Assembly (NCBI RefSeq): GCF_044324875.1
Contig: NZ_CP172188.1
DNA from: Escherichia coli
GTDB taxonomy: Bacteria > Pseudomonadota > Gammaproteobacteria > Enterobacterales > Enterobacteriaceae
Direction: 5' to 3' (one strand)
DNA: 64,000 bases
Shown here: one piece after another, positions 1 to 64,000 of the stretch
Layout: each line of letters opens with the position of its first letter
Numbering within the stretch: the first letter of the stretch is position 1
Program-made: the position numbers and the translations under genes
The notes under the pieces: generated by a model
The model's database searches: none
Told to the model about the DNA's origin: nothing
What the model saw: the letters and a program-made list of their open reading frames with translations, nothing else

Positions 1-149
1 CCAGCATCTCCGGGGATATCTCCTCCTCCGTAGCGAGCGTTTCTAATCGTTCGAGTATGTGGAAGGCTTTTTCCTGGGTAATCCTGGGTAATTCAGCGTT
101 ACGCTCTGCCAGTTGTGCGGGCGTTAAACCTTCAGACTTCATACACTCT
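1..149 (-). CDS. hypothetical protein, N-terminal fragment (gene runs off the window start)
   Basis: ATG at 149 on the minus strand with the frame open to position 1 (MKSEGLTPAQLAERNAELPRITQEKAFHILERLETLATEEEISPEML...); absent from the ORF track because truncated. Confidence 0.3.
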
Positions 150-449
150 CCTTTCGAAATAAACGTACTGATTAATCATGCCCAGGGGCATTTCGAGTTT
201 TTCCGCGATCTCACGGCGGGGAACACCACACTGATGAAGCTGCCGTGCCAGTTCTATATCGCTCTGCCGGTATTTGGCTGACGGATGAAAGTCACCTTTC
301 AGAATCATTCTGATCCCCAGTTCCCGCGCTTTAGTCCTGACAGCATCTCCGGTACGCCCGATCAGCCTCCCTATACTCTCGACTGTCATAGTTCCGGCAC
401 ACTGGCGGAGTATCATGATTTCTGCCCTTCTCCATCCCCGCCATCTCAC
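132..449 (-). CDS. putative DNA-binding protein with two helix-turn-helix-like segments
   Basis: 105-aa ORF; TVESIGRLIGRTGDAVRTKARELGI and VPRREIAEKLEMPLGMINQYV look like HTH motifs; true start uncertain. Confidence 0.4.
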   Translation of the reverse strand: MRWRGWRRAEIMILRQCAGTMTVESIGRLIGRTGDAVRTKARELGIRMILKGDFHPSAKYRQSDIELARQLHQCGVPRREIAEKLEMPLGMINQYVYFERRVYEV

Positions 450-596
450 GCTGACATCCTCTTAGACATAAACTCAACAAAACGAACTGCATCTTCAGAA
501 ACAACGCCGCATGACTTCAGCGAAAAACCGCCGAGAACCCTCGCCCAATGCGGGCGGGGAGGAAAGGCGGAAAAGCCCGAAGGGCTTTAAAAAAAA

Positions 597-1022
597 TCAT
601 TCCGGCGTTGACTGGTTTTGAACGTAAGCCCTGAGTGTTTCAATCGTTGCTCCTCCGGTACTACATGCAAAGTAGGCTCTCGACCAAAGCAAGCCTGTTT
701 TGCTCTGTGTTCGTAAATGTGTGTTTTGTTGACGTAGCAGACGTGACGATACTGATTTCAAATTATTCACCATTACGCTGACTGCCAGCTTTGGCGGATA
801 GGCAACCAGTAGATGTACATGATCTGCTTCTCCATCCATTTCAAGAATTTCGCATTCAAGTTTTGCAGCAGCGGAACAAAAAGCTTCCCGTAGTTGCTCT
901 ATCATGCAGCCGTCAAAAAGTTTTCTGCGGTATTTTGTAGTGAAAATTAAATGCACAACGAGCTTACTCACGCTGTGACGTTTCCGAAGGAATCCCTCAA
1001 GGGATTCATGCTGTTCGCTCAA
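597..1022 (-). CDS. tnpA: IS200/IS605 family transposase TnpA (Y1 HUH transposase)
   Basis: 141 aa; HVHLLV (HuH) motif and the size typical of IS200 TnpA. Confidence 0.85.
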   Translation of the reverse strand: MSEQHESLEGFLRKRHSVSKLVVHLIFTTKYRRKLFDGCMIEQLREAFCSAAAKLECEILEMDGEADHVHLLVAYPPKLAVSVMVNNLKSVSSRLLRQQNTHLRTQSKTGLLWSRAYFACSTGGATIETLRAYVQNQSTPE

Positions 1023-1078
1023 TTGAAAAAACGCCTCAATTTGTTAAAATGATTGAATAATATCAATGAGCGCTGAGT

Positions 1079-2257
1079 ATGTTAAGAGCGACAAAAGTAC
1101 GCATATATCCCACTACTGAACAGGCTGAGTATCTCAATGCCCAGTTCGGTGCGGTACGTTTTGCGTACAATAAAGCTCTTCACATCAAAAAACATGCTTA
1201 CCAGCGATACGGGGTGAATTTAAGTCCGCGCAAAGATTTAAAGCCGTTGCTGTCTATAGCGAAGAAGTCCCGTAAGTATGCCTGGCTCAAAGAGTTTGAT
1301 TCAATGGCATTGCAACAGGCAGTAATTAATCTTGATGCGGCATTTTCCAACTTTTTTAATCCGAAGCTGAAAGCACGGTTCCCGACGTTTAAACGTAAAC
1401 ACGGGAGACAATCGAGCTATCACTGCACCGGAATCAAGGTGCTGGATGATGCCATTAAGATCCCTAAACTGAATCTGCCGATAAAGGCGCGTATACACCG
1501 TGTAATTACGGGAAAAGTAACGAGCATAACAATTACTCGCAATGCCGCTGGGGAATATCACGCATCCATCCTTTGTGATGACGGTATTCCCGCGCCAGAG
1601 AAACCCACGTATCTGGAAGAAGAAAAGATTACTGGTGTGGACATGGGATTAACAGATTATGCCATCAAATCGGATGGTAATAAGGTTGGTAATCCTCGTC
1701 ATCTCATCAATGCCAGTCGTAATCTGCGACGCAAACAAAAAGCGTTATCCCGCAAGCAAAAGGGAAGCGCGAACCGTAAAAAGGCCAGAATCCGTCTGGC
1801 AGCGTTACACGAACGGGTGGCTAATGCCCGTGCTGATTTTCAACACAAGCTCTCTCGTGCAATTGTTGACGAAAACCAAGCGGTAATTGTCGAGACGCTG
1901 AAAACAGCCAACATGATGAAAAACCACAATCTGGCAAGAGCGATAGGTGATGCAGGCTGGCATAGCTTCATCACAAAGCTGGAGTACAAGGCAGCGGAAA
2001 AAGGCGTTCACCTGGTAAAACTCGACCAGTGGTTTGCCAGTTCGAAAACGTGCCATTGTTGTGGTTACAAAATGCCGGAAATGCCGCTTCATAAACGCAT
2101 CTGGCGATGCCCTGAATGTGGAGCAGAGCACGACCGCGATATCAATGCGGCGCTCAATATCCGGCAAAAAGGAATACTGGAACTAAAGGCGGCGGGACTC
2201 GTCGTTTCTGTCCATGGAGGCCAGCGTAAATCCGTCGAACAGACGGTAGCGGCCTGA
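1079..2257 (+). CDS. tnpB: IS605-family TnpB (RuvC-like RNA-guided nuclease, OrfB)
   Basis: 392 aa; N-terminus MLRATKVRIYPT..., C-terminal zinc finger CHCCGY...CPECGAEHDRDINAALNI typical of TnpB. Confidence 0.85.
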   Translation: MLRATKVRIYPTTEQAEYLNAQFGAVRFAYNKALHIKKHAYQRYGVNLSPRKDLKPLLSIAKKSRKYAWLKEFDSMALQQAVINLDAAFSNFFNPKLKARFPTFKRKHGRQSSYHCTGIKVLDDAIKIPKLNLPIKARIHRVITGKVTSITITRNAAGEYHASILCDDGIPAPEKPTYLEEEKITGVDMGLTDYAIKSDGNKVGNPRHLINASRNLRRKQKALSRKQKGSANRKKARIRLAALHERVANARADFQHKLSRAIVDENQAVIVETLKTANMMKNHNLARAIGDAGWHSFITKLEYKAAEKGVHLVKLDQWFASSKTCHCCGYKMPEMPLHKRIWRCPECGAEHDRDINAALNIRQKGILELKAAGLVVSVHGGQRKSVEQTVAA

Positions 2258-2300
2258 GAAGTGGGAAGCCTCGCCCGACAGGGCGGGGAGCAGTCACATA
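2140..2300 (+). ncRNA. predicted omega-RNA (reRNA) region at the tnpB 3' end / IS right end
   Basis: Inferred from the known position of the TnpB guide RNA scaffold over the tnpB 3' end and right-end hairpin (2269-2289); not demonstrated from sequence alone. Confidence 0.3.
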
Positions 2301-2846
2301 ATTCATTGCGTCATTAGGTAGCGGATTAGTTGGTTCGGCATTTGCCAGGGATTGAGATAAACGCGTGATTAATTTGACCATTCTCCGCTGCCGGAGGTTG
2401 TATCCTTCAGCTAAAGACAGGTAACTGGAAAGGGTATTGCTTAAGCGGGCGCGAAGCTGATCCGTGCCGTGACATTCAATAGCAACATCACGTAACGCAT
2501 CGACCAGTTCACGGTAAAGATGCGCTGCCATTCTGCAATCTGTGTCAGATGGTGCTTCATAAATTACCGTCAACCCCAGTTTTTCAGCCAGAGCGTGTTC
2601 TGCACGTGCTCCTGCGGACACATCCCATCCCTTAAGCAGATAGATCGCATCAGCAGAACGCACCATTGCCAGGCAAATATCCATGTATTCACTCTGGCAA
2701 AGGCCACCAGGTAACACAGCTGGATTCAGAACGATATGCCCTTCAGACATCAGCTCGCTCGCTTTCGCATTAAACGCCGCACGGTTGTAGTCTGGATAAC
2801 CAGTCATCGGCCCCGCGATGTAAATTTTCAAAACACGTTTCACCAT
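2154..2846 (-). CDS. DUF4406 / nucleoside 2-deoxyribosyltransferase-like protein; 3' part reads into the IS605 right end
   Basis: N-terminus MVKRVLKIYIAGPMTGYPDYNRAAFNAKASELMSEGHIVLNPA matches the DUF4406 pattern; start ATG at 2846 overlaps the stop of the upstream small ORF (TGATG); the frame below ~2300 runs through the IS hairpin and the tnpB 3' end. Confidence 0.45.
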   Translation of the reverse strand: MVKRVLKIYIAGPMTGYPDYNRAAFNAKASELMSEGHIVLNPAVLPGGLCQSEYMDICLAMVRSADAIYLLKGWDVSAGARAEHALAEKLGLTVIYEAPSDTDCRMAAHLYRELVDALRDVAIECHGTDQLRARLSNTLSSYLSLAEGYNLRQRRMVKLITRLSQSLANAEPTNPLPNDAMNYVTAPRPVGRGFPLLRPLPSVRRIYAGLHGQKRRVPPPLVPVFLFAGY

Positions 2847-3001
2847 CAAAATTTCCCCAAAATCGTGACGCAAAACATAAGCACTGCGAAAAGCTCAATA
2901 CCAAGCTCAAGTAGCGCCAACGCCCCGAAAAACAACACATAGAACAGGCCAATCTCATTCACAGATGGCTGGTGGATCGCACTTAAAGCTATAAGCATCA
3001 T
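2846..3001 (-). CDS. small hydrophobic protein (51 aa)
   Basis: GGAGGA Shine-Dalgarno before ATGATG at ~3001/2998; MMLIALSAIHQPSVNEIGLFYVLFFGALALLELGIELFAVLMFCVTILGKF; stop overlaps the start of the downstream gene. Confidence 0.35.
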   Translation of the reverse strand: MMLIALSAIHQPSVNEIGLFYVLFFGALALLELGIELFAVLMFCVTILGKF

Positions 3002-3037
3002 GTCCTCCAAACAGTTATCAGGAATGATATTAATGTT

Positions 3038-3050
3038 TTGTGTTAGAAAA
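3038..3050 (+). promoter_or_regulatory. copy of dispersed motif TTGTGTTAGAAAA, ~70 bp upstream of the Ref-like gene
   Basis: One of at least nine intergenic occurrences (see findings). Confidence 0.35.
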
Positions 3051-3118
3051 TCAATTTTGAATATCTAACTGTTTTGATCAATCATAGAAAAATAGCTGAA
3101 AAGTAAGAGGCAGCCATC

Positions 3119-3697
3119 ATGCAGAAACAGAGCTATTGGGAGAAACAGAGACAAAAAGCCATGCAAAAATTGGCTGACCCAGCCTGGCGAGAGGAACAAA
3201 GGGCAAAGCGCCTTCAACAAGCTCAACGCCAGCAGCAGCGAGCGAGAGAAAAAGCCGCATCGCCTGAATATCGGCAAAAGAAAATTGAAAAAGCAAAGCA
3301 ATATGAACAGCGGAGAAAAGATAAAGCTGTATCCGCTCCGCCCAAAAAAACACGCACGTCACGCGGCCTGAAGGGCAGATCACTCACAGCCGATGAACGC
3401 CGGATACAGACCGCTATCGGTACTCTCCCCTGCATTGCCTGCCATATTCACGGGCAACATAGCCCAGTGGTATCCCTGCACCATATCTTCGGGAGAACGG
3501 CAGAGAACGCACATAAATATGTCCTCCCTTTGTGTAAATGGCACCACCAGTACGCAGCGCCAGCCGAGGTCCGAGAACAATATCCCTGGCTGGTCCCTGT
3601 TCATGCTGATGGAAAAATAGGCGGAAAAGCAGATTTCATACGGCACAATGCCGATGAAATGGCGTTGTATCAGATGGCGATTGAATTAATAAATTAG
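3119..3697 (+). CDS. Ref-family (DUF968-like) HNH-type nuclease-like protein
   Basis: 192 aa; basic low-complexity N-terminus then LPCIACHIHGQ...SLHHIFG...LPLCKWHH Cys/His motifs; GAGG Shine-Dalgarno. Confidence 0.5.
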   Translation: MQKQSYWEKQRQKAMQKLADPAWREEQRAKRLQQAQRQQQRAREKAASPEYRQKKIEKAKQYEQRRKDKAVSAPPKKTRTSRGLKGRSLTADERRIQTAIGTLPCIACHIHGQHSPVVSLHHIFGRTAENAHKYVLPLCKWHHQYAAPAEVREQYPWLVPVHADGKIGGKADFIRHNADEMALYQMAIELIN

Positions 3698-3707
3698 TTT
3701 TCTAACA
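3698..3707 (-). promoter_or_regulatory. copy of dispersed motif (reverse orientation, TTTTCTAACA) just after the Ref-like gene
   Basis: Reverse complement of the TGTTAGAAAA core. Confidence 0.3.
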
Positions 3708-4028
3708 TTTTAAGTTGAATTGTAAATTTCTCCGATGTACATTCACTACCGATTGGCACACCGGTCAACTTTTTGAGACAAACTGTTTAGTTTTTCGTAT
3801 TATTGCCCCCGCCATACCTATGGCGGTGCAATATAGGTGGCTGAAAAGCCCCCGTTGACTCACGGTGTTCCAGCCTTTATTGCGCCGCCACCAGACCGTG
3901 GAACAGTCGATGGCGGCTCCGAAAGCAAGGAGTCACTACACTATGAACAACTACAGTCTTTTCCCATCACTCGTCGTCCACCACTCACGCGATAATCTGC
4001 ATTCTTTATTCGCGCTGGGGGAGTCAAA

Positions 4029-4196
4029 ATGACTGTTCGCTACCTCAACTTTCAAATCAAGAACATTACTGGCGGTTGCTATGACTGGTTTGTCACTCTC
4101 GGAAAAGAAGTGATTACCGGGAAGCTGGATGAAGTGAAAGCTAAAGCAATGGCCTACGCCTGCAAGCAAGCCCGGAAGAAATCCGCCAAAGCATAA
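4029..4196 (+). CDS. small hypothetical protein (55 aa), coupled to an upstream 29-aa ORF at 3943-4032
   Basis: GGGGGAG before ATG; ATGA overlap with the upstream mini-ORF; followed ~100 nt later by a terminator. Confidence 0.25.
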   Translation: MTVRYLNFQIKNITGGCYDWFVTLGKEVITGKLDEVKAKAMAYACKQARKKSAKA

Positions 4197-4301
4197 AATA
4201 CTGACTGTTGCGCCCTGGCATTATCGTGGGGTATATTTCTACGGCACCTTAGAAAAACGGGTGCCGGGATTGGAACCCCGGATAATGCAAAAGGCGACAC
4301 A

Positions 4302-4323
4302 GACGCCGAAAGCGTCTTTTCTT
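4302..4323 (+). terminator. rho-independent terminator candidate
   Basis: gacgc-cgaaa-gcgtc hairpin followed by ttttctt. Confidence 0.5.
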
Positions 4324-4329
4324 GTGTCA

Positions 4330-4508
4330 TGCCATCGCACAGCCATACGTAGCGTTTAGCTCAGAGATCAATGGTAGTGCTGGCTGGGCTGCCGAAAGGC
4401 AGGCCGGTTCCCTTTTGCGCCGGTAGTTCCAACCCAGTCAGTGCTACCGCCATTGAGATTGGAACCTCACGCGGTAGCTCCTTAAATTAGCAAAAGGAGG
4501 CTGCCAAT
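4330..4508 (+). promoter_or_regulatory. structured leader of antirepressor module A (differs from the leaders of modules B/C/D)
   Basis: Hairpins ctgcc-gaaa-ggcag (~4388-4401) and gttccaa...ttggaac (~4415-4458); AGGAGG before the ATG at 4509. Confidence 0.3.
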
Positions 4509-4724
4509 ATGGCTACTATCCCTACCCCAACTCATTCTGAATTTATCTGGCGTTTCTATTCCTGCCAAAAACACCTGTATATCTGCGTCATGGCTGCAAC
4601 CGAAGCAGAAGCTCGTTCATACCTTCCTGAAGAACCCTGCATTTTTGCCGCACGCTTCACTCTTGATGCGATGGAGATCCTCAATTACTGGAATCTGCCA
4701 ATGAACTGCGTGGAGGTGCACTGA
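4509..4724 (+). CDS. small protein upstream of the antirepressor (Icd-position ORF, module A)
   Basis: 71 aa; stop overlaps the ATG of the next gene (TGATG); paralogous to 28238-28462, 38110-38325 and 63376-63600. Confidence 0.6.
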   Translation: MATIPTPTHSEFIWRFYSCQKHLYICVMAATEAEARSYLPEEPCIFAARFTLDAMEILNYWNLPMNCVEVH

Positions 4725-5665
4725 TGAATCTGTCCATCTCTCAAAAAGCGACAATGACCAGCATTGAGATCGCGGAACTGGTAGGAAGTCGCCAAGATAG
4801 TGTGAAGAGAACTATCGAAACACTGGCTAAAAAGAGTGTGATCCAATTTCCACAATCTGTGGAAATTGAAAATAAACAATCAGTTGGCCCTCGTCGATTT
4901 TCCAAGGCTTACATCTTTGAAGGCGAACAAGGCAAGCGCGATAGTATCATTGTCGTCGCACAGCTCTCTCCGGAATTCACCGCCCGGCTGGTGGACCGCT
5001 GGCGCGAACTGGAGAATGCCAGGGGACCGTTAAAATCAAAAGCCGAAATCCTGGCTGAAATGGCGCAAATGCATCTTGAGCATGAACGCCGGATCAACGC
5101 CGTAAATGCCCAGGTAGCCGAGGTATCAGCACAAGTATCGATGGTCGCTGAAACACTCGAGCAAATAAAGAAAGGCAATATGCCGGAAGGCTACATTGGC
5201 TACCGCCAGCTGGCGGCGAAATGCGGCCTGACTGAAGCCAAATGTCGCAACCTGGTTAACGCTTACCGGATACCCACTGATACGCATGAGTTTTTGACTC
5301 CCGACGGTTTGCTTGCGCGACGCTCAATTGTGGCCCTGGCCCCCTTCCGGAAAGCCTTTAAGCAGGTTATGTCGGAGGCAGAACCACGCAACAAACGCTG
5401 GTATCATCCAAAGATGGGGATGTTTCAGGCAATCCACCATCCTGTGCCTGAAAGTCCAAAGGCAAACCTGTCGTTGCATACCGCCAGAGAGAGGATTAAA
5501 ACAGGGTATGCAATCGTATGCCGTCGAGCATCTTGGCCTGAAGGTGTATGGGTATGGCCCGAAGGTGGATCACGAAAGCACTGGCGCACTATCCGGGATG
5601 GGAAAATCCATGCGATTGATTTAGCTCCAGAGGATGTTGTTGCTACGGACTGGATTGTTAGTTAA
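4724..5665 (+). CDS. phage antirepressor-type protein (Rha-like N-terminal domain plus conserved C-terminal domain), module A
   Basis: 313 aa; N-terminus ...MTSIEIAELVGSRQDSVKRTIETL... resembles the Rha regulatory domain; C-terminal ~180 aa nearly identical to the module B and C proteins. Confidence 0.6.
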   Translation: MNLSISQKATMTSIEIAELVGSRQDSVKRTIETLAKKSVIQFPQSVEIENKQSVGPRRFSKAYIFEGEQGKRDSIIVVAQLSPEFTARLVDRWRELENARGPLKSKAEILAEMAQMHLEHERRINAVNAQVAEVSAQVSMVAETLEQIKKGNMPEGYIGYRQLAAKCGLTEAKCRNLVNAYRIPTDTHEFLTPDGLLARRSIVALAPFRKAFKQVMSEAEPRNKRWYHPKMGMFQAIHHPVPESPKANLSLHTARERIKTGYAIVCRRASWPEGVWVWPEGGSRKHWRTIRDGKIHAIDLAPEDVVATDWIVS

Positions 5666-5673
5666 TTACTGTT

Positions 5674-5695
5674 GCCCCGGCCTGTCCGGGGCTTT
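5674..5695 (+). terminator. conserved hairpin / terminator after the antirepressor gene
   Basis: ccccgg-cctgt-ccgggg followed by cttt; the same element follows modules B and C. Confidence 0.5.
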
Positions 5696-5724
5696 AACTA
5701 CTAAATAACCGGATTCTCCGCACG

Positions 5725-6009
5725 ATGAAGAAAATAGATTTCACTTACTCTGCTGCCACAATCCAGCGACGTTTCAGTCTCATAAGGGAAGTGGAACTAT
5801 CAAAAAACTGGTATCAAATTCTACTGGATGAAGAGTTTTCACTGATGGTTATAGCAGAAAAATTGGCTATGCCGAATGACCGGCACAAGGTCATAGCCAG
5901 CCTGGATCTGGTGACAAACAGATACTGGGAATCCGAGGAACTACTTGAAGTTGGCTTGATACGCGAGATGATAGAACAGGCTGTTCCCCTCCACTTACAG
6001 CAACCATAA
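5725..6009 (+). CDS. hypothetical protein (94 aa)
   Basis: ORF at the start of an AT-rich segment; no recognisable motif. Confidence 0.4.
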   Translation: MKKIDFTYSAATIQRRFSLIREVELSKNWYQILLDEEFSLMVIAEKLAMPNDRHKVIASLDLVTNRYWESEELLEVGLIREMIEQAVPLHLQQP

Positions 6010-6145
6010 TTGAAAGGTCTTAACGATAGTCTGCCACGAATAGTTACTTTCACTGCCTAAAGTTATTTAATTGCATTACAAAGTGTAAATTAGTAACATT
6101 AGAATCTCACACAGCACTATAACTATATGTTTTTTATGTAAAAGG

Positions 6146-6505
6146 ATGATAATCGTGGCTACTAAAATTAAACTTGAAAACCCTCAAACTGGCGAATCAA
6201 TCACCGGTTTTTATGGTTTTTCCTGGACTACATTCTTGTTTGGTGCTTTTCCAGCTTTGTTCAGGAAAGACTTTATAACTTTTATTGGGGTATTCGTAGT
6301 GATGCTGATACTGGCATTCCTCACAGCCGGAATTGGCCCGTGGATTGCCTCATTTATCTGGGCGTTCATGTATAATAAATATTTCACCGTAAATAAGATA
6401 AAACAAGGCTTCATTTTTGCTGGTTCTCACACAGAAAATGAGTTGGCTGCTAGCAAGCTAGGATTGTCATTAAATCAAAACAACTGCAAAACTATTACCG
6501 AGTAA
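6146..6505 (+). CDS. small inner-membrane protein (two hydrophobic segments)
   Basis: 119 aa; hydrophobic stretches FSWTTFLFGAFPALF and FIGVFVVMLILAFLTAGIGPWIASFIWAF; alternative GTG start at 6155 has better Shine-Dalgarno spacing. Confidence 0.45.
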   Translation: MIIVATKIKLENPQTGESITGFYGFSWTTFLFGAFPALFRKDFITFIGVFVVMLILAFLTAGIGPWIASFIWAFMYNKYFTVNKIKQGFIFAGSHTENELAASKLGLSLNQNNCKTITE

Positions 6506-6545
6506 TAGCCAAAAAGCAGGCTTAATAGTAAGCCTGCTATGTCAA

Positions 6546-7367
6546 TCACGAATCTCTCTGACAATTCAGAAACATAAACGCCCGCTTGTCTGTTAAATCC
6601 GTAACATAATACTCTCTCATGCCTGTAGGTTTTATTCTACGAGCATATACAAACTTATGAACTGGTTGTTTTTCCCCATAACTTACATCAGTCCTAAATT
6701 CATCAACCACGCTACCATCTTTTTCGACTTCCTTCCTCACCAGCTTATTTTCTAATGCTGGCTTTAATTCGTCCATGCCACTAAAAGCATCCTGGCCTGT
6801 ACTATTGCCTCGATTTCCGCGCGGCAAATCCCAGGAGAAATAAGTGCCATAGTCAGTAATCACACGATCCCAGACTCCGGTATCCCCCATATAGTTAGAG
6901 CGCTTTCCATTGTAGGTTACAGCCACTTTACAGGAGTACGTTTCTTCATTCCCTCCAGCCTTACTCGCTGTGGTTGCAGGGATATTTTGGATAGATGCGC
7001 TTACGTCATCTTGCGTTAATTCCTCAACTGGAGCAAATTCATATATGGGTGTGCCGAGGCTATTTAAATATAACTTATATCTAACCCTAAGCGCACTTCC
7101 ATCTGAGAATTCATACGTTCCCAGGCATTGGAGCTTATTTTTTTCTCTTATCTCATTGATCTGATAATAAGCATCAATTACAGAGATTGCTTCCTGATCG
7201 TCCTTCAGCAGTTCATTATAATCATCAATTAACATCTGTCTGGTTTTAGGGGCATTGCAGTCAATTTTGCTAAAATCATAAGCAAAGGCAAATGTGGGAA
7301 CAGAGAGAGCAACAACAGTAGCAAGTATTGTTGAGGAACATCTTTTTCCATTTTTTATAAAAAACAT
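6546..7367 (-). CDS. secreted / periplasmic protein of unknown function
   Basis: Start chosen at MFFIKNGKRCSSTILATVVALSVPTFAFA (signal-peptide-like, GGAG 8 nt upstream); the ORF track extends to 7430; AT-rich. Confidence 0.5.
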   Translation of the reverse strand: MFFIKNGKRCSSTILATVVALSVPTFAFAYDFSKIDCNAPKTRQMLIDDYNELLKDDQEAISVIDAYYQINEIREKNKLQCLGTYEFSDGSALRVRYKLYLNSLGTPIYEFAPVEELTQDDVSASIQNIPATTASKAGGNEETYSCKVAVTYNGKRSNYMGDTGVWDRVITDYGTYFSWDLPRGNRGNSTGQDAFSGMDELKPALENKLVRKEVEKDGSVVDEFRTDVSYGEKQPVHKFVYARRIKPTGMREYYVTDLTDKRAFMFLNCQRDS

Positions 7368-7607
7368 TTCATTAACTCCATACTTTACCATCTTAGCCGC
7401 GAGCGCGGTCCCTAAAACCATTAACTTCACTGCACCGTTCCTTCATGCAATCAAAATGACTTTTATGTTATAAAAATAATCAGCCAAATCAACATGATTT
7501 AGGCCAAATGCGTATTCCGCTCTATTCGATCACGGATTGGCATCGAAGTCCGATCAGCGATTCGCATCCATTCGATCAACCGGGAACTTAACTTTTTCTA
7601 CCGCTTT

Positions 7608-8363
7608 TTAACGCGTTTTTTCGCTGCTTTCCACTACCGGGGGATTTTTCCTCAGTGACTCTCCCTGAAGGACCACTCGGTGTGAGTTATGTACCAGTCT
7701 GTCCAGGATGGCATCTGCTGTTGTTGGGTTCTCCATCAGACCATGCCATTTATCTACCGGGAACTGGCTTACCACTATCGTGCTGCTTTGTCCGTAACGA
7801 TCCTCTATGAGCTCCAGAAGGTCATTACACTGGGCGTTACTTAACTGTTCCAGCCCCAGATCGTCCAGGATTAGAACCTGTATTTTTTGCAACTGTTTCA
7901 GATATTTCAGCCAGCTGCCATCAACACGTCCCTGAGCCAGTTGTTCCAGTAATCGCCCGGTTCTACAGTACCGGACGCTGTGTTTCTGTCGACATGCCTG
8001 TTCGCCCAGCGCATTGGCTATCCAGCTCTTGCCACATCCTGTCGGACCGGTTATCAGCAGGTTTTTCCTGTGGGTTATGTAGTGGCCGTTCAGCAGTTCT
8101 CTCATCTGTTCAGCCCGCAGACCTCTTGAGGCCGGATAGCGCAGCCCTTCCGGTGTTGCCTGGTATTTCAGGCCGGCATTTTTTCTCAACCGTGCCACAC
8201 GGCTGTTTTCCCTGCTCAGAAGCTCGTCATCAACCAGCAGCGTCAGCCTTTCCTCGAACGACAGTTCGTCGTAGGTCTGAGGCGTTTCCCGCTGCCGTAT
8301 CAGGCTCCCGGCCATCGCCGGGAGTTTCAGTTGGGTCAGTTTGTTTAACAGGTTATCACTCAT
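7608..8363 (-). CDS. istB: IS21-family transposition helper ATPase IstB
   Basis: Walker A GPTGCGKS, DExx-like LILDDLG; start set at MSDNLL with AAGGAA Shine-Dalgarno; the ORF track extends upstream to 8606. Confidence 0.85.
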   Translation of the reverse strand: MSDNLLNKLTQLKLPAMAGSLIRQRETPQTYDELSFEERLTLLVDDELLSRENSRVARLRKNAGLKYQATPEGLRYPASRGLRAEQMRELLNGHYITHRKNLLITGPTGCGKSWIANALGEQACRQKHSVRYCRTGRLLEQLAQGRVDGSWLKYLKQLQKIQVLILDDLGLEQLSNAQCNDLLELIEDRYGQSSTIVVSQFPVDKWHGLMENPTTADAILDRLVHNSHRVVLQGESLRKNPPVVESSEKTR

Positions 8364-8379
8364 ACTGTTGTTCCTTCTG

Positions 8380-9915
8380 TCAGTGGTAGTAGCCCGGACC
8401 ACGCAGGTTTTCATGCTCTGAAGCATATGCCGGATGTTGTTCGCCCTGGCGGGATAATGGAAGCTCCAGGTTCTCCCGATGGTGACGCAGCAGATTGTCG
8501 ATAAAGCGTCTGTCAGGGGCGTTATAGTGCAGGGCAACGTAACAGGCCTTTTCCAGCCGTTCCGGGCCGTATTTTTTCTGAAGTGCCAGCAGCCCCAGAA
8601 CTGCACGATAAGCCAGTTCCGGATGGGGTTTTGCCTTCAGCATGGATTCAACCACCCGGCCTGTGGACGGGCCCGTACGTTTTCCCTGCTCGATCAGGCG
8701 TTCCGGTGTCCATGTCCCGTGCTGCCGGTGGCGCTCTGGCATGTGAAGCGGATTGGTTGTGTGTTTATATTCATGTGTGCTGCGCGGATGTTGCGCCACA
8801 CACTGCCCCTTGTGCCAGAGCTGTACCACCGACTGCCCCGCCTTCAGTGACAGACGCTGACCGACCAGTTCGTGTGGAACGGAGTACCAGTGACGGGCAT
8901 ATTCAACGTGGTAGTCAGGGCCAACCTTCACAGCTTTGTATTCCGTGTATTCATAAGGTGCCAGAGGCAGCGGAGAGAGTGCTGGCGCATCCAGTATGCG
9001 GAAGCGTTCTGCACGGGTTTGATTGCCGTACCCCTTCATTGGCCGGTTATTCATGTCTGTCAGTAACTCCCTAAGGCGCGCATTCAGCGCCCTGAGCGTG
9101 TGGAAGGTTTCATTACGGATGCGGGCAAGAAGCCATCGTTCAACGATGAGGACGCCGTTTTCTGCTTTTGGTTTATCTTTAGGTTTGCGTGGTCGGGCCG
9201 GGATGATAACCGTGCCATAGTGCTCAGCCAGTGCCTGATAACTGTCGTTGATGACAGGCTCATATCGATCGGCCTTTTTCACTGCGCTTCTGAGGTTATC
9301 GGGGATGAGCAGCTTCGGTACGCCGCCCAGGAAGGTCAGGCAACGGCTGTGGGCATTTAACCATGACATCATGTCCTGACCTTCGCACGCTTCAACGTAG
9401 GTATAGTTGGACGCCCCCATTACGGCCACGAAGATTGCCACGCGGCGTATCTCACCGGTGTCCGGATTAATAACAGGAACCGTAGGACCACAGAAGTCGA
9501 TAAAAAGCTTTTCGCCGGCACGATGCTCCTGGCGCATGGAGAGACGTCGCGTTTTTTTCCACTCCCGGTAGCAACGGCAGAAGTGCGAGTATCCCATCGC
9601 TTTGTTACCCGCCTGTGCCTTGTATTCCATCCACAACAGTTGCCGCGTCACACCTGGTTTTCTCATTTCCGTATCGAAGTACAACATGTCAGGCATTACA
9701 AGCTCTGATGCAAAGGTGTCTTTGGGCGGAAAAATGAGTTTCTCCAGCGTGTCATGGGATATATCAGCAGGTAATGGCCATGACAGAGAAGAGGCTTTGA
9801 AGCGGGCAAGAACCTCAAAAACGGTTGAGGCGCTGATGTGTAACGTCAGTCCGATACAACGGTTAGTCAGCTTCTTGTCGAACTTGAGCTGAAGGATCTT
9901 AAAACAGGTTTCCAT
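8380..9915 (-). CDS. istA: IS21-family transposase IstA
   Basis: ~511 aa from METCF... (AGGAG Shine-Dalgarno); N-terminal HTH and a DDE-type core; the ORF track extends to 10026. Confidence 0.85.
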   Translation of the reverse strand: METCFKILQLKFDKKLTNRCIGLTLHISASTVFEVLARFKASSLSWPLPADISHDTLEKLIFPPKDTFASELVMPDMLYFDTEMRKPGVTRQLLWMEYKAQAGNKAMGYSHFCRCYREWKKTRRLSMRQEHRAGEKLFIDFCGPTVPVINPDTGEIRRVAIFVAVMGASNYTYVEACEGQDMMSWLNAHSRCLTFLGGVPKLLIPDNLRSAVKKADRYEPVINDSYQALAEHYGTVIIPARPRKPKDKPKAENGVLIVERWLLARIRNETFHTLRALNARLRELLTDMNNRPMKGYGNQTRAERFRILDAPALSPLPLAPYEYTEYKAVKVGPDYHVEYARHWYSVPHELVGQRLSLKAGQSVVQLWHKGQCVAQHPRSTHEYKHTTNPLHMPERHRQHGTWTPERLIEQGKRTGPSTGRVVESMLKAKPHPELAYRAVLGLLALQKKYGPERLEKACYVALHYNAPDRRFIDNLLRHHRENLELPLSRQGEQHPAYASEHENLRGPGYYH

Positions 9916-10307
9916 AGTGCTCCTGGATTTTCTCTTTCTGGACATTGACGTCTCCACTGGTTTAAACACGGCAATGGAGACTGTGGTGAAAAGAGTTAAT
10001 TCCCGGAGTGACTGGCAGGATGCCAATCAATGATCGGAAGCATGCCAAATCGTGATCGATTGTGATGCCAAACTGTGATCGGAGATGGATGCCAAATCAT
10101 GATCGATTCGAATGCCAAACTGCGATCGATTCAGATGCCATTTTGCAGCCAAATTTCTGTCAAAAAATAAAATCCACAAAAAGTGGTTGACACTATTTTG
10201 GAAATCACAAACTGCACATAATCCATCGCGCTAACGGCTCCCGTTGAAGGTTCTTTTGACGATTAACTTTCAGCCGAAGCGCGGTAGGGAGTCATAACGC
10301 CAAAGCA

Positions 10308-10331
10308 GGCCGCCATGTGCGGCCTTTTTTT
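10308..10331 (+). terminator. rho-independent terminator candidate between the IS21 end and the next gene
   Basis: ggccgc-catgt-gcggcc followed by a T7 run. Confidence 0.4.
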
Positions 10332-10358
10332 GTATCCGTCATCCGTGGAGGAAGGACA

Positions 10359-11012
10359 ATGGAAAAGATCGCAATATTCAGCCTGACCACCAGCAAGCCT
10401 CAAATGCTCACTGCAATACTGAAAGACGGTGCTCTCATTATTAACGAAGTAAAACCCCTTCCCGCGTCAGCATTGGAGCAAAAGCAAAAAATTCCTCCAG
10501 CTATAGCAGCCCTGCGGAAAAGCAAATTTAAGGTACTGGTAGACGAAATTACGCCAACGATCTCCGCTGGCACCGGAGCAAGCCAGGTTACTCTCAAGAC
10601 CCGTCATGCCGATGGCAGAGCAGCAATCATCGTCGGGATGGAAAGATACAGAGAGTTAAAACTCCAGAAGCTATTATCCCTGCCGCAAAATAACAAAGGT
10701 GCTTTCGAAATCCCTGACTCCATCGTTGACACCGAATACAACGGTAACGGAGAAGAAGTCTACCGGGTGAACTGGCAGGATATCAGGCCGGAACATATTC
10801 TGATGGTCCTGTGTTGCTACGCGACCGTATACCACAACGTTGCCAGTGCAGATTACGTAGAGCAGATGACCGGCACAGTCGAGAAAGAGCAAAAAACAGG
10901 CATACTCGCTTCGTTCCTGTCCATTATTGGGCATGAAAAAGTTGAAGCAGGCACCTCCCAGCCAAAGTCACTGGCTGGGAAAGAAGTTGATGAAGATACC
11001 GTGATACTTTGA
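10359..11012 (+). CDS. hypothetical protein (217 aa)
   Basis: GGAGGAAGGA Shine-Dalgarno before the ATG at 10359; no recognisable motif. Confidence 0.45.
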   Translation: MEKIAIFSLTTSKPQMLTAILKDGALIINEVKPLPASALEQKQKIPPAIAALRKSKFKVLVDEITPTISAGTGASQVTLKTRHADGRAAIIVGMERYRELKLQKLLSLPQNNKGAFEIPDSIVDTEYNGNGEEVYRVNWQDIRPEHILMVLCCYATVYHNVASADYVEQMTGTVEKEQKTGILASFLSIIGHEKVEAGTSQPKSLAGKEVDEDTVIL

Positions 11013-11348
11013 TCACATTAGTAGCTTTGTTAACTCCCTCAATACCAGGTAGAAGAGTAACAAAAACACTGACGTGGATACCTGCTGAGTTAAAGAAGCA
11101 CTAATGAATTTATTCAATAAATCAATCAGCTTATTAAAAATATTCATCTTTTCGAATCCATTCGATCGGTAAATAACACCCAGCTCACTATCGAGCTGGT
11201 CCACGCCTTAAGATTAATGAAAGTCACTTGTTGACAGTCAATAAATTCCAGGGTGGCGAAAAAACTCTGTCTATACGGATAGTGCTTGCATTTTACTCTT
11301 TCTGCGTGTAGCGTATATACACAGGTTGCACGCACGAATGGAATTATT

Positions 11349-11630
11349 TTGATTAAGTCATTTCGCCATAAAGGGCTTGAACGCTTTTTCAAGACAGGTT
11401 CAACCGCAGGCATTCAGGCCAAACATGCGGTTAAGCTACGCATTCAATTGACTGCGCTTAATACAGCTAAACGCCCGGACGATATGTCTGCGCCTGGATG
11501 GGAATTGCACCCTCTAAAGGGGGCGGACCTTAAAGGTCACTGGGCAATATCGGTAAACGGTAACTGGCGACTTACCTTCCGATTTGAAGGAGAAGACGCA
11601 ATTCTAGTTGACTATCAGGATTATCATTGA
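11349..11630 (+). CDS. higB: HigB-type toxin (plasmid-killer / RelE-like fold)
   Basis: [17 protein letters not shown]...[40 protein letters not shown] closely resembles Rts1-type HigB; probable TTG start at 11349. Confidence 0.7.
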
Positions 11631-11638
11631 GGAACACT

Positions 11639-11920
11639 ATGAGTCGTATGCATAATCCCGCGCATCCAGGCGCGGTTCTTCGTGAATATTTGGGAGACAT
11701 GTCAGTCACAGACGCCGCTGCGGCATTAGGCATTACTCGCACGGCGCTTTCCCGAATTCTGAATGAAAAAGCAGGTATATCTGCTGATATGGCACTTCGT
11801 CTGGAGTCCGCTCTTGGAACCAGTGCCGAAATGTGGACCGGTATGCAATCCCAGTATGAGCTTTGGGTTGCTTCGCAAACCACTCGCCCAAACATCCGTC
11901 CATTATTTTTCCACGCATAA
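11639..11920 (+). CDS. higA: HigA-type antitoxin (HTH, XRE-like)
   Basis: [18 protein letters not shown]...[14 protein letters not shown]...; start overlaps the higB stop region; GAGGA Shine-Dalgarno. Confidence 0.7.
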
Positions 11921-12012
11921 TTTCACAGCGTCACCAGGCCTGGTGACGCTGCTTTCTCGCATTTCACACCCTGCATACAGTTTTCCCCAGGTTATGACTG
12001 AGGGGCTTTGTT

Positions 12013-12342
12013 ATGGGCTATAGCAGACTCGACGATAGGTACATTGAAGACGATATTTTTCGTGCGCTGTTTCACCAGGAAATGATTAAGCGGGTATCGG
12101 AGTATCACTCTGATAATTTCCAGTACACGATAAAGATTGATGAAGTATATCGTTCAGACCTTGCAGCCTACAGGGCGTATGGCAATGCAGATTTGCGCTG
12201 GGTATTCCGGGTGCTGGTGGGCCATGAGTCAGAAATGGAAGAAATGCCCGCCGGGACCACGTTAACTCTTCCTGATGTGGCATGGCTGAGGAATAAGATC
12301 CGTGATTACGCGAGCGCGGAACCGGAGATAGAAAATGCCTGA
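12013..12342 (+). CDS. hypothetical protein (109 aa), first gene of a two-gene operon
   Basis: ORF; its stop overlaps the start of the next gene by 8 nt. Confidence 0.45.
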   Translation: MGYSRLDDRYIEDDIFRALFHQEMIKRVSEYHSDNFQYTIKIDEVYRSDLAAYRAYGNADLRWVFRVLVGHESEMEEMPAGTTLTLPDVAWLRNKIRDYASAEPEIENA

Positions 12343-13525
12343 TTTCCTGAAAAACCAGGACGGGCGCTATATCACTGACGGCCTGTCCTCTAAGGACTTC
12401 ACGCGTTTATTCGACCTTATCAGGAAAGAACAAACCCGTAAGCGCCGGCAAGCTCACCGGACGCTGACGCCAGGTAGACTGAGGAACAAATCCGCCGAAG
12501 ATATTCTCAAGTTAGGGAAGAAAAAAGGCGGCACGTTCTTCACGCGAGACGACCTGAAAGGTTTCGAAAAGCTACGGAGTAAAACGCGCGAAAAATATGA
12601 CAGCAAGACGGCTGGCATCACATACGCCCAGCTGGTGGCATCCAGCCAGGCAATCGATATTAAGCGTGCAAATAACGCCGTGGATGACGGATCTGGTATC
12701 AAAAGAGCTACACCCGTATCTCTTCGCCACAATGTGATTAATATCCGCGTAGAAGCATCGGATATATCCGTCCACCAGCACCATATCGTCCGGATACGCT
12801 TTGAAGAATGGGATCAGATGGTTGATGATATCGCAGAAGACGATAAATCAGCTCTCAAAATCACTAAATCACTGTGCGCCGGGCGAGTGTCTTTCGATTG
12901 TGACTGTGGTCGTCATCAATACTGGTATCGTTACATCGCCACTGCGGGTAACTTTGCCCTGGCACCGCCAAAAGAATACGCCTATCCAAAAGTTCGCAAC
13001 CCGAAGCTGCAAGGCGTCGCCTGTAAACACGTGATCCACTCAATGACGCGGTTACAGTCCGCCAGTTGGCAAATGAGTATTGCTCGTGCGCTACAAAAGG
13101 CTGCAACGCAAATTGCATTTGGTGACGATCGCCGCCGTACAACCAAACACTTCTCAAAAGAAGACGAGAAGGAGTTTAATCGCAATCGTAGCAGTAAAAC
13201 AAACGTTGAAGCCGCCAAACGCGAATGGAGGCTCTATCAGAAGCGCCAGGCAGCTTTAAGTACAAAACTGGCAAAGGACAACGGCAATATCGACAAGCTA
13301 CGTGACCAATTGACCAGGGCCAGAAAGTTGTCAGACGCACAGAAAAAACGGGCGGCTGCAAAAGAAGCGGCCTTGCAACGTGAGAAACAGAAAAATAAGG
13401 AACTTCAGCAACGCCTTGCCGATCAGTTCGCACTGAAGAAGCAGGCGTTCATTGATGCGCTTGTCATGGCTGGAACACCACCAGCACAAGCTGAAAAAAT
13501 GTTCATGGAGTACATAAAAAATTAA
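12335..13525 (+). CDS. hypothetical protein with a SWIM-like zinc-finger motif and a basic coiled-coil C-terminus
   Basis: CAGRVSFDCDCGRHQ...GVACKHVIH (CxC...CxH spacing); Lys/Arg/Glu/Gln-rich C-terminal 130 aa. Confidence 0.5.
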   Translation: MPDFLKNQDGRYITDGLSSKDFTRLFDLIRKEQTRKRRQAHRTLTPGRLRNKSAEDILKLGKKKGGTFFTRDDLKGFEKLRSKTREKYDSKTAGITYAQLVASSQAIDIKRANNAVDDGSGIKRATPVSLRHNVINIRVEASDISVHQHHIVRIRFEEWDQMVDDIAEDDKSALKITKSLCAGRVSFDCDCGRHQYWYRYIATAGNFALAPPKEYAYPKVRNPKLQGVACKHVIHSMTRLQSASWQMSIARALQKAATQIAFGDDRRRTTKHFSKEDEKEFNRNRSSKTNVEAAKREWRLYQKRQAALSTKLAKDNGNIDKLRDQLTRARKLSDAQKKRAAAKEAALQREKQKNKELQQRLADQFALKKQAFIDALVMAGTPPAQAEKMFMEYIKN

Positions 13526-13526
13526 C

Positions 13527-13552
13527 AAAGGTGGGTTTATCCCACCTTTTTA
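13527..13552. terminator. bidirectional terminator between convergent genes
   Basis: aggtggg-tttat-cccacct flanked by A and T runs. Confidence 0.5.
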
Positions 13553-14277
13553 TTAGCATCGCATTTAATTTTTTCAAGTGAATCAGAAAGCTTTGAGAGA
13601 ATCTCCTCAAGTGTCTCCCTGTCATTTGTATCACCCGAACGAAAAGATGAGTTTTTCACGGCAGTAAAAAATTCATAAAAATCATCCAACGAATTTAAGC
13701 TCTCACCTTTCTCTCTATATAATTTAATAACATGACGGATATCGCTATCCACACATTCAATCTGTTCCCTAACTTCTTCTACCTTTCTTTTTAATGATTC
13801 ATGTTCTTCTTTTTCTTTTTCAAGACGCTCTTCAACGTCTTTCCGTTTCTTAGTAAGATCATTAATGTCTCTGTTAATTTTTCTTACTTGTTCTTTTTTG
13901 TCTTCAATTTTATCTATCTCTCTCAATTTAGCGTATATTGTGCCAGTCACCATAGAAATTAGTAAAGTTAACATTGGGGCTAATATTGAAGCCACAACAC
14001 CATAAATAAAAGGCAAGACAAAATGAGCTACGAATGAGGGTACAAAAACATTCCCAAATAATGGAATCTTTTCCCCAACAAACACCATAGATAATGTATA
14101 CATAACATCATCTTTTGACTTCAACAATATAAATATATCTCGCCAGTTAGAAATTAAAAATGAAATAAAAATGTAGGCAAAAACCTTATTAAACAACTTA
14201 TCTTTTACAGCATCTTCTATCAGATTTTGGGCGGATGATTTTTCATTTTCCTTTTCTATTGATGAATCAGTGCTCAT
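13537..14277 (-). CDS. membrane protein with a long C-terminal coiled coil (unknown function)
   Basis: 246 aa; hydrophobic segments (FAYIFISFLISNW; VFVPSFVAHFVLPFIYGVVASILAPMLTLLISMV) then a K/E-rich heptad-like region; visibly AT-rich. Confidence 0.5.
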   Translation of the reverse strand: MSTDSSIEKENEKSSAQNLIEDAVKDKLFNKVFAYIFISFLISNWRDIFILLKSKDDVMYTLSMVFVGEKIPLFGNVFVPSFVAHFVLPFIYGVVASILAPMLTLLISMVTGTIYAKLREIDKIEDKKEQVRKINRDINDLTKKRKDVEERLEKEKEEHESLKRKVEEVREQIECVDSDIRHVIKLYREKGESLNSLDDFYEFFTAVKNSSFRSGDTNDRETLEEILSKLSDSLEKIKCDANKKVG

Positions 14278-14337
14278 ATAATCACCAAATATTTAAACCT
14301 TGATTTTATGTAAAATCGGCCCTCCAGACTGCCAAAC

Positions 14338-14718
14338 TTAAACACCAACTAGGCTTTCAAGAGGAATGCCAAACTGGGAATGTAAACGACGAATCATAGG
14401 TAACGTTAAATTTCGTGTCCCATTTAGCACTTCGTAAACACGATTTGACTTACCAATCGCCGGTTCCAGATCCTTCACGGTCAACCCTTGCTATTCCATA
14501 CGGGATTTAATGGCTTCAATAGGTGATGGCGGCTCAATTGGGTAATGTTTTTTCTCGTACTCCTCAATGAGAAGACACATAACCTCCAAGAAATTACCTT
14601 CCGGGGTGTTCGTTTCCGGTTCGTTATCGAACATCGGTTCTACCGCACGCAGTGCGGCCTCATAATCTTGTTCTGTACGGATAGTTTTAATGTTCATTAA
14701 TTCCAAAGGAAAGCCCAC
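14338..14718 (-). pseudogene. higA-like antitoxin gene (N-domain plus HTH) interrupted by an in-frame TAG
   Basis: 75-aa ORF ...IKSRME then TAG at 14491-14493; the same frame continues QGLTVKDLEPAIGKSNRVYEVLNGTRNLTLPMIRRLHSQFGIPLESLVGV to TAA at 14338, resembling the E. coli K-12 HigA C-terminal HTH. Confidence 0.45.
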
Positions 14719-14753
14719 TTGTTAAGTGGGCTTTTTGTATGTGTTTTACTATA

Positions 14754-15092
14754 TCAGGCTGCTTTTTTATTCAGGTTCCGCTGAGAAATAAATTTTTCAG
14801 CAGTATTGATACGACTTAACTCTTCCTGAACGCGCATGTCATTTTCGACTTCCCACAGGTCTACTGCGGTCTGGAGATTAATCCAAAAATCTACAGAAGT
14901 ATCGAATGCTTTTGCCAGGCGATATGCCATATCCATCGTTAGCTTACGATTATTATTAACAAGAGCACTTACGGTGTTACGATGAACATGAAGTATTTCT
15001 GCTAACTCGTTGATCTTCAGCTCTAACGGCTCCAGGTATTCGTACAGCAGGATATCACCTACGGTCGTCGGTTTTCTGGTTGCCTGTTTCAT
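14754..15092 (-). CDS. higA: HigA-family antitoxin (HTH), second TA pair
   Basis: KPTTVGDILLYEYLEPLELKINELAEILHVHRNTVSALVNNNRKLT...FWINLQTAVDLW matches the HigA antidote pattern. Confidence 0.7.
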   Translation of the reverse strand: MKQATRKPTTVGDILLYEYLEPLELKINELAEILHVHRNTVSALVNNNRKLTMDMAYRLAKAFDTSVDFWINLQTAVDLWEVENDMRVQEELSRINTAEKFISQRNLNKKAA

Positions 15093-15162
15093 TTTTTGCC
15101 CTTACTAGCGTGCGTATTAAGTGGACTCTGGTCAGAACCCGGTCCGTAACCGGGTATCTGTT

Positions 15163-15465
15163 TTAGTATTTGTGAGGGTCGAGATACAAGTCCTCGGCCT
15201 TTCCGTTAACCCACTTAAAAATTAACCTATATTGCTTATTCACCCTTACTGATGAATAGCCATTTAGCTTCCCTGACAGTTCCTCATACCGATTACCTGG
15301 TGGTGATCTTAAATCCTTACAGGTAGTTGCGGCATTGATAATGTCCAACTTCCGTGACAATGTCATATGAATATCAGGAGGTATCTTTCTATGTGGTGTT
15401 GAAAATTCAAAAAAATCATCAAGCCACGCATCCCTGAAATCCTTTATGTTAATTTTTTTGGTCAT
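15163..15465 (-). CDS. higB: HigB-like killer toxin, second TA pair
   Basis: ...DLRSPPGNRYEELSGKLNGYSSVRVNKQYRLIFKWVNGKAEDLYLDPHKY resembles the plasmid-killer (HigB) family; lies immediately upstream of the antitoxin. Confidence 0.65.
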   Translation of the reverse strand: MTKKINIKDFRDAWLDDFFEFSTPHRKIPPDIHMTLSRKLDIINAATTCKDLRSPPGNRYEELSGKLNGYSSVRVNKQYRLIFKWVNGKAEDLYLDPHKY

Positions 15466-15627
15466 TAGTCATTTGATCCTCCGTGATGATTACCGAATGC
15501 CATAACTATAGCGCACTGTTGCACTGTGCGCAAGTGCATTTTATGAATTCCCCCTCCTTCATCCAAAATCACAATCTCCCGAAAATCTTCCTTTCGATAC
15601 CTGACAGATCGACCTTTGAGGATGCTT

Positions 15628-16419
15628 ATGGGCCGTTTTGACGAATGGTTTGCTGACGATGCAAACCTGGCAAGTAAGGAGTCAGAACATGACAGCACGC
15701 AGAGAGAAACGCCAGCACCGATTGAAGCGAATGCAGGAGGCGCGCCGGAACATGGCAATACCGGTTCGGATTCATTCAGCATTCTGGAAGAGCAACCCGC
15801 CGCCAAAGCTGATAGCCATGATAATTTTGCTGATAGCAACGGTGGCCTTACTTCGGATGCTGGCGAATCAGATATAGCCATACTTCCATCTTCCCTGGCT
15901 GGCAGAGAACCGACTCCACAGTTAAAAGCACGCTATAACGGGCATAAAGCCTTTAACGACCAAATCCGCGCAGACTGGATGCTGATTATTGAATCCAGCC
16001 CAGACGCGTTTCAGGCTCTCTTATATCGACCAGATGTTGGCACATATGGGGTAGTCAGCGACGAAACAGGAGAAGAGTCATTCACCGAACTGGATAACAA
16101 CCAACGCGAACTGACTTACCAGGAACCTGAAATCGTTTATGTGCTGGATAACCCTGACGGGCGTGACTCTTTCCATGCGATTGACGCAGACGGTGAGCAG
16201 GATGGCTTAACCGATGATGTTCTGATTCTGCGTATTGCAGCAAATAACGTCCCCGTCGGCTCAATTCTTGAATGGAATGAAGAGATGGTAAACGGCGTAG
16301 CGCGCCGCTGGTGGTACGTGCACCGTATTTTTAGCTACGGCACACAGCATGTTGGTTCGCTTTACTACTGCATACCTGCCAGGAATTTTGATACGACTCA
16401 AAACGGAGTGATCGAATGA
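15628..16419 (+). CDS. phage virion morphogenesis protein (unknown role)
   Basis: First gene of a four-gene overlapping operon that ends in a spike-like gene; GAGGA Shine-Dalgarno; start at 15628. Confidence 0.4.
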   Translation: MGRFDEWFADDANLASKESEHDSTQRETPAPIEANAGGAPEHGNTGSDSFSILEEQPAAKADSHDNFADSNGGLTSDAGESDIAILPSSLAGREPTPQLKARYNGHKAFNDQIRADWMLIIESSPDAFQALLYRPDVGTYGVVSDETGEESFTELDNNQRELTYQEPEIVYVLDNPDGRDSFHAIDADGEQDGLTDDVLILRIAANNVPVGSILEWNEEMVNGVARRWWYVHRIFSYGTQHVGSLYYCIPARNFDTTQNGVIE

Positions 16420-17183
16420 CTTCAAATAAAACCCTCCTGGCGCGAACAGGTGAATGGCAAACCTCACGCACAGGAAAATTCCAGACCACGGGCTTTGAAA
16501 ACGTGGATAACGCGTTTGCGACGCTAATCAGCAACATTTTTTCTGATATCTTACTGGTGGCCCCCGCGCCGGAAGAAAAACGCTTTGCGTCATTCCTGAA
16601 TCGTCCACCAGCAGAGCGTGTCTATGTGGCCCGTTTCGACAATGCGATCGAGTTTCTTAAAGCAGTTCGTCGCGCAAATGCCGGGCAAGGGAGAAAACCT
16701 GAAAACCAGAACATTAACCGGGATGCTCTCCCCCTGGTCAATATCTCACGCAATATGGATATCAATTATATCAACGATGATCAGCAGATTGACCGCAAAA
16801 AAGTAGCCAGTTTTTGCGAACCGGATACCGGAATGCCTTTAGCAGAACTGGAATACACCCAGGCCATTCTGACGTATGACGTTACGTTAATGGCAACTGA
16901 TAAAGCGACCATGAGTCTGATGTGTAATTCGCTGGGCGCACGGCTTCGCCTGATGACAGGTACACAATTTGAAGCAACCACTCACCTTGTTCGTGTCCCG
17001 GTCCCGCTGATTAGCTCGATACAGGATGCCAAAGAAGTCGGCTTTACGGATGTTTCAGCACCAATTGGAGAAGAGCGTATTTATGCCACACAAGCGCCGA
17101 TAAGTGTGATTGCAGACGTGATCACAGCATGGGAGTTGGACGCAAAACGTATTATTACCGAAACCTCGATATCTATGGGGTGA
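16416..17183 (+). CDS. phage structural / baseplate-associated protein (unknown)
   Basis: Overlapping start/stop coupling within the operon. Confidence 0.4.
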   Translation: MTSNKTLLARTGEWQTSRTGKFQTTGFENVDNAFATLISNIFSDILLVAPAPEEKRFASFLNRPPAERVYVARFDNAIEFLKAVRRANAGQGRKPENQNINRDALPLVNISRNMDINYINDDQQIDRKKVASFCEPDTGMPLAELEYTQAILTYDVTLMATDKATMSLMCNSLGARLRLMTGTQFEATTHLVRVPVPLISSIQDAKEVGFTDVSAPIGEERIYATQAPISVIADVITAWELDAKRIITETSISMG

Positions 17184-17186
17184 TAA

Positions 17187-18167
17187 GTGGCCCAGGAGTT
17201 ACAACAATATTTTCTACAGTCAGTGCTCATTAACGATAACAAAGTGCCACGAGACTGGATTTTTACCGCAGTATATGTAGAAAAAACCAGCCTCAAAGCC
17301 CCTTTGCTAAAACTGGAAATTCATGACGCTACCGGCACCGTAATTGATGACTGGAAAGCCAAATACGGTGCATCGCTGGTGGCTGAAATGGGCGATCCAA
17401 ACGGTAATGCAGGCACTTTTAAAACAGATTTCTTTGTTACGTCTGCAATGCTGGCTGGTGATGTTGTTACCGTTATTGCTGTCAGTGAAGACGTGCGCAG
17501 GTTTAAGATCCCCTCCCCGCGCACAAATTTACATACCAACAAAACACCAGACGCTATATTCAAGGCATATTCCGGCAAGCTTAAAATTACCAGCAGCGTG
17601 CTAAAACGCGCAGTTACATATCATCTGAATGCCGGTGACAAACCGTCAAAAATGCTTTCGGAGATAGCGCGAGACAAAGGTGCATTATGTTGGGTATGCC
17701 GGGGGGAATTTAACTTTTACACCCTGGATGATCTGATGAAGCAAACGCCATCATTTACCTACGAGGGGAATAACCCTAAAGCAGAATACACTTTGTCCAA
17801 AATGCGCCTACTCCAACAGGAACATGCGACAACAGCAAAGAATCAATATCGTTTTGTTGGGTATTCCATGACCGATGGCTACGTCGAATATGGCGATAGC
17901 TCACTCCCAGTGCGTTATATATCCGACTCTGATATGGAAACTCTTCGCAATATGCAGCTGTCTCTCGTCCCCAAAATGGATATAGAAGTCGCAGGCAATC
18001 CGGATATAAAACCGGGAATGGTAATAGAGATTATCGTATACCGCTATGACCAGGAAAACCGCATTGATGAATCAATGCCCCGCAAGCTGATAGTAAAAAA
18101 TGTTGCGCACTTTGAAGACCGCGTAGGCTACACAACACGAATGATATTAGGAGTGCCGAACAAATGA
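17187..18167 (+). CDS. baseplate / tail-associated protein (unknown)
   Basis: 326 aa; stop overlaps the start of the spike-like gene. Confidence 0.4.
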   Translation: MAQELQQYFLQSVLINDNKVPRDWIFTAVYVEKTSLKAPLLKLEIHDATGTVIDDWKAKYGASLVAEMGDPNGNAGTFKTDFFVTSAMLAGDVVTVIAVSEDVRRFKIPSPRTNLHTNKTPDAIFKAYSGKLKITSSVLKRAVTYHLNAGDKPSKMLSEIARDKGALCWVCRGEFNFYTLDDLMKQTPSFTYEGNNPKAEYTLSKMRLLQQEHATTAKNQYRFVGYSMTDGYVEYGDSSLPVRYISDSDMETLRNMQLSLVPKMDIEVAGNPDIKPGMVIEIIVYRYDQENRIDESMPRKLIVKNVAHFEDRVGYTTRMILGVPNK

Positions 18168-18817
18168 AGCGTAGAGCGCAAATTGTTGGAACTGTGCACC
18201 CGGCAGGGCTTATGCGTGCTCAGGTCCGTGTTTTACCAGACTGGAATGGCGTTCCTGATGACGATCTACCCTGGGCAGAATACCTGTTACCCATAGGTAA
18301 CGCGTTTGTACCTACAGTAAAAGGCGACCTGGTATGGGTAGAGTTTCCTTATCTGGATGTTAATGGTCGAATTGATACCAGACGCCCAATGATAGTTGGC
18401 GCAGCTCAGGATGCGCCTGGCGGAGTACCAAACGTCGCGCCGGAGGCGTCAGGCAATGGTAGCGGCTGGACGCCACCAGAAGTAGACGGAGCGCCTCCCC
18501 GCCCGCAATTTTCGGCGACAAAAGATTTCGTGATTCACCGCAACAATGTGCTCGAAGTGCGAACGGCTGGCGGTGGATATGAAATAGCGAATACGGCAGC
18601 AGGCTCAAGGATTGGAATGAATGAATCAGGGCAGATATACATCATTGGTCCGGCTGATGTAGTAGTGAATGCGGGAGGGAGTGTTAACGTCAAATCAGCC
18701 GATAACATCAGCGTTAATGGCAAAAACATTACTGTGACAGCCGACGAAAATATTGATTTCAAGGCTGGAGGCACCTTCCAGGCTATCGCAAGCAACTTTG
18801 ATTTCAAGAAGGGATAG
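18164..18817 (+). CDS. baseplate central spike protein (gpV-like)
   Basis: N-terminal region VRVLPDWNGVPDDDLPWAEYLLPIG... and a Gly-rich C-terminal repeat-like region (ISVNGKNITVTADENIDFKAGG) resembling gpV-type spikes. Confidence 0.5.
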   Translation: MKRRAQIVGTVHPAGLMRAQVRVLPDWNGVPDDDLPWAEYLLPIGNAFVPTVKGDLVWVEFPYLDVNGRIDTRRPMIVGAAQDAPGGVPNVAPEASGNGSGWTPPEVDGAPPRPQFSATKDFVIHRNNVLEVRTAGGGYEIANTAAGSRIGMNESGQIYIIGPADVVVNAGGSVNVKSADNISVNGKNITVTADENIDFKAGGTFQAIASNFDFKKG

Positions 18818-18826
18818 AAAACACAT

Positions 18827-18870
18827 CCAATTGTGTTAGATAATTGAACAGAATTTTCTAACACAATTGG
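18827..18870. promoter_or_regulatory. perfect 14-bp inverted repeat carrying the dispersed motif in both orientations, upstream of rdgC
   Basis: CCAATTGTGTTAGA (18827-18840) ... TCTAACACAATTGG (18857-18870), 16-bp spacer. Confidence 0.45.
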
Positions 18871-18876
18871 TGAAAC

Positions 18877-19782
18877 ATGAGATCAGTCGCTTTCAAAAAC
18901 ATCTTCATCTATCGTCTTTCACGTGAAGTTAACTGGAGTGCCGCAGAAGTATCCGATGCTCTTAGCAAATTCGTGTTTACTCCTTGCGGTTCTCAGGACA
19001 CAGCTAAAGTCGGTTGGACACCTGTTCTTGGTGACAACCTCACCCATGAATACCAGGGTTTTCTGCTAATACAGCATAAGCGAGAAGAAAAAATTCTCCC
19101 CTCGCAGGTGCTCAAGGAAGAGTTGCAGAAAAAAGTCCTGAAACTCGAAGAAGAGCAAGCCCGCAAGCTGAAGAAAACGGAAAGAGACAGTCTTAAAGAT
19201 GAAGTCCTGCATTCCCTTTTGCCTCGCGCGTTCACGAGAAAATCACTCGCCAAAATCCTGATCGACCGCAGCAACCATCTGGTATTCGTTGAGGCAAGCA
19301 GCGCCAAAAAGGCAGAGGACCAGCTGGCTTTATTGCGAAAATCGCTCGGCAGCCTGCCTGTCATTCCATTCACACCACGCGAACCGCTGGAAATTACAAT
19401 GACCGAGTGGTTTAAAAACGGCTTCCCTGCCGGATTTACAGCAGGTGAAGACGCCACATTAAAGGGTCTGCTCGATAATGGTGGTGCCGTTCGCTGCAAC
19501 AAAGTTGATCTACAGTCCGACGAGATTATGTCTCACATTGAGGCGGGGAAAGTAGCTACGACCGTTGCAATTAACTGGATGGAACGCGCGTCGTTCAGAG
19601 TCAACGATGATATGAGTATCAAAGCCCTGACATTCTGTGATGATCTCTATGACCAGAACGACGATATCGACCGGGAGGATGTAGCACAACGATTTGATGC
19701 TGATTTCGTGCTCTTTACGGGCGAATTATCTGCACTGTTTAACGCGCTGGTGGAGGCCATTGGCGGTGAAGCAGAACGATAA
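18877..19782 (+). CDS. rdgC: recombination-associated protein RdgC homologue
   Basis: 301 aa; near-colinear similarity to E. coli RdgC as I recall it ([35 protein letters not shown]..., [26 protein letters not shown]). Confidence 0.85.
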
Positions 19783-19798
19783 TAACCGACAGCTTGTT

Positions 19799-20446
19799 GT
19801 GAGTCTTTGTGATTTTACGGGGGCAATGGTTGCCCCCTGGCTGGAATACGGTGTCGATGCCGCTATCGTCGATCCACAGCACTTATCGACCAGTGACGAG
19901 CGGATGCAATCAGGTGCCGTTCTGACGCGTATTAGTGCGATCATCGATAGCGATGAAGTATACGCTTTTCTTCGTAAGAATTTGCAGCGCATCGTGTTTC
20001 TGGCCGGGTTCCCACCGTGTACTGACCTGGCTGTTTCCGGCGCGCGCTGGTTTTCTGACAAGGCTAATAAAGATCCGGTTTTCCAGTTCAAAGCAATGCA
20101 GGTTGTCTGGCAGTGTTACGACATTGCAAAGATGATTGGTTGCCCGTACATGATTGAAAACCCGGTCAGCCAAATATCGACATTCTGGCGTAAACCTGAT
20201 CACATCTTCCATCCTTACCACTTCACTGCATATTGCAAGGAAGACAATTACACCAAAAAAACATGCCTCTGGAGCGGGCAAGGCTTTGTCATGCCTGATG
20301 CCCTAATGGACGAATCATTAGGCAAGCCAGATAACAGAATCCATACCGCGCCACCTGGACCTGAAAGGGCTAATTTTCGAAGTGCTACTCCGCATGGATT
20401 CGCAAAGGCAGTTTTCGAAGCGAATAAGGGGGTGCTCTATGAGTAA
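19799..20446 (+). CDS. DNA cytosine-C5 methyltransferase-like protein (short; start uncertain)
   Basis: LCDFTGAM (motif I-like), GFPPC (PC catalytic motif-like), MIENPV (ENV-like); candidate starts GTG 19799 or ATG 19826; the frame is open from 19694. Confidence 0.4.
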   Translation: MSLCDFTGAMVAPWLEYGVDAAIVDPQHLSTSDERMQSGAVLTRISAIIDSDEVYAFLRKNLQRIVFLAGFPPCTDLAVSGARWFSDKANKDPVFQFKAMQVVWQCYDIAKMIGCPYMIENPVSQISTFWRKPDHIFHPYHFTAYCKEDNYTKKTCLWSGQGFVMPDALMDESLGKPDNRIHTAPPGPERANFRSATPHGFAKAVFEANKGVLYE

Positions 20447-21344
20447 ATCTATAGCAAGCATAGCCATAGAAAAACAGGATACGATGGCTGAAATTAGCTA
20501 TATGCGCACCATTCGGACTCAGGATGAATATGAGCGCCCGATCTTCAAATGGGTAGGCGGTAAATTCTCAGAGTTGCCTACAGTGCTTGAGCATCTACCA
20601 CACGGCAAGCGGTTAATAGAACCATTCGTTGGTGGCGGTTCCGTATTTACAAATGCAGGATTTCGCCACAACCTGCTTAATGATATTAACGGTGACCTGA
20701 TTAACTTCTATCAGACATTGCAGCGAGAAGGACATTCGCTCGTCACGCTGTCATATAGTTTTTTCCAAAATTACAACAACGCTGACGCTTACCTCGAAGT
20801 GCGTGAGGCATTTAACAGAGGAAAGTATGACCAGCTACATCATGCTGCCGCCTTTTTGTACCTTAATCGGCACTGTTTTAATGGCGTAACGCGGTACAAC
20901 CAAAATGGCGAGTTCAACGTGGGGTATGGCAAATACAAAGCGCCCTACTTCCCACATGCAGAGATGGAGGCATTTTTGGCTGATGACGTACTCAAAAACA
21001 CGTCCTTTGTATCAGGTGACTTTGCTGGCGTCATCGAGGCGGCTGGTGAAGGCGATGTGATTTTTTGCGATCCGCCGTATGAACCGCTGCCGGATACAGA
21101 AGGGTTTACCAGTTATTCAGGAAATAGCTTCCGTTTCGACGAACAGAAACGGCTGGTATCTCTATTGGTGGAAGCCCACCAGCGCGGCGCTAAGGTAGTG
21201 ATAACAAATAGTGGTGCGCCAAACATCCGTGAACTATATGAAGGAAACGGGTTTAAAGTACATCATATGGCAGCCAGACGGTCGGTTTCCTGCAAGGCGT
21301 CAACACGTGTAGTTGCTAACGATATAATTGCAATAATGAAGTAA
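20439..21344 (+). CDS. dam: DNA adenine methyltransferase (Dam-like, N6-adenine)
   Basis: FKWVGGK, EPFVGGGSVF, DPPY motifs; AAGGGGG Shine-Dalgarno; start overlaps the upstream stop. Confidence 0.8.
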   Translation: MSKSIASIAIEKQDTMAEISYMRTIRTQDEYERPIFKWVGGKFSELPTVLEHLPHGKRLIEPFVGGGSVFTNAGFRHNLLNDINGDLINFYQTLQREGHSLVTLSYSFFQNYNNADAYLEVREAFNRGKYDQLHHAAAFLYLNRHCFNGVTRYNQNGEFNVGYGKYKAPYFPHAEMEAFLADDVLKNTSFVSGDFAGVIEAAGEGDVIFCDPPYEPLPDTEGFTSYSGNSFRFDEQKRLVSLLVEAHQRGAKVVITNSGAPNIRELYEGNGFKVHHMAARRSVSCKASTRVVANDIIAIMK

Positions 21345-21372
21345 AAAACGCCGCAGTAGCGGCGTTTACTTT
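21343..21372. terminator. bidirectional rho-independent terminator (mainly serving glnS on the minus strand)
   Basis: aacgccgc-agta-gcggcgtt with T-runs on the minus-strand side. Confidence 0.55.
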
Positions 21373-21392
21373 TTCATGTGGCGAAATACCTA

Positions 21393-23054
21393 TTAACCTA
21401 ACTTCGCCCAGGTATCACGCAGCCCAACGGTGCGGTTAAATACCGGTTTTTCCGCCGTAGAATGGCGGCTATCGAGGCAGAAGTAACCTTCACGCTCAAA
21501 CTGGAATGCTTTACCCGCAACCGCATCTTTCAGCGACGGTTCAGCAAAGCCCTGTTTGATCACCAGCGATTCCGGGTTAATCACCGACAGGAAATCATCC
21601 GCAGCACCTGGGTTAGGCACGCTGAACAGACGATCGTACAGGCGGATTTCAACCGGCAGCGCATGTGCCGCGCTCACCCAGTGAATAACGCCTTTCACTT
21701 TACGACCATCTGCCGGATCTTTGCTTAAGGTGTCGGCGTCATAAGTACAGAAGATGGTGGTGATATTGCCTTCGGCATCTTTCTCCACGCGTTCAGCCTT
21801 AATGACGTAAGCATTACGCAGACGCACTTCTTTACCCAGCACCAGACGTTTGTACTGCTTGTTAGCTTCTTCGCGGAAATCGGCGCGGTCGATCCAAATC
21901 TCACCGCTAAACGGCACCTGACGGCTACCCATTTCCGGTTTGTTCGGATGGTTCGGCATGGTGACCATTTCGCCTTCGCCCTGGTAGTTTTCGATAACCA
22001 GTTTCACCGGATCGATAACCGCCATTGCGCGCGGCGCATTTTCGTTGAGATCTTCACGGATGCAGGATTCCAGCGACGCCATCTCAATGGTGTTGTCCTG
22101 CTTGGTCACGCCGATGCGTTTGCAGAACTCACGAATAGAAGCCGCAGTGTAACCACGACGACGCAGACCGGAAATGGTCGGCATACGCGGGTCATCCCAG
22201 CCTTCAACGTGTTTGTCGGTCACCAGCAGGTTCAGCTTACGCTTGGACATCACGGTGTATTCCAGATTCAGGCGCGAGAATTCGTACTGGCGCGGGTGAA
22301 CAGGAATGGTGATGTTGTCCAGCACCCAGTCGTACAGGCGACGGTTGTCCTGGAACTCAAGCGTACACAGAGAGTGCGTAATACCTTCCAGCGCATCGCT
22401 GATGCAATGGGTGAAGTCGTACATCGGGTAGATGCACCACTTGTTGCCAGTCTGGTGGTGTTCAGCAAATTTAATGCGGTACAGCACCGGATCGCGCATT
22501 ACGATAAATGGCGACGCCATGTCGATTTTCGCACGCAGGCAGGCTTTACCTTCTTCAAAACCACCGGCACGCATTTTTTCGAACAGCGCCAGGTTCTCTT
22601 CAACGCTGCGATCGCGGTACGGGCTGTTTTTACCCGGCTGCGTCAGGGTGCCGCGGTATTCGCGGATCTGTTCCGGCGTCAGTTCGTCAACATACGCCAG
22701 GCCTTTGTTGATCAGTTCAACAGCATAGGCGTGGAGCTGATCAAAATAATCGGAGGAGTAACGGATGTTGCCAGACCAGTGAAAACCTAACCATTCAACG
22801 TCGTTTTTAATCGACTCGACGTACTCGATATCTTCTTTTACCGGGTTAGTGTCGTCGAAACGCAGGTTGCACTGGCCTTTATAGTCCTGGGCGATCCCGA
22901 AGTTCAGGCAGATAGATTTCGCATGACCAATATGCAGATAGCCATTCGGTTCCGGCGGGAAACGGGTATGTACTGTGGTGTGCTTACCACTGGCCAGATC
23001 TTCATCGATGATCTGACGAATAAAGTTAGTCGGGCGGGCTTCTGCCTCACTCAT
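21393..23054 (-). CDS. glnS: glutamine--tRNA ligase (GlnRS)
   Basis: 553 aa, colinear with E. coli GlnS over the whole length as I recall it (HIGH motif, VMSKR motif); C-terminus ...WAKLG. Confidence 0.95.
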
Positions 23055-23224
23055 TGTGGATTCCTCAAAGCGTAAACAACGTATAACAGCGTATGATCTT
23101 ATAAGCCGAATAGGCTGACAACCACTAGTTGATTAGAAATTGCTTTCTATCGTTATTTCAATAATGAGCTTTTTCATTAAGCCCACTTTTGCGCATAAGT
23201 AAATTAATGACAAATGGTACACAA

Positions 23225-23289
23225 TTGGAACCAAAAAGGATGTAAAGGTGCACCAAATTAGTGGTGTATTGGTGCACCTTTGGTTCAAG
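23225..23289. promoter_or_regulatory. palindromic partition-site-like element downstream of the parA/parG operon
   Basis: TTGGAACCA ... AAAGGTGCACCAA-12 bp-TTGGTGCACCTTT ... GGTTCAAG; related 9-mers recur upstream of parA (24270-24480). Confidence 0.4.
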
Positions 23290-23322
23290 ACTTTTTAAGT
23301 TCTAAAACCAACCTGAAAGACT

Positions 23323-23610
23323 TTATTTTGCTTCCTCAGACTCCGCTAACATGAGGATAGCATGGCGGATCATATTCAATTTGCTACGATTATGCTTTTT
23401 ACTTAACGCATCAAGTACCTGGTACTCGTATTCATTGAAACCAACACGAATAGATTTAAAATCACGTGGAGCGTCCTTATCGAGCACTTTGTTGTCTTCT
23501 GGTTGCTCACCCGGCACCAAATCAGCCTTACTTGCAAAATCCTCAATTCGGCGTTCAAGATCGGGGTCTTTTACTTCGGGGGCTTTTACCGATTTACGAG
23601 GCTTAATCAC
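23323..23610 (-). CDS. small partition protein (ParG-like, second gene of the ParA operon)
   Basis: 95 aa, directly downstream of and overlapping the Walker-type parA; C-terminus ...LNMIRHAILMLAESEE consistent with a ribbon-helix-helix-type centromere binder. Confidence 0.6.
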   Translation of the reverse strand: MIKPRKSVKAPEVKDPDLERRIEDFASKADLVPGEQPEDNKVLDKDAPRDFKSIRVGFNEYEYQVLDALSKKHNRSKLNMIRHAILMLAESEEAK

Positions 23611-24244
23611 TTAATAACTCCTTAACCAACATCTGGATTTCACCTTTAGCTTTCCCGTTGTCCATCTCAACAACGCCCTTCCCTTCAGCCATGCAATCGC
23701 GGTAAACCTTACGATCACGAATGATGGTTTTCAGCAACTTCAGTTGCGGATATTCAGCCAGGTACTCTTTGGCCTCATTGGTTTCATTCACAACCGGATT
23801 GGATGGGGCCATTGTTAAGACTGCGAACGCCTTAATGCTAGGATTAGGCATCAGGTCCAAAGCCTCTTCAAACACTTCAACAAAGTGTGCCAGCGTGTCT
23901 AAATCTGGTTGAGATGGTCTGAATGGGACCAACACAATATCTGCAGCGGTTATGCCTGTACGCATCTCTTTGCTATCGCGCCCGGCTGTATCAACAACTA
24001 CAAATTCATAACGCTTATCCAGATCGAGAAGTGTTTCTCGAATATTACCAAACTTCTGGACACAATGAATTACAGGAGAAACCTCTGCCGTGTTACGGTC
24101 AGCGGCCCAGCGGGCAGCTGTTCCTTGCTTGTCTGCATCTAGTAACACTACATCCTTATTTTCGCGGGCAAGCTCCGCACAGATGTTTACGCTTGTGGTT
24201 GATTTTCCACAGCCACCTTTTTGGCTGACTACCAATATAATCAT
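23603..24244 (-). CDS. parA: ParA-family partition ATPase (small, type Ib-like)
   Basis: KGGCGKST deviant Walker A; 213 aa. Confidence 0.8.
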   Translation of the reverse strand: MIILVVSQKGGCGKSTTSVNICAELARENKDVVLLDADKQGTAARWAADRNTAEVSPVIHCVQKFGNIRETLLDLDKRYEFVVVDTAGRDSKEMRTGITAADIVLVPFRPSQPDLDTLAHFVEVFEEALDLMPNPSIKAFAVLTMAPSNPVVNETNEAKEYLAEYPQLKLLKTIIRDRKVYRDCMAEGKGVVEMDNGKAKGEIQMLVKELLSD

Positions 24245-24269
24245 ATCCGTTCCTCGGTGTTATTTTGGT

Positions 24270-24480
24270 ATCAAACTGGTTCCAAACAGAAGCCTTATTG
24301 ATGCGGTTTTGGCTCTATAGTGGAGTCATTATGCTTTGCAAAAGTATAACACTAATCATTCTAAATTTGCCCTCTGTTGCATCCTGTTTAACACGAAATC
24401 AGCACTAAATTGGAACCAGATACAAAGCAGCACCATAACAACACCGTTTTGGTACTAAAAGAGCACCAAACTAGAACCAT
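24270..24480. promoter_or_regulatory. parA upstream region with repeated TGGTTCCAA / TTGGAACCA and GCACCAAA motifs
   Basis: Short repeats shared with the element at 23225-23289. Confidence 0.35.
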
Positions 24481-24488
24481 AACGGTAT

Positions 24489-24516
24489 AAAAAAGGCTGC
24501 AAATTGCAGCCTTTGA
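24489..24516 (-). terminator. rho-independent terminator after parR
   Basis: Perfect palindrome GGCTGCAAATTGCAGCC flanked by A6 (plus) / T6 (minus). Confidence 0.55.
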
Positions 24517-24529
24517 AGATGTAGATTGG

Positions 24530-24901
24530 TTAATCAGGGAGTGAGTTTGCCAAATTCTGAGCAGAGCGGCTTTTCGGAACGCCTGGTTTTTTTACATCCT
24601 CTGAGACAGAGGTTTTTCCTTCAGTAGGTTCCCGAACTTCATGCGAAATTTCAAGAAACGAAACCAGCATTTTTCTGATCACTTCAGAGCTATTATCACC
24701 GGATAAAAGCGATGCCAACATGGGAGGTAATCTGCTATCAACCTCGCCAAGAGCGATACCTGCAAGCATCGCAGTGCGCACCATATCATTGCGATCACTT
24801 AATGGATGGGCCTCAATTTTTGCCACAGCATATTGCTCACTGGCGTAAGCGTTAAGATCTGAACGAAGATAAAACATTATTTTTCGACGTTCTTTAGACA
24901 T
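24530..24901 (-). CDS. parR: ParR/StbB-like centromere-binding protein
   Basis: 123 aa directly downstream of parM; similar in size and N-terminal character to plasmid R1 ParR. Confidence 0.6.
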   Translation of the reverse strand: MSKERRKIMFYLRSDLNAYASEQYAVAKIEAHPLSDRNDMVRTAMLAGIALGEVDSRLPPMLASLLSGDNSSEVIRKMLVSFLEISHEVREPTEGKTSVSEDVKKPGVPKSRSAQNLANSLPD

Positions 24902-24911
24902 GGCAACCTCA

Positions 24912-25871
24912 TCAACCGATAGATTTTAGACCATATACAAGAGCAAGTTGTGGATCATCAGCAACGAAAAACCTATCGTCACGAATGTTTACCTGCTCAC
25001 GGATAGCATCAGCAACAAGCGGCGCGCCGCCACCAATTACCATAACATGTGTGTATCCTTTGAAATCACTGATCACATCCAGTACGCGTGTACGGAGTCG
25101 CTCTATGCTTGACGAAATGGCTTTCTTAACATCATCAATAGCAGACGGATCGTTAATATTGTCGGTCAGATAATCCTCATCATCTCGATTAATGATTAAT
25201 TGATCGACGTTATAATTAGAGGTTTCGGTATTAGCTTTTGCAAGTGCCTGTCTGACCTCTTTAGTTACCAGCGAAACGCCGAGATTAGAATCGCCAAATA
25301 CGCGAGAAACGGCGGTCATTTGCCCGGCAACCATCGACACATCCAGAGTAGTCCCGCCAAGATCAACAATAAGCACAGAATGCGCTGGCACAAGGCTGTC
25401 GCACAGACCGATCCCTGCGGGTATTGACTCCGGGCGCACAGTCACTTTTTTGATAGTAAAAACCTGACCTTTGTTAAGGGTGACTGGTCGCATCAGGCTG
25501 GCCTTTTTCCGCTCAATATTTTTCATGTTGTATTGTGCGTCGTCGTCATAAAACTCTGCCAGTGGCAACGTGACTACTATTTCCACTTCTTGAGGCTCAA
25601 TGCCACTTGTAAGCAGGGCATGATGAACAGCAAGCACATTAAGCGGGCTGTATTGCCATTCAACGTTATTCGTTGGCAGAGCATCCGGCGAGATCAAGTC
25701 ATATGAATATTTTTCGTCATCAATGATGTAGTTAAACGTTTTTCCTGCGCCAAATGTGGCGGACCATCCACGTTTAAAACTGTTCGGGCAGATATGGGTT
25801 CGAGTTTCCCCGTCTTGTTCCCACAGCATTTTGATATTGGTAGAACCATCGTCGATAAAAATGCGCATCAT
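24912..25871 (-). CDS. parM: ParM/StbA actin-like plasmid segregation ATPase
   Basis: MMRIFIDDGSTNIKM..., WQY..NV.AVHHALLTSG, ESIPAG, IVDLGGTTLDVS, GYTHVMVIGGGA: colinear with R1 ParM as I recall it; start at MMRIF. Confidence 0.85.
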   Translation of the reverse strand: MMRIFIDDGSTNIKMLWEQDGETRTHICPNSFKRGWSATFGAGKTFNYIIDDEKYSYDLISPDALPTNNVEWQYSPLNVLAVHHALLTSGIEPQEVEIVVTLPLAEFYDDDAQYNMKNIERKKASLMRPVTLNKGQVFTIKKVTVRPESIPAGIGLCDSLVPAHSVLIVDLGGTTLDVSMVAGQMTAVSRVFGDSNLGVSLVTKEVRQALAKANTETSNYNVDQLIINRDDEDYLTDNINDPSAIDDVKKAISSSIERLRTRVLDVISDFKGYTHVMVIGGGAPLVADAIREQVNIRDDRFFVADDPQLALVYGLKSIG

Positions 25872-25964
25872 ATTGCTCCACTTCTGAGACACATTTGAGA
25901 AAGAATTGAATCTTATATGAGAAAACAAAATAAAACCAGAAGTTGAGAGAGCAAAAAGCACCAG

Positions 25965-26032
25965 ATTTGAGACAAACCAGAGACAAACCAGAGACAAACT
26001 AGAGACACACTAGAGACAAGTATGAGAAACAA
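25965..26032. repeat. parC-like centromere iterons upstream of parM
   Basis: Five to six tandem ~11-bp units GAGACAAACCA / GAGACAAACTA / GAGACACACTA / GAGACAAGTAT. Confidence 0.6.
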
Positions 26033-26090
26033 GAAATCTTAAGAGTGAAAATCACAAAGTGGAGAAGATTTAAGAAAAAGGAGGTGTTAG

Positions 26091-26375
26091 ATGAGTGCAA
26101 TAGCGACCTGTGACACAGTTTGTTCCGGTCATGGAGGATTCCCTCCGCGACCTGTAGCAGAAACAGTTTCCTGGTTTACCGTAAATGGAAAGCCAGTTGT
26201 TGTAGATGGTGCCATGTTTCCCAGTCACACTGACGGTAACAGTGCACATCCAGGGGCAGCTGTATCGACGCGAGTATGGTTTTCGATAGGTGGAAAGGGA
26301 GTTGTCTGTGTAGGCGATCCGCTTTCTTGTGGTTCTGTTATCGCCAACGGCGAGGATATTTTTCAGGTTGCATAA
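26091..26375 (+). CDS. PAAR-like spike-tip protein
   Basis: 94 aa; Cys/His/Gly-Pro pattern CDTVCSGHGGFPP...HPGAAVS...GDPLSCGSV typical of PAAR-repeat proteins; strong AAGGAGG Shine-Dalgarno. Confidence 0.55.
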   Translation: MSAIATCDTVCSGHGGFPPRPVAETVSWFTVNGKPVVVDGAMFPSHTDGNSAHPGAAVSTRVWFSIGGKGVVCVGDPLSCGSVIANGEDIFQVA

Positions 26376-27181
26376 TGCTTGATTCAATAGGTGAAGTTAA
26401 AGCCTTCAAAATTCTGTCAGATGCCGGTATCTCTACACCAGAATCTATAACCATAAGCCGGGCAGCTTCTGTAAAAGCCTCATCGCTCGCCAGCGCCATA
26501 CAGGGAATAGTTCACGCCGATAAAACCTATCCTGATTCTGTTTCGGCCTGGACTACTCAATTGCTTGGCTTTTCTGAACAGCTCAATGAGGCCAGCAAAG
26601 CGTCTTCATCACTGGCTGATTCTCTTTCCCCATACACCAAGCCATCAGAGCTGTTACAGATGAAGATTGGCTGGGAATGCTACGCAAAAGGTAACGAGCT
26701 GACCCCCATACCTGCTTTCGCCCTTGTTGAGGGAATGGGGAATGTTTCCATTCCGCAATCTCTAACGGACGCATTGACGGCGCTAAAACTTGATGCTCTG
26801 AAAACCGCCATGAACGCCATTAACGCAAAAATTGAAGCTGCCGGAAGTGCTGGTGGTGGTGAAAGCAATGGTGGACAGGGTGGTGCTGGGGGCGCTCAGG
26901 CTCCAGTCATTACTCAGGATGAAATTGATGCTTTACGGGAAGCAGTGACAGCCGCCGAAGTTTTACTCTCCGAAATTAACTCAGCAAGTGAGGGTGTCGT
27001 AGCCCTTACAGGTCGCATTAAAACGTCAACCACTCAGGCAACCAAAGGTTTAGAGAACGCTGTCGCCATCACGTTAACTGGTTCTCTACTGGATGATGCA
27101 GTAATGAGTCCGGCAATCAGTTTAATCATGCCACAAGGCGTTATTGATGCGCTCCAAAAGAACACCAAAAAGGAACCATAG
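26375..27181 (+). CDS. hypothetical two-domain protein with a Gly-rich linker, coupled to the PAAR gene
   Basis: Start ATG overlaps the PAAR stop (TAATG); internal linker AAGSAGGGESNGGQGGAGGAQAPV. Confidence 0.45.
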   Translation: MLDSIGEVKAFKILSDAGISTPESITISRAASVKASSLASAIQGIVHADKTYPDSVSAWTTQLLGFSEQLNEASKASSSLADSLSPYTKPSELLQMKIGWECYAKGNELTPIPAFALVEGMGNVSIPQSLTDALTALKLDALKTAMNAINAKIEAAGSAGGGESNGGQGGAGGAQAPVITQDEIDALREAVTAAEVLLSEINSASEGVVALTGRIKTSTTQATKGLENAVAITLTGSLLDDAVMSPAISLIMPQGVIDALQKNTKKEP

Positions 27182-27206
27182 AAACACCACTTAGGCACAC
27201 AAAAGG

Positions 27207-27710
27207 ATGTATATTGGTACATGTTTAACACCAAAAATGAACCTGAAGAGGATGGTTTTGAAAAAGATAATTTTGATTGTAATTGCGCTTTTAGCCATTT
27301 CTGGAATTTACCGAACAACGACGGCAGTTATCGAACACATCAGGTATGTCCGATCGCTTGAAGACTCAAAATCACAACTGGAAAGCACGAACAACACGCT
27401 TTCTACCGCATTACAGTTAAGTGAGAACGCTCGCTCAGCCATGCTGACCGAAAACGAAAGAATTAAAGCACTGGAAAAGGAGTACCAGCGCAAAACAGCA
27501 GAACTGAATGCCAACCTAATCAAACAACGAGAGGAAAGCCAGAATGAAATCACTCGCCTTGAAAATGCGTTGCGCCGTGCTGGGATTAACGATGTGCGTG
27601 TGCCTGATGACGTTATCAGGATGCAGCGGGAACGGGCAAAAGCCATCAACCAGCGTGCCAGTGAAAATTACCGTAGAAGCCACCAGCAAGCCGCAGGCAA
27701 ATCTGATTGA
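27207..27710 (+). CDS. i-spanin (Rz-like): N-terminal membrane anchor plus coiled coil
   Basis: Hydrophobic IILIVIALLAISGIY then heptad-rich region; start ambiguous (27207, 27237 or 27252). Confidence 0.55.
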   Translation: MYIGTCLTPKMNLKRMVLKKIILIVIALLAISGIYRTTTAVIEHIRYVRSLEDSKSQLESTNNTLSTALQLSENARSAMLTENERIKALEKEYQRKTAELNANLIKQREESQNEITRLENALRRAGINDVRVPDDVIRMQRERAKAINQRASENYRRSHQQAAGKSD

Positions 27711-27870
27711 TTACTCCCCTTGTTTAGTGCCAGAGGACACGCCAGTGCTGTTAAACAAGTATCCGACATACGCTGAACAGTTATTCAGCACGATCGACGA
27801 ATGCAACCAACGAAACGCACTGAATAACCAAAGAAACAGGGAGATTTGGGAAGGGAAGGGGCGGCAGTGA
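27544..27870 (+). CDS. o-spanin (Rz1-like lipoprotein), overlapping Rz in another frame
   Basis: Signal peptide with lipobox LSGC; Pro-rich mature part; begins inside the Rz gene in a different frame and extends past it; GAGAGGAAAG Shine-Dalgarno. Confidence 0.6.
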   Translation: MKSLALKMRCAVLGLTMCVCLMTLSGCSGNGQKPSTSVPVKITVEATSKPQANLIDYSPCLVPEDTPVLLNKYPTYAEQLFSTIDECNQRNALNNQRNREIWEGKGRQ

Positions 27871-27896
27871 GCTTCACAAAATCTATATAGCTATTT

Positions 27897-27909
27897 TATG
27901 TTAGAAAAA
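27897..27909 (+). promoter_or_regulatory. copy of dispersed motif (TATGTTAGAAAAA) ~50 bp upstream of the module B promoter
   Basis: See findings. Confidence 0.35.
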
Positions 27910-27961
27910 TAATTTGAATTTTCGAACATAAACAATAAAATAAATCATCAAAAATTTGATG

Positions 27962-27990
27962 TTGATCTTCCATGTTTTCAGGCTTATATT
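27962..27990 (+). promoter_or_regulatory. sigma70-like promoter of module B
   Basis: TTGATC - 17 bp - TATATT; identical sequence in module D and, reverse-complemented, in module C. Confidence 0.5.
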
Positions 27991-27996
27991 CACGCC

Positions 27997-28237
27997 GTTG
28001 CAGCAAATTCTGCGACCGGGTTTAGCAGCCTGAATGTACATGCGGACAACCGCAGATATCCGATATTGCGGTATTTTTGTGTCCGTAAAACCATGTTACG
28101 CCCGAATTATGGTGGGGCGTGATGGGGAGGCTTCGGCCTGCTGGTTTCATGTACGCCAGTCTGCTAACCCCGTCACGTCCTGCCACCCGTTTAGCAGCGG
28201 GTAGCAGGTTGTTAAACCTGTACATGAGGCCGTAACT
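27997..28237 (+). ncRNA. structured leader with an embedded c4-like antisense regulator and two target sites (module B)
   Basis: Elements TTAGCAG/GTACATG at 28022-28042 and 28191-28226 (the second abuts the GAGG Shine-Dalgarno) are complementary to CATGTAC/CTGCTAA at 28148-28167; the complementarity is kept by compensatory changes in modules C and D. Confidence 0.5.
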
Positions 28238-28462
28238 ATGGTTAATGCCAATCCTTGCTCACGTCCAGAATTCATCTGGCGTTTTCACTCCCTGCAAAAA
28301 CACTGCGATCACTTCGCAATTGCCGCAACTGAAAAAGAAGCCCGTTCTCTGATCCCTGATCAGTATGGTGTTCTTACTGGTCGTTTCTCTACTTCCCCAC
28401 AACCAAACACTAATCCCTGGTATCGCAATATTACCAATCCCGGAATTGCGGAGGCACACTGA
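28238..28462 (+). CDS. small protein upstream of the antirepressor (Icd-position ORF, module B)
   Basis: 74 aa; TGATG coupling to the next gene. Confidence 0.65.
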   Translation: MVNANPCSRPEFIWRFHSLQKHCDHFAIAATEKEARSLIPDQYGVLTGRFSTSPQPNTNPWYRNITNPGIAEAH

Positions 28463-29382
28463 TGGATATCTGCATTCTTGAAAAGCCATCAATGACCAGC
28501 ATTGAGATCGCGGAGCTGGTGGGAAGTCGTCCAGATAACGTAAAAATATCAATAGAGCGCCTGGCTAAATCTGGAGTTATTCAACTTCCTGCATTGCAGG
28601 TTTTCGAAAAAATCAATAACTTAGGACTACGCCGTAGTGTCGAGGCTTACGTCTTCGAAGGCGAGCAAGGCAAACGAGACAGCATTATTGTCGTTGCGCA
28701 GCTCTCTCCCGAATTCACCGCCCGGCTGGTGGACCGCTGGCGCGAACTGGAAGAACAAGTACGCCAGCCGTTGACCGAAATAGAGATGATCGCCGCAATG
28801 GCTGCAAATGCAGTTCAGCAGCAAAAGCGGCTTCATGTTGTTGAGTCAAAGGTTAGCCAGGTTGCTGAAACCGTCGAGCAGATCAAGAAGGGCAACATGC
28901 CAGAAGGTTACATTGGCTACCGCCAGCTGGCGGCGAAATGTGGCCTGACTGAAGCCAAATGTCGCAACCTGGTTAACGCTTTCCGGATTCCCACCGATAC
29001 GCATGAGTTTTTAACTCCAGATGGTTTGCTTGCGCGACGCTCCATTGTGGCCCTGGCCCCCTTCCGGAAAGCCTTTAAGCAGGTGATGTCGGAGGCAGAA
29101 CCACGCAACAAACGCTGGTATCATCCGAAGATGGGGCTGTTTCAGGCAATCCATCATCCTGTGCCTGAAAGCCCAAAGGATAATCTGTCACTACATACCG
29201 TCAGAGAGAAGATCAGGACTGGATACGCAACAGTGTGTCGTCGTTCTTCCTGGCCTGAAGGTATATGGGTGTGGCCCGAAGGTGGATCACGAAAGCACTG
29301 GCGCACTATCCGGGACGGGAAAATCCATGCTATTGATTTAGCGCCAGAGGATATTGTTGCTACGGACTGGATTGTTAGTTAA
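28462..29382 (+). CDS. phage antirepressor-type protein (Rha-like N-domain), module B
   Basis: 306 aa; N-terminus ...MTSIEIAELVGSRPDNVKISIERL...; conserved C-terminal domain. Confidence 0.65.
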   Translation: MDICILEKPSMTSIEIAELVGSRPDNVKISIERLAKSGVIQLPALQVFEKINNLGLRRSVEAYVFEGEQGKRDSIIVVAQLSPEFTARLVDRWRELEEQVRQPLTEIEMIAAMAANAVQQQKRLHVVESKVSQVAETVEQIKKGNMPEGYIGYRQLAAKCGLTEAKCRNLVNAFRIPTDTHEFLTPDGLLARRSIVALAPFRKAFKQVMSEAEPRNKRWYHPKMGLFQAIHHPVPESPKDNLSLHTVREKIRTGYATVCRRSSWPEGIWVWPEGGSRKHWRTIRDGKIHAIDLAPEDIVATDWIVS

Positions 29383-29389
29383 TTACTGT

Positions 29390-29413
29390 TGCCCCGGCCT
29401 GTCCGGGGCTTTC
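29390..29413 (+). terminator. conserved hairpin / terminator after module B
   Basis: ccccgg-cctgt-ccgggg followed by cttt. Confidence 0.5.
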
Positions 29414-29417
29414 GTGA

Positions 29418-29822
29418 CTAAAAATCTGTTCGCTGTCGCCATGCGTTTTTTAACTCAGGAATATCCGCCATTTCAATTAACTTGCGAAGTCCAGCACTGA
29501 CTTTCCCATTGCCAACCATAGCAAGCCAATCTCTTACAGCTTTCGGCATGTAGAGCGTTGCAGTTACCGGCTCTTCAACCCTGGCAGGACATCCGCATAC
29601 AGGCCATTTAATTGATTCCATAACTTCGGATGCCGGGGTGAGGGCGGGGACATTGAGTATATCTCTACCAGAAAACTGGATAACGATCCGTTCAGCGAGC
29701 GAGAGTATCTCACTTTCGGCAAGAATTGATGCCAACTGCGCCTCAACAAGAAAGCGACTTGTTGTGTTCAGAGAGTGGCTCTTAGCGCCATTTTTATACG
29801 AAACAAAGATTCGATACGCCAT
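29418..29822 (-). CDS. hypothetical protein (134 aa)
   Basis: ORF; its start lies 12 bp from a copy of the dispersed motif (29834-29848). Confidence 0.45.
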   Translation of the reverse strand: MAYRIFVSYKNGAKSHSLNTTSRFLVEAQLASILAESEILSLAERIVIQFSGRDILNVPALTPASEVMESIKWPVCGCPARVEEPVTATLYMPKAVRDWLAMVGNGKVSAGLRKLIEMADIPELKNAWRQRTDF

Positions 29823-29980
29823 AACTCTAATGATTTGTGTTAGAAAACTAAAATTAAATCACATAACAACATGTGTGTTAATAGATTTTATTTTACTAAA
29901 CCTATTGACTAAATCACAAAGTAGGTATTGTTAGCCCGTCAAAAGAACCTTCACGCCGCGCCCGAATTTAGGGCTTAACC

Positions 29981-31678
29981 GTGAATAAAAACATTCAGCC
30001 AGCTCGTGATCGCGAGCGCGAGATTATGAATCGGGCGGCAAGCGTCATGGCTATGACCGTCGATCCGACCACCGATGCAGCAGGCAACATGATTGCTGAC
30101 CAGGCAGTAATGATGGAAAACCTGGATAAAGCAATCCAGAAAGTGCCTATGTTTGAAGGCGTAAATCCAGAGGTCGCTCGTCAGATCACTGGTGGGTGGG
30201 CTATGTCTCTGCATGAGTATAAACGTCAACATGGTCATTACCCGGCAAGTGACATCCTGGCGAACGCACACATGGCTCTTGAACGCCTGATGACTGAATG
30301 TGCCAGTGATACCCATGAAGGCACGGGTAAGGCAATGTTTGAGTCTGTCGCGCAATCAATGCGTAGCTCTGACGGCGTAATGAAAGTTGCTCAATATGCT
30401 GCTCTAATTCTGCCTGCCTCTCTGGGCGCTGCTACCAGTGATGCCTGTACTTTTGTTCCTTGTGATCGTGACGAGTCAAATATTTATGAACTGGTCAACG
30501 TAGCAGGCACAAAATTCGGCACCTTCAAACAAGGTGACGAACTGAATATGCAGTCAGCTGGTGTTTATTCTCAAATGAAGCGCCTGTATACCCTTTCCAC
30601 TAAAGGGGATGGCAGCACCAAAACCTTCCAGTTCGACATCCAAAATTTTGAGGGACAATCCTGCCCGCTTCGCGCTGGTTATAACAAACTGCTGATCAAC
30701 CGCAAACCGTCCAAAGTTGACGACGGCGATGGCAACCTTTATTTCAATGCTAAAGACAGCAAAGGTAATGCTTTCTCAGCGACTGCCAAAGTTGCCTATG
30801 ACACTGGTGTCATTGACATTACATTTACCCAGGCTCCGCCAGAAGGTACTGAAATTGCTGTTCAGGTCGAAATTAACATCGAGCGCAATCCAAGCCTGAT
30901 TCCGGTGATCAACCAGGCTATGCGTAAGTACGAAGTTCGTCCGTCCCAGTACGTAATTGCTTCCGAACACACCGTAATGTCCGCTTCCGATTTAAGCCGT
31001 GAACACGGCCTTGAATTGGCGGCACTTCAGTTCTCCGCAATGCGGAACTGGATCTCCCATGAAACCGACATCATGCGTCTGCGCACCCTGGTATTCCATA
31101 CCGTTTATGGTCGTGAATTTGATGTGGCTCTGCCTGAAGCTCAAAACTATGAGTCCTGGGTCGGCCTCCTGCGCCACGCAGTAAACGCCCTGTCTCAGGA
31201 AATGGCAAACCGCACCCTGACCACAGGTATTCGCGGTGGCTTCGCAGGTGGTGACGCAGCTAACTTCCTGCGTTCTCTGCCTCCACAGCACTTCCAAATC
31301 GCGCCGGGCTACGTTCAGTCACCGTATGTGCAGTACATCGGCACCCTGTTTGGCACGATTCGTATTTACGAAGTGCCGCAGCCTGTGTGTGAGCAATTCA
31401 AGGCTCAGGGATATGACTTAGGTCTGGATGACATTTATTTCTATGGTCGCGGTGAAGGCATCGGTAAAGCCGGGCTGATCGCTGGTGATGCGGTCCCAGC
31501 AATCCCGTATGTGCACGAAACCAATCCATCTCTCGTTAACCGCACCACTCTCTGGGGTAGTGCTATCAACGAAGTCCACCCGCGCAACGGTGAGAATTAT
31601 TTCGCCCGCCTGCGTCTGACTCGTGCCAAAGAAGGTGCTATCGACATGCTGACAGGCAAGGTTAACGAAAAAAAGTGA
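29981..31678 (+). CDS. large virion structural protein (possibly major head protein)
   Basis: 565 aa; GTG start with AGGG Shine-Dalgarno; function inferred from position at the head of a structural operon and from size only. Confidence 0.35.
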   Translation: MNKNIQPARDREREIMNRAASVMAMTVDPTTDAAGNMIADQAVMMENLDKAIQKVPMFEGVNPEVARQITGGWAMSLHEYKRQHGHYPASDILANAHMALERLMTECASDTHEGTGKAMFESVAQSMRSSDGVMKVAQYAALILPASLGAATSDACTFVPCDRDESNIYELVNVAGTKFGTFKQGDELNMQSAGVYSQMKRLYTLSTKGDGSTKTFQFDIQNFEGQSCPLRAGYNKLLINRKPSKVDDGDGNLYFNAKDSKGNAFSATAKVAYDTGVIDITFTQAPPEGTEIAVQVEINIERNPSLIPVINQAMRKYEVRPSQYVIASEHTVMSASDLSREHGLELAALQFSAMRNWISHETDIMRLRTLVFHTVYGREFDVALPEAQNYESWVGLLRHAVNALSQEMANRTLTTGIRGGFAGGDAANFLRSLPPQHFQIAPGYVQSPYVQYIGTLFGTIRIYEVPQPVCEQFKAQGYDLGLDDIYFYGRGEGIGKAGLIAGDAVPAIPYVHETNPSLVNRTTLWGSAINEVHPRNGENYFARLRLTRAKEGAIDMLTGKVNEKK

Positions 31679-31824
31679 TGGTGGCGAACGTGTCGGTATC
31701 ACCAACGTCACTTGACGTAGATGAAGGTGAAACTATCGCCGCGAACACTTCAAAGGCACAGAAAAAAACAAAGCAGAAGTAAGGCAAAAACACGCCCCTG
31801 ATTAAGGGGCGTTCAGGAGAAAAA

Positions 31825-32103
31825 ATGGCAAACATTCAAGTAACTATCACGCCATCTGACGCAACAGACAAATCTTTCACTGTTGAGTCAGATCACCCTG
31901 AAATTGTCCGGGTTGATGGCACTACATGTACCGCTCTTAAGGCCGGGCAGGCAGTGCTGACAATCAAAACAAATGACGGCAATAAAACCGCACAGTGCAC
32001 AGTCACTGTTAGGGAGGCACATAAAAGCGTAAGCACCGTCAGTGTTGAACCAACTACGAAAGAAGTAACCGTAGGCGATAACTTCACGGTAAGCGAATCC
32101 TGA
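31825..32103 (+). CDS. Ig-like (Big_2-type) domain protein, possible capsid/tail decoration
   Basis: 92 aa; beta-rich pattern ...FTVESDHPEIVRVDGTTCTALKAGQAVLTIKTNDG..CTVTV. Confidence 0.45.
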   Translation: MANIQVTITPSDATDKSFTVESDHPEIVRVDGTTCTALKAGQAVLTIKTNDGNKTAQCTVTVREAHKSVSTVSVEPTTKEVTVGDNFTVSES

Positions 32104-32170
32104 TCAGAGGCTGCCCATTAACCGTGGGTAGCCTTGCCTCGTTCTCTCGCTTTAGAGGATAAGAACCAGC

Positions 32171-33829
32171 ATGAATAAGATTAGTTTTTCGGTAGGGCAG
32201 GCAGCTGGCGTTGCTGTAATGTCAGTAAATGCTGACGCTACCCTCACCAATACCAGCGGTGGCGCATCCGTCTTTGCTGGGCTTGTAATATCGCGTCGTG
32301 GCGCACCGGGTAAGGTACTGAAAGTTGACGATGCGACTTATCAAAGCGTATTAGGTTCACCGATTCACCCTCGCCAGGGCGCGGCATTTGAACCATATCG
32401 CCACGTGGAGCGTGCAGTAAAAGGCGGCTCTGGATATGTCGTTCGAGTTTGCGCTAAAGACATGAAGGTGCCGGGTATTTCTGTTTCCGTTGTGGGCAGA
32501 GCAAAAGCGGCAAAGGCGAGTAAAGAACTTTCCGTTGAACCAACTGAAACCACAGTAAATCCAGGTGACACATTAAGCGTTGGTGTTGCTTCAACTGCAA
32601 CGACTCAATCAGTGACCTTCACACCCAAAGAGACGCCCCAGATTAAAGGTGGAGAGAAGGCATTATTCTTCATCAAAGATGGTGATGCATCTCAAAATCG
32701 CACGTTATCACTAACTCGCGATGATGAAGAAAGCGAACTCTTTACGCTGACGCTGAAAGAAAAACAAACCGATGGGTCCATTGAGGTGCTGGAAAGCCAC
32801 CAAGTGTCTTTCAATCCAGAAGGCACCAACGACATGGGCCAACCAGCATGGATTCCGACACTGCTTGAAAGCCAGTCCTCTCGCATTGGTGCCGTACTGG
32901 CAGATAATGCAGAAGCATCCGCTGCTCAACTCATTTTTGAGGATGTAGCTTTTGAAGGTGGTACTGATGGAAATCTGTCCGAAATTAACGCTGCAGACTA
33001 TCTGGAAGCATTAAAGGTTCTCGAAGCTTCAGAGGTTAATTACACCGCATTGCTGTCACTGGGTTGTTATGACGCATCCGCCTTAGCCGCAATCAAAAAG
33101 CTGGCTGAAGATGTTCGCGTAGACATGTTCTATGACCTGAAGGGCAACCAGACACCTGAAAACGCTATTTCAGAAGCGAAAAGCCATAGTTTTGGCGGCT
33201 CACATCAACCAAGCCGTTACTACTTCCCACTTTCCTGCCGAGATACCTTCACTGGGATGAATGTCGTCTATGGCATTAGTTGCGACGCATTCGTAGCGAA
33301 AGCAAAAGGAGTTGCGCTGGTACCGGATGTTGGTGGTTGGCATTACGCACCCGCAGGTATATCACGCGCGATTATTGATCGACAGAACATTGCCCGAATT
33401 CCAAATATCGGTGCGGTTGATCGTGAAGCGTTCGTTCTTGCGCGCATTAATCCAGTTTCAGTTGCTGCTGACGGGTCCGTTTACATTGACGACTCTTTAA
33501 CAACTTACAGCAAAAACAACTATCTGCGATTCCAGCATGTGTCTTCCTTGATGAACGCCATCGCCAGAGATTTCTATGAAGTAGCTCAGGCGATTAAGCA
33601 CGAACCGGATGGCATTACCAAAGAAACGCTAATGAAAGCAATGACTGAATTGCTTGACCGTTACGTTGCAGCCGGTGCGCTGGTTACTCCACGTGACAAG
33701 TCCCAGGGTGAAGATCCATATGTTGTTCAGGTTGTCCAAAAGGACATCGATCTGTGGGAAGTGTCCTGGTCTGTTTGTCCGACCGGTACAGCTCGCCGAA
33801 TCGTCGGTAAGCCAATTCTGATGCGCTGA
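32171..33829 (+). CDS. tail sheath-like protein
   Basis: 552 aa; C-terminal region GGWHYAPAGISRAIIDRQNIARIPNIGAVDREAFVLARINPV resembles the conserved sheath C-domain; PAAR and spike genes elsewhere fit a contractile tail. Confidence 0.45.
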   Translation: MNKISFSVGQAAGVAVMSVNADATLTNTSGGASVFAGLVISRRGAPGKVLKVDDATYQSVLGSPIHPRQGAAFEPYRHVERAVKGGSGYVVRVCAKDMKVPGISVSVVGRAKAAKASKELSVEPTETTVNPGDTLSVGVASTATTQSVTFTPKETPQIKGGEKALFFIKDGDASQNRTLSLTRDDEESELFTLTLKEKQTDGSIEVLESHQVSFNPEGTNDMGQPAWIPTLLESQSSRIGAVLADNAEASAAQLIFEDVAFEGGTDGNLSEINAADYLEALKVLEASEVNYTALLSLGCYDASALAAIKKLAEDVRVDMFYDLKGNQTPENAISEAKSHSFGGSHQPSRYYFPLSCRDTFTGMNVVYGISCDAFVAKAKGVALVPDVGGWHYAPAGISRAIIDRQNIARIPNIGAVDREAFVLARINPVSVAADGSVYIDDSLTTYSKNNYLRFQHVSSLMNAIARDFYEVAQAIKHEPDGITKETLMKAMTELLDRYVAAGALVTPRDKSQGEDPYVVQVVQKDIDLWEVSWSVCPTGTARRIVGKPILMR

Positions 33830-33866
33830 TTTATAACCCCCGCTAAATGATGCGGGGGAGAGAGGT

Positions 33867-34607
33867 TTGAATATGAAAAATTATACTGCTGATCCTTTTA
33901 TGCGTGCGATTTTCGGTTCTGGCTGCTTTGAAAGCGGTGATAAATCCACGCAGGACAATAATGATAACGCCATGCTGGAAAGCGCAGGACAGAAAGGAAA
34001 GGACACTCAACCAAAGCCCAAAGACGACATTGAAACCGCGATGATGGAAGCGGTTGAATCCCGTGCACAAGGTGATATGCGCAGCCTGGCAGCTTCCATG
34101 ATTGCTGGTTGGGTTGAAGATGGTGATCCGGAGGCTGACTCATTTGATGCATTAGCAATCACTATGGCTGGCCTGGCTGATATCGATGAAGACACCGATT
34201 TCACCGATGAGCAAATCGATGCTTATAACGATGCTCTCGCAGCTCTTGCTGATGCAGCTGTTGCGCTTGGCGCTGATCAGGACGATGTAACCGAAATGAT
34301 CGACGATGAAGATGACTCAGCTGCCGAACGTGTTTATGACGCTCTTTCCGAAAGCGACACCGACATGATGGAAACAGCTATTGCCATTTACACCGTTGCT
34401 GGTGGTGATAGCGCAATGCTGGAAGCGGTACGTAAAAAAGTGGTTCGTGATGGCAAGGTTACCATCATCCGTAAACGCCCGCGTCCTCGCCGCATGACGT
34501 CATTGCAAAAACAGGCGCTGAAAAAAGCACGCCGCAAAGCACATACATCCGTAGCGAATATCAACCGCAAAAAATCAATGCGCATTCGCAAAAAACGCGG
34601 TTTGTAA
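33867..34607 (+). CDS. acidic protein with a basic C-terminal tail (unknown; possibly internal virion protein)
   Basis: 246 aa; D/E-rich body, C-terminus RKRPRPRRMTSLQKQALKKARRKAH...KKRGL. Confidence 0.4.
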   Translation: MNMKNYTADPFMRAIFGSGCFESGDKSTQDNNDNAMLESAGQKGKDTQPKPKDDIETAMMEAVESRAQGDMRSLAASMIAGWVEDGDPEADSFDALAITMAGLADIDEDTDFTDEQIDAYNDALAALADAAVALGADQDDVTEMIDDEDDSAAERVYDALSESDTDMMETAIAIYTVAGGDSAMLEAVRKKVVRDGKVTIIRKRPRPRRMTSLQKQALKKARRKAHTSVANINRKKSMRIRKKRGL

Positions 34608-34655
34608 GTGACATAGGCCGCCTGCAAAGGTGGCCTCTACCTGGGAGAAATAGCT

Positions 34656-35252
34656 GTGTATTGCGGAGCAAGTTTAGCTGATGGCATAAGCCCTTTTTTA
34701 AAGGTTTATATTATAAACGAGTCCAATACAGATATGGTGGTCGGCTATATTGGAGAAGGTTCGTCGGCGGAATTAGCATCACTATGGCAATCCCCATTTG
34801 AAGATAAAGCTATGGGAAGTTTGTTAGGCTCAATTAGTGAAGCAGCGTCATCATTTGCCAGCATAGTTCAAAATTTAAGTGGACTGACAAGCAAAAGCCG
34901 ATTCAATTCCACGTTAATCTGGGAAGGACAACAGCCACCAGAGTTCAATCTTGTGCTGGATTTCTTAGCAACATCCAATGCAAAAATTGAAGTTAATGAC
35001 GCAATTACAACCTTATTGAAAATGGCCTCTCCAGAGTTAAATGACGTTGCGCCAATGGGAAGGATTCCTGAAACAGTCACAATTAATATTGGCAGAAACG
35101 TCCTGCTAACTGGCGTTGTTATCAAAAGCGTGAGTTACCAACTGGACGCCCCGCGCACACCGGAAGGCTATTTCACTCATAACACGGTAACCCTGCAATG
35201 CAGCGGTAACACATCGATCAACCGTAGCAATATCTCATCTGTTTTTGTGTAG
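34656..35252 (+). CDS. tail tube-like protein (tentative)
   Basis: 198 aa, downstream of the sheath-like gene; size and position only. Confidence 0.3.
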   Translation: MYCGASLADGISPFLKVYIINESNTDMVVGYIGEGSSAELASLWQSPFEDKAMGSLLGSISEAASSFASIVQNLSGLTSKSRFNSTLIWEGQQPPEFNLVLDFLATSNAKIEVNDAITTLLKMASPELNDVAPMGRIPETVTINIGRNVLLTGVVIKSVSYQLDAPRTPEGYFTHNTVTLQCSGNTSINRSNISSVFV

Positions 35253-35260
35253 GAGTATTT

Positions 35261-35752
35261 ATGTCCGGTTTTGCAAATACAAAAGCCGATATGGCCTTTC
35301 TAAAATCCCGGTTTAATAAAAACCTGGCTGCAGGCGAAAAACTTATTGGTTCTGAATATTGGATGACCATTAAGGGTTACGAACATCTGTCTGTACTAGT
35401 TCGTACAGCTCAGTTACCAGAAATGACACGTGAAGATGTGGAGGATTACGCCCCTGGTGGCATGAAATTCAACCAGCACGGACCATTACGCAACTCTGGT
35501 GAATTTCAGGTCACATGCGCGGAAACTATCGAAGGCGCAGTTCTCGCCGCTGTAAAACAGATGGTATACGGAAAAGAATATCTGGAAATTACCTTACAGG
35601 CGGCGGCTGAATCGAATAGCGGTAACCATAAAGGTCTGATCCGCACATATTCTCATTGCAAAGTGTATTCCGACGCCGTGGACTTCTCATCCGAAGACGT
35701 AACGGCGGTCGTTAAACCTTCCCTGCGCATTGTTTACAACTGGGCGGAATAA
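35261..35752 (+). CDS. hypothetical phage structural protein
   Basis: 163 aa ORF in the structural operon. Confidence 0.4.
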   Translation: MSGFANTKADMAFLKSRFNKNLAAGEKLIGSEYWMTIKGYEHLSVLVRTAQLPEMTREDVEDYAPGGMKFNQHGPLRNSGEFQVTCAETIEGAVLAAVKQMVYGKEYLEITLQAAAESNSGNHKGLIRTYSHCKVYSDAVDFSSEDVTAVVKPSLRIVYNWAE

Positions 35753-35806
35753 TCCCTATCCCGCCCTTGTGGCGGGAACATCCTTGTTATTGAGTTGTAG
35801 GCAACA

Positions 35807-36358
35807 ATGACACCAATTGAATTATTAGAAAGCGTTAAAGAGCGATTTAATCCGCTGCTTGTGCGTGAAGAAGAAACGTTGAAAGCATTCCTGATCAAAG
35901 CTCTGACCACGTATCAGGACAGGGCAGGGGTAGTGAAAACGTTAAAACTTGAAAGAGCTGGTGGTACTGCAATCCCGTTGCCAGAAGATTATCTCTCTCT
36001 GGTTCATGTTACCGACAACAACGGCCTGTTGGTCTATTCGGATGAATTATCCGGCTTTATTGAATTAGAGCTAACAGGTTCAGAACGCTGGCCTTTTCGA
36101 ATGCTGTATCTGGTTAATCTACGCGACAGAAAGCTGGATGAATGGCAAGTGCCTCCTGCAATCATTGGAATGCTAGAGGAATATCTGGAGGCGCTTATCA
36201 ATGTAAGAAATGTCGCCCGGCAGCGTAGAGCGTCCATCGACGGGAAATTTGACTACTCCGATCTGCCCGATGAAGCCACGCTATATGCCCGCGTGCAGGA
36301 GATTGAGGAAAAAATGTCCTCAAACCGGGCCATTATTCCGGGGGCTACCATTTTTTAA
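35807..36358 (+). CDS. hypothetical phage structural protein
   Basis: 183 aa ORF in the structural operon. Confidence 0.4.
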   Translation: MTPIELLESVKERFNPLLVREEETLKAFLIKALTTYQDRAGVVKTLKLERAGGTAIPLPEDYLSLVHVTDNNGLLVYSDELSGFIELELTGSERWPFRMLYLVNLRDRKLDEWQVPPAIIGMLEEYLEALINVRNVARQRRASIDGKFDYSDLPDEATLYARVQEIEEKMSSNRAIIPGATIF

Positions 36359-36373
36359 CGCTGGAGGCGCAGA

Positions 36374-37081
36374 GTGAGTATTTTCAGCAGCGTTGGTAGA
36401 ACGTTGACCACCGCATTGTCATTTAACACGAAATCATTCACCAGCAACCTCATTAGCGACATTCTTGATAAAGCCATATCAGGCGGCGGGGTAAGCGGGA
36501 ATTACAGTAGCGATATTGCCTACGGGAAAAATATTGTTGCTGCCGCTATGCGCATCCGTTACGCCCAGGGGTGGCAGTGGACCGTTGAAGTGGATGGTCT
36601 GAACGGCTTCGATATGTTCGTGAAGGATATCACCTACAGCAGTGGGAACATCGAGACAGAAAGCAAGGTGATCGGTAGCGTAGAATTCAGCAAGCCAACC
36701 TATGTTAGCGCCGGACCGGTCACTATGACCGTGAGGGATACCGAAGATGGCAAGATCATGGACTGGTTCAAAGAGCGTCGTTCTCGTGTAACAAATCCTG
36801 ATGGAACAATAAACCTTCCTCCGGAATATCTGATGAAAATCCGTGTCTACCGGGTAACTCAGGACGGCGGAAAAGAACTGGAAGAAGAAATGCGCGTATT
36901 TCCTACACAACTTGGGGAAATCACTCGCTCACGTGATCAGGTGTCAGAGTTCTTGTCATACCCAATCACTTTCCAGAAATACACATCCGCAGGCTCAGGT
37001 GTTTCTGCTTTGGTCAACGGTGCCGCTGGCATGGCTACAAGTGCCCTGAAAAATACTGCCAGTAACATAATTAAATTTTAA
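36374..37081 (+). CDS. hypothetical phage structural protein
   Basis: 235 aa ORF in the structural operon. Confidence 0.4.
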   Translation: MSIFSSVGRTLTTALSFNTKSFTSNLISDILDKAISGGGVSGNYSSDIAYGKNIVAAAMRIRYAQGWQWTVEVDGLNGFDMFVKDITYSSGNIETESKVIGSVEFSKPTYVSAGPVTMTVRDTEDGKIMDWFKERRSRVTNPDGTINLPPEYLMKIRVYRVTQDGGKELEEEMRVFPTQLGEITRSRDQVSEFLSYPITFQKYTSAGSGVSALVNGAAGMATSALKNTASNIIKF

Positions 37082-37083
37082 AA

Positions 37084-37106
37084 AGCCCCGGACAGGCCGG
37101 GGCAAC
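37084..37106. terminator. conserved hairpin / bidirectional terminator (shared by the structural operon and module C)
   Basis: ccccgg-acagg-ccgggg between convergent genes. Confidence 0.5.
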
Positions 37107-37111
37107 AGTAA

Positions 37112-38110
37112 TTAACTAACAATCCAGTCCATAGCAATAACATCCTCTGGAGCTAAATCAATAGCATGGATTTTCCCGTCACGGATGGTGCGCCAGTGCT
37201 TTCGTGATCCACCTTCGGGCCATACCCATACACCTTCAGGCCAGGAAGAACGACGACACACTGTTGCGTATCCAGTCCTGATCTTCTCTCTGACGGTATG
37301 CAGTGACAGATTATCTTTTGGGATTTCCGGTAAAGGATGATGGATTGCCTGAAACAGCCCCATCTTCGGATGATACCAGCGTTTGTTGCGTGGTTCTGCC
37401 TCCGACATAACCTGCTTGAAGGCTTTCCGGAAGGGGGCCAGGGCCACAATGGAGCGTCGGGCAAGCAAACCATCTGGAGTTAAAAACTCATGCGTATCGG
37501 TGGGAATCCGGTAAGCGTTGACAAGGTTGCGGCATTTGGCTTCAGTCAGGCCACATTTCGCCGCCAGCTGGCGGTAGCCAATGTAGCCTTCCGGCATATT
37601 GCCTTTCTTGATTTGCTCGACGGTTTCAGCGACTTTGGACACTTGTGCCGATACCTCGGCTACCTGGGCATTTACGGCGTTAATCCGGCGTTCATGTTCA
37701 AGATGCATTTGCGCCATTTCAGCCAGGATTTCGGCTTTTGATTTTAGCGGTGAGTGCTCCGGTATTAATTGCTTAATACGAAAATAGCTGTTTACCAGCT
37801 CACGTTGCACTTGCCAGGCCAGATCGTCATTGAATGACTTAACAATCATTAGATAACCGGACTCAGTGAACACGCGCAAACCGCGCGGGGGGACATTAAT
37901 TCCAAAAGTGTCAAAAACGCCCTTTTCAGAGTAATCAATAAGATAGGTATCTACACCATCAACAAAACGGTGCTTGTTACGATGGAAAGTTGTTTTAGCT
38001 AATCCTTTTGGTCGCTCGTGCACCTCATCAATCATCTCAAAGGTCACTACACGCTGATTTTTATATTCGAGAGTCGGGAATGGTTTGTTATTGATAGTTA
38101 CTGCGTCCAT
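37112..38110 (-). CDS. phage antirepressor-type protein with a KilA-N/ORF6N-like N-domain, module C
   Basis: Start at MDAVTINNKPFPTLEYKNQRVVTFEMIDEVHERPKG... (TAATG coupling with the upstream small ORF); C-terminal ~180 aa nearly identical to modules A and B; the ORF track extends to 38197. Confidence 0.6.
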   Translation of the reverse strand: MDAVTINNKPFPTLEYKNQRVVTFEMIDEVHERPKGLAKTTFHRNKHRFVDGVDTYLIDYSEKGVFDTFGINVPPRGLRVFTESGYLMIVKSFNDDLAWQVQRELVNSYFRIKQLIPEHSPLKSKAEILAEMAQMHLEHERRINAVNAQVAEVSAQVSKVAETVEQIKKGNMPEGYIGYRQLAAKCGLTEAKCRNLVNAYRIPTDTHEFLTPDGLLARRSIVALAPFRKAFKQVMSEAEPRNKRWYHPKMGLFQAIHHPLPEIPKDNLSLHTVREKIRTGYATVCRRSSWPEGVWVWPEGGSRKHWRTIRDGKIHAIDLAPEDVIAMDWIVS

Positions 38111-38325
38111 TAATGCACCTCCACGCAGTTCATTGGGCGGTTCCAGTAGGTCAAAACGTCCAGGGCATCGAGTTTGAAGCGAGCCGCAAAAATGCACGGA
38201 TCTGTAGGAAGAAATGAACGCGCTTCAGCCTCAGTAGCTGCCATTACGGTGATATAGGTGTGTTTTGTGCAGGAATAAAAGCGCCAGATGAATTCTGGAC
38301 GTGAGCAAGGATTGGCATTAACCAT
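38110..38325 (-). CDS. small protein upstream of the antirepressor (Icd-position ORF, module C)
   Basis: 71 aa; paralogue of 4509-4724. Confidence 0.65.
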   Translation of the reverse strand: MVNANPCSRPEFIWRFYSCTKHTYITVMAATEAEARSFLPTDPCIFAARFKLDALDVLTYWNRPMNCVEVH

Positions 38326-38566
38326 AGTTACGGCCTCATGTACAGGTTTAACAACCTGCTACCCGCTGTCAAACAGGTGGCAGGGCGTGACAGGGTTGAC
38401 AGACTGGCGTACATGAAACCAGCAGGCCGAAGCCTCCCCATCACGCCCCACCATAATTCGGGCGTAACGTGGTTTACGGACACAAAAATACCGCAATATC
38501 GGAAATCTGCGGATGTCCGCATGTACATTCAGGCTGTCAAACCTGGTCGCAGAATTTGCTACGACG
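38326..38566 (-). ncRNA. structured leader with a c4-like antisense regulator (module C)
   Basis: Minus-strand elements TTGACAG/GTACATG (targets) and CATGTAC/CTGTCAA (antisense) in the same arrangement as module B. Confidence 0.5.
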
Positions 38567-38571
38567 GCGTG

Positions 38572-38600
38572 AATATAAGCCTGAACATCTGGAAGATCAA
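38572..38600 (-). promoter_or_regulatory. sigma70-like promoter of module C
   Basis: Reverse complement of TTGATC-17-TATATT. Confidence 0.5.
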
Positions 38601-38653
38601 CATCAAATTGTTGATGATTTATTTTATTATTCATGTTTGAAAATTCAAATTAT

Positions 38654-38666
38654 TTTTCTAACACAA
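38654..38666 (-). promoter_or_regulatory. copy of dispersed motif upstream of the module C promoter
   Basis: TTTTCTAACACAA on the plus strand = TTGTGTTAGAAAA on the minus strand. Confidence 0.35.
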
Positions 38667-38789
38667 TACGAAAGGGAGTGAAAATTATTCTCCAGCGTTA
38701 ACCCAAACAAAATTATGTGTGCTGGAGGGTTGCTCATTTCCCGTCAGCACCCACGCCCTCAACGATAGCGGGTAGGGAAGGAAGCGCAA

Positions 38790-39088
38790 TTTTGAGGGCA
38801 TTTTTTACATCATCAATCCATATGTAATGAAGGCATTCTTTACACATTTCAATAATATCAATCAGTTAGCACAGTGAATGATAATAAAAAAGCGCAATAA
38901 GAATGCACGATACGCACGATATTGGTTGAGGGTAATTTTTACATAATCCTTATATATCAATATGTTATATAAAAACACAACTTACCAATAACAAGATACA
39001 TGCAATTAAGATGTAAAAATTGCCCTCAATTGCCGATCGTTAAGGGCAAATTCTACACCTTGAGAGGGGTGTAAAAATTGCCCTTAAG
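38790..39088. repeat. iteron cluster downstream of repE (copy-control / incompatibility-type repeats)
   Basis: Repeats of TGAGGGCA(A/T)TTTTTACA and inverted copies (for example 38791-38812, 38926-38946, 39010-39029, 39041-39088) in an AT-rich region. Confidence 0.55.
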
Positions 39089-39839
39089 ACTGCTGATAGG
39101 TAAATTTTATCCTGGTAACTTTGCCGCCTTCCGTCACCTCTGAGAAGACTATTTTCATTTTTGTATTTTTTTCAATCTCTGCTACAGCCTTCGTTAAAAA
39201 ACTTCTCTTAAATTCGGCATACCGCTGATAGCTTTTTGGTAACCCATAACGCTCCCGCATCCATTCGACGCCAAGTATGGCAAAGCCGCTTCCATCATCC
39301 TTCCTGTACTGGCATAAGGACTCATAAAGCCGCATAGAATAAGGATTTGTAAGGCGAGATACTTCGGTAAAATTCAGCCTTGTGAATCTCTTATCAAGCA
39401 GAGTAAAAAACGGCATGAGATATGGATTAAGATGAATAATGTAAGTCCCACGCCGTGGTGAATAGGCATCCTTAATCATCCAAGGATAAGACTCATAACT
39501 GTCTTCTGATTCGGTCGATTCATCAGGGTTATATATCGTAACTTTCTTCTCGCTAAGACCTGAAATGGCCTTACGAATATCCTTGCTGGCTTCAGCAGAG
39601 GGCAAATTATACATCTCTGCATATTCGTTGACCGTCAACTCACAGGCACCTGAACCAAGAACGCCATCCTTAGAAGCATAGCGAAGCCTTCCCACCACAA
39701 TAAACAACAGTCGCTTTTGGTCGCGAGTCAGGTGATAAGCAGCCTCCGTGATCTCATTGGCTTGTGCCAAACTACGACTAATAGGTGTCGCTGACTCAAT
39801 CAGGCTGACGGCTTTTGCTGTTAATTCCGCTCTGTTCAT
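39084..39839 (-). CDS. RepE-like iteron-binding replication initiator (mini-F type)
   Basis: ...EAAYHLTRDQKRLLFIVV..., FGLTSAEASKDIR-like NLPSAEASKDIRKAISG, YESYPWMIKDAYSPRRGTYIIHLNPYLMPFF, NPYSMRLYESLCQYRKDDGSG closely resemble F-plasmid RepE as I recall it; start at 39839 (ATG) or 39872 (TTG). Confidence 0.75.
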   Translation of the reverse strand: MNRAELTAKAVSLIESATPISRSLAQANEITEAAYHLTRDQKRLLFIVVGRLRYASKDGVLGSGACELTVNEYAEMYNLPSAEASKDIRKAISGLSEKKVTIYNPDESTESEDSYESYPWMIKDAYSPRRGTYIIHLNPYLMPFFTLLDKRFTRLNFTEVSRLTNPYSMRLYESLCQYRKDDGSGFAILGVEWMRERYGLPKSYQRYAEFKRSFLTKAVAEIEKNTKMKIVFSEVTEGGKVTRIKFTYQQS

Positions 39840-39863
39840 AACCCTGTGTGATCCTTCAAATGG

Positions 39864-40125
39864 TGAGGGCAATTTTTACATCACTTTGAGGGCAATTACT
39901 ACACCTTTTGAGGGCAAATCTTACACCTTCTGAGGGCAAATCTTACACCGATCGTATCTAATTGAGGGCAAATCTTACACCAGACTCCTCTACAGCCCGC
40001 GCCACTACTGGCTCCAGCGACGCCTAAAAAGGATCTAAAAAGGATTAAAAATGGAAAAAGGTTTATAAAAATACTCTGTGGATATGTGAGTAGCGTCACT
40101 TAAGGTGTAAAAATCACCCTCAATA
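39864..40125. repeat. origin-type iterons, AT-rich tract and DnaA-box-like site upstream of repE
   Basis: Five direct ~19-22-bp iterons TGAGGGCAAATCTTACACC (39864-39981), one inverted copy (40105-40123), A-rich tract 40030-40075, TGTGGATAT (~40078-40086) one mismatch from a DnaA box. Confidence 0.6.
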
Positions 40126-40227
40126 ATCGCTTCTCGACCGGCAAAGATCTTCATTCAATCCCCATCGCAAATCACACACTCCCTATCCTCTGGAAAATGA
40201 ACAGATACCTGCTTTTCGGAGGAATAA

Positions 40228-41049
40228 TTGAACATTCCAAAATTTCCATTGCCTTCCCGTCCTGAGACAGAAATTCAGTTCCACGCCCCTACCGTGAAGG
40301 ATGCGCTGAAATATTCTGACCTGAACCCGGCAGAAGATGAGGCAACTACTACAGAGTACCTTAACTCGATGCAGGATGGTGAAATTAACGACAGTGCTAA
40401 CTGGACAGTTCAGGATCGCAGAACTGCTCTTTGGTGGATATTTGTTAATTCGCGCCCCGATGCAGTAATGACCTACTCCTATGAGTGCAGTCACTGCGGT
40501 AATACGCATCATGCAGATATTAACCTAAGCGACCTGGCCCAAACAGTAGAAATACTCACTGTACCTCCTTACGTGAAAACCAACGTACCAGTAAATGGAG
40601 TACCAACTAACTGGATACTTAAACCATTAACCGGGAAAGGCGCGGAACTCCTTGAACGAATGCGAGCGTCACTTCCTGATATGAAAAGCCCCGAATACAG
40701 TGCTGGCGTGGCACGGATGCGGATTGCTGAACTCGCTTTATGCACGGCGCTTGAAGACGATCCGGAGGACTTCACGCAGGCCGCTAACCGACGCTTTGAC
40801 ATCATTGAAAGCATGGCGCTTGAAACCGAATTTACACCGCTTGTGGCTCGCATACAGCTTATGCAAAAAGACCTACGCCACGGCCTGAAGATGTCTATTG
40901 AGAGAGGCAAAAGCCGCCTGATCCTGCCTCCGCAACATTGCAAAAACGCTAAGGAGGGTGCAGACGTGACTACCACGCTGTACGTCACCTTTCACAATAG
41001 AGAGTTTATCCCATCAATTAGATCTGAATGGATGGCTAACCATTATTAA
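40228..41049 (+). CDS. hypothetical protein with a Cys/His cluster
   Basis: 273 aa; TTG start with strong GGAGGA Shine-Dalgarno; CSHCGNTHH. Confidence 0.45.
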   Translation: MNIPKFPLPSRPETEIQFHAPTVKDALKYSDLNPAEDEATTTEYLNSMQDGEINDSANWTVQDRRTALWWIFVNSRPDAVMTYSYECSHCGNTHHADINLSDLAQTVEILTVPPYVKTNVPVNGVPTNWILKPLTGKGAELLERMRASLPDMKSPEYSAGVARMRIAELALCTALEDDPEDFTQAANRRFDIIESMALETEFTPLVARIQLMQKDLRHGLKMSIERGKSRLILPPQHCKNAKEGADVTTTLYVTFHNREFIPSIRSEWMANHY

Positions 41050-41103
41050 CAACCTGACTCTGTATGGATATCAGCCCGTTAGTGACGTTGAACAATTGCC
41101 ACA

Positions 41104-44100
41104 ATGGCGAGCACTCCATATGTCAAAAGCCCTAGAAGAAAAATACAAAGCTCAAGCCGGGAAACGTTGATCGCCGCTGGCAAAAGAGAGGTTATTTTGA
41201 AAGAGAATAAAGACCGTATCGCAATAATTGACGCTATTCAGGGGGCGAGCACAAACGAACTTAAGGCTCTTGCTGAGATCAAAGACGCCATTCTCTCTGG
41301 TAGAGGGTCTATAACTCAACTTGGTGAAAATCAAGGTAAAGTAAGTCAAAGACTATCCCGTAGACGCATAGCAAGCGAACCCTATGTCTCTGGTGATGCC
41401 AAGAATACCCAAGCTAACCCATATATAAAACGCCTTCCGATGAAAAAAGGGAGGACGCAGGTCAACAACGGAGAAGAACGTCTCATTGTTGCAACCAACA
41501 CATCAGAGCGCGTTCATTTTGCGTCATCACGCCAGTCCGCCCAAAAGTTGAAAGGTTCTGTGCCAGTAGCCGCTAATTCTGCTCCTCTTGAACCACAATC
41601 CCCCCAAAGCCAAAAAGGACCGCTTCGGGATAGTAATGGACGCTTTGTATCCCAGAAAAACAACGAAGATATAGCCAGAAAAAAAGAATGGCAGAACGCA
41701 CGTAAGGCCGACGCCAAACTACAAGAAGGCTTCCTCCGGAAATTAGGCTCCATTATAGGGGTAGATGGCAATCAGTCTTCCAGTGAAGAGTCTTTAACAG
41801 ATGCCGCAGGTGTCGGCGCTGGTGGTCCGTTGTGGATGGCTGCTCGCGGCATGTACGACATTACTAAAGAGATCACAGGTAAAGCAGAATCTCTTAAAGA
41901 ATGGGTAGAAAAGGGGAAAGGTGAGGCTTTATCTTCGAAAGCGACATCACCAGCTATCACTTATCCGGCGGTGGTGAATACTCAAAAAGCAACCTCTGCA
42001 ACAGCATTTAATAATGCTGTTGAGACAAAATCAGCACAAGCAGTAGAAGAGCAAACAAAAATTCTTCAGACCAATGACAACAAAATAATTGATGGTCTGG
42101 AAAATGTCTCCGACGAAGTAGTTAAGCTACGCAAATCAGTATCTTCTGGGAATAAGTTCGGCTTAAGTGATCTCTGGAGAAATCGAGCAAGCAGAAGAAA
42201 TAAAATCAATATTGGCGATCAGGCTGGTAAAAATAAACGGAACAAACCGAAAAGGAAAGGTCGCAATCTGGGGAAAAATGCCCTTTCTGTTGGTGAAAAA
42301 GCCGCTGCCGGAACCGCTGCTGCTGGAGCTGGTGCCGGAGCTGCAAAGACTGTTAAAACAAAGGTTAGTAAAGCCAAAGACATCAGCACCACAAGCGACG
42401 CATCTAAGGGTATTGCTAAAGAAACAAAAAACACAGCAAAGGCAGTTAAGCCAGCAGGTGTTGTTGCCGAAGAGGCCACAATTAAAACAGGTGAAACTGT
42501 TGCAAAGAAAAAAACCGAATCCGTAGCCCTCAAAAGTGCTGCAAAAATAGGTGTTAAATCAGCTGCTTCTACAGCTGCAAGAGCTATCCCGATCATCGGA
42601 TCGCTGGCTATGGCGGGATATGACGCTATAGATGGTTACACTGATACAGATGCGCAAAAGGCAGCCTTTGGATTAAGTGACGATGATGCTGTATCCGAAC
42701 AGCAAAAAACGGCTTACGCAACAGCTAATGTGCTCGATATGGGGGGCTTGGTGTCGGGCGCAACGAACTTGATAGGGAAAGGAATTTCTGCGCTAGGATT
42801 TGAAAGAGCAGGTGAAAAACTTCAGAATTTTGATACCGGAGATATTGCTCGTGGTGTTAACGGCGCGGTAGATATCACCAAATCTGTTTTTGGTAACCTT
42901 AAGGATACATTTTTATCCACTGACGAAAACACGAAACAAGTAAAAAAAGCTGTTGAAGACGGCACAAAAAAAACTGTCGATGCGATTCATTCTCTTGGTG
43001 AACAATTACAAGGTGGGCGTAATGGCGAGGATGGAGTTGGTGAGCACGGGTATACTTCTCCAACTGAATTTAGTGCACCTGCCAACAACACCATTGCAGC
43101 GGATCTGAATATTGGCGGCAGCAACGCTAAAAACCGCAATTACCGAAATAATAATCTCGGCAATCTTGTTTTTGCCAACCAGGAAGGGGCGACGCTGGAA
43201 TCGCCAAATGCAAAAGGTGAACAACGTTTTGCGCGATTTAACACACCTGAAGAAGGGATCAGGGCACTGGCAAACCAGGTTTCCAGCTATTACAACGGCA
43301 CCAGTGCCGCAGCGGGATATCAGAAGTTACAGACGGTATCCAGCATCATTTCAAAATGGGCACCGCCAAATGAGAACAATACTAACCAATATATTGATAA
43401 CGTCAGTAAATATCTTGGTGTATCGCCTAATGAAAAAATAGATGTCAGCAAACCAGAAGTTATGACGCAATTAGTTCGTGCAATTGCGACGAAAGAAGGC
43501 GGAAATCCGGCAGTTAATAATGAGTTCATTAAGAACGCACTTGGAGCATTTAACACAAACACTGGTCGATGGGAGGGACAATTCTCTGACGAAACATTGG
43601 CGCGGATTAATAAAATTCAGAAAGAAAATGGTGGTCAGCTAATTGCCCGCGATTCGCAATATAGTGTTGGTCGCAAGGTAAAATATGCTAATGGAAAATC
43701 TCCAGCTCAACCAGTTTTGAATGCCGTTCCGACAGCAACACAACAGCCAATTGAGGTTGCACAACATGCCCAGGCAGTCAAAAAGCCACAAAAAACAGGT
43801 AACCAACCACAACCGATTAATCCAGAGAACGCTGATGTTAATACCGGCTCTCCATCGAGTTTGCTTGAGCGGTTAATCACAATAAATGAAAGCGGAATCA
43901 GTGGTGCAAGTAATTTATTTGGCGGCGCGGCTACCAGCCTTGCTGGAACAAGTCTGGACCTGGTAAAGGATTTTGCGTTAGCTACTTCGTTTGGTTCTAT
44001 ATCTTCGCTTTCCGAAAAAGCGAAAGGAATGGATCAGGCTCTTACTGAAAAGATATCCAGCTTAACCGGTAAATCTTTTGGATTTAAAAAAGCTTCTCAA

Positions 44101-45168
44101 GTGGCTGATATCGCAACAGCCATACAACAAAAACGCACTGTTAATCACGATACAGAAATCATTGATCTACTTCCGGGAGATCAAGTATCCCCTTCTACTC
44201 CGAAAACTCCACAGCAGGAGCAGGCTCTGGCAATCAACCAGGCTATGGAGGGCTTTTCGTCTGCAGCGCCAGCACCGAAAACCCCACAGCAGGAGCAGGC
44301 TCTGGCAATCAGCCAGGCTATGGCGGGCTTTTCGTCTGCAGCGCCAGCACCGAAAACCCCACAGCAGGAGCAGGCTCTGGCAATCAACCCGGCTATGGAG
44401 GGCTTTTCGTCTGCAGCGCCAGCACCGAAAACCCCACAGCAGGAGCAGGCTCTGGCAATCAGCCAGGCTATGGCGGGCTTTTCGTCTGCAGCGCCAGTAG
44501 TTACCTCTGGAAAACGAACTATCACGGCACCAAGTGATGTGCAGATTTATGACAACGGCTACAAGGTGGTTACAGGTGAGGATAAGAGCTTCTTTGGTTC
44601 GCTATTTGATTCCACGGTGTCAGGGCTTAAACAGACAGGAACCGCAGTAATTCCTGCCGTTGGCGATAACCTTTCACGACTTGTTGGGGGGATTGATAGT
44701 ACAGGGATATTGAACGATCTTGTAATGCAGTCTACTGGGCAGAATAGTGCGATTGCGCGAGCTATTAGCCCATTAACAAGAAATGTTGGAGACTGGTTGA
44801 ATGGGGGGATTCAACAAACCGCTAATAGCATTAGGGGAATAGCAACTGGTGCCAATAACGCCATATTTGGCTCTGCTTCAGCTGTGCAAGAACCTTTTCT
44901 TGCTATGCCGCCACAACTCCCTACTGTAACCGATCTCGCACGAAGCGGAATAAGACAACCATTAACTACTGACACTATAAATAACGATCCTGCTATGTTG
45001 AAGGCGCTGGATAACATCTGCTCTATCCTGAACGATCTGCTGAATGTGAACAAGAACAATACAAAAGGCGATCCGGATAATGTTGTCAAAACATCGCAGC
45101 CGCAGCCGCGACCACGTGCGAGCACAACTATTAATGACCAGTCGCTGGATGCTCTGCTTGAGGATTAA
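41104..45168 (+). CDS. tail tape-measure-like protein with an internal putative peptidoglycan-hydrolase-like region
   Basis: 1354 aa; Ala/Gly-rich helical stretches, internal 25-aa tandem repeats, and the region NRNYRNNNLGNLVFANQEGA...GGNPAVNNEF; located immediately upstream of baseplate genes. Confidence 0.55.
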   Translation: MASTPYVKSPRRKIQSSSRETLIAAGKREVILKENKDRIAIIDAIQGASTNELKALAEIKDAILSGRGSITQLGENQGKVSQRLSRRRIASEPYVSGDAKNTQANPYIKRLPMKKGRTQVNNGEERLIVATNTSERVHFASSRQSAQKLKGSVPVAANSAPLEPQSPQSQKGPLRDSNGRFVSQKNNEDIARKKEWQNARKADAKLQEGFLRKLGSIIGVDGNQSSSEESLTDAAGVGAGGPLWMAARGMYDITKEITGKAESLKEWVEKGKGEALSSKATSPAITYPAVVNTQKATSATAFNNAVETKSAQAVEEQTKILQTNDNKIIDGLENVSDEVVKLRKSVSSGNKFGLSDLWRNRASRRNKINIGDQAGKNKRNKPKRKGRNLGKNALSVGEKAAAGTAAAGAGAGAAKTVKTKVSKAKDISTTSDASKGIAKETKNTAKAVKPAGVVAEEATIKTGETVAKKKTESVALKSAAKIGVKSAASTAARAIPIIGSLAMAGYDAIDGYTDTDAQKAAFGLSDDDAVSEQQKTAYATANVLDMGGLVSGATNLIGKGISALGFERAGEKLQNFDTGDIARGVNGAVDITKSVFGNLKDTFLSTDENTKQVKKAVEDGTKKTVDAIHSLGEQLQGGRNGEDGVGEHGYTSPTEFSAPANNTIAADLNIGGSNAKNRNYRNNNLGNLVFANQEGATLESPNAKGEQRFARFNTPEEGIRALANQVSSYYNGTSAAAGYQKLQTVSSIISKWAPPNENNTNQYIDNVSKYLGVSPNEKIDVSKPEVMTQLVRAIATKEGGNPAVNNEFIKNALGAFNTNTGRWEGQFSDETLARINKIQKENGGQLIARDSQYSVGRKVKYANGKSPAQPVLNAVPTATQQPIEVAQHAQAVKKPQKTGNQPQPINPENADVNTGSPSSLLERLITINESGISGASNLFGGAATSLAGTSLDLVKDFALATSFGSISSLSEKAKGMDQALTEKISSLTGKSFGFKKASQVADIATAIQQKRTVNHDTEIIDLLPGDQVSPSTPKTPQQEQALAINQAMEGFSSAAPAPKTPQQEQALAISQAMAGFSSAAPAPKTPQQEQALAINPAMEGFSSAAPAPKTPQQEQALAISQAMAGFSSAAPVVTSGKRTITAPSDVQIYDNGYKVVTGEDKSFFGSLFDSTVSGLKQTGTAVIPAVGDNLSRLVGGIDSTGILNDLVMQSTGQNSAIARAISPLTRNVGDWLNGGIQQTANSIRGIATGANNAIFGSASAVQEPFLAMPPQLPTVTDLARSGIRQPLTTDTINNDPAMLKALDNICSILNDLLNVNKNNTKGDPDNVVKTSQPQPRPRASTTINDQSLDALLED
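44200..44500 (+). repeat. four in-frame tandem ~75-bp repeats inside the tape-measure-like gene
   Basis: Unit encodes APAPKTPQQEQALAI(N/S)QAM(E/A)GFSSA; read directly from the sequence. Confidence 0.8.
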
Positions 45169-45173
45169 TACTG

Positions 45174-45548
45174 ATGCTTTACGAAATAGACGCAAGACTT
45201 CAAACGAATGAGAGCGGTGTCATTATTGCAGAAGGAAGTACCGCAGCATGGATGGCCCGACTTGACGAGTGGCTACGAACCCCTGAAGGGAGTGTTTATG
45301 GTTTACCCTCTTGGGGGAGTCCAATGGAAGAATTTAAGCATGAACCATTCGGCTCTGAAACTTCGCACATAGTTGAAGTGGCTATTGAAGGGAGAATGAT
45401 GAAAAAACTACGACAAGACTTGCCAGGTTTGGATGTGCAGGGGATTCGTTGCACATCAATTTCTGAAGATTCTTTATTAATTAGTTTTTATGCGAAAGGT
45501 GGGAGCATGGATATTGTTATGCAGAAATCAAGTGGGGTGGGCGCGTGA
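45174..45548 (+). CDS. baseplate wedge protein (gp25/GpW-like)
   Basis: 124 aa; LRTPEGSVYGLPSWGSPMEEFKHEP resembles the GpW/gp25 motif. Confidence 0.45.
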   Translation: MLYEIDARLQTNESGVIIAEGSTAAWMARLDEWLRTPEGSVYGLPSWGSPMEEFKHEPFGSETSHIVEVAIEGRMMKKLRQDLPGLDVQGIRCTSISEDSLLISFYAKGGSMDIVMQKSSGVGA

Positions 45549-46975
45549 CGATTACAGAATTACTGGACAAATTTAACGCTAAGTTAAATGAAAACACATG
45601 GTGGTCACGATTTGTAAATAGTCAGTTTGTGCAGATGCACGCTATATTCGGATCACAGCTTATTTATATTGCCCGTACATTTGCAAGCCGCGGCCTCACT
45701 GAGGGACTTATTTCAACGGCTACGCGCCGCTCAAGTATTTTAGCGGTTGCTGAAGACCGTAGCTACGTAGGGCGATTTGTTAGTGCTTCATACGGAACAA
45801 CGTCTATAACCAATAAAACTGATCGGGATATTACATTACCAGCCGGGGCTGAATTGCTTGCCAATGACCAAACACCTTTGGCAATTATTAACAGTGTTGT
45901 AATTCCTGCTGGAGGAACTGTTTCTGGCGTAGAAACTAAACAGCATGAAGCTGTTAGCGTTACATTTGATATTGAGAAGGAAACTTTATTTCTGACATTG
46001 TTGCTTTCCAGAGAGTTAACAAAAGAAGTCTCTAGCCTGGATGTTTATGTTATTACAGATGGCGTAGAAGAAAAATGGACATATAACCCATTATTTAGAA
46101 TGTCCAGAGACAAGAGTAAGCACTATTCATTGGCATATAAACCTACAGAACAACTTGGAGTCAAGTTTGGTGATGGTTCTATGGGTATGATGCCTCCAGC
46201 AGGCTGTCAGGTTCGAATCGATGTTATGGCTAGCCTTGGCGACTATACTTTGGCTGAAGGACAAAAGTTAGAACCGGCTGGAAATATCGCTCAATATGTG
46301 GAGTCACTTGAGTTTAAAACTGATTCGATCATTACCGGTGGTAGTGGTATGGAAACTACAGAAGAAACTCGAAATCGTGCTCAGTATTATGTTGCATACG
46401 ATGAACAAGTGGTATGGGGCGGTGATTATCGCCAATTCATTCAGAATGTTGTTCATGGAACTTCATGGTTGAACGTTTGGGGCGAAGCGTTACAAGAGAA
46501 AATAACTGGGTTTGACGTTCGAAACATCAACAAAATTTTCTTTTGCGGACATAAGCCGGGTGTAAGCCAGGCTCAGCTAAAATCAGAAATACTGAAAGCT
46601 CTAGAGAATGTTCCAAATGAGTTGAACAAGCGGTTCGAGTATGTAGATACAAATGAACAGCCATTTACTATAAATTTTACAGGTATTGCACGTAAAAATG
46701 TTCTGATAGACGACGCTCAAAATGCTATTAAAGCAGCATTGGAAGATAATTTTGGTCGTGATTCGTCATCATTTAGTTTATTACTACAGAGTGATGATGA
46801 TTCTCAGCAATGTTATGCACAGGTAAAAGTTAAAGATATTTGGCGAGTAATAGAATCGCTGGATATGTTTCTCTCTTATGACATAACAATACAAAATATG
46901 AAAGATGCAGTTTACTTTAATGACTTCATTTATCTTGACGTGAAATCTTCCACGTTCAGCATTTCTTACCCGTAA
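45545..46975 (+). CDS. baseplate J-like protein
   Basis: 476 aa, directly after the gp25-like gene with overlapping start; order and size typical. Confidence 0.4.
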   Translation: MTITELLDKFNAKLNENTWWSRFVNSQFVQMHAIFGSQLIYIARTFASRGLTEGLISTATRRSSILAVAEDRSYVGRFVSASYGTTSITNKTDRDITLPAGAELLANDQTPLAIINSVVIPAGGTVSGVETKQHEAVSVTFDIEKETLFLTLLLSRELTKEVSSLDVYVITDGVEEKWTYNPLFRMSRDKSKHYSLAYKPTEQLGVKFGDGSMGMMPPAGCQVRIDVMASLGDYTLAEGQKLEPAGNIAQYVESLEFKTDSIITGGSGMETTEETRNRAQYYVAYDEQVVWGGDYRQFIQNVVHGTSWLNVWGEALQEKITGFDVRNINKIFFCGHKPGVSQAQLKSEILKALENVPNELNKRFEYVDTNEQPFTINFTGIARKNVLIDDAQNAIKAALEDNFGRDSSSFSLLLQSDDDSQQCYAQVKVKDIWRVIESLDMFLSYDITIQNMKDAVYFNDFIYLDVKSSTFSISYP

Positions 46976-46985
46976 TGAGGTTAGC

Positions 46986-47831
46986 ATGAAAGATAATTGG
47001 CTTAAGGAACGATTAACTAAAGTAAAGCAGGATTCACATCTCTGGAGTGCCTTTATAGACGCTTTACAGGATGTCTGGAATGAGGCAGTAGAACCAATAT
47101 TAACAAGAATAAGTAACAGAAAATCCTTCTTCACTATGGACAGTGAGGATATGGATGCCCGCATTGCTGAATACGGGCGTTTTTTCGTTATCACTGAAAA
47201 AGATAATGCCCGTAGGCCAATGCTTCTGGCGCAGCGTTTAGATGAAGTGCACTTTAAAGGTACTATCTTGCCTATTGAGCAGACATTCTGGCGTGAATTC
47301 GGTTGTATTCCTGTTAGTTGGGAACCGCTGTATGCACCTGTAAATATAGAAAAACACCCCTATGGTTCATATTTTGCGACCGAAATAGAAATACCTACGG
47401 CACAGGCTCAATTCGGTGAGTTCTTCCTGACATCAAGGGGGCTGGTCGTTGTTGATCAGAACAAGCTATATCGCTCATATGGAGAGCAGGATAAAGAAGC
47501 CGCTGTGCAGAAATTGTTATCTGACTTCGAAACAGTAATAGCCCCTTTGTTGCCATTGCATATTGTTTTTGATGGCGTCTCGTTTCGGCTTAGTGCTGTA
47601 TTCCCTGAAGTGGCAGAAATACTAAATTGCCTGTCTACGGATGTTTCGGTAATTGAAGGTGTTTATGTTACTGAGAGTATGGCTGATATGCTATCCCGTA
47701 GTGATACCTCCTGCCAGGTAAACAATATTTCTCTTAACGCCATACCGAACAGAACGGCAGAAAAGCAATTACATCTTGATGTAACCCCACTCGATGCGTG
47801 GCCTTTGGATTACCACCTTCAACCTGTTTAA
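46986..47831 (+). CDS. baseplate / tail-fibre attachment protein (tentative)
   Basis: 281 aa ORF in the baseplate operon. Confidence 0.35.
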   Translation: MKDNWLKERLTKVKQDSHLWSAFIDALQDVWNEAVEPILTRISNRKSFFTMDSEDMDARIAEYGRFFVITEKDNARRPMLLAQRLDEVHFKGTILPIEQTFWREFGCIPVSWEPLYAPVNIEKHPYGSYFATEIEIPTAQAQFGEFFLTSRGLVVVDQNKLYRSYGEQDKEAAVQKLLSDFETVIAPLLPLHIVFDGVSFRLSAVFPEVAEILNCLSTDVSVIEGVYVTESMADMLSRSDTSCQVNNISLNAIPNRTAEKQLHLDVTPLDAWPLDYHLQPV

Positions 47832-47925
47832 TAATTCTTCCCCCAAATGCGGGGGAAGAACAACGGAAATCACAAACTGAGCATACTCTCCTTTGGTTCA
47901 TTGCTTATGAAGGGGCTATGTTCGT

Positions 47926-48372
47926 ATGGCTGAAAATTTAAAGGCAAGAGATGGTAACCGCCTGTATAAGGCGCAATTGCTTTCCTACTATTATTCACGC
48001 CGCGCTGAGTCGGCGATCGGCAAAGGTGCGCGTTTTGTTATCTCTAAGGCGTATTGGTGCAAATCTAGTCTGGTAACTGCTAATGGTGCAGGAGGCTGGA
48101 ATATAGCGGACATTCCACTCGATTTTAAATTGAGTAACGCTCAACAGTTTGCTGTGTCCGATCTGATATTGTCCAGTGTGGATGGGATTATCACTATCAA
48201 TGCAGCCTTCCCTCAAGAAAGAATGCCGGATAACACGCCTTACGACTTTAACACGCTTGTGCTTGTGGATGCTGAGGAACAGGCTTTTGCTGTGCTTTGC
48301 ACCCAGCAAGACACCCTCTATAAAGGTAAACGTTACAGTATTCTCATGACAATCGAGCAAGTTGAGGGTTGA
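47926..48372 (+). CDS. hypothetical tail protein
   Basis: 148 aa; stop overlaps the tail-fibre start. Confidence 0.35.
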   Translation: MAENLKARDGNRLYKAQLLSYYYSRRAESAIGKGARFVISKAYWCKSSLVTANGAGGWNIADIPLDFKLSNAQQFAVSDLILSSVDGIITINAAFPQERMPDNTPYDFNTLVLVDAEEQAFAVLCTQQDTLYKGKRYSILMTIEQVEG

Positions 48373-51257
48373 TTATGGGTGCTGATAAAACGAACAACAT
48401 AATGACACTATCCTCTGGTGTCTCACAGCCGTTGCTTGCTGATGTTCAATATTTCGAACTCTATAGTAGTTCGGCTCTTAACAGAAAACTTAAAAATATT
48501 GTTTTGCCGGGCTTTTACTGTGGATTTGAACCGGTTCCCGGCACAGGGTTGAGTGTCCGTATAACTTCTGAAAACTCAGAAGGTAAAGGGGCTGCTTCAG
48601 TAGATGTAAATAATGTTCAGATATCCGTTCAGCAAATAGAAGATGTGACTGTCTCGGTAAAGGCAGGGGCTACCAACATTATTGTGCTGGAAGCCAATTT
48701 TGAACATGGTGTAAAAACGACACAGGTAGATAGCGCATCTTCTGTCAGTGCTGCAAGAATTTACGCGCGTACGGACAATACTATTGGGCAGAATCAAATT
48801 GAATTATGTCGAGTTATCGTGCCTAGCGGCGCAACGGCTGTGACTAAAGAAATGATTGTGCTTAAATACCGGGTTAACCGTGCTGTTGGTGTCGAATTCT
48901 CTAATGAAATAAGCAGTACAGAAGAAAGAAAAGCGGCTACACCTCTGGCTGTCAAAACTCTCCATGATTTGGTTGATACAAAAGCCCCGATCAACAGCCC
49001 GAATCTGACAGGAACGCCAACAACACCAACAGCGCCACAGGGGACTAATAATACCCAGATCGCAAGCACGGCTTTCGTTATGGCCGCGATTGCCGCACTT
49101 GTAGATTCGTCACCTGATGCACTTAACACTCTGAACGAACTGGCCGCCGCGCTTGGTAATGATCCGAACTTTTCCGCGACAGTGACTCGCCTGATTGGAG
49201 AAAAAGTTGCCAAAGATGGCGACACCATGACAGGTAAACTTAATCTGCCGCAGACCTCTGCATTCGGCATCAATACCAACAACAGACTGGGGGGGAACTC
49301 TCTGACGCTGGGCGATCACGATACCGGAATTAAACAGGAAGGAGACGGCGTATTGTCCGTGTTCGCCAACGGCCAGCGTGTGTTCCTTTTCACGGAAAGA
49401 AGTATTACCTCATTAAAAGAGCTTCTGATAGGGGATGCACGTTATAGCACCGGTGGTGATGTGTATGGCAGTCAGTGGGGAGACGGTTGGTTGAGTTCCT
49501 GGTTAAGTGCTCGCTTTGCAGAGTGTGCCAACGCCAGCCATAACCACCCTTGGAGCCAGATTACCGACGTACCAGCAGCCAGCCTCACTCAGAGCGGCAT
49601 TGTACAACTTAGTAGTGCCATCAACAGCACTTCTGAAACATTAGCTGCAACTCCAAAAGCGGTTAAAGCTGCATACGATCTAGCAGCCGGAAAGGCACCA
49701 TCCAGTCATACACACCCCTGGAATCAGATCACTGGTGTGCCAACAGCTTCATTGACAGCGAAAGGCATCACTCAGCTCAGTAGTGCTACTAACAGCACGT
49801 CTGAAGTGCTGGCCGCCACACCAAAAGCTGTCAAGGCTGCATATGACCTGGCTAACGGGAAGTATACAGCCCAGGATGCAACCACGACACAAAAAGGGAT
49901 AGTTCAGCTCAGTAGCGACACCAACAGCACTTCTGAAACATTAGCTGCAACTCCAAAAGCGGTTAAAGCTGCATACGATCTAGCAGCCGGAAAGGCACCA
50001 TCCAGTCATACACACCCCTGGAATCAGATCACTGGTGTGCCAACAGCTTCATTGACAGCGAAAGGCATCACTCAGCTCAGTAGTGCTACTAACAGCACGT
50101 CTGAAGTGCTGGCCGCTACACCGAAAGCGGTTAAAGCTGCATACGATCTAGCAGCCGGAAAGGCACCATCCAATCATATACATCCCTGGAATCAGATCAC
50201 TGGTGTGCCAACAGCTTCATTGACAGCGAAAGGCATCACTCAGCTCAGTAGTGCCACTAACAGCACGTCTGAAGTGCTGGCCGCTACACCGAAAGCGGTT
50301 AAAGCTGCATACGATCTAGCAGCCGGAAAGGCACCATCCAGTCATACACACCCCTGGAATCAGATCACTGGTGTGCCAACAGCTTCATTGACAGCGAAAG
50401 GCATCACTCAGCTCAGTAGTGCTACTAACAGCACGTCTGAAGTGCTGGCCGCTACACCGAAAGCGGTTAAAGCTGCATACGATCTAGCAGCCGGAAAGGC
50501 ACCATCCAATCATATACATCCCTGGAATCAGATCACTGGTGTGCCAACAGCTTCATTGACAGCGAAAGGCATCACTCAGCTCAGTAGTGCCACTAACAGC
50601 ACGTCTGAAGTGCTGGCCGCTACACCGAAAGCGGTTAAAGCTGCATACGATCTAGCAGCCGGAAAGGCACCATCCAATCATATACATCCCTGGAATCAGA
50701 TCACTGGTGTGCCAACAGCTTCATTGACAGCGAAAGGCATCACTCAGCTCAGTAGTGCCACTAACAGCACGTCTGAAGTGCTGGCCGCTACACCGAAAGC
50801 TGTCAAGGCTGCATACGATCTGGCAAACGGAAAACAACCGGCAGATGCCACGCTCACTGCTCTGGCAGGACTTGCCACTGCAGCAGATCGGTTGCCTTAT
50901 TTTACCGGAGCAGACCGCGCAGCGCTGACAACCCTTACAGCTATTGGTCGCGCTATTATCGCTAAGGGCAGTATAAAAGATGTCCTCAATTACCTTGGTT
51001 TAGGAGAAGGCTCGGCGCTACCCGTTGGTGTGCCTGTTCCATGGCCCACCGCCACACCGCCAGCAGGCTGGTTAAAGTGCGACGGGCGCGCCTTTACAAA
51101 AGAACAATATCCTGTTCTGGCCAGAGTCTACCCGACCCTCCGTCTTCCCGATTTACGCGGTGAGTTTATCCGTGGATGGGACGACGGGCGAAAAGTTGAT
51201 ACAGGGCGCGATTGCTTTCACGGCAAGGGGTACAAGTTTTTCTCATTACGGAGGTAA
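48369..51257 (+). CDS. tail fibre protein with variable C-terminus encoded in the invertible segment
   Basis: 962 aa; about seven tandem ~60-aa repeats containing ATPKAVKAAYDLA...H.HPW.QITGVP (classic fibre repeat); the last ~85 aa lie inside the invertible segment. Confidence 0.7.
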   Translation: MIMGADKTNNIMTLSSGVSQPLLADVQYFELYSSSALNRKLKNIVLPGFYCGFEPVPGTGLSVRITSENSEGKGAASVDVNNVQISVQQIEDVTVSVKAGATNIIVLEANFEHGVKTTQVDSASSVSAARIYARTDNTIGQNQIELCRVIVPSGATAVTKEMIVLKYRVNRAVGVEFSNEISSTEERKAATPLAVKTLHDLVDTKAPINSPNLTGTPTTPTAPQGTNNTQIASTAFVMAAIAALVDSSPDALNTLNELAAALGNDPNFSATVTRLIGEKVAKDGDTMTGKLNLPQTSAFGINTNNRLGGNSLTLGDHDTGIKQEGDGVLSVFANGQRVFLFTERSITSLKELLIGDARYSTGGDVYGSQWGDGWLSSWLSARFAECANASHNHPWSQITDVPAASLTQSGIVQLSSAINSTSETLAATPKAVKAAYDLAAGKAPSSHTHPWNQITGVPTASLTAKGITQLSSATNSTSEVLAATPKAVKAAYDLANGKYTAQDATTTQKGIVQLSSDTNSTSETLAATPKAVKAAYDLAAGKAPSSHTHPWNQITGVPTASLTAKGITQLSSATNSTSEVLAATPKAVKAAYDLAAGKAPSNHIHPWNQITGVPTASLTAKGITQLSSATNSTSEVLAATPKAVKAAYDLAAGKAPSSHTHPWNQITGVPTASLTAKGITQLSSATNSTSEVLAATPKAVKAAYDLAAGKAPSNHIHPWNQITGVPTASLTAKGITQLSSATNSTSEVLAATPKAVKAAYDLAAGKAPSNHIHPWNQITGVPTASLTAKGITQLSSATNSTSEVLAATPKAVKAAYDLANGKQPADATLTALAGLATAADRLPYFTGADRAALTTLTAIGRAIIAKGSIKDVLNYLGLGEGSALPVGVPVPWPTATPPAGWLKCDGRAFTKEQYPVLARVYPTLRLPDLRGEFIRGWDDGRKVDTGRDCFHGKGYKFFSLRR
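49540..50830 (+). repeat. tandem ~180-bp in-frame repeats in the tail-fibre gene
   Basis: Near-identical units with few substitutions (for example SSHTHPW versus SNHIHPW). Confidence 0.8.
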
Positions 51258-53036
51258 TTTCGACATTGGGTCTGGTTATTCAATCAATAACTACGACCAA
51301 TAGTTGTTTCTAACAACCAAGATTTTCCCGACCTTCATGAGGGCCTTTAACGAGGTGATGGGGTTAACATGTAACCATTCGTCCTGGTAACATTGTTTAA
51401 TTATATGGTATGCAGGCTATAAACGTTGGTTTAGGAGAAGCGGCGCTATGCGTTGGTGTGCCTGTTCAGTGGCCCCCGCCACACCGCCATTGCAGGCTTA
51501 ATTAAATTGTGAGGGCGCGTTTACAAAAGAACAATATCAGTTCTGGCCAGAAAACCCGACCCTCCGCTTCCCGATTTAGCGGTGCGATATCCGTGGATCA
51601 CTATGACGAGACGAAAGGTTGATACACGGGCGTGCCTCTTTGGAGTTTCGCCCTTGGGACTATCGTATCCGGTTTTGATGCGCCGATGCATACCGGAGAT
51701 TTCAGGTTACGTGGTCGGCTGCCACACAAACGGATGGTGACGCATTTAACCTGATCACCTGGGGGTATAAATGGCAAAAAGTGGATATTTGATGCATCCC
51801 AACCGGTGCACAAAGATATGACTGGCGGACTTACCACCAGCAAAACAGCCTGCCACAATATGGGATTTAACTATATCGTGAAGGCGGCGTATACCGTTAC
51901 TGAACGGCATAGAGCCGCAGTGGCGCTGGCCAGCTGCAACGCCAGAAACCTTGTGATATCCAGGCGTTCAGCTCGTCGATATAATCCAGCACGGCGGGCA
52001 GTTTTGCCGTTTCTTCCAGTTTCAGACTGCGACCTGCCCGCCGTTTGGGTTGATAGGTCGACGGCTTCACGCCTGGATCCACCCGGCACTGGCGTTGCAG
52101 TTGGCAAGTCTCCAGCTCTGCGGCTCTATGCCGGCTCAGTATCACGCCGCCCACGATTACCGTTCCAGGTATCCCATGGTGTGGCAGGCTGTTTTGTGGT
52201 GGTGTCCGCCGGTAATCACCCGGTTGAGGTGCATCAGAACGGGGTTCCCGTTTTCCGTTTATACCGTCTCCCGCGGTGATTAGGGTTACATGCGTCCCAA
52301 ATCCGTTCAGTGTGGCAGTCCGAAACCACGTAACCCGATATCCTCCGGTATGCATTATCATCACGAACCGGAGTACGATAGTCCCAAGGGCGAGATACTG
52401 AAAGTAGCGCACGCCCGGTATCAACCTTTCGTCCGTCATATCCACGGATAAACTCACCGCGTAAATCGGGAAGACGGATCGGTTAGACTCTGGCCAGAAC
52501 AGGATATTGTTCTTTTGTAAACGCGCCCTCACAATGTAACCAGCCTGCTACGGCGGTGTGACGGTGATACCCTTCGCATACAGGCTTCTGATAGAGGTCA
52601 GAATAGTAGCCTGCATACCATTGTCTGACATTACCACGATGTTACGAGGATCGCTGAATGTTGTCCCGTCCGGCATTTTGAAGGCCCTCACGAAGGTCTG
52701 TAATGGAATCTTCATTGTTGAATCCCATGCCGACTATCCCCGAGGTTCCCGTAGTGTCCTGGTTATAATAATCCAGCATTGCTGTTCTTAACAGCGTTGC
52801 CCCTTGTGCGGACAGCAACTTACGTCCTGTATCAACTTTGCGCCCGTCGTCCCATCCACGGATAAACTCACCGCGTAAATCGGGAAGACGGAGGGTCGGG
52901 TAGGCTCTGGCCAGAACAGGATATTGTTCTTTTGTAAAGGCGCGCCCGTCGCACTTTAACCAGCCTGCTGGCGGTGTGGCGGTGGGCCACGGAACAGGCA
53001 CACCAACGGGTAGCGCCGAGCCTTCTCCTAAACCAA
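50995..53036. other. invertible tail-fibre segment (Cin/Gin-type) with ~210-bp inverted repeats plus two degenerate internal repeat copies
   Basis: IR-L 50995-51205 and IR-R 52826-53036 are near-identical inverted copies beginning with TTGGTTTAGGAGAAGG; degenerate copies at ~51425-51640 (direct) and ~52440-52570 (inverted, partial); invertase gene starts 67 bp beyond IR-R. Confidence 0.6.
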
Positions 53037-53102
53037 CGTTTATCTCTCAAATCCTCCCCACATTATCTCAGTACTTTAACCACTCAAAAGGGAGTATTTT
53101 TA

Positions 53103-53675
53103 ATGCTGATTGGCTACATACGTGTGTCAACAAATGACCAAAACACAGATTTGCAACGCAATGCATTAATGTGCGCAGGATGTGAACAGATTTTTGAGGA
53201 CAAAATGAGCGGAACCAAGTCGGAACGACCAGGCCTGAAACGCGCTTTAAAGTGCCTTAAAAGAGGGGATACATTGGTGGTCTGGAAGCTGGATCGGTTG
53301 GGTAGAAGAATGAAACACCTCATTGCTCTCACAGAAGAGCTACGCGCAAAAGGTGTCAATTTTCGCAGTCTGACGGATTCAATCGATACCAGCACTCCGA
53401 TGGGAAGGTTCTTTTTTCATATGATGGGTGCACTGGCAGAAATGGAGCGTGAACTGATAGTTGAGCGCACGCTGGCAGGACTGGCTGCTGCGCGATCACA
53501 AGGAAGAGTTGGAGGACGTCGCCCGAAACTGACGAAGGAGCAGCATGAGCAGATCGCAAGATTGCTCCAGAAAGGGTATGACAGAAAGCGGCTGGCAATT
53601 ATCTATGATATTGGACTGTCAACGATCTACCGCTATCACCCTGTTGGGACTGTCATAACGCAACCTGAAATGTAA
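53103..53675 (+). CDS. serine DNA invertase (Hin/Gin/Cin/Pin family)
   Basis: MLIGYIRVSTNDQNTDLQ..., RPGLKRAL, LVVWKLDRLGR, C-terminal HTH; 190 aa. Confidence 0.85.
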   Translation: MLIGYIRVSTNDQNTDLQRNALMCAGCEQIFEDKMSGTKSERPGLKRALKCLKRGDTLVVWKLDRLGRRMKHLIALTEELRAKGVNFRSLTDSIDTSTPMGRFFFHMMGALAEMERELIVERTLAGLAAARSQGRVGGRRPKLTKEQHEQIARLLQKGYDRKRLAIIYDIGLSTIYRYHPVGTVITQPEM

Positions 53676-53891
53676 TTCTTTTTCAAATAATGAAACGCCG
53701 CGTGGATGCCATTTATCGCACAAGATAGAGTGCATTTATCGCGCGGCGCATCATCATTTGTTGATATGCGAATGTATCCAATAAGCATATGTCTCCCTTG
53801 TATGCTAAGGATACGATCCTAGAAGATGTCCTGTAAGGAAATAACAAACTGACTAAGTTAGTGGCGCATTAGATGTTATTTCTGGAGGGGT

Positions 53892-54218
53892 ATGTTTGCA
53901 GATTATGAAAATCTGGCTGTAGTAGTCATAACATCCCTACTAAGTGGAACCGGCGTATTCCTTCTCGGAGTTAGAGACGGGCGCATTTCTGCGTCCCTGC
54001 TCAATCTTGCGAGTGAATTGTTTACTGCGGTAACAGCCGGGCTTGCGGGGTATGGGGTGGCGGTTAGCCAAGAATGGCCTGAAGGTATCATTTTCTGCGT
54101 TGTTCTGATTGCCAGTAACAACGGTAGTGAAATTTTACAGGGCTTGAAGTCCAGAGCTAGTAACGTCTTGAATCTCTTAAGCGTAATAGCGAATGGGGGA
54201 AAAGGTGGAGAGAAATAA
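53892..54218 (+). CDS. holin-like small membrane protein (LydA-position)
   Basis: 108 aa with ~3 hydrophobic segments; first gene after the invertase, as in the P1 lydA position. Confidence 0.4.
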   Translation: MFADYENLAVVVITSLLSGTGVFLLGVRDGRISASLLNLASELFTAVTAGLAGYGVAVSQEWPEGIIFCVVLIASNNGSEILQGLKSRASNVLNLLSVIANGGKGGEK

Positions 54219-54664
54219 TGGGTAACTTTGGAAATTATTTCATTTTTATCATGGCATTTGTTGCCATCATTGACCGTTTCATTTTTCGTCGCAAGAGTGT
54301 TGAGATTTTGAGTATTGGTGACGCTGTAGTGAAAGAATCCGCTATAGCATTTCCTGTTTCGCTACGTGTTAAGCGAAGCTGGGTCAGCAATGCTCAAATC
54401 GAATATTGGTTGCAAGACCTGAAAAATCCATCTGTGGTTATTTCAGGGAAAACGCGACCAGTTGACGCCTCAAAACGCGGTGAGAGAGAAGAGTATTTGC
54501 TCATCGATACGAAATATCTTGAGCCAACGAAGTGGGATCTGAAAGTCACATTGACTAACGGTAACTGCCGACTGAATCCGCTTTATCGCATTTTCCCTAT
54601 CAATGACTGCATAGAGCGCCAGTTTACGATCGAAAAGCGTAAAGGAGACTGGGATGTCAAATAA
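54218..54664 (+). CDS. membrane-anchored protein (antiholin / LydB-position, tentative)
   Basis: 148 aa; N-terminal hydrophobic segment NYFIFIMAFVAIIDRFIF; ATGA coupling. Confidence 0.35.
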   Translation: MGNFGNYFIFIMAFVAIIDRFIFRRKSVEILSIGDAVVKESAIAFPVSLRVKRSWVSNAQIEYWLQDLKNPSVVISGKTRPVDASKRGEREEYLLIDTKYLEPTKWDLKVTLTNGNCRLNPLYRIFPINDCIERQFTIEKRKGDWDVK

Positions 54665-55274
54665 GAATAATTATGTTCTTCTTAATTATGATGAGTTAAA
54701 CGAAAAGGGGCTGGCAAAACTCGTCAAAGAAATCAGCAAAGGTGGTTACAAGATAGCGAGGGTGATCCCTGCAAGTAATGGCAGGAAGAAAGATGGGATC
54801 ATGACGCGCACGTTTACCCTTATTGGTATTGATGAACAGACAATGGAAGTTCAGGTTAACGATACCGGTGATATATCTGGGATCAAACTGAATGGTAAAA
54901 CAGTACCGTTCAAGCCAGTAAAAACAATGTCGGCTTTGGGGCAATCTCTTGCGGCTTTATTTAATCGCGGAGCAACTTCTTTCCAGAAGTCATTAGCTCG
55001 AAAACTTGCTCGTGCAGCAAAAAATATTGATGACGGAAATAAGAAGCGGCAGGGAGTTAAATCTAACGCTCAGAAATTAGCTGAAGCGAAAGAATCACGT
55101 GATGCACTCCGTGAAGATATCGCTAATGCTAACGACAAACTGTCTAAACTCCAGAGCAAGTCAGACAAAGTAATACAAGATACGGGTAACGTTAAAGCTG
55201 CCTTGTCTCAGGAAGTAGCTAAGACACGTGCTCTTAAAGAAGAAATCGCGCGCCTGGAGGATGAGCATGATTAA
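54654..55274 (+). CDS. hypothetical protein (Hdf-position, tentative)
   Basis: 206 aa; coiled-coil C-terminus; assignment by synteny with the P1 darA operon as I recall it. Confidence 0.3.
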   Translation: MSNKNNYVLLNYDELNEKGLAKLVKEISKGGYKIARVIPASNGRKKDGIMTRTFTLIGIDEQTMEVQVNDTGDISGIKLNGKTVPFKPVKTMSALGQSLAALFNRGATSFQKSLARKLARAAKNIDDGNKKRQGVKSNAQKLAEAKESRDALREDIANANDKLSKLQSKSDKVIQDTGNVKAALSQEVAKTRALKEEIARLEDEHD

Positions 55275-57192
55275 CAATCCTTTACGAATTAATATTCAGT
55301 CTACTTTTGCTGATACGATCCCCGGCTATATGCCAAGTCGCTGGTCTTCAGAAGAATTAAGCGAAGATGACCTGATTTTTGAGGCGGCGACCTTAGAAGA
55401 TATTGAGCTTGCCTATATGGGCAATGAAATTCTGGTTGTGTCTGACGAAGCTATGTTTGAGTCCATAACTACAACCAGAATTCGGTTAGCTCAAACAATG
55501 CGAGCTTTCGTCCGTGCGCTGAATCGTGGCCTGAATGGTACGAATATTATGGCAGGGACTGATGAAGCTGGGACCGATGAAAATGGACGTAATTGTATTG
55601 GAGGTGCGATTATCGGTCGTGTACGTCGGGTAGCTAATATCCCTGTTTTGACCGCGCAGATACCGCTTACTGACGGGCAGAGTACAAGCATAATTTTCCA
55701 CTCTCCAACAGCTGACGGGGCAAAAATAAAGAGTAACGACGAGCTTGTTGCATTTCAGTTTTTACTTAATAAACGTAACGTAACTCACGTTGTCGCCCCG
55801 ATTGGTGGGAGAGATGTTTCTTTAAGCCAGGTATGCCAGGCGCTATCTAATTTGATTGAGCGTAACAGCGAAAAATTTAAGAAAGCAAAAGAGCGCCAGG
55901 ACAAAATGAAGGCAGATATTGAGAGTTATCTCAATGAAGCAGATAAACTGGCAGAAGAACGGTCAATAATGATTGATCAGGTGGAAGTTGCGCAACGTGG
56001 GCTGACTGAAAAGCGTGCTGCTCTTACGGAGATGCAAAAAAAACTTGATGCCCAGAAAGCCATCAACGAGGAATTACAAGCAAAACGCGATAAATTGTTG
56101 TCTGCTAAAGGTGAAAAAACGAAAGAACGAGCGTTTAGTGACCAGCTGCGACATGTAAAACATAATCTTGCCATTGACGGAAAAACAGTGCTGGATAATG
56201 GCGCTGAAGTTAATTATGTCACGTCCGGCAGTGATAATTTCGTTACGATAGTAGCACCTGAAGGTAAATTCAGTATTGATGCCAGTGCTGTCAAAGGAGG
56301 CAGTTTGGCAGATGCTGCAACTAAATTACTTAAAGCCTACCGAGAGCATAACGCAGATAAATATAAAGTTGATGTGTTACCAGGCCAGCAGGAAGACCCC
56401 GAACCACCACAGACAGACCCCGAGACGAACCCAGTATCACAACCAGAGAGCCAGGATGTAGGTAAATACCACTATGCACTTCAATCTCGCCCGGCTGGTG
56501 TTGGTGCTGTGCCGGATGGAAATAAAGCCGTGCTTGATCGTCCTGACCAGGCTGATCAGTATTACGAATATGCTCGTCACGGTATCATTACGTATGACCG
56601 TAAACTGACAGATGAAGAAGTCAGCCAGTACGAGTTGCTCTATCTTCCTGATGAAGATGAGCTGAAAGATTTTGCAGGCCAATTGGTTGTGTCCAGCATG
56701 TCGAAACATATTGATGGCTATGTAGACCTGTTTGGCAGTGACCTGAAAACATTCAAGGCGCAAGTGAAAATTCTTTTCCGCAAAGCGTTTCCAAATGTGG
56801 CGTATCCACTTGGTGATGGGGAGAACCTTTTCATTATGGACGTGTATAACGCCCTTCAAAATCATTCAAGCGAAGTAAAAACAGAGCATGTGGTTGAGCC
56901 GGAATCACAACCACAACCAGCACCAGAACAGGAGCCGGAGCCAGAAGAAGTTGGTGAATCAGCAAGTGAAGCTGATCAGGAAGCAGATAAAGCGCTGGAG
57001 TACCTGAAATCCGTGCCGGAGCAGTTTACATCCCGCGATCTGACGGTCATCAGTGCTGAACTTGATCATGTGCAGGAAGCAGCGAACGCTCTAATCAGTG
57101 CAGGTCGATACGACGAGAACGAAGCCACTGTGGGTGCAGCAGTTGACTACCTGATCAATATTCTGGCTGAAATTCAGCAGGGAGGTGTTTAA
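55267..57192 (+). CDS. large protein in the DarA position (possible antirestriction / capsid-associated protein)
   Basis: ~641 aa; assignment by synteny and size only (P1 DarA is ~639 aa as I recall it); start overlaps the upstream stop. Confidence 0.3.
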   Translation: MINNPLRINIQSTFADTIPGYMPSRWSSEELSEDDLIFEAATLEDIELAYMGNEILVVSDEAMFESITTTRIRLAQTMRAFVRALNRGLNGTNIMAGTDEAGTDENGRNCIGGAIIGRVRRVANIPVLTAQIPLTDGQSTSIIFHSPTADGAKIKSNDELVAFQFLLNKRNVTHVVAPIGGRDVSLSQVCQALSNLIERNSEKFKKAKERQDKMKADIESYLNEADKLAEERSIMIDQVEVAQRGLTEKRAALTEMQKKLDAQKAINEELQAKRDKLLSAKGEKTKERAFSDQLRHVKHNLAIDGKTVLDNGAEVNYVTSGSDNFVTIVAPEGKFSIDASAVKGGSLADAATKLLKAYREHNADKYKVDVLPGQQEDPEPPQTDPETNPVSQPESQDVGKYHYALQSRPAGVGAVPDGNKAVLDRPDQADQYYEYARHGIITYDRKLTDEEVSQYELLYLPDEDELKDFAGQLVVSSMSKHIDGYVDLFGSDLKTFKAQVKILFRKAFPNVAYPLGDGENLFIMDVYNALQNHSSEVKTEHVVEPESQPQPAPEQEPEPEEVGESASEADQEADKALEYLKSVPEQFTSRDLTVISAELDHVQEAANALISAGRYDENEATVGAAVDYLINILAEIQQGGV

Positions 57193-57560
57193 TGACCATC
57201 TCTGTTTTAGACCGCCTGAAATTAGGTAAAGAGCTATCAGATCTAATGCAGGCGCAGAAAACTGCGCCAGTATTGCAACGCGTCACCATTGGTAAGCAGA
57301 TTGTTGATGTGATGCTGAAATTGGGCCTGGGGACTGCCGCGCAACCGGCAGCGGAACCGCAACAACAGGCTGATCCTGTTGTAGATGAAGTCCCTAAGAT
57401 AGTGACTGACTTCCTGGGCGGTGTGTTCACAAAGTCCACACAAATGGAATTTATTGATGCGCTGCGTGGGATCTCAAACTATGTTGGCGAGTTCCTTACG
57501 TTGGAGCAGGCTAAAGAGCAGACCATAAGCTGGGTGAAAGCTAACGGTTATGCCGGGTAA
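57192..57560 (+). CDS. hypothetical protein (DdrA-position, tentative)
   Basis: 122 aa; start overlaps the upstream stop. Confidence 0.3.
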   Translation: MTISVLDRLKLGKELSDLMQAQKTAPVLQRVTIGKQIVDVMLKLGLGTAAQPAAEPQQQADPVVDEVPKIVTDFLGGVFTKSTQMEFIDALRGISNYVGEFLTLEQAKEQTISWVKANGYAG

Positions 57561-57642
57561 TCAAAAGGGGCTGAAATGCCCCTTTCACTTATCTGTTCTC
57601 ACATAAATCACACACTTTTTACACTCACAGCTTTCTCTATAG

Positions 57643-59040
57643 TTGGAGTGTATTTTGAACAAATCAGTTACTTCTGCGCTTTCCGAGGCCGCAGATATTA
57701 ACAGCGTCATTGCTCTGGTTTCTTCATTAGAGAGGAAAGAAACACGCCTGGGGCGAAGTAGCTACGTAGTCACCAGCAAAGGTGCAGAGGTAAAGACGGC
57801 TTTTAAGGTCGTTGATGCCAGCAGTCTGATCATTTCGAACAACCTTGACGGTACGATTAACCCGGCCTTCCCGGAAGAACTCCAACCACGAGATCGTACC
57901 CGGCTATCCAGCAAACTCCAGGTTAACCGTATTGCCTCCAATTTACGCCCGGCACAATTAACGGATTCCGGTATGAGCAGCCACGGAGCGCCGATAGTTG
58001 GTCCGGACAACGTTGTTGAATCCGGCAACGGAAGGAGTATGGGTATCTGGCGTGCCTATGAGCAAGGACAGGCGGATGAGTATCGCCAGTACCTGATCGA
58101 CCATGCGAAAGAGTTTGGTCTGAATCCTGACGAAATTTCGCAAATGTCTATGCCTGTACTGGTGCGAGAAAGACTCACAGATGTAGACCGCGCTCAATTT
58201 GCCCGCGATTCAAACATTAGTGATCTGCAAGAGATGGCAGCAAGTGAAAAAGCGTATGCGGATGCGCAATTTCTCACTGAGAGCGTCATGGCGCTATTTA
58301 ATCCTTCAGATGATGGAAATCTGCTGGCGCGGTCCAATGATGCGTTTATTCGTGCGTTTTTGCGCGAAATTGGCGATACAGCGACGGCAGGCTTGCTTAC
58401 TGCCGATGGGCGTCCCACGAAACAGCTTATCGATCGCATCCAGAATGCAATTTTTGCCAAAGCGTACAAGGATGAAAGGCTTGTTCGGCTGGTGTCGGAA
58501 GAGCCAGATCCGGAAATGCGTAATATCCTGACCGCATTAAATACGGCAGCCAGCGATTTTGCGCAAATGCAGTCGCTGTCTGGCGACGCTCACCATGACG
58601 CAGTAACAGGCTTAGTGGACGGTATAGAGCAGGTTAATGGCCTGGATACACAGGCGATAGCAGCACTCCAGGAAGCAATTAATCTTGTTCGTGAAGCCAA
58701 AGACAACGGTCAGGCCGTTGAAGAAGTGATCGCCCAAAGGGGGTTATTCGGCGACAGTACACCGGAAGCTGAGGCATTGGCGTTATTCATCGTAGCAAAT
58801 AATCGCAGTGCGAAGCGTATGGGGGCAGCATTCAAAAAAATGGCGCAAAAAATCAACGACGAGCTGACTCATAAACAACAGGCATTGGGCGATATGTTCG
58901 GCGGTGGCGATGTTGATCTGCGTCGTATTTTGTCTGCTGTATCTGATGAAATTGAGGGTGAATTTGGCGAAGGGAAAGGTCTGAACTTTGCTATGTTTGA
59001 AAATTCTACAGATCTAAATAATTGCCGTACGGAAAACTAA
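57643..59040 (+). CDS. hypothetical protein, possibly virion-associated
   Basis: 465 aa; TTG start (alternative TTG at 57655); segment HGAPIVGPDNVVESGNGRSMGI is faintly ParB/Srx-like. Confidence 0.35.
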   Translation: MECILNKSVTSALSEAADINSVIALVSSLERKETRLGRSSYVVTSKGAEVKTAFKVVDASSLIISNNLDGTINPAFPEELQPRDRTRLSSKLQVNRIASNLRPAQLTDSGMSSHGAPIVGPDNVVESGNGRSMGIWRAYEQGQADEYRQYLIDHAKEFGLNPDEISQMSMPVLVRERLTDVDRAQFARDSNISDLQEMAASEKAYADAQFLTESVMALFNPSDDGNLLARSNDAFIRAFLREIGDTATAGLLTADGRPTKQLIDRIQNAIFAKAYKDERLVRLVSEEPDPEMRNILTALNTAASDFAQMQSLSGDAHHDAVTGLVDGIEQVNGLDTQAIAALQEAINLVREAKDNGQAVEEVIAQRGLFGDSTPEAEALALFIVANNRSAKRMGAAFKKMAQKINDELTHKQQALGDMFGGGDVDLRRILSAVSDEIEGEFGEGKGLNFAMFENSTDLNNCRTEN

Positions 59041-59104
59041 ACCAACCGCTGAAATCACATACTGATTATGCTGCCGCAAAACTGGAAACAATTTGCGGTG
59101 ATTC

Positions 59105-60787
59105 ATGGCAACGAAAGACAAAAACAAAGGCTTTCTGTCAGCATTGAAGAAAGCCTTCAACGGTGGTGATGTTACGCCCGCCGATCCGGTCGTTTTTACG
59201 AGCGGGCATAGTGTCGTTGCTCGTTCCGGCCTGTCTGCTTTACGTCCAGGTATACTGGGGAGCAACAGCGATGGCATGACGAGTGCAGCAGATTCAATTT
59301 CTTTATCCGCTGAACTGCCCGGCGAGCGCCTGCAAAAGTACAACATCCTGGAAACGATGGCTAAAAGCCCGACTATCTCGACGGCTTTAAATATTCACAT
59401 TGCACATGCGCTTGCGCCTTCAAAAAAAACCGGACAAGCATTCATCCTTTCGCCAAAGGATGGTTCCGATGCTGAGGCAGTAAGTAGATGTGAAGAGTTA
59501 ACTGCTGATTTGGGGGCGATGATTAATGACGGACTTCCTTCATGGGCCATGATTATGGCGATCTTTGGGGTGTCTTATGTCCGCCCTTATGCTGAACAGG
59601 GCAGGGGGATAACAGGCATTGAGTCCAGTTATTACACTCTGCCACACTTCGTCCAGGAGTTTTATCGTGGTAGCCAGCTGGTAGGTTTCAGTGGTGATTA
59701 CATCCTGGATACGCATAGTTTGCGCAGAGTAATAACCGAACCGTGGAATCTGGTTTCCATGAAAAATCCCTATTGGACGCCACAGCATAAAGTTATTCCG
59801 GTTAGCTACGGCACAAAAGGGTACTCACTGTTAAGTGATCAGGCTGATAAGCCGTTAATGGAGACGCAGAATTACGGGACTTCATTCCTGGAATACAGCT
59901 ATGAACCTTACCTTAATTTATGTGCTTCGCTCGCCGCGCTGAAATCAACGCGAAATAATGCAGCCAAAATTGACCGCCTGATTGCTCTTACGACGAACAC
60001 ACTGGACCCGGTTAATGCGGCGAACTATACGCGTGGCGTCAGCCAGGCATTGAAGCGTCATAGTGACTTGGTGGCGCAAAGGTCGATTAATGCCAACGCT
60101 ATTCCGACTGTGCTTAACCATCTGATACCTGTTATGGGAGACGGGAAGAACGGCATCACCATTGATACGCAATCCATACCCGCAGATATCAGTGGTATCG
60201 AAGACGTTATGTTTCACCTCCGGCAGCTTGCTGCAAGCCTCGGCATTGACGCAACAATGCTTGGCTGGGCTGATCAGATGAGCGGAGGGCTTGGAGAAGG
60301 CGGCTGGCAGCAAACTGCTATCCAGGCTGCATTGCGTGCGAACTGGATCAGACAGGCCGCCCAGCGAACTATTTATCGGCTTCTGGACATTCACCTCGCT
60401 TATAAATACGGCAAGGTTTACACCGAAACAAACCGCCCTTATGACGTGCAATTCAACTCAATGAACACTGCTATCCAGGAAGAGGAAAACCGAGAACTGG
60501 ATGCACGCGCCAACTTTGTTGCTGTCATCTCCCAAATTATGGACCAGATCCAGAATAACCCGAAACTGGCTGGTAGCGACGCGTTTATGCGTTATCTGTT
60601 CACTGAGCAGTTGCACATCGACGATGACACTCTCAACACCATGATCAAAGAGTTTAAGGCGAATGAATCAGAGCAAAACAACGAGCATGGTATGTACGAA
60701 TCCGCGCCGTTGTCGTCCGGTGACGATCCGGAAAACTGGACGCCAGAACAGTTAATAAACTTTGCAAAATTTGTGATGAGCAATTAA
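59105..60787 (+). CDS. portal-like protein (tentative)
   Basis: 560 aa immediately upstream of a protease/scaffold-like gene; size and position only. Confidence 0.4.
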   Translation: MATKDKNKGFLSALKKAFNGGDVTPADPVVFTSGHSVVARSGLSALRPGILGSNSDGMTSAADSISLSAELPGERLQKYNILETMAKSPTISTALNIHIAHALAPSKKTGQAFILSPKDGSDAEAVSRCEELTADLGAMINDGLPSWAMIMAIFGVSYVRPYAEQGRGITGIESSYYTLPHFVQEFYRGSQLVGFSGDYILDTHSLRRVITEPWNLVSMKNPYWTPQHKVIPVSYGTKGYSLLSDQADKPLMETQNYGTSFLEYSYEPYLNLCASLAALKSTRNNAAKIDRLIALTTNTLDPVNAANYTRGVSQALKRHSDLVAQRSINANAIPTVLNHLIPVMGDGKNGITIDTQSIPADISGIEDVMFHLRQLAASLGIDATMLGWADQMSGGLGEGGWQQTAIQAALRANWIRQAAQRTIYRLLDIHLAYKYGKVYTETNRPYDVQFNSMNTAIQEEENRELDARANFVAVISQIMDQIQNNPKLAGSDAFMRYLFTEQLHIDDDTLNTMIKEFKANESEQNNEHGMYESAPLSSGDDPENWTPEQLINFAKFVMSN

Positions 60788-60800
60788 CCGGAGGGAAATA

Positions 60801-61799
60801 ATGCAATCACTGAATACTGTTACGGATCGCTTCTCCCTGGTAGAGAAAATCCGCAAACACACACCGCAGAACAACCGAAATTACGTCATTCAGTCGGTAC
60901 GAGACACATTCAACTCGCCAGAAACAAAAGAGCGTATCGCGCTGGGTGAGATGTATGGTTATTACGGTCATGGTCGCCGGGCGATGCACTATAACAAAAC
61001 GAAAAGCCTGAACTTGCCGGAAGTCTCTGTTGTGATGGTAGATGGGAAGCCTGTTGTATTGGAGAACGTGCCATCCAACAGGACTATCGACATTTCGATT
61101 GACGACAACGGCATTGTTACCCATACGCAGGAAATACTGGATACAGACACCGGGCGTATTGTTCAGGGGATGATAAATTCTGGCGCCGGTGGTTGGTCAT
61201 GGGCTACATCTGGTCCAGACTCATCGGTATCCCTGGTAAAGTCTTTCCACGGCTTTGATTACGTAACTGTGCCTAACTATATCAGCCTCGACAAGAAAAG
61301 CCTGATGCTTGAATCAGCAGAAGAGCGCGATGCGGCTATTCATGCAGCACTTATCGAACAAGGTTTTACCGATAACGCTGCCACGGATCTGGTTCACCAC
61401 TTTTCAGCGATGAAAAATCAGCAAGCCATGCTCGAGTCTGCACATCGTGAAGCCCTGGAATCAGAATTAATGCTCCTTGAAGCGGAAAATATGCAACTTC
61501 GCGACAAATTACGAAACCAGGCTGCAATGATGGAAAGCCAGGGCGAAGATGCGAAGAAATGCCGCCGTATTTTGCGTGATGCTATCCAGGAAATGCCTGT
61601 TTTTATCAGTGCAGAACAACGCCGGGCGCTCTGCCGTATGCAGTCTGAAGATGATGCTCGCATAGTGGCTGCGATGCTTGAATCTCTGGGGGCAAATGCG
61701 ACTTATGGCTTACCGATATCAGGCAAGAAAGAGGCGGAGTTATCACCGAAGGAGAACAAAAATACCACACCGTTACTCTTCGTTTCGCGACGGGCGTAA
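60801..61799 (+). CDS. prohead protease / scaffold-like protein (tentative)
   Basis: 332 aa; GEMYGYYGHG motif near the N-terminus and a helical C-terminal half. Confidence 0.4.
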   Translation: MQSLNTVTDRFSLVEKIRKHTPQNNRNYVIQSVRDTFNSPETKERIALGEMYGYYGHGRRAMHYNKTKSLNLPEVSVVMVDGKPVVLENVPSNRTIDISIDDNGIVTHTQEILDTDTGRIVQGMINSGAGGWSWATSGPDSSVSLVKSFHGFDYVTVPNYISLDKKSLMLESAEERDAAIHAALIEQGFTDNAATDLVHHFSAMKNQQAMLESAHREALESELMLLEAENMQLRDKLRNQAAMMESQGEDAKKCRRILRDAIQEMPVFISAEQRRALCRMQSEDDARIVAAMLESLGANATYGLPISGKKEAELSPKENKNTTPLLFVSRRA

Positions 61800-61815
61800 C
61801 CGTTACATGAAGTTA

Positions 61816-61828
61816 AATTTCTAACATA
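61816..61828 (-). promoter_or_regulatory. copy of dispersed motif (reverse orientation) after the protease-like gene
   Basis: AATTTCTAACATA = reverse complement of TATGTTAGAAATT. Confidence 0.3.
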
Positions 61829-61911
61829 GTGTATTTATATACACTGTTGATCCTGTTCGATGTGATCGAGTAGGATCGCGGTCACTGCTCCGGTAGCGAC
61901 TGCCAAAAAAG

Positions 61912-61937
61912 CAAAAGCCGCTGAGAAGCGGCTTTTG
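61912..61937 (+). terminator. rho-independent terminator candidate
   Basis: agccgc-tgagaa-gcggct followed by TTTT. Confidence 0.55.
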
Positions 61938-61999
61938 GGTGTATAAATCCTCGGACATAGATTTATACGGTAGATAGATTTTTTTCACGGAACTATCTG

Positions 62000-62962
62000 G
62001 TGAGTATTTTAAATTCAGTTTCAGTAACTTTCAACACTTCTGAGTATAAAAACAACACTGAATACCACAAAAAAATCAAAGGTCATCAGTTGAGTTTTTT
62101 TGCTCGCCACTGTGGTTTTCTTTCCCCTTCACATAGCGCCATTATTGCCGAGTTCGCCAACCTGGCAGGGGCTACCGATGAATACATGATCCGTCGTTCA
62201 TATGCTGATATGTCCGAGATTACAGGACGCAGTATTTCTACTGTGCGCCGGGCATTTGCTGAAGCGACGAAGTGCGGAATGCTTGTTAAGCAACATCAGG
62301 TAGCGAATAACAATGCTCAGGTGTGTAACGTATACCGGTTTACAACACAATTTCTCCACTTCATTCATGTAGCAATGGAGATAGGGGGTAAGCAGGGCAT
62401 CAAATTTGCGAACGCCACAAAACTGGTTAAGCAGTTGATTTCAAATGTTCGGTATTTTTTTGAAACTGGGAACCCCCTGTTCAAATTGAACAAGTCCCCC
62501 CATGTTCAAAATGAACAGCCAATAGAAAATAAGAGTCACTCTATAGCCAAAAGAAGAGAAAGATCATGCGCGGTTCAGCCAAAGGCTTCACCAGCAGATA
62601 GTTCCCAAGCGGATAATGGATTACTGGATAAAAAACCAGTAATCAGGGAGGAACATACCAACCACTGCCTGGCGGCGGCAAAAGCGAGAGCTGCAAAGCG
62701 TCGTTCAGACGAGGGGCACGCAAAACGGCAGGCTCTGTATCGTACCGCTGAAAAGCTGGCAAAAAAATTTGCATGGATACGTAGTGCCGCTACCGCAGTG
62801 AATAAGCCTAAACAATCCAGTGCCCTGGATTTCTCAATGGATTATTCTGGCTCCCAGGGGTGTGCAACCATTGGTGAAGCCTTTGACCTGATGAAACAGC
62901 GTGGCTATCGGTCTGAATTTGACCGGGAGGATTGGTCAATCCCTGCGGGATTTAGGGGATGA
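62000..62962 (+). CDS. HTH-containing protein, possibly a replication initiator or regulator
   Basis: 320 aa; MSEITGRSISTVRRAFAEATKCGML HTH-like; basic C-terminal region; preceded by palindromes and a GATC cluster. Confidence 0.35.
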   Translation: MSILNSVSVTFNTSEYKNNTEYHKKIKGHQLSFFARHCGFLSPSHSAIIAEFANLAGATDEYMIRRSYADMSEITGRSISTVRRAFAEATKCGMLVKQHQVANNNAQVCNVYRFTTQFLHFIHVAMEIGGKQGIKFANATKLVKQLISNVRYFFETGNPLFKLNKSPHVQNEQPIENKSHSIAKRRERSCAVQPKASPADSSQADNGLLDKKPVIREEHTNHCLAAAKARAAKRRSDEGHAKRQALYRTAEKLAKKFAWIRSAATAVNKPKQSSALDFSMDYSGSQGCATIGEAFDLMKQRGYRSEFDREDWSIPAGFRG

Positions 62963-63012
62963 CCTGTGTGTCTACAAAGCATCCCAATGATCGGAAAATG
63001 CTCGCTCGATGA

Positions 63013-63027
63013 TTTGTGTTAGAAAAT
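63013..63027 (+). promoter_or_regulatory. copy of dispersed motif upstream of the module D promoter
   Basis: TTTGTGTTAGAAAAT. Confidence 0.35.
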
Positions 63028-63100
63028 TAATTTGCTGTTTCTAAATCGGAATGTATGATCTGCATCATCGACTGAAGTCATCCATTGCTGAAATTTTTAG

Positions 63101-63129
63101 TTGATCTTCCATGTTTTCAGGCTTATATT
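63101..63129 (+). promoter_or_regulatory. sigma70-like promoter of module D
   Basis: TTGATC-17-TATATT, identical to module B. Confidence 0.5.
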
Positions 63130-63135
63130 CATGCC

Positions 63136-63375
63136 GTCGTAGCAAATTCTGCGACCAGGTTTGACAGCCTGAATGTTAGTGCGGACAACCGCAGATTTCC
63201 GATATTGCGGTATTTTTGTGTCCGTAAACCGCGTTACGCCCGAATTATGGTGGGGCGTGATGGGGAGGCTTCGGCCTGCTGGTTTCACTAACGCCAGTCT
63301 GTCAACCCTGTCACGTCCTGCCACCTGTTTGACAGCGGGTAGCAGGTTGTTAAACCTGTTAGTGAGGCCGTAACT
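63136..63375 (+). ncRNA. structured leader with a c4-like antisense regulator (module D)
   Basis: TTGACAG/GTTAGTG at 63161-63181 and 63329-63364; complementary CACTAAC/CTGTCAA at 63286-63305. Confidence 0.5.
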
Positions 63376-63600
63376 ATGGTTAATGCCAATCCTTGCTCAC
63401 GTCCAGAATTCATCTGGCGTTTCCACTCCCTGCAAAAACACTGCGATCACTTCGCAATTGCCGCAACCGAAAAAGAAGCCCGTTCTCTGATCCCTGATCA
63501 GCATGGTGTTCTTACTGGTCGTTTCTCTACTTCCCCACAACCAAACACTAATCCCTGGTATCGCAATATTACCAATCCCGGCATTGCGGAGGCACACTGA
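63376..63600 (+). CDS. small protein upstream of the antirepressor (Icd-position ORF, module D)
   Basis: 74 aa, near-identical to the module B copy. Confidence 0.65.
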   Translation: MVNANPCSRPEFIWRFHSLQKHCDHFAIAATEKEARSLIPDQHGVLTGRFSTSPQPNTNPWYRNITNPGIAEAH

Positions 63601-64000
63601 TGGATATCTGCATTCTTGAAAAGCCATCAATGACCAGCATTGAGATCGCGGAGCTGGTGGGAAAACGTCATGACAATGTGAAGCGTACCATTGAAACATT
63701 AGCCGAATCCGGCGTTATTGTTCGTCCTCAAATTGAGGATGAACCAAAAATAGATGTAATGGGGCGTTCTCGATTAATTCAGGTGTTCCGATTTAGCGAC
63801 GAGCAAGGCAAACGAGACAGTATCATTGTAGTCGCACAGCTTTGTCCTGAGTTTACTGCCCGGCTGGTGGACCGCTGGCGCGAACTGGAAGAACAAGTAC
63901 GCCAGCCGTTGACCGAAATAGAGATGATCGCCGCAATGGCTGCAAATGCAGTTCAGCAGCAAAAGCGGCTTCATGTTGTTGAGTCAAAGGTTAGCCAGGT
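63600..64000 (+). CDS. phage antirepressor-type protein (Rha-like N-domain), module D, truncated by the window end
   Basis: MDICILEKPSMTSIEIAELVGKRHDNVKRTIETL...; frame open to position 64000. Confidence 0.6.
   Translation, partial: MDICILEKPSMTSIEIAELVGKRHDNVKRTIETLAESGVIVRPQIEDEPKIDVMGRSRLIQVFRFSDEQGKRDSIIVVAQLCPEFTARLVDRWRELEEQVRQPLTEIEMIAAMAANAVQQQKRLHVVESKVSQ

Follow-up and report, generated by a model that had tools for sequence, protein, structure and literature searches.

A D6-like phage-plasmid of Escherichia coli carries a full-length rdgC gene at the head of a predicted methyltransferase operon

Canonical RdgC is a toroidal dimer that binds double-stranded and single-stranded DNA without sequence specificity and blocks strand exchange by RecA, RecFOR-dependent loading, and the cleavage of LexA (PMC11077077, PMC2965237, PMC1885664). 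The closest described relatives of the gene analysed here are orf65 of Escherichia phage D6 and hrdC of phage P1, both of which already carry an RdgC-family label in GenBank (ASR76356 for D6 orf65; AAQ14040 for hrdC, in the P1 genome record AF234172). The GenBank note on P1 hrdC describes it as "possibly involved in replication, recombination...". The P1 record also annotates an operator of the C1 repressor, Odmt (formerly Op68), in front of hrdC and dmt, in the arrangement Odmt-Pdmt-uhr-hrdC-dmt. During P1vir infection, hrdC is induced along with dmt (bioRxiv 10.64898/2025.12.28.696737). The gene was non-essential for the lytic growth of P1 in a genome-wide CRISPRi screen (PMC10695390), and any benefit of an RdgC to the phage is therefore conditional. 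A more distant relative, RexA of phage lambda, resembles RdgC in the fold of its centre and base domains and in its non-specific DNA binding; the two were matched by fold only, and sequence-based fold prediction failed (PMC11077077). A literature search for experiments on any phage RdgC, or for an anti-defence role of such a protein, found nothing relevant.

The stretch of DNA analysed here, called the window, is 64,000 nucleotides long and belongs to E. coli contig NZ_CP172188.1. Phage D6 is collinear with the window in blocks, with some rearrangements and insertions, and its DNA is 95.6% identical to window positions 17000-22000. The window is a D6-like phage-plasmid of the P1 family; D6 itself is a P1-like plasmid prophage. 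The rdgC gene is found on 85 plasmids of E. coli and Salmonella in PLSDB, which among those listed are 78-97 kb long, and dozens of plasmid copies are labelled rdgC by the NCBI PGAP pipeline. Among complete E. coli genomes, 98 of 5,426 contain the gene at a coverage of at least 80%. In protein searches, homologues with a length of 301 aa form an unbroken series that extends to identities as low as 59%, and many are encoded on contigs of about 90 kb. The first-pass annotation of this locus had called the gene phage-plasmid-borne, and the identity to D6 and the 85 PLSDB plasmids bear this out. The gene is already known and not new, because it is named or annotated in P1 (hrdC), D6 (orf65), and the plasmid records.

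Table 1. Features of the window discussed in the text
Feature	Position	Strand	Remarks
IS21-family insertion (IstB-like ATPase and rve/Mu-type transposase)	7608-10026	-	
P1-type late box followed by a -10 hexamer	11211-11229	-	
HigB/RelE-type toxin (100 aa) and HigA-type antitoxin (112 aa)	14754-15465	-	between tail-gene blocks, D6 orf70-71
Predicted sigma-70 promoter, TAGAAA-18 nt-GATAAT	18815-18844	+	consensus scan, 9/12 matches
Perfect 14-bp inverted repeat CCAATTGTGTTAGA	18827-18840, complement 18857-18870		in the 59-bp gap, 7 bp 5' of the ATG
Putative operator, upstream half-site ATTGTGTTAGATAATT	18830-18845	+	overlaps the predicted -10 hexamer
Putative operator, downstream half-site ATTGTGTTAGAAAATT	18852-18867	-	spans the predicted transcription start; ends 9 nt before the ATG
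rdgC, equivalent of D6 orf65 and P1 hrdC	18877-19782	+	ATG-to-stop ORF, 301 aa
Small methyltransferase-like gene, 226 aa, counterpart of D6 orf64	19766-20446	+	GTG start, PHROG 757
Dam-family N6-adenine DNA methyltransferase (D12), 301 aa	20439-21344	+	PF02086 191.8 bits, TIGR00571 249 bits
GC-rich hairpin, 9 pairs, terminator-like on both strands	21346-21367		between dam and convergent glnS
glnS, full-length glutaminyl-tRNA synthetase	21393-23054	-	553 aa, catalytic and both anticodon-binding domains
Two adjoining partition/stability modules	23603-25997	-	arrangement as in D6 orf58-61
Second divalent pair of half-sites	27895-27932		
Copies of half-site ATTGTGTTAGAWAATT	3037, 18830/18852, 27895/27917, 29834, 38652, 61815, 63013		
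Distal part of the tail-fibre gene to the Cin-like invertase	48369-53675		unaligned with D6
Cin-like invertase	52974-53675		

Several other parts of the window can be placed against the D6 genome. The IS21-family insertion lies within a stretch that is absent from D6 (collinearity gap 7509-10148), where the GC content rises to 0.54. One of the two partition modules consists of a ParA-like ATPase of 213 aa and a small partner; in the other, a StbA/ParM-like actin-type protein of 361 aa is paired with StbB. The protein encoded by the tail-fibre gene (962 aa) has a collar domain as well as tail-fibre repeats. The unaligned region from the distal part of this gene to the invertase suggests a host-range cassette different from that of D6. 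The glnS gene, which is convergent with the genes downstream of rdgC, is annotated in D6 as well (orf62).

The rdgC reading frame of the window encodes a genuine, intact, full-length RdgC-family protein. It matches Pfam profile PF04381 from position 3 to 298 of 298 with a score of 344.7 bits (E 5.8e-103; cut-off 25 bits), and its score of 381.4 bits against the NCBIfam RdgC equivalog NF001462 is above the 330-bit cut-off. The protein also matches PHROG 724. Residues 5-301 align with the structure of E. coli RdgC (2OWL, E 2e-110), and the structure of Pseudomonas aeruginosa RdgC (2OWY) aligns with E 6e-61. The description of the product as a full-length RdgC-like protein in the first-pass annotation is thus exact. 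Against NF001460, the best-scoring of the NCBIfam RdgC equivalogs, the protein reaches 408.3 bits and remains under the 501-bit cut-off; this, together with the 59% identity to E. coli RdgC, makes it a member of the family and not a copy of the host gene. The pairwise identities of the window protein are 95.3% to D6 orf65, 59.2% to E. coli RdgC, 54.5% to the RdgC of Salmonella phage SP069, 52.2% to P1 HrdC, and 40% to P. aeruginosa RdgC.

At the level of DNA, the chromosomal rdgC of E. coli matches the phage gene only at nucleotides 207-358, with about 72% identity; the phage gene is therefore old and was not captured recently from this species. The dN/dS ratio is 0.14 relative to D6 (dN 0.031, dS 0.22) and 0.12-0.14 among three deeper relatives, from which it follows that rdgC is maintained by purifying selection. 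It is scarcely credible that rdgC is a decaying passenger without current function, even though P1 hrdC was dispensable in the CRISPRi screen (PMC10695390): the reading frame is uninterrupted, with a dN/dS of about 0.14, and the gene has kept its locus in relatives with as little as 59% protein identity, in the 98 complete E. coli genomes, and on the 85 PLSDB plasmids. In a rough neighbour-joining tree, computed without support values, the D6-like proteins form one clade. In the same unsupported tree, P1 HrdC falls outside the D6 clade, together with the RdgC of E. coli and the copy of a 9NA-like phage; the P1 and D6 lineages may not carry simple rdgC orthologues.

The rdgC gene is the first gene of what is, to judge from the spacing of its genes, a tightly packed operon of three: rdgC, the small methyltransferase-like gene, and dam. 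The start of the second gene overlaps the end of rdgC by 17 nt and is preceded by a GGAGG ribosome-binding site 10 nt 5' of the GTG codon, and dam in turn overlaps the second gene by 8 nt. These overlaps with their ribosome-binding sites, and the hairpin that probably ends the operon downstream of dam, are the basis for the operon assignment. The claim of the first-pass annotation that rdgC lies just upstream of methyltransferase genes agrees with the PHROG 757 match of the overlapping reading frame and with the D12 Dam gene that follows it.

The 226-aa product matches PHROG 757, "DNA methyltransferase", with E 8.5e-79, and its D6 counterpart is annotated as "putative DNA-cytosine methylase"; searches with Pfam and NCBIfam profiles gave no match. 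Inspection by eye finds the C5-methyltransferase-like motifs FTG, GFPPC, and IENP in a protein that is too short for a normal target-recognition domain. In P1, Dmt is a fused enzyme, whereas in the window the methyltransferase is split: Dam shares 69% identity with the C-terminal half of P1 Dmt, and the unrelated small methyltransferase-like gene stands in place of the C5 half. The possibility that this gene is a detached C5 half of Dmt was rejected, as BLASTP detected no similarity of its product to P1 Dmt or to the fused Dmt of the Raoultella relative.

Homologues of the P1 tail and baseplate genes 7, 24, 6, and 5 are located 5' of rdgC. The order of genes 7-24-6-5, a 59-bp gap, rdgC, and the methyltransferase gene or genes is kept in plasmid contigs of Raoultella, Enterobacter hormaechei, and Klebsiella michiganensis, the RdgC proteins of which are 74%, 68%, and 62% identical to that of the window. 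Two of these three contigs have a fused, P1-like C5 and D12 methyltransferase. The P1 arrangement differs in that it includes uhr, whereas the window is without uhr and its rdgC follows the homologue of baseplate gene 5 instead of upfC/uhr. D6 orf65 and P1 HrdC are otherwise like the window protein: they belong to the same family, are 301 aa long, are encoded directly 5' of a Dam-type methyltransferase and behind a repressor operator, which is putative in the window, and are carried by plasmid prophages of the P1 family.

The pairing with methyltransferase genes could be taken to mean that RdgC is a partner of the methyltransferases, a non-specific clamp co-produced with the two enzymes. Until phage DNA that is newly replicated or has just been injected is methylated, the clamp would shield or organise it against attack by nucleases, restriction enzymes, or RecBCD. 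Such a role would fit the position of rdgC directly 5' of the methyltransferase gene or genes in P1, P7, D6, and four divergent D6-like plasmids, in most of which the reading frames overlap, and Vibrio phage VHML and Pseudomonas phage LKA5 likewise have methyltransferase genes at a distance of no more than about 3 kb from rdgC. However, none is found among the annotated genes 3-4 kb to either side of rdgC in Salmonella phage SP069 (9NA-like) or Klebsiella phage Kpn BU9, and the linkage within the P1 and D6 family could reflect inherited gene order alone. To our knowledge, no biochemical link between RdgC and methylation has been described. A protective partnership of this kind appears improbable.

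The 59-bp gap in front of rdgC contains a predicted promoter and a repeated motif with the features of a divalent operator. The promoter is weak (9/12 matches, 18-nt spacer), and its -35 hexamer shares bases with the stop codon of the gene-5 homologue. The -10 hexamer GATAAT does not vary among five relatives in which the DNA of rdgC is only 62-93% identical to that of the window. The 16-mer half-site of the perfect inverted repeat in the gap is ATTGTGTTAGAWAATT. With up to three mismatches allowed, this half-site occurs nine times in the window as compared with 1.8 expected, and none of 100 shuffled sequences reached nine. The inverted repeat and the excess of half-sites support the earlier suggestion that rdgC lies downstream of a probable operator. 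The core of the downstream half-site, TTTTCTAACA, is invariant in five of five aligned relatives while its flanks vary; the upstream half-site is kept in D6, whereas it is not conserved in the relatives from Klebsiella, Raoultella, and Enterobacter.

The half-sites of the second divalent pair in the window are offset by 22 nt, as are those before rdgC. By collinearity with D6, the other half-sites in the window adjoin ref, the icd/antirepressor genes, repL, and orf52, and in the D6 genome the motif is also present just 5' of c1 and lpa. The motif thereby recurs at the equivalents of P1 C1 operators, which are located at ref, c4-icd-ant, kilA-repL, lpa, and c1 in addition to Odmt. A search of the window for the P1 C1 operator consensus, ATTGCTCTAATAAATTT, with up to three mismatches found no match, and by our own comparison the half-site ATTGTGTTAGAWAATT is alike to that consensus at 11 of 17 positions. 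The putative operator of the window is of the D6 type, whereas that of P1 has a different consensus. A promoter that appears to be embedded in a divalent repressor operator points to an early, repressor-controlled operon as in P1, and it is by analogy to P1 that we infer this control for the window.

Other explanations of the motif and the repeat were considered. The half-site is not the box of a late promoter activated by Lpa: the -22 box of P1 late promoters is AAGTGACTT, and the motif is found 5' of D6 lpa and c1. The only P1-type late box followed by a -10 hexamer in the window is the one listed in Table 1. The inverted repeat was also rejected as a terminator of the upstream tail genes, as it has no T-run and was not called by the terminator scan. 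As RNA, the repeat is predicted to fold strongly, with -24.2 kcal/mol (z = -4.9) and would pair the first bases of the ribosome-binding site on a read-through transcript. The 5' arm of the repeat is not kept in distant relatives, and the RNA hairpin is probably incidental to the divalent operator. The terminator scan found no terminator 3' of the gene-5 homologue, and late read-through from the tail and baseplate genes into rdgC is therefore possible.

The predicted regulation also bears on a role like that of lambda RexA, in the decision between lysis and lysogeny or in phage exclusion and not in recombination. RexA, which has the RdgC fold, biases the lambda switch to lysis (PMC11077077), and for some lambdoid phages with rdgC beside cI a RexA-like role has been suggested (PMC12315714). 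However, the identity of 59% over the full length to E. coli RdgC marks the window protein as a true RdgC, recognisable by sequence, and not a distant relative by fold. The RdgC ring also uses the tip domain (PMC11077077), and the basic finger and gate residues are kept in the window protein. RexA is expressed together with cI in lysogens and pairs with RexB; by contrast, the window gene appears to be repressor-controlled and thus off in lysogens, and no rexB-like partner adjoins it. A RexA-like role is therefore unlikely.

The residues on which the activity of RdgC depends are largely kept in the window protein. Briggs et al. (2010) mutated ten residues of E. coli RdgC (PMC2965237), of which nine are the same in the window. 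All four residues of the basic fingertip, R97, K98, K100, and K101, which are needed for loading onto circular DNA (PMC2965237), are identical, as are R118 and F120 of the gate interface. At the horseshoe interface E218, H222, and K227 are kept, and Q212 is replaced by valine. In P. aeruginosa RdgC, the basic residues R4, K70, R81, R122, K146, R198, R208, and R252 line the central pore and are needed to bind double-stranded DNA (PMC1885664); seven of these eight positions are lysine or arginine in the window protein, and that of R252 is alanine. The net charge of the protein is similar to that of E. coli RdgC. In contrast to the chromosomal E. coli gene, the copy in the window resides on a mobile element, under putative control by a phage repressor, and has the changes Q212V and R252A.

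In E. coli RdgC, Q212 participates in a hydrogen-bond network with E218 and K227 at the horseshoe interface (PMC2965237). The E. coli variant Q212A binds oligonucleotides like the wild type but fails completely in the priA synthetic-lethality assay (PMC2965237). Since the window protein has valine at this position, a canonical function should not be assumed. In 96 close full-length alleles of the D6 type, the residue is valine in 93 and isoleucine in three, whereas the more distant D6-like plasmids and P1, including its HrdC, retain glutamine. Among 149 diverse RdgC proteins, position 212 is glutamine in 92, leucine, valine, or isoleucine in 22, glutamate in 11, and histidine in nine. As the position varies across the family, the Q212V change may be neutral.

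It is conceivable that the protein with Val/Ile-212 has an altered function and acts as a poison subunit, either by joining host RdgC in mixed rings or by building rings that are inactive in vivo although they bind DNA. Derepression of the operon would then disable control by RdgC instead of adding to it and raise RecA- and Ref-dependent recombination. The fixation of Val or Ile in 96 of 96 close alleles, set against the glutamine of P1 and distant plasmids, speaks for such a function, and E. coli Q212A provides a precedent for a protein that binds DNA normally and is null in vivo. Mixed dimers are conceivable, as R118 and F120 match those of the host protein and the two proteins share 84% identity in their finger and gate segment (E. 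coli residues 101-125). A chromosomal rdgC is present in every E. coli host, and relatives of the window carry ref. Against this, an aliphatic residue may be tolerated at a position that is L, V, or I in 22 of 149 RdgCs, and P1 HrdC keeps glutamine in the same operon context. We regard a poison subunit as unlikely. The bolder proposal that the protein of the D6 clade is a separation-of-function RdgC, which would co-assemble or compete with host RdgC and lift the restraint on RecA during lytic growth, is very doubtful; if true, it would be the opposite of the obvious, RecA-limiting reading.

The RecA-limiting reading is the one that we consider probable: the gene of the window is the rdgC of a D6-like phage-plasmid, first in an operon that is probably under C1-type control, and its product would act like E. 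coli RdgC. The operon would probably be driven by the promoter inside the divalent operator for a D6-type C1 repressor. In the plasmid prophage it would be silent, and its expression would begin early after induction or infection, as with Odmt-Pdmt-uhr-hrdC-dmt of P1, so that RdgC would be made early in lytic development together with the two methyltransferases. Most likely, the protein would form a ring-shaped dimer, be loaded by its basic finger, and grip DNA without sequence preference. Its occupation of duplex DNA would limit RecA strand exchange, RecFOR-dependent loading of RecA, and SOS signalling while the phage DNA is replicated. The same phage family carries ref, an enhancer of RecA-dependent recombination, and a limitation of RecA by the phage RdgC fits awkwardly with its presence.

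RdgC homologues in other phages have different surroundings. They were found in 293 of the phage records searched, mostly of Vibrio and Pseudomonas phages. The PHROG 724 proteins that were compared, from Vibrio phages, F116-like Pseudomonas phages, 9NA-like Salmonella phages, and ICP1, are 23-57% identical to the window protein, and none of them is encoded on a P1-type plasmid prophage. An early or DNA-metabolism region holds the gene in VHML, where the cI/cII region is its neighbour, and in LKA5, where ssb and an exonuclease gene are; the neighbours in SP069 and Kpn BU9 are unannotated.

The first-pass annotation had proposed that a mobile-element copy of rdgC could modulate host recombination or protect replication intermediates. 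The proposal is reasonable as a reading of the sequence, and it largely repeats the GenBank note on P1 hrdC. The annotation had named conservation in all relatives as a known structural component as a ground for its refutation; this ground does not apply, as the gene is not a structural one. The gene is, however, conserved and named in P1, P7, and D6, and the novelty implied by the annotation is therefore absent. What is mildly new is the Q212V/I substitution throughout the clade and, perhaps, the D6-type architecture of operator and promoter before the operon.

The finding is correct and ordinary, and as it stands it matters little. What value remains lies in the apparent lack of any characterised RdgC from a phage, even though the gene occurs in 293 phage records. 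D6-type plasmids bring it into about 2% of complete E. coli genomes, and P1-type plasmids into more. An operon of rdgC and methyltransferase genes under probable repressor control, together with the fixed Q212V change, may provide a handle on how plasmid prophages tune the RecA activity of their hosts.

Follow-up and report, generated by a model that had tools for sequence, protein, structure and literature searches.

The analysed window, a 64,000-nt stretch of Escherichia coli contig NZ_CP172188.1, contains an intact open reading frame for a glutamine--tRNA ligase (GlnRS), glnS, which starts with ATG and occupies positions 21393-23054 on the minus strand (553 codons plus the stop, by ORF calling and translation). 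The product matches the NCBIfam glnS equivalog TIGR00440 over the entire model (1-524 of 524) at 1069.1 bits against a cut-off of 425.8, and among the E. coli GlnRS structures, chain A of 1o0b aligns along residues 1-553 with residues 1-553 of the plasmid enzyme at 1296 bits, a full-length colinearity that includes the anticodon-binding β-barrel domains. The class I motifs, HIGH at residues 40-43 and the VMSKR form of KMSKS, are the same as in K-12. When compared with the chromosomal GlnS of K-12, taken as the translation of the aligned DNA, the plasmid protein carries the substitutions V97I, I112V and V552L and lacks the last Glu, with nothing else differing. The C-terminus is therefore AKLG* instead of AKVGE*, as a result of a local divergence with a 4-nt length difference, and Ile97 and Val112 are the natural residues of the Citrobacter orthologue. 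An earlier reading of the sequence alone had described a complete glnS, nearly identical to that of E. coli and altered at the C-terminus, and the description holds throughout; the gene appears to encode a normal, active-looking GlnRS. Its GC3 of 0.61 exceeds that of every one of the 59 other ORFs in the window and all 15 of its Gln codons are CAG, which suggests that the plasmid gene has retained the host composition.

The similarity to the chromosome extends beyond the coding sequence. By megablast against 5426 E. coli genomes, the chromosomal homology is confined to positions 21397-23122 or 23142, at 96.3-97.6% identity, and together with hand alignments and the homology of the terminator, which reaches to about 21345 and sets the 3′ limit there, a whole transcription unit homologous to the Escherichia chromosome can be delimited at 21345-23142 on the minus strand. 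The captured piece is thus a complete unit with the native promoter, 5′ UTR, coding sequence and native terminator. The Shine-Dalgarno sequence GAGGA (23062-23066, minus strand) lies 7 nt 5′ of the ATG, as in the chromosomal copies. The predicted native σ70 promoter (23093-23121, minus strand; 9 of 12 matches in the scan) aligns with that of the chromosomal glnS and consists of a −35 element TTGTCA (23121-23116), a 17-nt spacer with changes private to the plasmid copies (CCTATTCGGC versus CCTGTCCCGC) and a −10 element GATCAT (23098-23093), within which a Dam site GATC is located at 23098-23095. The chromosomal glnS promoter is repressed by Dam according to Plumbridge and Soll 1987, as cited in PMC11741368, and the repression is confirmed by RNA-seq of a dam deletion, where glnS rises by 1.08 log2 units (PMC11741368). 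At the other end of the unit, an intrinsic hairpin, AAACGCCGC-TACT-GCGGCGTTT, was called on both strands by a terminator scan at 21346-21367, with folding energies of −18.7 and −19.4 kcal/mol (z −5.4 and −3.6). A T6 run comes after the hairpin when it is read in the direction of glnS, and since the hairpin adjoins the dmt stop codon (21342-21344), it can serve as terminator for both of the convergent genes. Both arms of the stem are the same as in the hairpin downstream of the chromosomal glnS in three E. coli strains, E. albertii, a divergent Escherichia and Citrobacter youngae, therefore the separate terminator recognised in the sequence-only reading is the native one, captured along with the gene. 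A phage-derived terminator, with the capture ending within the last codons, was also considered and dropped, since the same stems lie 3′ of the chromosomal glnS in the six Escherichia and Citrobacter genomes.

The gene lies between a methylase gene and a partition operon, as had been proposed. On the left, a Dam-family DNA adenine methylase gene (20382-21344, plus strand; TIGR00571, 249 bits, and the annotation of phage D6), a homologue of the C-terminal half of P1 dmt, is convergent with glnS. On the right, the par genes (23323-24244) lie upstream of glnS in the same direction. The larger of these (23603-24244, minus strand; also annotated in D6) codes for a ParA-family ATPase, which scores 162.8 bits with NF041546 (ParA_partition) against a curated cut-off of 180 and clearly belongs to the ParA superfamily. 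It is overlapped by a 95-residue partner ORF (23323-23610, minus strand; D6 annotation), for which neither a Pfam family, even at E = 10, nor an NCBIfam family was found. Of the previously suggested ParA/ParG operon, the ribbon-helix-helix centromere-binding partner is accordingly not recognised in the small protein, which carries the name ParG by position and size only. The 180-bp spacer that separates the glnS promoter from the small par gene (23143-23322, minus strand) contains an inverted repeat with a 13-bp stem at about 23244-23281 (−24 kcal/mol, z −5.0), a possible terminator of the par operon. A sensitive blastn search located the spacer in 74 E. coli genomes, on plasmids in all of them and on the chromosome in none. 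Maintenance functions of the element beside glnS include two partition systems and a HigBA-type toxin-antitoxin pair, and the window holds no tRNA genes.

The carrier is a D6-like phage-plasmid of the P1 family. Around the locus the window is 98.3% identical to Escherichia phage D6 over the 2.7-kb glnS region with the same junctions and gene order, and the colinearity extends to 18.7 kb with patches of module replacement. The same arrangement and junctions are present in 98 full-length PLSDB matches from Escherichia, Salmonella and Shigella, which are non-mobilizable plasmids of about 90 kb, and in approximately 18 IMG/VR contigs; such agreement of the flanks with related elements rules out a mis-assembly. 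Among 5426 complete E. coli genomes the plasmid glnS occurs in 69-74 (~1.3%), and the par region in 93, on plasmids in all 93 and on the chromosome in none, in agreement with the earlier view that the locus is not a chromosomal junction. The element is thus maintained extrachromosomally in 93 of the 93 E. coli genomes with the par region, and an integration at the chromosomal glnS was seen in none of these, nor in any of the 74 genomes with the spacer. In a brief inspection, other IMG/VR contigs were seen to encode GlnRS proteins 48-85% identical, either phage genes or parts of host flanks, with neighbours that have no informative PHROG matches.

About a quarter of the related plasmids with the par region (~20-24 of 93) have no glnS. 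In these relatives, which include pPSS-10_3, pEC361_3, an E. marmotae plasmid and S. dysenteriae 204/96 among others, approximately 140 bp are found at the position of glnS, and the 180-bp spacer is missing as well. The segment that they lack corresponds to 21343-23322, exactly from the dmt stop codon to that of the small par gene, the same span that had been marked out from the sequence alone. Since close relatives do without glnS, the gene is dispensable for the element. Alignment with four glnS-less relatives revealed a different terminator hairpin after dmt, and neither an alignable remnant nor a target duplication as an insertion footprint.

The age of the capture can be approached from the first 540 nt of the gene, which are the least exchanged part. 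Here the identity of the plasmid copies to E. coli alleles is only 95-96.5%, compared with 98.3-100% between the E. coli alleles themselves. Together with the junctions shared across E. coli, Salmonella and Shigella, the divergence points to one old capture or to a donor outside the sampled E. coli, and is at odds with the recent capture that had been offered as one possibility. The donor was probably Escherichia-like and outside the five E. coli alleles sampled; among the matches listed there was no chromosomal glnS allele of Salmonella or E. fergusonii, and the only Escherichia entries were an E. albertii allele and one divergent record labelled E. coli.

Following capture, the gene has remained intact. 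None of 21 sampled plasmid alleles, which represent 20 different nucleotide sequences, has an internal stop, and of the 130 segregating sites just 16 are in codons with amino acid variation; the pN/pS ratio of 0.027 compares with 0.015 for five chromosomal alleles. The sole frameshifted copy, in pF16EC0589-1, has one extra A that turns an A5 run into A6 and may be a homopolymer sequencing error. The Salmonella plasmid pSa1423-90k, at first sight a divergent copy with 89.3% identity, was discarded, as the indel-ridden record is of low sequence quality. The alleles are furthermore mosaics, with tracts identical to alleles from the chromosomes of E. coli or E. albertii. In pAPEC201603, nt 36-663 are the same as the K-12 allele at 628 of 628 positions, including 20 of 20 discriminating sites (p = 2e-7), nt 1020-1572 of the D6 gene are of the K-12 type (p = 2e-10) and nt 1287-1437 of the pZ1323HEC gene are of the E. 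albertii type (p = 2e-7). Likewise, the window and D6 diverge by 1.8-3.6% within glnS and by 0.6% in the adjoining 500-nt bins. Selection on the plasmid copy can consequently not be read cleanly from the low pN/pS, which may in part reflect imported chromosomal variation that had already been purified there. The chromosomal partner for such exchange is present: a full-length locus, counted at the level of gene presence as one place covering at least 80% of it, is found in 5423 of the 5426 complete genomes, and the record count of 5492, which equals 5423 + 69, is consistent with all 69 carriers keeping their chromosomal glnS.

Taken together, these observations are best explained, with somewhat better than even confidence, by a once-captured glnS unit that would act as a functional moron and give an extra dose of GlnRS. 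An ancestor of the D6-like P1-family phage-plasmids captured, once, a complete Escherichia chromosomal glnS unit, now flanked by the dmt methylase gene of the phage on one side and by the ParA partition operon on the other. As judged from its sequence signals, the gene would be transcribed from its own σ70 promoter and end at its own terminator, and a lysogen would then have two glnS genes. Lytic replication of the element would raise the number of glnS copies per cell much further, and on un- or hemimethylated DNA, freshly injected or fast-replicating, transcription might rise about two-fold if the plasmid promoter responds to Dam as the chromosomal one does. The gene would thus be a dispensable cargo gene that adds to the GlnRS supply, and its intactness would be kept by purifying selection together with repeated homologous exchange with the resident chromosomal glnS, by gene conversion or double crossover, through which the plasmid alleles become mosaics. 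Dosage is the most plausible of the ideas put forward in the sequence-only reading, and the extra dose may confer a benefit. Against this, the ORFs of the element contain 4.15% Gln, which is not an enrichment, so that no special demand for Gln-tRNA is visible from composition; and strong over-production of GlnRS reportedly leads to mischarging (Swanson et al. 1988), so extra enzyme is not automatically good. It may also be noted that around a quarter of the related plasmids do well without the gene. In the literature on these prophages, the role of glnS is called unknown (PMC6799933).

The alternative that fares best, a real possibility if a clearly less probable one, is that glnS brings no benefit and is a neutral passenger, cheap to carry, located between genes where an insert is tolerated, and continually mended through gene conversion by the intact chromosomal copy. 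The mosaic tracts prove that conversion from chromosomal alleles happens, relatives without the gene are common, and the proteins of the element are not enriched in glutamine. However, conversion reaches only parts of the gene, in scattered tracts, and still neither a nonsense mutation nor a believable frameshift occurs in 20 distinct alleles. The promoter, C-terminus and 5′ haplotype private to the plasmids are moreover kept across plasmids whose par modules are 12-22% different, and no remnant of a partial glnS deletion was found among about 130 plasmid matches.

A more ambitious form of the functional reading, in which the extra glnS serves a selected function in the life cycle, either as a Dam-gated burst of GlnRS from unmethylated, replicating or injected DNA or as an essential-synthetase decoy or addiction device, is rather doubtful at present. 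If true, the permanent homology to the chromosome would make D6-like phage-plasmids shuttles of glnS segments between Escherichia species, and such cross-species traffic is suggested by the E. albertii-type tract found on a plasmid from E. coli.

Strict addiction, in which the plasmid glnS becomes indispensable to the host and loss of the plasmid is lethal, as proposed for cysS of pBT1, is unlikely. The idea was raised for the plasmid glnS in PMC6799933, the gene is essential (Table 1, PMC3632133), and maintenance functions are stacked nearby. Against it, the chromosomal locus is full-length in nearly all genomes, so that at the level of gene presence a lost host copy is not seen, the record counts fit a chromosomal locus kept in every carrier, and the mosaic alleles require an intact co-resident chromosomal glnS.

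Still somewhat less probable is a counter-measure, another of the initial suggestions, by which extra or altered GlnRS would titrate or bypass a toxin or defence system that hits GlnRS or tRNA-Gln. There is a precedent of a kind in GltX, the over-production of which rescues HipA toxicity, and circumstantially it could be argued that glnS is kept on a phage genome beside a methylase and functions of the anti-restriction type, and that the C-terminus and two residues are unlike those of the host GlnRS. We know of no toxin that targets GlnRS, however, and none was found in the literature searched. The substitutions are also conservative, two of them being the wild-type residues of Citrobacter, and large tracts of the gene are often replaced by ordinary chromosomal sequence, unlike what would be expected of a specialised variant enzyme.

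It is very improbable that the 1.75-kb segment serves as a portable patch of homology for recombination into the chromosomal glnS, with integration, Hfr-like mobilisation or specialised transduction as the outcome. Recombination with the chromosomal gene demonstrably occurs, and a single crossover would presumably leave two functional glnS copies and make integration harmless; yet the par region is chromosomal in 0 of 93 E. coli genomes and the 180-bp spacer never is. Finally, an assembly chimera or a chromosomal junction, which the higher GC content of the segment might have suggested, deserves practically no credence, being refuted by the same junctions in D6, in ~98 independently assembled complete plasmids and in IMG/VR contigs, and by a chromosomal location never having been seen.

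It is rare for temperate phages and plasmids to carry genes for aminoacyl-tRNA synthetases, the purpose of which is mostly unknown, and the plasmid glnS is a widespread and intact example that is amenable to study, since phage D6 grows on E. coli K-12. With about 50 nucleotide differences between the plasmid and chromosomal genes, allele-specific expression, Dam control, dispensability and addiction are all directly testable. The mosaic alleles form a natural record of gene conversion between plasmid and chromosome at an essential housekeeping gene, and they matter for typing schemes and phylogenies in which glnS is treated as single-copy and vertically inherited.

A glnS gene in D6-like plasmid prophages is already known. 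It was reported in 2018 (Gilcrease and Casjens 2018, as cited in PMC6799933) and again in 2019, when it was described as cargo of D6-like genomes, with its role unknown (PMC6799933), and no later paper on its role was found in the literature searched. While unusual for phages generally, as the sequence-only reading had remarked, the gene is therefore not so for the D6 lineage, and its presence here is no discovery; what is added are the extent of the unit, the old single capture, the quarter of relatives without it, the extrachromosomal state, the chromosomal locus kept by carriers and the mosaicism. In D6 the gene is orf62 (YP_009914739), and in this phage as well as in the Salmonella Typhimurium ST213 prophages pYU39_89 and pSL26_91 it is the same gene in the same position between dmt and the ParA-like operon, with the junctions seen in the window. 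The window and D6 genes show allelic differences only (38 of 1659 nt), and the window allele lacks Q106K, L466Q and D510E, which are seen in some other plasmid copies.

The chromosomal E. coli glnS, located between nagE and chiP, shares with the plasmid gene the GATC in the −10 element, the ribosome-binding site, 553 of 554 codons and the terminator stem, the DNA being 96.3-97.6% identical and the protein differing at three residues. The plasmid copy is distinguished by a stretch from stop codon to terminator that is free of REP elements, by AKLG* in place of AKVGE*, by the private spacer changes in the promoter and its other flanking genes, and by a 5′ 540-nt haplotype outside the sampled E. 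coli diversity. Sites private to the plasmid copies are nt 105, 246, 261, 333-336, 348, 1654 and 1659 of the gene. A parallel is found in cysS of pBT1 from Salmonella Typhimurium ST313 D23580, likewise an additional, plasmid-borne copy of the gene for an essential aminoacyl-tRNA synthetase, where the chromosomal gene is reported to be strongly down-regulated and its part taken over by the copy on the plasmid (PMC6333337, Canals et al. 2019, via PMC6799933). In contrast, carriers of the plasmid glnS retain the chromosomal locus at the level of gene presence. Another extra synthetase on mobile elements is mupA, the divergent, inhibitor-insensitive IleRS of mupirocin resistance; the plasmid GlnRS, however, has 99.5% identity with that of the host, and to our knowledge there is no natural inhibitor of GlnRS. 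The plasmid glnS also resembles the phage morons. With a predicted promoter (23121-23093) and a terminator (21346-21367) of its own, glnS is an autonomous unit between two functional modules, dispensable and of a base composition unlike that of its surroundings. Typical morons are accessory or virulence genes, whereas the plasmid glnS duplicates a housekeeping gene of the host, and for this reason it stays open to homologous exchange with it.

The phage-plasmid glnS gene occupies 21393–23054 on the minus strand as an ORF of 553 codons. Its translation reaches 1069 bits with the NCBIfam equivalog model for glnS (cut-off 425.8), can be aligned over its whole length with the solved structures of E. 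coli GlnRS and contains unbroken HIGH and VMSKR motifs. Side by side with the chromosomal GlnS of K-12, the product differs by the substitutions V97I, I112V and V552L and by the missing final Glu, in agreement with the sequence-only reading of a full-length gene close to E. coli GlnS with an altered C-terminus; Ile97 and Val112 are the natural residues of the Citrobacter youngae GlnRS. By codon usage, which that reading had proposed to compare, the gene still looks chromosomal: GC3 is 0.61, the highest among all 60 large ORFs of the window (median 0.46), and glutamine is encoded exclusively by CAG. The DNA identity with chromosomal glnS is 96.3–97.6%. An antisense ORF of 280 aa within glnS (21948–22790, plus strand), also found in other copies such as pF16EC0589-1 (CP088384.1), most likely results from sense-strand codon bias.

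Homology to E. coli chromosomes is confined to 21397–23122 or 23142 and ends 10–25 nt above the −35 element of the native glnS promoter, located on the minus strand by a promoter scan (−35 TTGTCA, 23121–23116; 17-nt spacer; −10 GATCAT, 23098–23093); the Shine-Dalgarno sequence GAGGA likewise lies inside it. At the other end, a hairpin at 21346–21367, stable in both directions, adjoins the dmt stop codon. Its stems are identical to those following chromosomal glnS in three E. coli strains, E. albertii, a divergent Escherichia and C. youngae, so that the terminator ascribed to glnS is indeed its own and a junction in the last glnS codons is rejected. Since both native promoter and native terminator stems fall within the homology, the captured piece is one complete transcription unit of ~1.8 kb, 21345–23142, with all parts required for expression. 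REP elements separate the glnS stop codon from the hairpin in Escherichia chromosomes and are absent from the plasmids and Citrobacter; their number depends on the strain. The chromosomal surroundings are also variable, with a DeoR/GlpR regulator rather than nagE upstream in L094 (E. coli O25:H4, ST131-type) and an adjoining IS1 in one strain (records examined, L094 and H174, the latter strain ET650). Beyond the unit, a 180-bp spacer (23143–23322), confined to glnS-bearing plasmids and matching no E. coli chromosome, contains a strong inverted repeat with a 13-bp stem around the palindrome GGTGCACC (−24 kcal/mol, z −5), which could be the terminator of the par operon or a protein-binding site.

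The Dam-family methylase gene dmt (20382–21344, plus strand) is the convergent left neighbour, and a profile search places a ParA-family ATPase and a 95-aa ORF to the right, on the minus strand like glnS. The name ParG is positional only, the 95-aa ORF having no match in Pfam or NCBIfam. The methylase region (19694–21344, plus) consists of two overlapping ORFs of 250 and 320 aa in both the window and D6, while relatives have a single long Dam-family gene (CDS of 2565 nt in pPSS-10_3, at least 2289 nt in p13ZX28); the upstream ORF gave no match in an NCBIfam search. A second partition system directly adjoins the ParA operon (24530–25997, minus; ParM/StbA-like protein of 361 aa and a 123-aa partner), and its 14–24% divergence from D6, against less than 1% in its neighbours, identifies it as a replaced module. 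Further minus-strand features are an IS21-family insertion sequence at 7608–10026 (transposase of 548 aa, PHROG 1157, then a DnaC-like helper of 332 aa, PHROG 50), coinciding with a GC-rich patch at 8–9 kb (GC 0.56), and a HigB/HigA-type toxin-antitoxin pair at 14754–15465 (toxin of 100 aa, PHROG 3066; HTH antitoxin of 112 aa, PHROG 1381), corresponding to D6 orf70 and orf71.

When the flanks are mapped onto related elements, Escherichia phage D6 matches 2.7 kb around glnS at 98.3% identity and carries, between its dmt and ParA-like genes, the annotation "glutamine--tRNA ligase, similar to E. coli GlnS". The arrangement recurs in 98 PLSDB plasmids of ~90 kb (hosts listed: E. coli, Salmonella and Shigella; at least 80% query coverage; identities mostly 98–99%, with about five more divergent copies at 89–95%), in about 18 IMG/VR viral contigs, and in full in 69 of 5426 complete E. 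coli genomes. The spacer is found in 74 of these genomes and the par region in 93, where it is always plasmid-borne and never chromosomal. These independent records exclude mis-assembly and, as the earlier reading held, a chromosomal junction. The 89% identity of the pSa1423-90k copy (NZ_MK356557.1) is not biological; the record is interrupted by dozens of short indels in glnS and the flanking DNA and looks like an unpolished long-read assembly. Five other IMG/VR contigs (L110 and L114–L117) encode GlnRS homologues of 85, 75, 55, 55 and 48% identity, the last inside a 159-kb contig; the adjacent ORFs are almost without PHROG matches, and the homologues may be phage genes or host flanks.

At least seven plasmids of the same backbone, among them pPSS-10_3, pEC361_3, an E. 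marmotae plasmid and one of S. dysenteriae 204/96, have ~140 bp without glnS separating dmt from the small par gene, with another terminator hairpin after dmt. The element hence does not need glnS. About 20–24 of the 93 E. coli genomes with the par region lack it, so that presence "in all D6-like genomes" is an overstatement. Alignment with these relatives recovered no insertion footprint; identical ParA proteins on plasmids with and without glnS imply that modules are reshuffled among backbones.

In the first 540 nt, the plasmid alleles are 95–96.5% identical to five E. coli alleles, which are 98.3–100% identical to each other and 97.2–97.6% to a divergent Escherichia genome, and nine sites fixed in eight plasmid alleles are absent from seven Escherichia chromosomal alleles. 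The recent capture suggested earlier is thereby not supported: the gene is not newly copied from a contemporary E. coli allele, and its sequence points to an old capture or to an Escherichia-like donor lineage outside the sampled E. coli. The plasmid alleles are, moreover, mosaics. In pAPEC201603, CDS nt 36–663 are identical to the K-12 chromosomal allele (628/628 nt; 20/20 discriminating sites; p = 2e-7), and further tracts are K-12-type in D6 (nt 1020–1572, p = 2e-10), O157-type in pSL26_91 (nt 717–1572, p = 4e-11), of the E. coli chromosomal type of strain YZLc23-1 in p13ZX28 (nt 1071–1503, p = 2e-7) and E. albertii-type in pZ1323HEC0010-2 (NZ_CP148392.1; nt 1287–1437, 13/14 discriminating sites, p = 2e-7). 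The p-values are quoted before correction for the ~1000–3500 segments tried and withstand it; a tract shared by the window's own allele and strain WP8 is weakly supported (p = 1e-4, uncorrected). Window and D6 diverge by 1.8–3.6% in glnS and by 0.6% in adjacent 500-nt bins, with far larger module replacements elsewhere in the backbone. The tracts and the locally raised divergence together argue for repeated recombination with resident chromosomal glnS, and the E. albertii-type tract in an E. coli plasmid suggests that this lineage once resided, and recombined, in E. albertii or a relative. D6-like plasmids can thus move glnS segments between strains and species.

The best reading of the sequence is that the plasmid gene would give lysogens a functional second dose of GlnRS. 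GATC methylation by Dam represses the chromosomal glnS promoter (Plumbridge and Soll 1987, as cited in PMC11741368), as confirmed by the RNA-seq reported there (+1.08 log2 in a dam deletion), and the plasmid copy keeps GATC in its −10 hexamer. The dose would be larger upon injection or when replication outpaces methylation, and the promoter, if likewise controlled, may then be derepressed. A serious rival is that the gene is a neutral passenger maintained through conversion. Among 21 plasmid and viral-contig alleles (20 distinct nucleotide sequences, 13 distinct proteins) internal stops are absent, only 16 of 130 segregating sites lie in codons varying in amino acid, and pN/pS is 0.027 versus 0.015 among five chromosomal alleles; however, given the repeated exchange, a low pN/pS does not cleanly demonstrate selection on the plasmid gene. 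In pF16EC0589-1, where glnS is not annotated, a run of five A near CDS nt 1604 reads as A6, cutting the ORF to 539 aa through either a genuine frameshift or a sequencing error in the homopolymer. A counter-defence role of the plasmid GlnRS is a hypothetical alternative; frequent tract replacement by ordinary chromosomal sequence speaks against a specialised enzyme variant. The proteins of the element show no sign of a special glutamine demand, and tRNA genes are absent from the 64-kb window. Stable integration by way of the homology patch is not observed, neither the par region (0/93) nor the spacer (0/74) being chromosomal. Gene presence does not support addiction through loss of host glnS: 5423 of 5426 genomes retain 80% or more of the chromosomal locus, and the tally of 5492 full-length-match records equals the sum of 5423 chromosomes and the 69 plasmids.

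The sequence-only reading was therefore right in its observation and partly right in its interpretation. The present analysis adds exact boundaries, which delimit a whole transcription unit with its native terminator and its native promoter, Dam-sensitive in the chromosomal version, as well as the relatives that lack glnS, the finding that carriers keep the chromosomal copy, and clear sequence evidence of ongoing exchange with chromosomal glnS, including the E. albertii-type tract. Phage D6 offers an easy test system for the biology of an extra synthetase. Carriage of glnS by the D6-type lineage itself is a known feature, already in print in PMC6799933, with Gilcrease and Casjens 2018 as its source for D6; a literature search found no later work on the function of plasmid glnS. 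As a possible parallel, PMC6799933 names the plasmid cysS of Salmonella ST313.

Follow-up and report, generated by a model that had tools for sequence, protein, structure and literature searches.

Why would a plasmid prophage carry two unrelated partition systems side by side, and are both of them intact? E. coli and Salmonella commonly harbour phage-plasmids of the P1/D6 group; the cargo of these elements includes resistance genes, and the stability of their inheritance, like their coexistence, depends on such loci. The case at hand lies in a 64-kb stretch of E. coli DNA (hereafter the window), where an earlier note had placed a type I and a type II partition pair next to each other. All the elements it described are there, at or near the positions given. 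Judged from its sequence, the region consists of two intact, adjacent segregation cassettes—ParM/ParR and a small ParA with a predicted ribbon-helix-helix (RHH) partner—each with its own candidate centromere of 11-bp repeats. On the minus strand the order runs parC, parM, parR, a terminator, an 11-bp array, parA, a gene for a 95-aa protein and a second 11-bp array.

We read the whole, with good confidence, as the maintenance locus of a D6-like, P1-related phage-plasmid that probably uses two independent partition cassettes in tandem. The arrangement is real but ordinary, as phage D6 and pB171 already show the same. Dual type Ib and type II loci have long been known (pB171) and occur on hundreds of plasmids, and the current picture of plasmid partition is unchanged; the combination of a type I RHH system with a type II system has been counted in 971 PLSDB plasmids (PMC13245405). 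What is gained is a precise map of both candidate centromeres, a predicted function for the 95-aa gene (annotated everywhere as 'hypothetical') and evidence that ParR/parC specificity modules are swapped between otherwise near-identical elements.

A D6-like element

Collinearity relates the element to D6, a P1-like phage-plasmid: over 51.4 of the 64 kb the two align at 90–99%, in conserved order. The par region is matched by phage D6 and by 122 PLSDB plasmids (~90 kb), 120 of them predicted to be non-mobilizable; the hosts of the ~120 D6-like plasmids are E. coli, Salmonella and Shigella. A search of 5,426 complete E. coli genomes placed the par region at 106 plasmid sites and on plasmid records only, the chromosomal matches being to glnS (95–99% identity), which neighbours the par locus in the window and is also part of D6. 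The plasmid-style maintenance of this phage genome proposed in the earlier note is thus borne out, by the D6 collinearity and by the restriction to plasmid records. Nothing points to integration into a chromosome, the adjoining glnS belonging to D6 as well, and none of the four partition genes has a frameshift or internal stop.

The likeness to D6 (orf58–orf61) covers a PAAR gene, parM, parR, parA, the 95-aa gene and glnS, whose relative positions are unchanged. Identity is 100% for ParA, the 95-aa protein is identical in amino acids and the downstream array essentially identical, whereas ParR is 56–60% identical and the iteron core reads TTCTCA in D6 against GTCTCT in the window. In P1 itself the ParA is large and carries an N-terminal DNA-binding domain, and it works with a helix–turn–helix ParB and parS. 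The P1 parABS (type Ia) serves the same role, segregating a low-copy plasmid prophage, but the window has neither a large ParA nor an HTH ParB/parS, carrying the type Ib and type II cassettes instead. In the D6 record (NC_050154), the partition proteins are orf58 and orf59, and orf60 is tentatively entered as ParA, with the authors' own question mark; they also remarked on a resemblance to P1 ParA, in its C-terminal third.

The ParM/ParR cassette and its candidate centromere

The gene parM (24912–25868, minus strand) encodes an actin-like segregation ATPase of 318 aa, with Pfam matches to StbA_N (7.6e-69) and the ParM C-terminal domain (1.2e-55) and a full-length alignment with the R1 ParM structures (E about 1e-111). 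Translation most likely starts from the ATG at 25868, as in the annotation of relatives (318 aa); we rejected a 361-aa open reading frame from a TTG start, whose reading frame enters the iterons. Ten nucleotides after parM begins parR (24530–24901, minus strand), which encodes a predicted centromere-binding adaptor of 123 aa. It matches Pfam Plasmid_stab_B (PF10784, 4.3e-13) and the pB171 ParR structure (2jd3, E 3.9e-7), the sole ParR match in the PDB. The allele is rare, its best PLSDB relative being 86% identical. An intrinsic terminator follows (24486–24514, minus strand; 10-bp stem, 3-nt loop and U6 tract), with a folding energy of −14.5 kcal/mol (z −5.4). Its hairpin, GGCTGCAA(A)TTGCAGCC plus T6, is kept in 5/5 relatives and separates the two operons.

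Upstream of parM lies an R1-style candidate parC (25886–26034), differentiated into six and four 11-bp units around a 39-bp spacer. The distal half (25969–26034, minus strand) holds six direct units, defined by Tandem Repeats Finder, register and autocorrelation. Each reads nnnTTGTCTCn in gene sense, or GAGACAAACCA on the plus strand. Tandem Repeats Finder reports 4.6 copies of period 11 with 92% matches (25969–26019), the six units to 26034 being counted by eye; in-register matches within 2 mismatches number four and are confined to the distal half, whose autocorrelation is 0.76–0.77 at lags 11 and 22. The proximal half (25886–25929, minus strand), read from the sequence, has four units in register, three with the TCTC end and one degenerate, and the innermost of these, AAATGTGTCTC, is kept in all E. 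coli-group relatives. The 'five to six' iterons previously described before parM correspond to the distal six; the proximal four, exactly 39 bp away, had been overlooked.

The R1 centromere spans 159 bp, in which two groups of five 11-bp iterons enclose a 39-bp promoter core (PMC2241845). The window resembles it in the position upstream of parM, in the 11-bp direct repeats and in their two clusters with 39 bp between, and differs in iteron sequence and in having 6 + 4 units (one proximal unit degenerate) rather than 5 + 5. The spacer (25930–25968, minus strand; length read from the sequence) is the presumed parMR promoter site, but, unlike that of R1, this promoter is unrecognizable by consensus, our scan finding no strong sigma-70 match in the 39 bp. 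By analogy, ParR dimers would coat the six- and four-iteron clusters on either side of the promoter-containing spacer, which would both repress parMR and form a complex capping growing, actin-like ParM filaments; the filaments would then push sister plasmids apart.

The type Ib cassette and its flanking arrays

The second cassette would be transcribed separately, after the terminator. Its first gene, parA (23603–24244, minus strand), encodes a 213-aa ATPase with a deviant Walker A motif (SQKGGCGKST; KGGCGKS from residue 9) and without an N-terminal DNA-binding domain, the type Ib form. The assignment draws on NCBIfam, ParF structures and the pB171-type ParA. The best NCBIfam family is ParA_partition (NF041546; E 7e-48), at 162.8 bits against a curated cut-off of 180 bits, with VirC1 as runner-up (52.7 bits). 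The alignment spans the full length of both the 203-position ParA_partition model and ParF (E 1.5e-18 against ParF structures), and the pB171-type par2 ParA shares 43% identity over its full length (E 5e-59, 172 bits).

The partner gene (23323–23610, minus strand) has a GTG start and overlaps parA by 8 nt. Fold prediction and synteny point to a centromere-binding protein of 95 aa, with an N-terminal tail (MVKxR motif, helix 16–29) and a C-terminal ribbon-helix-helix domain, both predicted. There is no Pfam match even at E <= 10, the ParG family (PF09274) included, and no NCBIfam match; a weak match to an Arc-like PHROG was found. Significant sequence similarity to ParG, pB171 ParB or any solved structure is likewise absent, and neither the single sequence nor the family profile retrieves ParG from the PDB. 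The AF2 model (pLDDT 88.5) has CopA, ParG, CopG and Arc as its top fold matches, the ParG NMR structure (1p94) standing at rank 3 with E 0.42; such weak fold-search E-values (0.2–1) reflect the small size of the domain. The earlier label 'ParG-like' therefore suits the architecture, a flexible tail plus a ribbon-helix-helix, and fails for the family: we rejected membership of the ParG family, as the sequence match is absent and the resemblance is at fold level only.

We assign the protein instead to an unnamed family of predicted ribbon-helix-helix proteins, of which we collected 101 cluster representatives. Compared with ribbon-helix-helix Pfam families (E <= 0.1), 16 of 61 were NikA-like and 14 RHH_1. 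Residue R5 of the tail is nearly invariant, and in all loci inspected the gene sits directly behind one for a ~210-aa ParA. These loci include Serratia and Acinetobacter plasmids and metagenomic Rep3 plasmids, and on other plasmids the pair is the only recognizable par module beside the replication genes.

Repeat arrays flank the operon on both sides. The upstream array (about 24400–24487), a parC1-like candidate centromere and operator, was defined by hexamer density, autocorrelation and relatives, which carry an array of the same kind upstream. It comprises about six to seven degenerate 11-bp units with the core TGGTNC in gene sense, holds 5 hexamers per 90 bp (0.16 expected) and has a lag-11 autocorrelation of 0.49 (p = 0.001). 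The downstream array (23212–23291), a parC2-like candidate second centromere defined by hexamer density, autocorrelation and a hairpin, has seven 11-bp units with the core GNACCA in gene sense, the opposite orientation to the upstream array. It too holds 5 hexamers per 90 bp (lag-11 autocorrelation 0.48, p < 0.001), and its hairpin (−24.8 kcal/mol, z −4.7) may let it double as a terminator. The repeated motifs and the 13-bp perfect inverted repeat that the earlier note saw flanking the type I pair are both present, the latter (AAAGGTGCACCAA/TTGGTGCACCTTT, 23244–23256 and 23269–23281) inside the downstream array. That these motifs are parts of degenerate 11-bp arrays had been overlooked. Relatives whose downstream sequence is unalignable also have an array of this kind in that place.

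The exact sequence TTGGAACCA occurs four times in 64 kb, three of the copies flanking the parA operon (at 23225, 24277 on the minus strand, and 24410). The relaxed hexamer TGGTNC/GNACCA occurs 117 times, and a density of 5 per 90 bp is found only in the two operon flanks, the next best window holding 2 and the shuffle maximum being 4 (n=100). The Poisson probability for the flanks is 9e-11, an enrichment that is partly circular here because the motif was derived from this window. Eleven is the top autocorrelation lag in both flanks (p <= 0.001), and the same phasing is seen in pEC361_3, W444 and the Shigella and Serratia relatives. The motif also recurs beside homologues just 32–50% identical, while the strict hexamer pattern is not enriched in two relatives (L006 and L010). 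The flanks are thus a candidate repeat centromere and operator, unique in the 64 kb and conserved in kind among relatives.

Within the upstream flank, a probable extended −10 element of the parA promoter (TGnTATACT; 24343–24351, minus strand) is suggested by conservation: TGTTATACT/TGCTATACT is kept at this position in 5/5 relatives with diverged neighbouring sequence. The sigma-70 consensus scan did not list it. Two further motif copies, TTGGTATCAA and TGGTTCCAA (24265–24285), occupy an operator-like position between the promoter and the parA ribosome-binding site.

Two known systems illuminate this layout. TP228 ParF/ParG likewise pairs a small ParA-type ATPase with a partner whose N-terminal tail is unstructured and whose C-terminal domain is a ribbon-helix-helix. 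The parH centromere of TP228 consists of short degenerate boxes in an array and doubles as an operator (PMC3130281). The TP228 boxes are tetramers with AT-rich spacers at one upstream site, whereas the window has 11-bp units with a hexamer core, in two arrays flanking the operon. The latter arrangement resembles that of pB171, where type II and type Ib cassettes also lie side by side and the type Ib repeats stand both upstream and downstream, compare parC1 and parC2 (the repeats are visible in locus L007); parC1+/parC2+ constructs have been described (PMC4270457). Identity between the pB171-type double locus and the window is 43% for ParA, 42% for ParM and 31% for ParR. The repeat sequences are unlike, and the 95-aa protein is not detectably homologous to pB171 ParB (BLASTP E 0.14; hhalign E 0.074, over the first 26 residues only). 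In pB171 the cassettes diverge from a shared central parC1; those of the window are in tandem with a terminator between, so that cross-talk through a shared operator is unlikely.

In our model, the 95-aa protein would bind the degenerate TGGTNC/GNACCA arrays. The array surrounding the parA promoter would serve both autoregulation and as a centromere, with the second array just downstream of the operon. The conserved basic N-terminal tail would stimulate the ATPase of nucleoid-bound ParA, and the plasmid would be positioned along the ParA gradient, as for pB171 par2.

Selection, allele exchange and competing explanations

Homology and comparative anatomy suggest that both cassettes are functional and that each may contribute to stability. 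The proteins and sites of the two systems are unrelated, and they could therefore coexist and stabilize a low-copy prophage additively. It is unlikely, in our judgement, that only one cassette, presumably ParMRC, segregates the plasmid, with ParA/RHH and its arrays as a mainly autoregulated accessory (serving some hosts as a redundant backup, determining incompatibility with or exclusion of related plasmids, or regulating the neighbouring glnS or terminator region). Such a division of labour fits the question mark on ParA in the D6 record and the location of the downstream array, directly upstream of glnS in both the window and D6; in the laboratory, moreover, the dual-ParABS plasmid SCP1 depended on only one of its two systems (PMC13245405). 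Selection argues otherwise. Purifying selection on parA (dN/dS 0.02–0.03) and the 95-aa gene (0.07–0.08) is strong, matching that on parM (0.02–0.04). Elsewhere the ParA/RHH pair is the lone recognizable par module near replication genes, and both systems of the pB171 double locus were reportedly described as active by Ebersbach and Gerdes in 2001.

The outlier is ParR, which evolves fast (dN/dS 0.72, compared with 0.02–0.08 for the other genes). Relative to D6, parM is 80% identical with saturated synonymous sites and parR/parC is unalignable, between flanks of 96–98% identity. The iteron core tracks the ParR allele, GTCTCT going with the window type (3 loci) and TTCTCA with the D6 type (3 loci), a correspondence across two allele classes only. 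Since the ParR/parC allele differs from that of D6, cassette exchange is indicated and not a cointegrate, which the earlier note had offered as one of two reasons for the double locus. We consider it very unlikely that two fused replicons left the cassettes adjacent, even if these are of unrelated types and their closest characterized relatives come from separate plasmids (ParM and the parC layout pointing to R1, ParA to pB171 par2). Only one plasmid replicon (a Rep_3-type repA, far from the par locus) is annotated in D6, adjacent type Ib and type II loci occur as a unit elsewhere, and the variation we see is replacement of single-cassette alleles. A cointegrate is thus unneeded: both cassettes are present throughout the D6 group (about 120 plasmids) and are swapped individually by recombination, and any acquisition therefore predates the group.

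That ParA and its partner form a VirC1/VirC2- or relaxosome-accessory-like pair for DNA processing or transfer is exceedingly improbable, for the secondary matches of ParA to VirC1 (NCBIfam 52.7 bits, Pfam 2.2e-12) are far weaker than those to partition ATPases (162.8 bits for ParA_partition, 172 bits for pB171-type ParA), the matches of some 95-aa family members to NikA-like and TraY families reflect the common ribbon-helix-helix fold only, D6 has no annotated relaxase, and non-mobilizability is predicted for 120 of the 122 plasmids that match.

Returning to two independent cassettes, we offer a two-part extension that is tentative, its two parts together falling somewhat short of an even chance. 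First, the 95-aa protein may stand for a whole family of type Ib centromere-binding proteins that is widespread and missing from Pfam and NCBIfam; its ~100 clusters (50% identity) come from Enterobacterales, Aeromonas and Acinetobacter plasmids. Its members would share the conserved N-terminal MVKxR tail, predicted to be ATPase-activating, and their predicted target is a bipartite centromere, two inverted TGGTNC-core 11-bp arrays bracketing the operon. Second, the par cassettes of D6-like elements may act as independently exchangeable specificity modules. If so, ParR/parC and RHH/array alleles would set partition-incompatibility groups, and with them which related phage-plasmids can reside in the same cell. 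Five elements display three combinations of the par cassettes, and the ParMRC allele of the window is similar to the one in pEC361_3 and pMUB-MIN14-1 (ParR 84–86% identical), a minority lineage whose plasmids are without glnS.

Organization and plasmid context of the par region

All relevant genes lie on the minus strand between 23212 and 26034. In transcription order, a repeat region (parC, 26034–25886) comes first, followed by parM (25868–24912, 318 aa), parR (24901–24530, 123 aa) and a hairpin with a U6 run (24514–24486, −14.5 kcal/mol, z −5.4). The last is the parR terminator, missed by a consensus scan and confirmed by folding. After parR, 285 bp of non-coding DNA lie ahead of a Walker-type ATPase gene, parA (24244–23603, 213 aa), which overlaps by 8 nt a GTG-initiated 95-aa gene (23610–23323). 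Another 268 bp of non-coding DNA separate this gene from glnS (23054–21393, minus strand), a full-length glutaminyl-tRNA synthetase gene. A 361-aa, TTG-initiated version of parM was discarded; it runs through the iterons, and the relatives are annotated at 318 aa. There is no internal stop in parM, parR, parA or the 95-aa gene, and thus no sign of the inactivated module that an earlier note on this DNA had considered.

In PLSDB, 122 plasmids of about 90 kb carry a match to the 3-kb par region; their hosts are Escherichia, Salmonella and Shigella, and 120 of the plasmids are predicted non-mobilizable. The region also matches phage D6, with which 51.4 of the 64 kb of the window are collinear, mostly at 90–99% identity (local BLAST). 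In a set of 5,426 complete E. coli genomes, the par region occurs at 106 plasmid places; the chromosomal hits are to glnS (95–99% identity). The adjoining glnS raised the possibility, also considered in the earlier note, of an element integrated in the chromosome. This was rejected: both window ends match D6, and D6 has the same glnS beside the same genes, so glnS is no sign of chromosomal DNA. Directly downstream of the type Ib cassette, glnS looks like a recent host-gene capture, taken along with its upstream region; pEC361_3-type relatives have no glnS and carry a Dam methylase gene after the 95-aa gene instead.

The D6 record labels orf58 and orf59 'partition protein', orf60 'ParA-like partition protein ... 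possible ParA partitioning function' and orf61, counterpart of the 95-aa gene, 'hypothetical'. For Salmonella D6-like plasmids, the partition system has been given as 'cop, parA, stbB and parM' (PMC6799933). As the locus is already annotated in D6, it is correctly described as a known kind of system; the new content is modest, comprising a predicted role for the 'hypothetical' 95-aa gene, bipartite 11-bp arrays and allele exchange. Homology and comparative anatomy suggest that the cassettes would act through DNA binding and ATPase stimulation to stabilize the element.

An R1-like parC–parM–parR cassette

ParM is assigned by Pfam StbA_N (7.6e-69) and the ParM C-terminal domain (1.2e-55), and R1 ParM structures align with it end to end (E about 1e-111). 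ParR matches Pfam PF10784 and the pB171 ParR structure 2jd3. Tandem Repeats Finder places an array of 11-bp units upstream of parM (4.6 copies, 92% matches). The distal cluster (26034–25969) has six units, reading in gene sense TCTTGTTTCTC, ATACTTGTCTC, TAGTGTGTCTC, TAGTTTGTCTC and TGGTTTGTCTC (twice), followed by a 39-bp spacer (25968–25930) and a proximal cluster (25929–25886) of four units in 11-bp register, three of the four ending in TCTC. R1 parC spans 159 bp and binds about one ParR dimer per iteron; its 11-bp iterons stand in two groups of five, with the promoter in the 39 bp between the groups (PMC2241845). Given the R1-like layout of iterons and 39-bp spacer, the anatomy is that of R1 parC. 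A promoter within the spacer is suggested only by analogy, since a consensus scan found no convincing promoter for the type II operon, nor for the type Ib operon.

In the closest ParR-allele relatives, pEC361_3 and pMUB-MIN14-1, the distal iterons are split 3 + 3 by an insert of roughly 30 bp (GGGTATCATGGGTACATCATGTATCATCTAA) with its own short ATCATG repeats, whereas the window cluster is an unbroken run of six. A PAAR-domain gene (26091–26375, plus strand; P1 upfC-like in D6) is divergent from parM, its start lying about 55 bp past the last iteron.

A type Ib cassette with a predicted ribbon-helix-helix partner

In the 213-aa ATPase, a deviant Walker A motif (KGGCGKS, beginning at residue 9) stands right at the start, so that an N-terminal DNA-binding domain is lacking. 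The family that the ATPase fits best is NCBIfam ParA_partition (162.8 bits, E 7e-48; below the curated 180-bit cut-off), and its best structures are those of TP228 ParF (E 1.5e-18). It shares 43% identity (E 5e-59) with ParA of a pB171-type par2 locus, which was recovered with the 2jd3-aligned part of ParR as query and stands in for pB171.

Pfam, NCBIfam and PDB sequence searches of the 95-aa protein returned no match, and PHROG gave a weak, Arc-like one (residues 53–94). A word-indexed search retrieved close relatives only; an exhaustive representative search gave 101 cluster representatives, nearly all of 65–100 aa. The family alignment is marked by an N-terminus conserved as MVKxR, which is nearly invariant at R5, by an IExFA motif and by a C-terminal KxIxVPFNEYEYxxLE...GRSKLNxIRxA block. 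Ribbon-helix-helix (RHH) Pfam models match some members at E ≤ 0.1: NikA-like in 16 of 61, RHH_1 in 14 and DUF6290 in 11. An AlphaFold2 model built on this alignment (pLDDT 88.5) predicts helices at 16–29, 60–73 and 77–94, with an extended segment between the first two. The best Foldseek matches to the model are all RHH proteins (CopA_SO, ParG (1p94), TacA, CopG and Arc), aligning at 1.2–1.6 Å rmsd over 40–43 residues; E-values are weak because the domain is small. A 15-nt tandem duplication within the gene (23561–23589, TRF score 51) gives the N-terminal tail a VKAPE/VKDPD repeat.

In every locus inspected, a ParA gene of ~210 aa lies directly ahead of the family member. These loci include D6-like plasmids, a conjugative Serratia plasmid, Acinetobacter pACICU1 (beside repM) and metagenomic contigs, one a Rep3–ParA–RHH–PemK plasmid fragment. 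The predicted RHH fold and the site behind ParA make the protein ParG-like in architecture and position, as the earlier note had it, yet it falls outside the ParG family, with no Pfam match. A test for homology to pB171 ParB, made at the sequence level, was negative.

The motif (TTGGAACCA) and the 13-bp perfect inverted repeat (23244–23256/23269–23281) reported previously around this operon are both real, three of the four exact motif copies in the window flanking the operon. These candidate centromeres of the type Ib cassette are better described as a pair of degenerate arrays, each made of 11-bp units around a hexamer core. The upstream array (24487–24400) reads nnnnTGGTGCn in gene sense (for example, GTTATGGTTCT, AGTTTGGTGCT and GTTATGGTGCT). 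The downstream array (23291–23212) reads as the complement, nnnGNACCAnn (for example, GTCTTGAACCA, AAGGTGCACCA and ATTGTGTACCA), and so the arrays are mutually inverted. A 51-aa ORF lying over the downstream array (23133–23288) was disregarded as spurious. TGGTNC/GNACCA occurs 117 times in the 64 kb but reaches five per 90 bp only in the two operon flanks (Poisson p 9e-11; next best window 2, shuffle maximum 4). Autocorrelation peaks at lag 11 in both arrays (p ≤ 0.001), and this lag ranks first or second in the matching flanks of pEC361_3, W444 and the Shigella and Serratia plasmids.

The hexamer was defined on the window, so independent loci carry most weight. It is enriched at the operon flanks of five relatives' loci (L002–L005 and L013), the L013 protein being only about 32% identical. 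The downstream region of pEC361_3-type relatives is unalignable with that of the window but still has such an array, then a terminator; motif content kept without sequence homology is what a binding-site array would predict. Arrays on both sides of the operon are reminiscent of parC1 and parC2 of pB171 par2, for which parC1+ and parC2+ constructs have been described (PMC4270457); the pB171-type operon (L007) likewise shows repeats on either side.

The sequence TGnTATACT (24351–24343), conserved in five of five relatives, is likely the extended −10 of parA, a proposal made from conservation only. It sits between the upstream array and two more motif copies (24265–24285), an arrangement suggestive of autoregulation, which is known from other type Ib systems. 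In the transcript, the 13-bp inverted repeat would fold into a hairpin of −24.8 kcal/mol, which may aid operon termination where the relatives' canonical terminator is absent.

Allele exchange, double par loci and other repeats

Pairwise dN/dS against relatives is low for parM (0.02–0.04), parA (0.02–0.03) and the 95-aa gene (0.07–0.08); parR is the exception (0.72 against the closest allele). The window ParR allele is rare, with 80–90% identity in only seven PLSDB plasmids and none closer, and is 56% identical to the common D6-type ParR. BLAST against D6 finds no match for the parR gene or iterons, and parM reaches just 80% identity and is saturated at synonymous sites, between flanks of 96–98%. 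Iterons covary with ParR, albeit over two allele classes only: a GTCTCT core accompanies window-type ParR (window, pEC361_3 and pMUB-MIN14-1), and TTCTCA the D6 type (D6, W444 and Shigella 93-119). The type Ib cassette assorts independently: ParMRC type 1 is paired with ParA/RHH type a (window and pEC361_3), and type 2 with type a (D6) or type b (W444 and the Shigella plasmid). This pattern is one of cassette replacement by recombination, and is no evidence for the cointegrate history put forward earlier.

In concept, pB171 comes closest among known systems, with its double par locus (type II par1 and type Ib par2). The window cassettes are in tandem with a terminator between them, whereas pB171-type cassettes diverge from a shared central region; ParMRC is nearer to R1 than to pB171; and the predicted centromere-binding protein, unlike that of pB171, belongs to an unnamed RHH family. 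A recent survey lists type I RHH plus type II systems in 971 PLSDB accessions and cites earlier descriptions of this pairing (PMC13245405).

Elsewhere, the 64 kb hold four C4 antisense RNA genes (Rfam RF01695, 69–77 bits) at 4367–4454(+), 28105–28190(+), 38373–38458(−) and 63243–63328(+); three of the four have c4-a1b1 targets (a1/b1 elements), at 27984–28036, 38526–38578(−) and 63123–63175. Two icd/ant immunity modules are annotated in D6, and 27951–29146 and 37082–38601 look like two extra copies of these segments (about 90% identical), in inverted orientation around the capsid/sheath block. A match to the Hfq-binding sRNA isrK (4244–4322(+); Rfam 59.4 bits, gathering score 50) lies just upstream of a C4 gene.

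Follow-up and report, generated by a model that had tools for sequence, protein, structure and literature searches.

The closest described relatives of the two genes considered here are upfC and upfB of phage P1. In the original P1 annotation UpfC was reported to be 31% identical to T4 ORF5.4, and Gonzales et al. 2022 (PMC9024508) connected it with gp5.4 through HHpred. Plaquing of P1 was unaffected when upfC or upfB was deleted in frame, and neither protein was among the 27 that were detected by LC-MS/MS in CsCl-purified P1 virions, an analysis that also missed gp5, gp26 and PmgA (PMC9024508). In a CRISPRi screen of P1 both genes were non-essential (PMC10695390). In a cryo-EM study of P1 from 2026 (PMC12810830), UpfC was built as a monomer that forms the tip of the gp5 trimer. 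The same study described a novel 'tripod', made up of three UpfB trimers that are attached to this tip; for UpfB the map reached medium resolution only, and its model was one from AlphaFold3. The PDB holds no deposited UpfB chain, which is consistent with this medium-resolution view. A second P1 baseplate preprint (bioRxiv 2025.07.21.665459) placed UpfC at the needle tip and left UpfB unmentioned.

In T4, gp5.4 is dispensable for assembly and gives a fitness advantage, and it is essential on deep-rough LPS mutants (PMC12407873). Its metal site consists of three His and one Cys, and the substitution H14A abolishes binding to the spike (PMC12407873). The spike of phage P2 is translocated into the periplasm by sheath contraction (PMC12407873). 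Phage D6 is a myovirus related to P1 and persists in plasmid form. Its record annotates orf57 as 'similar to P1 gene upfC', orf56 as 'similar to P1 gene upfB' and orf66, the spike gene, as 'similar to P1 gene 5'.

The window, i.e. the whole 64,000-nucleotide stretch of Escherichia coli DNA that was analysed, belongs to a phage-plasmid that resembles phage D6 and is related to P1. Over 3.5 kb around the gene pair the DNA was 92% identical to that of Escherichia phage D6, and at the amino acid level the identities to D6 were 93.6% for UpfC (orf57) and 98.5% for UpfB (orf56). In PLSDB the pair region was found in 590 plasmid records, mostly from E. coli; eight records, most of them of about 92 kb, covered at least 80% of the query. 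The pair represents the D6-lineage orthologues of P1 upfC and upfB, both of which have a published description in P1 and an annotation in D6. The features of the locus are as follows.

18164-18817, plus strand: gp5-type trimeric beta-helical spike (PDB 9vzk_q, 'Gp5' of P1, E 5.4e-54)
24530-25997, minus strand: ParM and ParR partition genes (phrog_691, phrog_8671)
26079-26084, plus strand: Shine-Dalgarno sequence AGGAGG of the upfC homologue, 6 nt before the ATG, read directly from the sequence
26091-26375, plus strand: upfC homologue, 94 aa, ATG start
26373-26377, plus strand: TAATG stop/start overlap of upfC and upfB, with TAA at 26373-26375, ATG at 26375-26377 and one shared base
26375-27181, plus strand: upfB homologue, 268 aa, TAG stop at 27179-27181
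26846-26911, plus strand: linker coding region of the upfB homologue, rich in Gly/Ala/Ser/Pro, residues ~158-179
27207-27710, plus strand: Rz-like i-spanin (phrog_214, phrog_89), counterpart of P1 ppfA
27544-27870, plus strand: Rz1-like o-spanin lipoprotein (phrog_456, phrog_30284), lipobox LSGC, counterpart of P1 mlp

The gene structure given in the original prediction was borne out in all its parts: the strong Shine-Dalgarno sequence ahead of the 94-aa gene, the start codon of the 268-aa gene overlapping the preceding stop, and a Gly-rich linker that parts two regions of the second protein and is disordered in the AlphaFold2 model. A longer frame of 301 aa starting at 26276 is also open for the upfB homologue according to the ORF list. 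In an alignment of 50 homologues M1 of UpfB is invariant and L2 nearly invariant, and the start was therefore assigned to 26375 rather than to 26276. Both upfC and upfB can be regarded as real genes and not as chance ORFs because their proteins are conserved in nine divergent lineages. Translation of the two frames is likely to be coupled through the TAATG overlap. A late-promoter pattern of P1, AAGTGACTT-N4-TANAAT, was derived from the annotated LP23; it was absent upstream of upfC and matched once within the window, which is chance level. A sigma-70 scan upstream of the upfC homologue likewise found none.

Downstream of the pair, the Rz-like protein has an N-terminal membrane segment (KD 2.48), and its true start is possibly M16 at 27252. 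The Rz1-like gene overlaps the end of the Rz-like gene in a different frame. The assignment as counterparts of ppfA and mlp is supported by matches of P1 PpfA to phrog_89 (E 1.5e-24) and of P1 Mlp to phrog_30284 (E 6e-76). Upstream, the gene at 18164-18817 had been described as spike-like and as lying about 8 kb from the pair. The match to P1 Gp5 supports the former, but the distance is 7.3 kb.

The 94-aa protein is clearly a PAAR-repeat spike tip of the gp5.4 class as judged by sequence comparison, in agreement with its earlier description as PAAR-like. This assignment follows from the match to PHROG 281 ('PAAR motif', E 2.5e-28), from direct matches to solved tips, and from a conserved metal site. 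Among the solved tips were P1 UpfC itself (PDB 9vyi_A, E 1.9e-35) and T4 gp5.4 (5iv5_ZA, E 6e-6; 4ku0, ~1e-5). A further match was obtained to 4jiv_D (E 6.7e-4), a 93-residue chain labelled 'Putative uncharacterized protein'. We take 4jiv to be a PAAR-spike complex of a type VI secretion system (T6SS) and its chain D to be the T6SS PAAR protein. In the proposed check by PAAR HMMs the protein remained below the curated threshold of Pfam PF05488 (i-E 0.028 and 0.11). It also fell short of NCBIfam T6SS_PAAR (NF033420), a model named for T6SS PAAR proteins, with a score of 37 bits where 124 are required. Taken strictly, these thresholds place it outside the PAAR models, and its place in the gp5.4 class follows from the comparison with solved tips.

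H14, H46, H53 and C80 of UpfC align with the metal-ligand His/Cys positions of T4 gp5.4, His14 among them, and are conserved in all nine lineages compared. Thus, the protein has a predicted tetrahedral metal site of three His and one Cys. The cognate gp5-type spike is encoded in the window, and from its 57% identity to P1 UpfC the protein would be expected at the spike tip in the virion.

The second protein had been presented as an unknown one. It matched phrog_1559 over residues 1-265 of 268 (E 2.2e-110), as did P1 UpfB (E 3.9e-136), and BLASTP aligned 263 aa of it with P1 UpfB at 27% identity (E 7e-22). The two proteins are collinear from end to end and carry a Gly/Ser-rich linker at the same position. 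As judged by these sequence comparisons, it is orthologous to P1 UpfB and a member of the phrog_1559 family, and it is annotated as such in D6. P1 UpfB has been described as a structural protein of the virion, and a known structural protein as partner is an outcome that the original prediction had itself named as counting against it. Pfam, NCBIfam and PDB sequences gave no match.

The UpfB family is small and, where its members are named, confined to the Enterobacterales. A search of 1.84 billion cluster representatives returned just 48 relatives, which are 245-268 aa long apart from a minority of short fragments. Ten clusters were looked up; these were located on contigs of 48-121 kb, and the seven that are named belong to Citrobacter, Enterobacter, Edwardsiella, Plesiomonas and Buttiauxella, all of them Enterobacterales. 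Closer matches include Escherichia, Salmonella and Cronobacter. A profile search for distant relatives with the UpfB alignment recovered known family members only, and none of 50 UpfB relatives had a Pfam match.

In the alignment of homologues Y52, G99 and N150 are invariant and P53 and W100 nearly so; the conserved motifs are YP and IGWEC, and the most conserved stretch comprises residues 88-108 (KPSELLQMKIGWECYAKGN). The linker varies between 2 and 26 residues across 50 homologues. Variants that are at least 85% identical to UpfB of the window range from 260 to 269 aa, nearly all of these length differences falling into the linker. The protein is acidic (pI 4.65). Its maximum KD of 1.39 indicates no membrane segment, and the N-terminal sequence MLDSIGEVKAFKILSDAG is unlike that of a signal peptide. 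Absence of a signal peptide and of a membrane segment fits cytoplasmic assembly into virions.

The AlphaFold2 model of the UpfB homologue, computed with the family alignment, is all-helical and of high confidence (pLDDT 90.9, pTM 0.83). Helices occupy residues 5-158 and are followed by disorder at 159-180, where pLDDT drops below 50 at residues 168-172 of the linker; residues 181-238 form one helix of 58 residues, and two further helices are short. In the predicted architecture of UpfB, a flexible linker that varies in length connects an N-terminal helical bundle to a long C-terminal helix. A fusion of UpfC and UpfB via (GGGGS)6, modelled with AlphaFold2 and partly paired rows, reached pTM 0.65; the models disagreed, and four out of five had a pLDDT of 73-76.

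Foldseek comparison of the UpfB model with the PDB gave nothing meaningful. Its best neighbours among the predicted viral structures of BFVD were DUF7217 proteins (PF23854) of Ackermannviridae such as CBA120 orf171 (E 4e-4, TM 0.47-0.56 over the full length). CBA120 orf171 was confirmed as a DUF7217 protein and was the top match of the UpfB HMM among 84 CBA120 ORFs, though at E 0.008 only. Like UpfB, DUF7217 proteins are all-helical, with about 240 aa, but none of the genes next to CBA120 orf171 carries a PAAR annotation. Homology was rejected on the basis of an hhalign profile-profile probability of 0.6%, and Pfam DUF7217 matched none of 50 UpfB members. We regard this as a resemblance only.

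The pair was compared in nine lineages: the window, P1, Cronobacter phage JK004, two from Enterobacter, and one each from Edwardsiella, Plesiomonas, Citrobacter and Buttiauxella. UpfB identity within this set goes down to 22%. A UpfC-like gene of 93-95 aa is located upstream of upfB in all nine lineages as well as in D6. The one-base overlap of the two frames was found in three lineages. In four others the frames are 7-9 nt apart, three of these having a Shine-Dalgarno-like GGAG or AGGA at the end of upfC, and two carry extra DNA between the genes.

A lysis gene is found directly beside the pair in seven of the nine lineages. Spanins adjoin it in the window (and in D6), in P1 (ppfA/mlp), in JK004 and in the Plesiomonas lineage L008; an endolysin gene does so in Enterobacter L004, and an endolysin gene together with a spanin pair in Buttiauxella L011. 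In Edwardsiella L006 a holin-like gene is inserted between upfC and upfB. The original prediction had correctly located the pair between the ParMR module and Rz/Rz1, away from the baseplate genes, and P1 shows the order upfC-upfB-ppfA-mlp. Given the nearby lysis genes in seven of nine lineages, the position beside spanins and away from the baseplate is common to these P1-like lineages and not a peculiarity of the window.

This neighbourhood, and the probable co-transcription of upfB with the spanin, endolysin or holin genes, could be taken to mean that UpfB serves the lysis system as an accessory protein. We consider this very improbable. UpfB is soluble and acidic and lacks export or membrane signals, and therefore cannot reach the periplasm, where the spanins act. 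Furthermore, P1 lacking upfB plaques normally, lineage L010 has no lysis gene near the pair, and it is the tip gene, not a lysis gene, to which upfB is always coupled.

Mean pairwise identity among the nine lineages was 54% for UpfC and 27% for UpfB, and UpfC was the more conserved protein in all 36 lineage pairs. Hence, UpfB diverges twice as fast as UpfC. Such a difference is expected of a host-facing protein, and it is one of the points in favour of a cargo or effector role, in which UpfB would ride on the PAAR tip, be delivered to the periplasm of the infected cell and act there, for example on envelope, defence or superinfection. A flexible linker whose length varies even among close variants would suit a tethered module, and the placement of UpfB in the P1 cryo-EM study, if right, locates it on a portion of the tail that passes into the periplasm. 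The original prediction had pointed out that PAAR proteins often carry or recruit effectors; recruitment of the partner to the tip agrees with the P1 cryo-EM study (PMC12810830), but an effector nature of the partner is at odds with the lack of any toxin or enzyme match. Searches of Pfam, NCBIfam and PDB with the protein and 50 relatives gave no toxin, enzyme or other family, the model is a plain helical bundle with generic structural neighbours only, and a conserved adjacent immunity-like gene is missing. Neither deletion of upfB nor the CRISPRi knock-down produced a plaquing phenotype in P1, and nine copies arranged as three trimers look structural. An effector function is thus improbable.

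Most of the observations are accommodated if the pair is the D6-lineage form of the P1 upfC-upfB module, encoding a PAAR tip and a tip-bound helical UpfB on a gp5-type spike, and we consider this explanation probable. Gene structure, orthology, fold class and linkage were observed here, and virion location and stoichiometry are taken from the literature. UpfC would fold into a metal-stabilised monomeric PAAR-repeat cone on the blunt end of the gp5 beta-helix. UpfB, made from the coupled downstream frame, would assemble on UpfC, presumably as three trimers as assigned in P1. The resulting complex would form the extreme end of the tail, the first part to meet the outer membrane. By analogy to T4 gp5.4, it may be unneeded for building the particle or for plaques on standard hosts, and it probably makes crossing of the outer envelope more efficient; this role in penetration is inferred.

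The placement of UpfB in the virion comes from one P1 study, and UpfB of the D6 lineage is 27% identical to the P1 protein. The mass-spectrometry result for P1 fits uneasily with the stoichiometry of the tripod, and it is difficult to see how nine subunits of 27 kDa on a tip that pierces would serve to sharpen it. UpfB may instead be an assembly helper or a temporary cap for the tip, the density at the P1 tip then representing another protein or a sub-population of particles. That UpfB, a protein of 27-28 kDa with nine proposed copies, escaped detection by LC-MS/MS and is not reported by the second P1 baseplate study speaks for such a helper, and chaperone-client pairs, too, are typically encoded by closely linked genes whose translation is coupled, as is likely for upfC and upfB. 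The same LC-MS/MS analysis, however, missed several certain baseplate proteins, the tip density of P1 fits the AlphaFold3 trimer of UpfB, and T4 gp5.4 binds its spike without a helper, even in vitro. We therefore see little probability in a helper or cap and retain the tip-bound module as the preferred explanation.

What is added by this study is that UpfB constitutes a small family, of Enterobacterales where named, which is linked to the tip gene, is mostly adjacent to lysis genes and shows twice the divergence of UpfC. The protein is predicted to be all-helical without a solved relative, and the length of its linker shifts among close variants. The residual interest lies in the function of UpfB, a lineage-restricted helical protein that is dispensable in the laboratory and is situated on a supposedly sharp structure. 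It may be speculated, though it is on the whole doubtful, that UpfB is a fast-evolving, host-facing tip attachment of the P1-like phage-plasmids of Enterobacterales that enters the periplasm and tunes penetration or host range. If this were true, the near-constant linkage to lysis genes would reflect an ancestral envelope-crossing operon combining entry (tip and tripod) with exit (holin, endolysin, spanins). P1-like phage-plasmids commonly carry resistance genes in E. coli and Salmonella, and control of their entry into hosts is of some practical interest for this reason.

Among known systems, the PAAR proteins of T6SS resemble the pair in having a tip that is related in sequence (4jiv_D) and in that the PAAR cone bears something additional on the spike. 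In contrast to these systems, the pair, whose neighbours are genes of phages and plasmids, is not accompanied by T6SS genes, a toxin domain, an immunity gene or an adaptor or chaperone family, and UpfB is proposed to be present in nine structural copies instead of as one effector. T4 gp5.4 shares with UpfC the small single-domain tip and the aligned site of three His and one Cys; it caps a trimeric beta-helical spike and is needed neither for assembly nor for plaque formation on standard hosts. T4 gp5 has a lysozyme domain, whereas gp5 of the P1 type does not, and no T4-like record was among the matches when a phage collection was searched with UpfB. P1 differs from the window in sequence, with 56-57% identity for UpfC and just 26-27% for UpfB, in the spacing of the two frames, which are 8 nt apart in P1 and overlap as TAATG in the window, and in the upstream neighbours, which are uhr-hrdC-dmt in P1 and parMR in the window. 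In P1 and the window alike, both protein families are present (phrog_281, phrog_1559), and gene order (upfC-upfB-ppfA-mlp in P1), orientation and the presence of a spanin pair downstream agree. The proteins of P1, D6 and the window are of similar length, 94 aa for UpfC and 262-268 aa for UpfB, with the linker at an equal position.

The association of the spike-tip module, upfC (PAAR-repeat spike-tip protein) and its partner upfB, with the lysis cassette is recurrent. In distant relatives of the phage-plasmid in the window, other lysis genes interrupt the upfC-upfB pair or come after it:

L006 (Edwardsiella tarda contig) 5633-6001, holin-like gene of 122 aa between upfC and upfB
L004 (Enterobacter contig) 6901-7506, endolysin-like gene with the pair
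L011 (Buttiauxella contig) 4746-5641, Peptidase_M15_4 endolysin and spanin pair with the pair

In Enterobacter and Citrobacter relatives, the capsid-like gene is followed by one for a very long protein of 1563-1882 aa that carries Big_1 and Invasin_D3 repeats. The equivalent position in the window lacks such a protein:

L004 11113-12780; L005 10272-11939; L009 7636-8762, location of this arrangement

In the window, the P1-type immI immunity region begins directly 3' of the spanin genes, since the a1/b1 target sites, the C4 antisense RNA and, downstream of both, an anti-repressor gene were found there, together with an icd-like region that also lies downstream of the C4 RNA:

27984-28036, a1/b1 target sites (RF03163; Rfam match, 53.5 bits)
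28105-28190, C4 antisense RNA (RF01695; Rfam match, 71.7 bits)
28462-29382, Ant anti-repressor

On the other side of the module, parM/stbA and upfC are divergent and separated by 220 bp. This gap contains direct repeats:

25958-26030, about 6 copies of the 11-bp iteron GAGACAAACNA

These iterons look like a parC-type centromere and promoter of the ParMR system. Neither a sigma-70-like nor a P1 late-promoter match that could serve upfC was found in the 220-bp gap. An unusual cargo for a phage-plasmid is the counterpart of D6 orf62, for which the D6 annotation gives a glutaminyl-tRNA synthetase resembling GlnS of E. coli:

21393-23054 (-), ORF of 553 aa

D6-type UpfB variants that share 85% identity or more with the protein of the window (P0001-P0015) are 260-269 aa long. 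Indels of 1-8 residues among them fall nearly all within the Gly-rich linker (DNA 26846-26911), a concentration that hints at slippage having occurred repeatedly or at the length of the linker being under relaxed constraint. For UpfB of P1, the family alignment favours a form shorter than the annotated one, of 262 aa, which begins with MLEKDY 8 nt past the upfC stop codon:

L012 (P1, AF234172) 1045-1890, upfB as annotated, 281 aa, from an upstream ATG within upfC

Comparison of predicted structures points to a DUF7217 protein of phage CBA120 as the nearest neighbour of UpfB among viral proteins:

L015 (CBA120) 35169-35897, orf171, DUF7217

This protein is weakly similar to tape-measure proteins, and PHROG 289 includes versions of the DUF7217 protein that are fused to the adjacent 'GTP-binding domain' protein.
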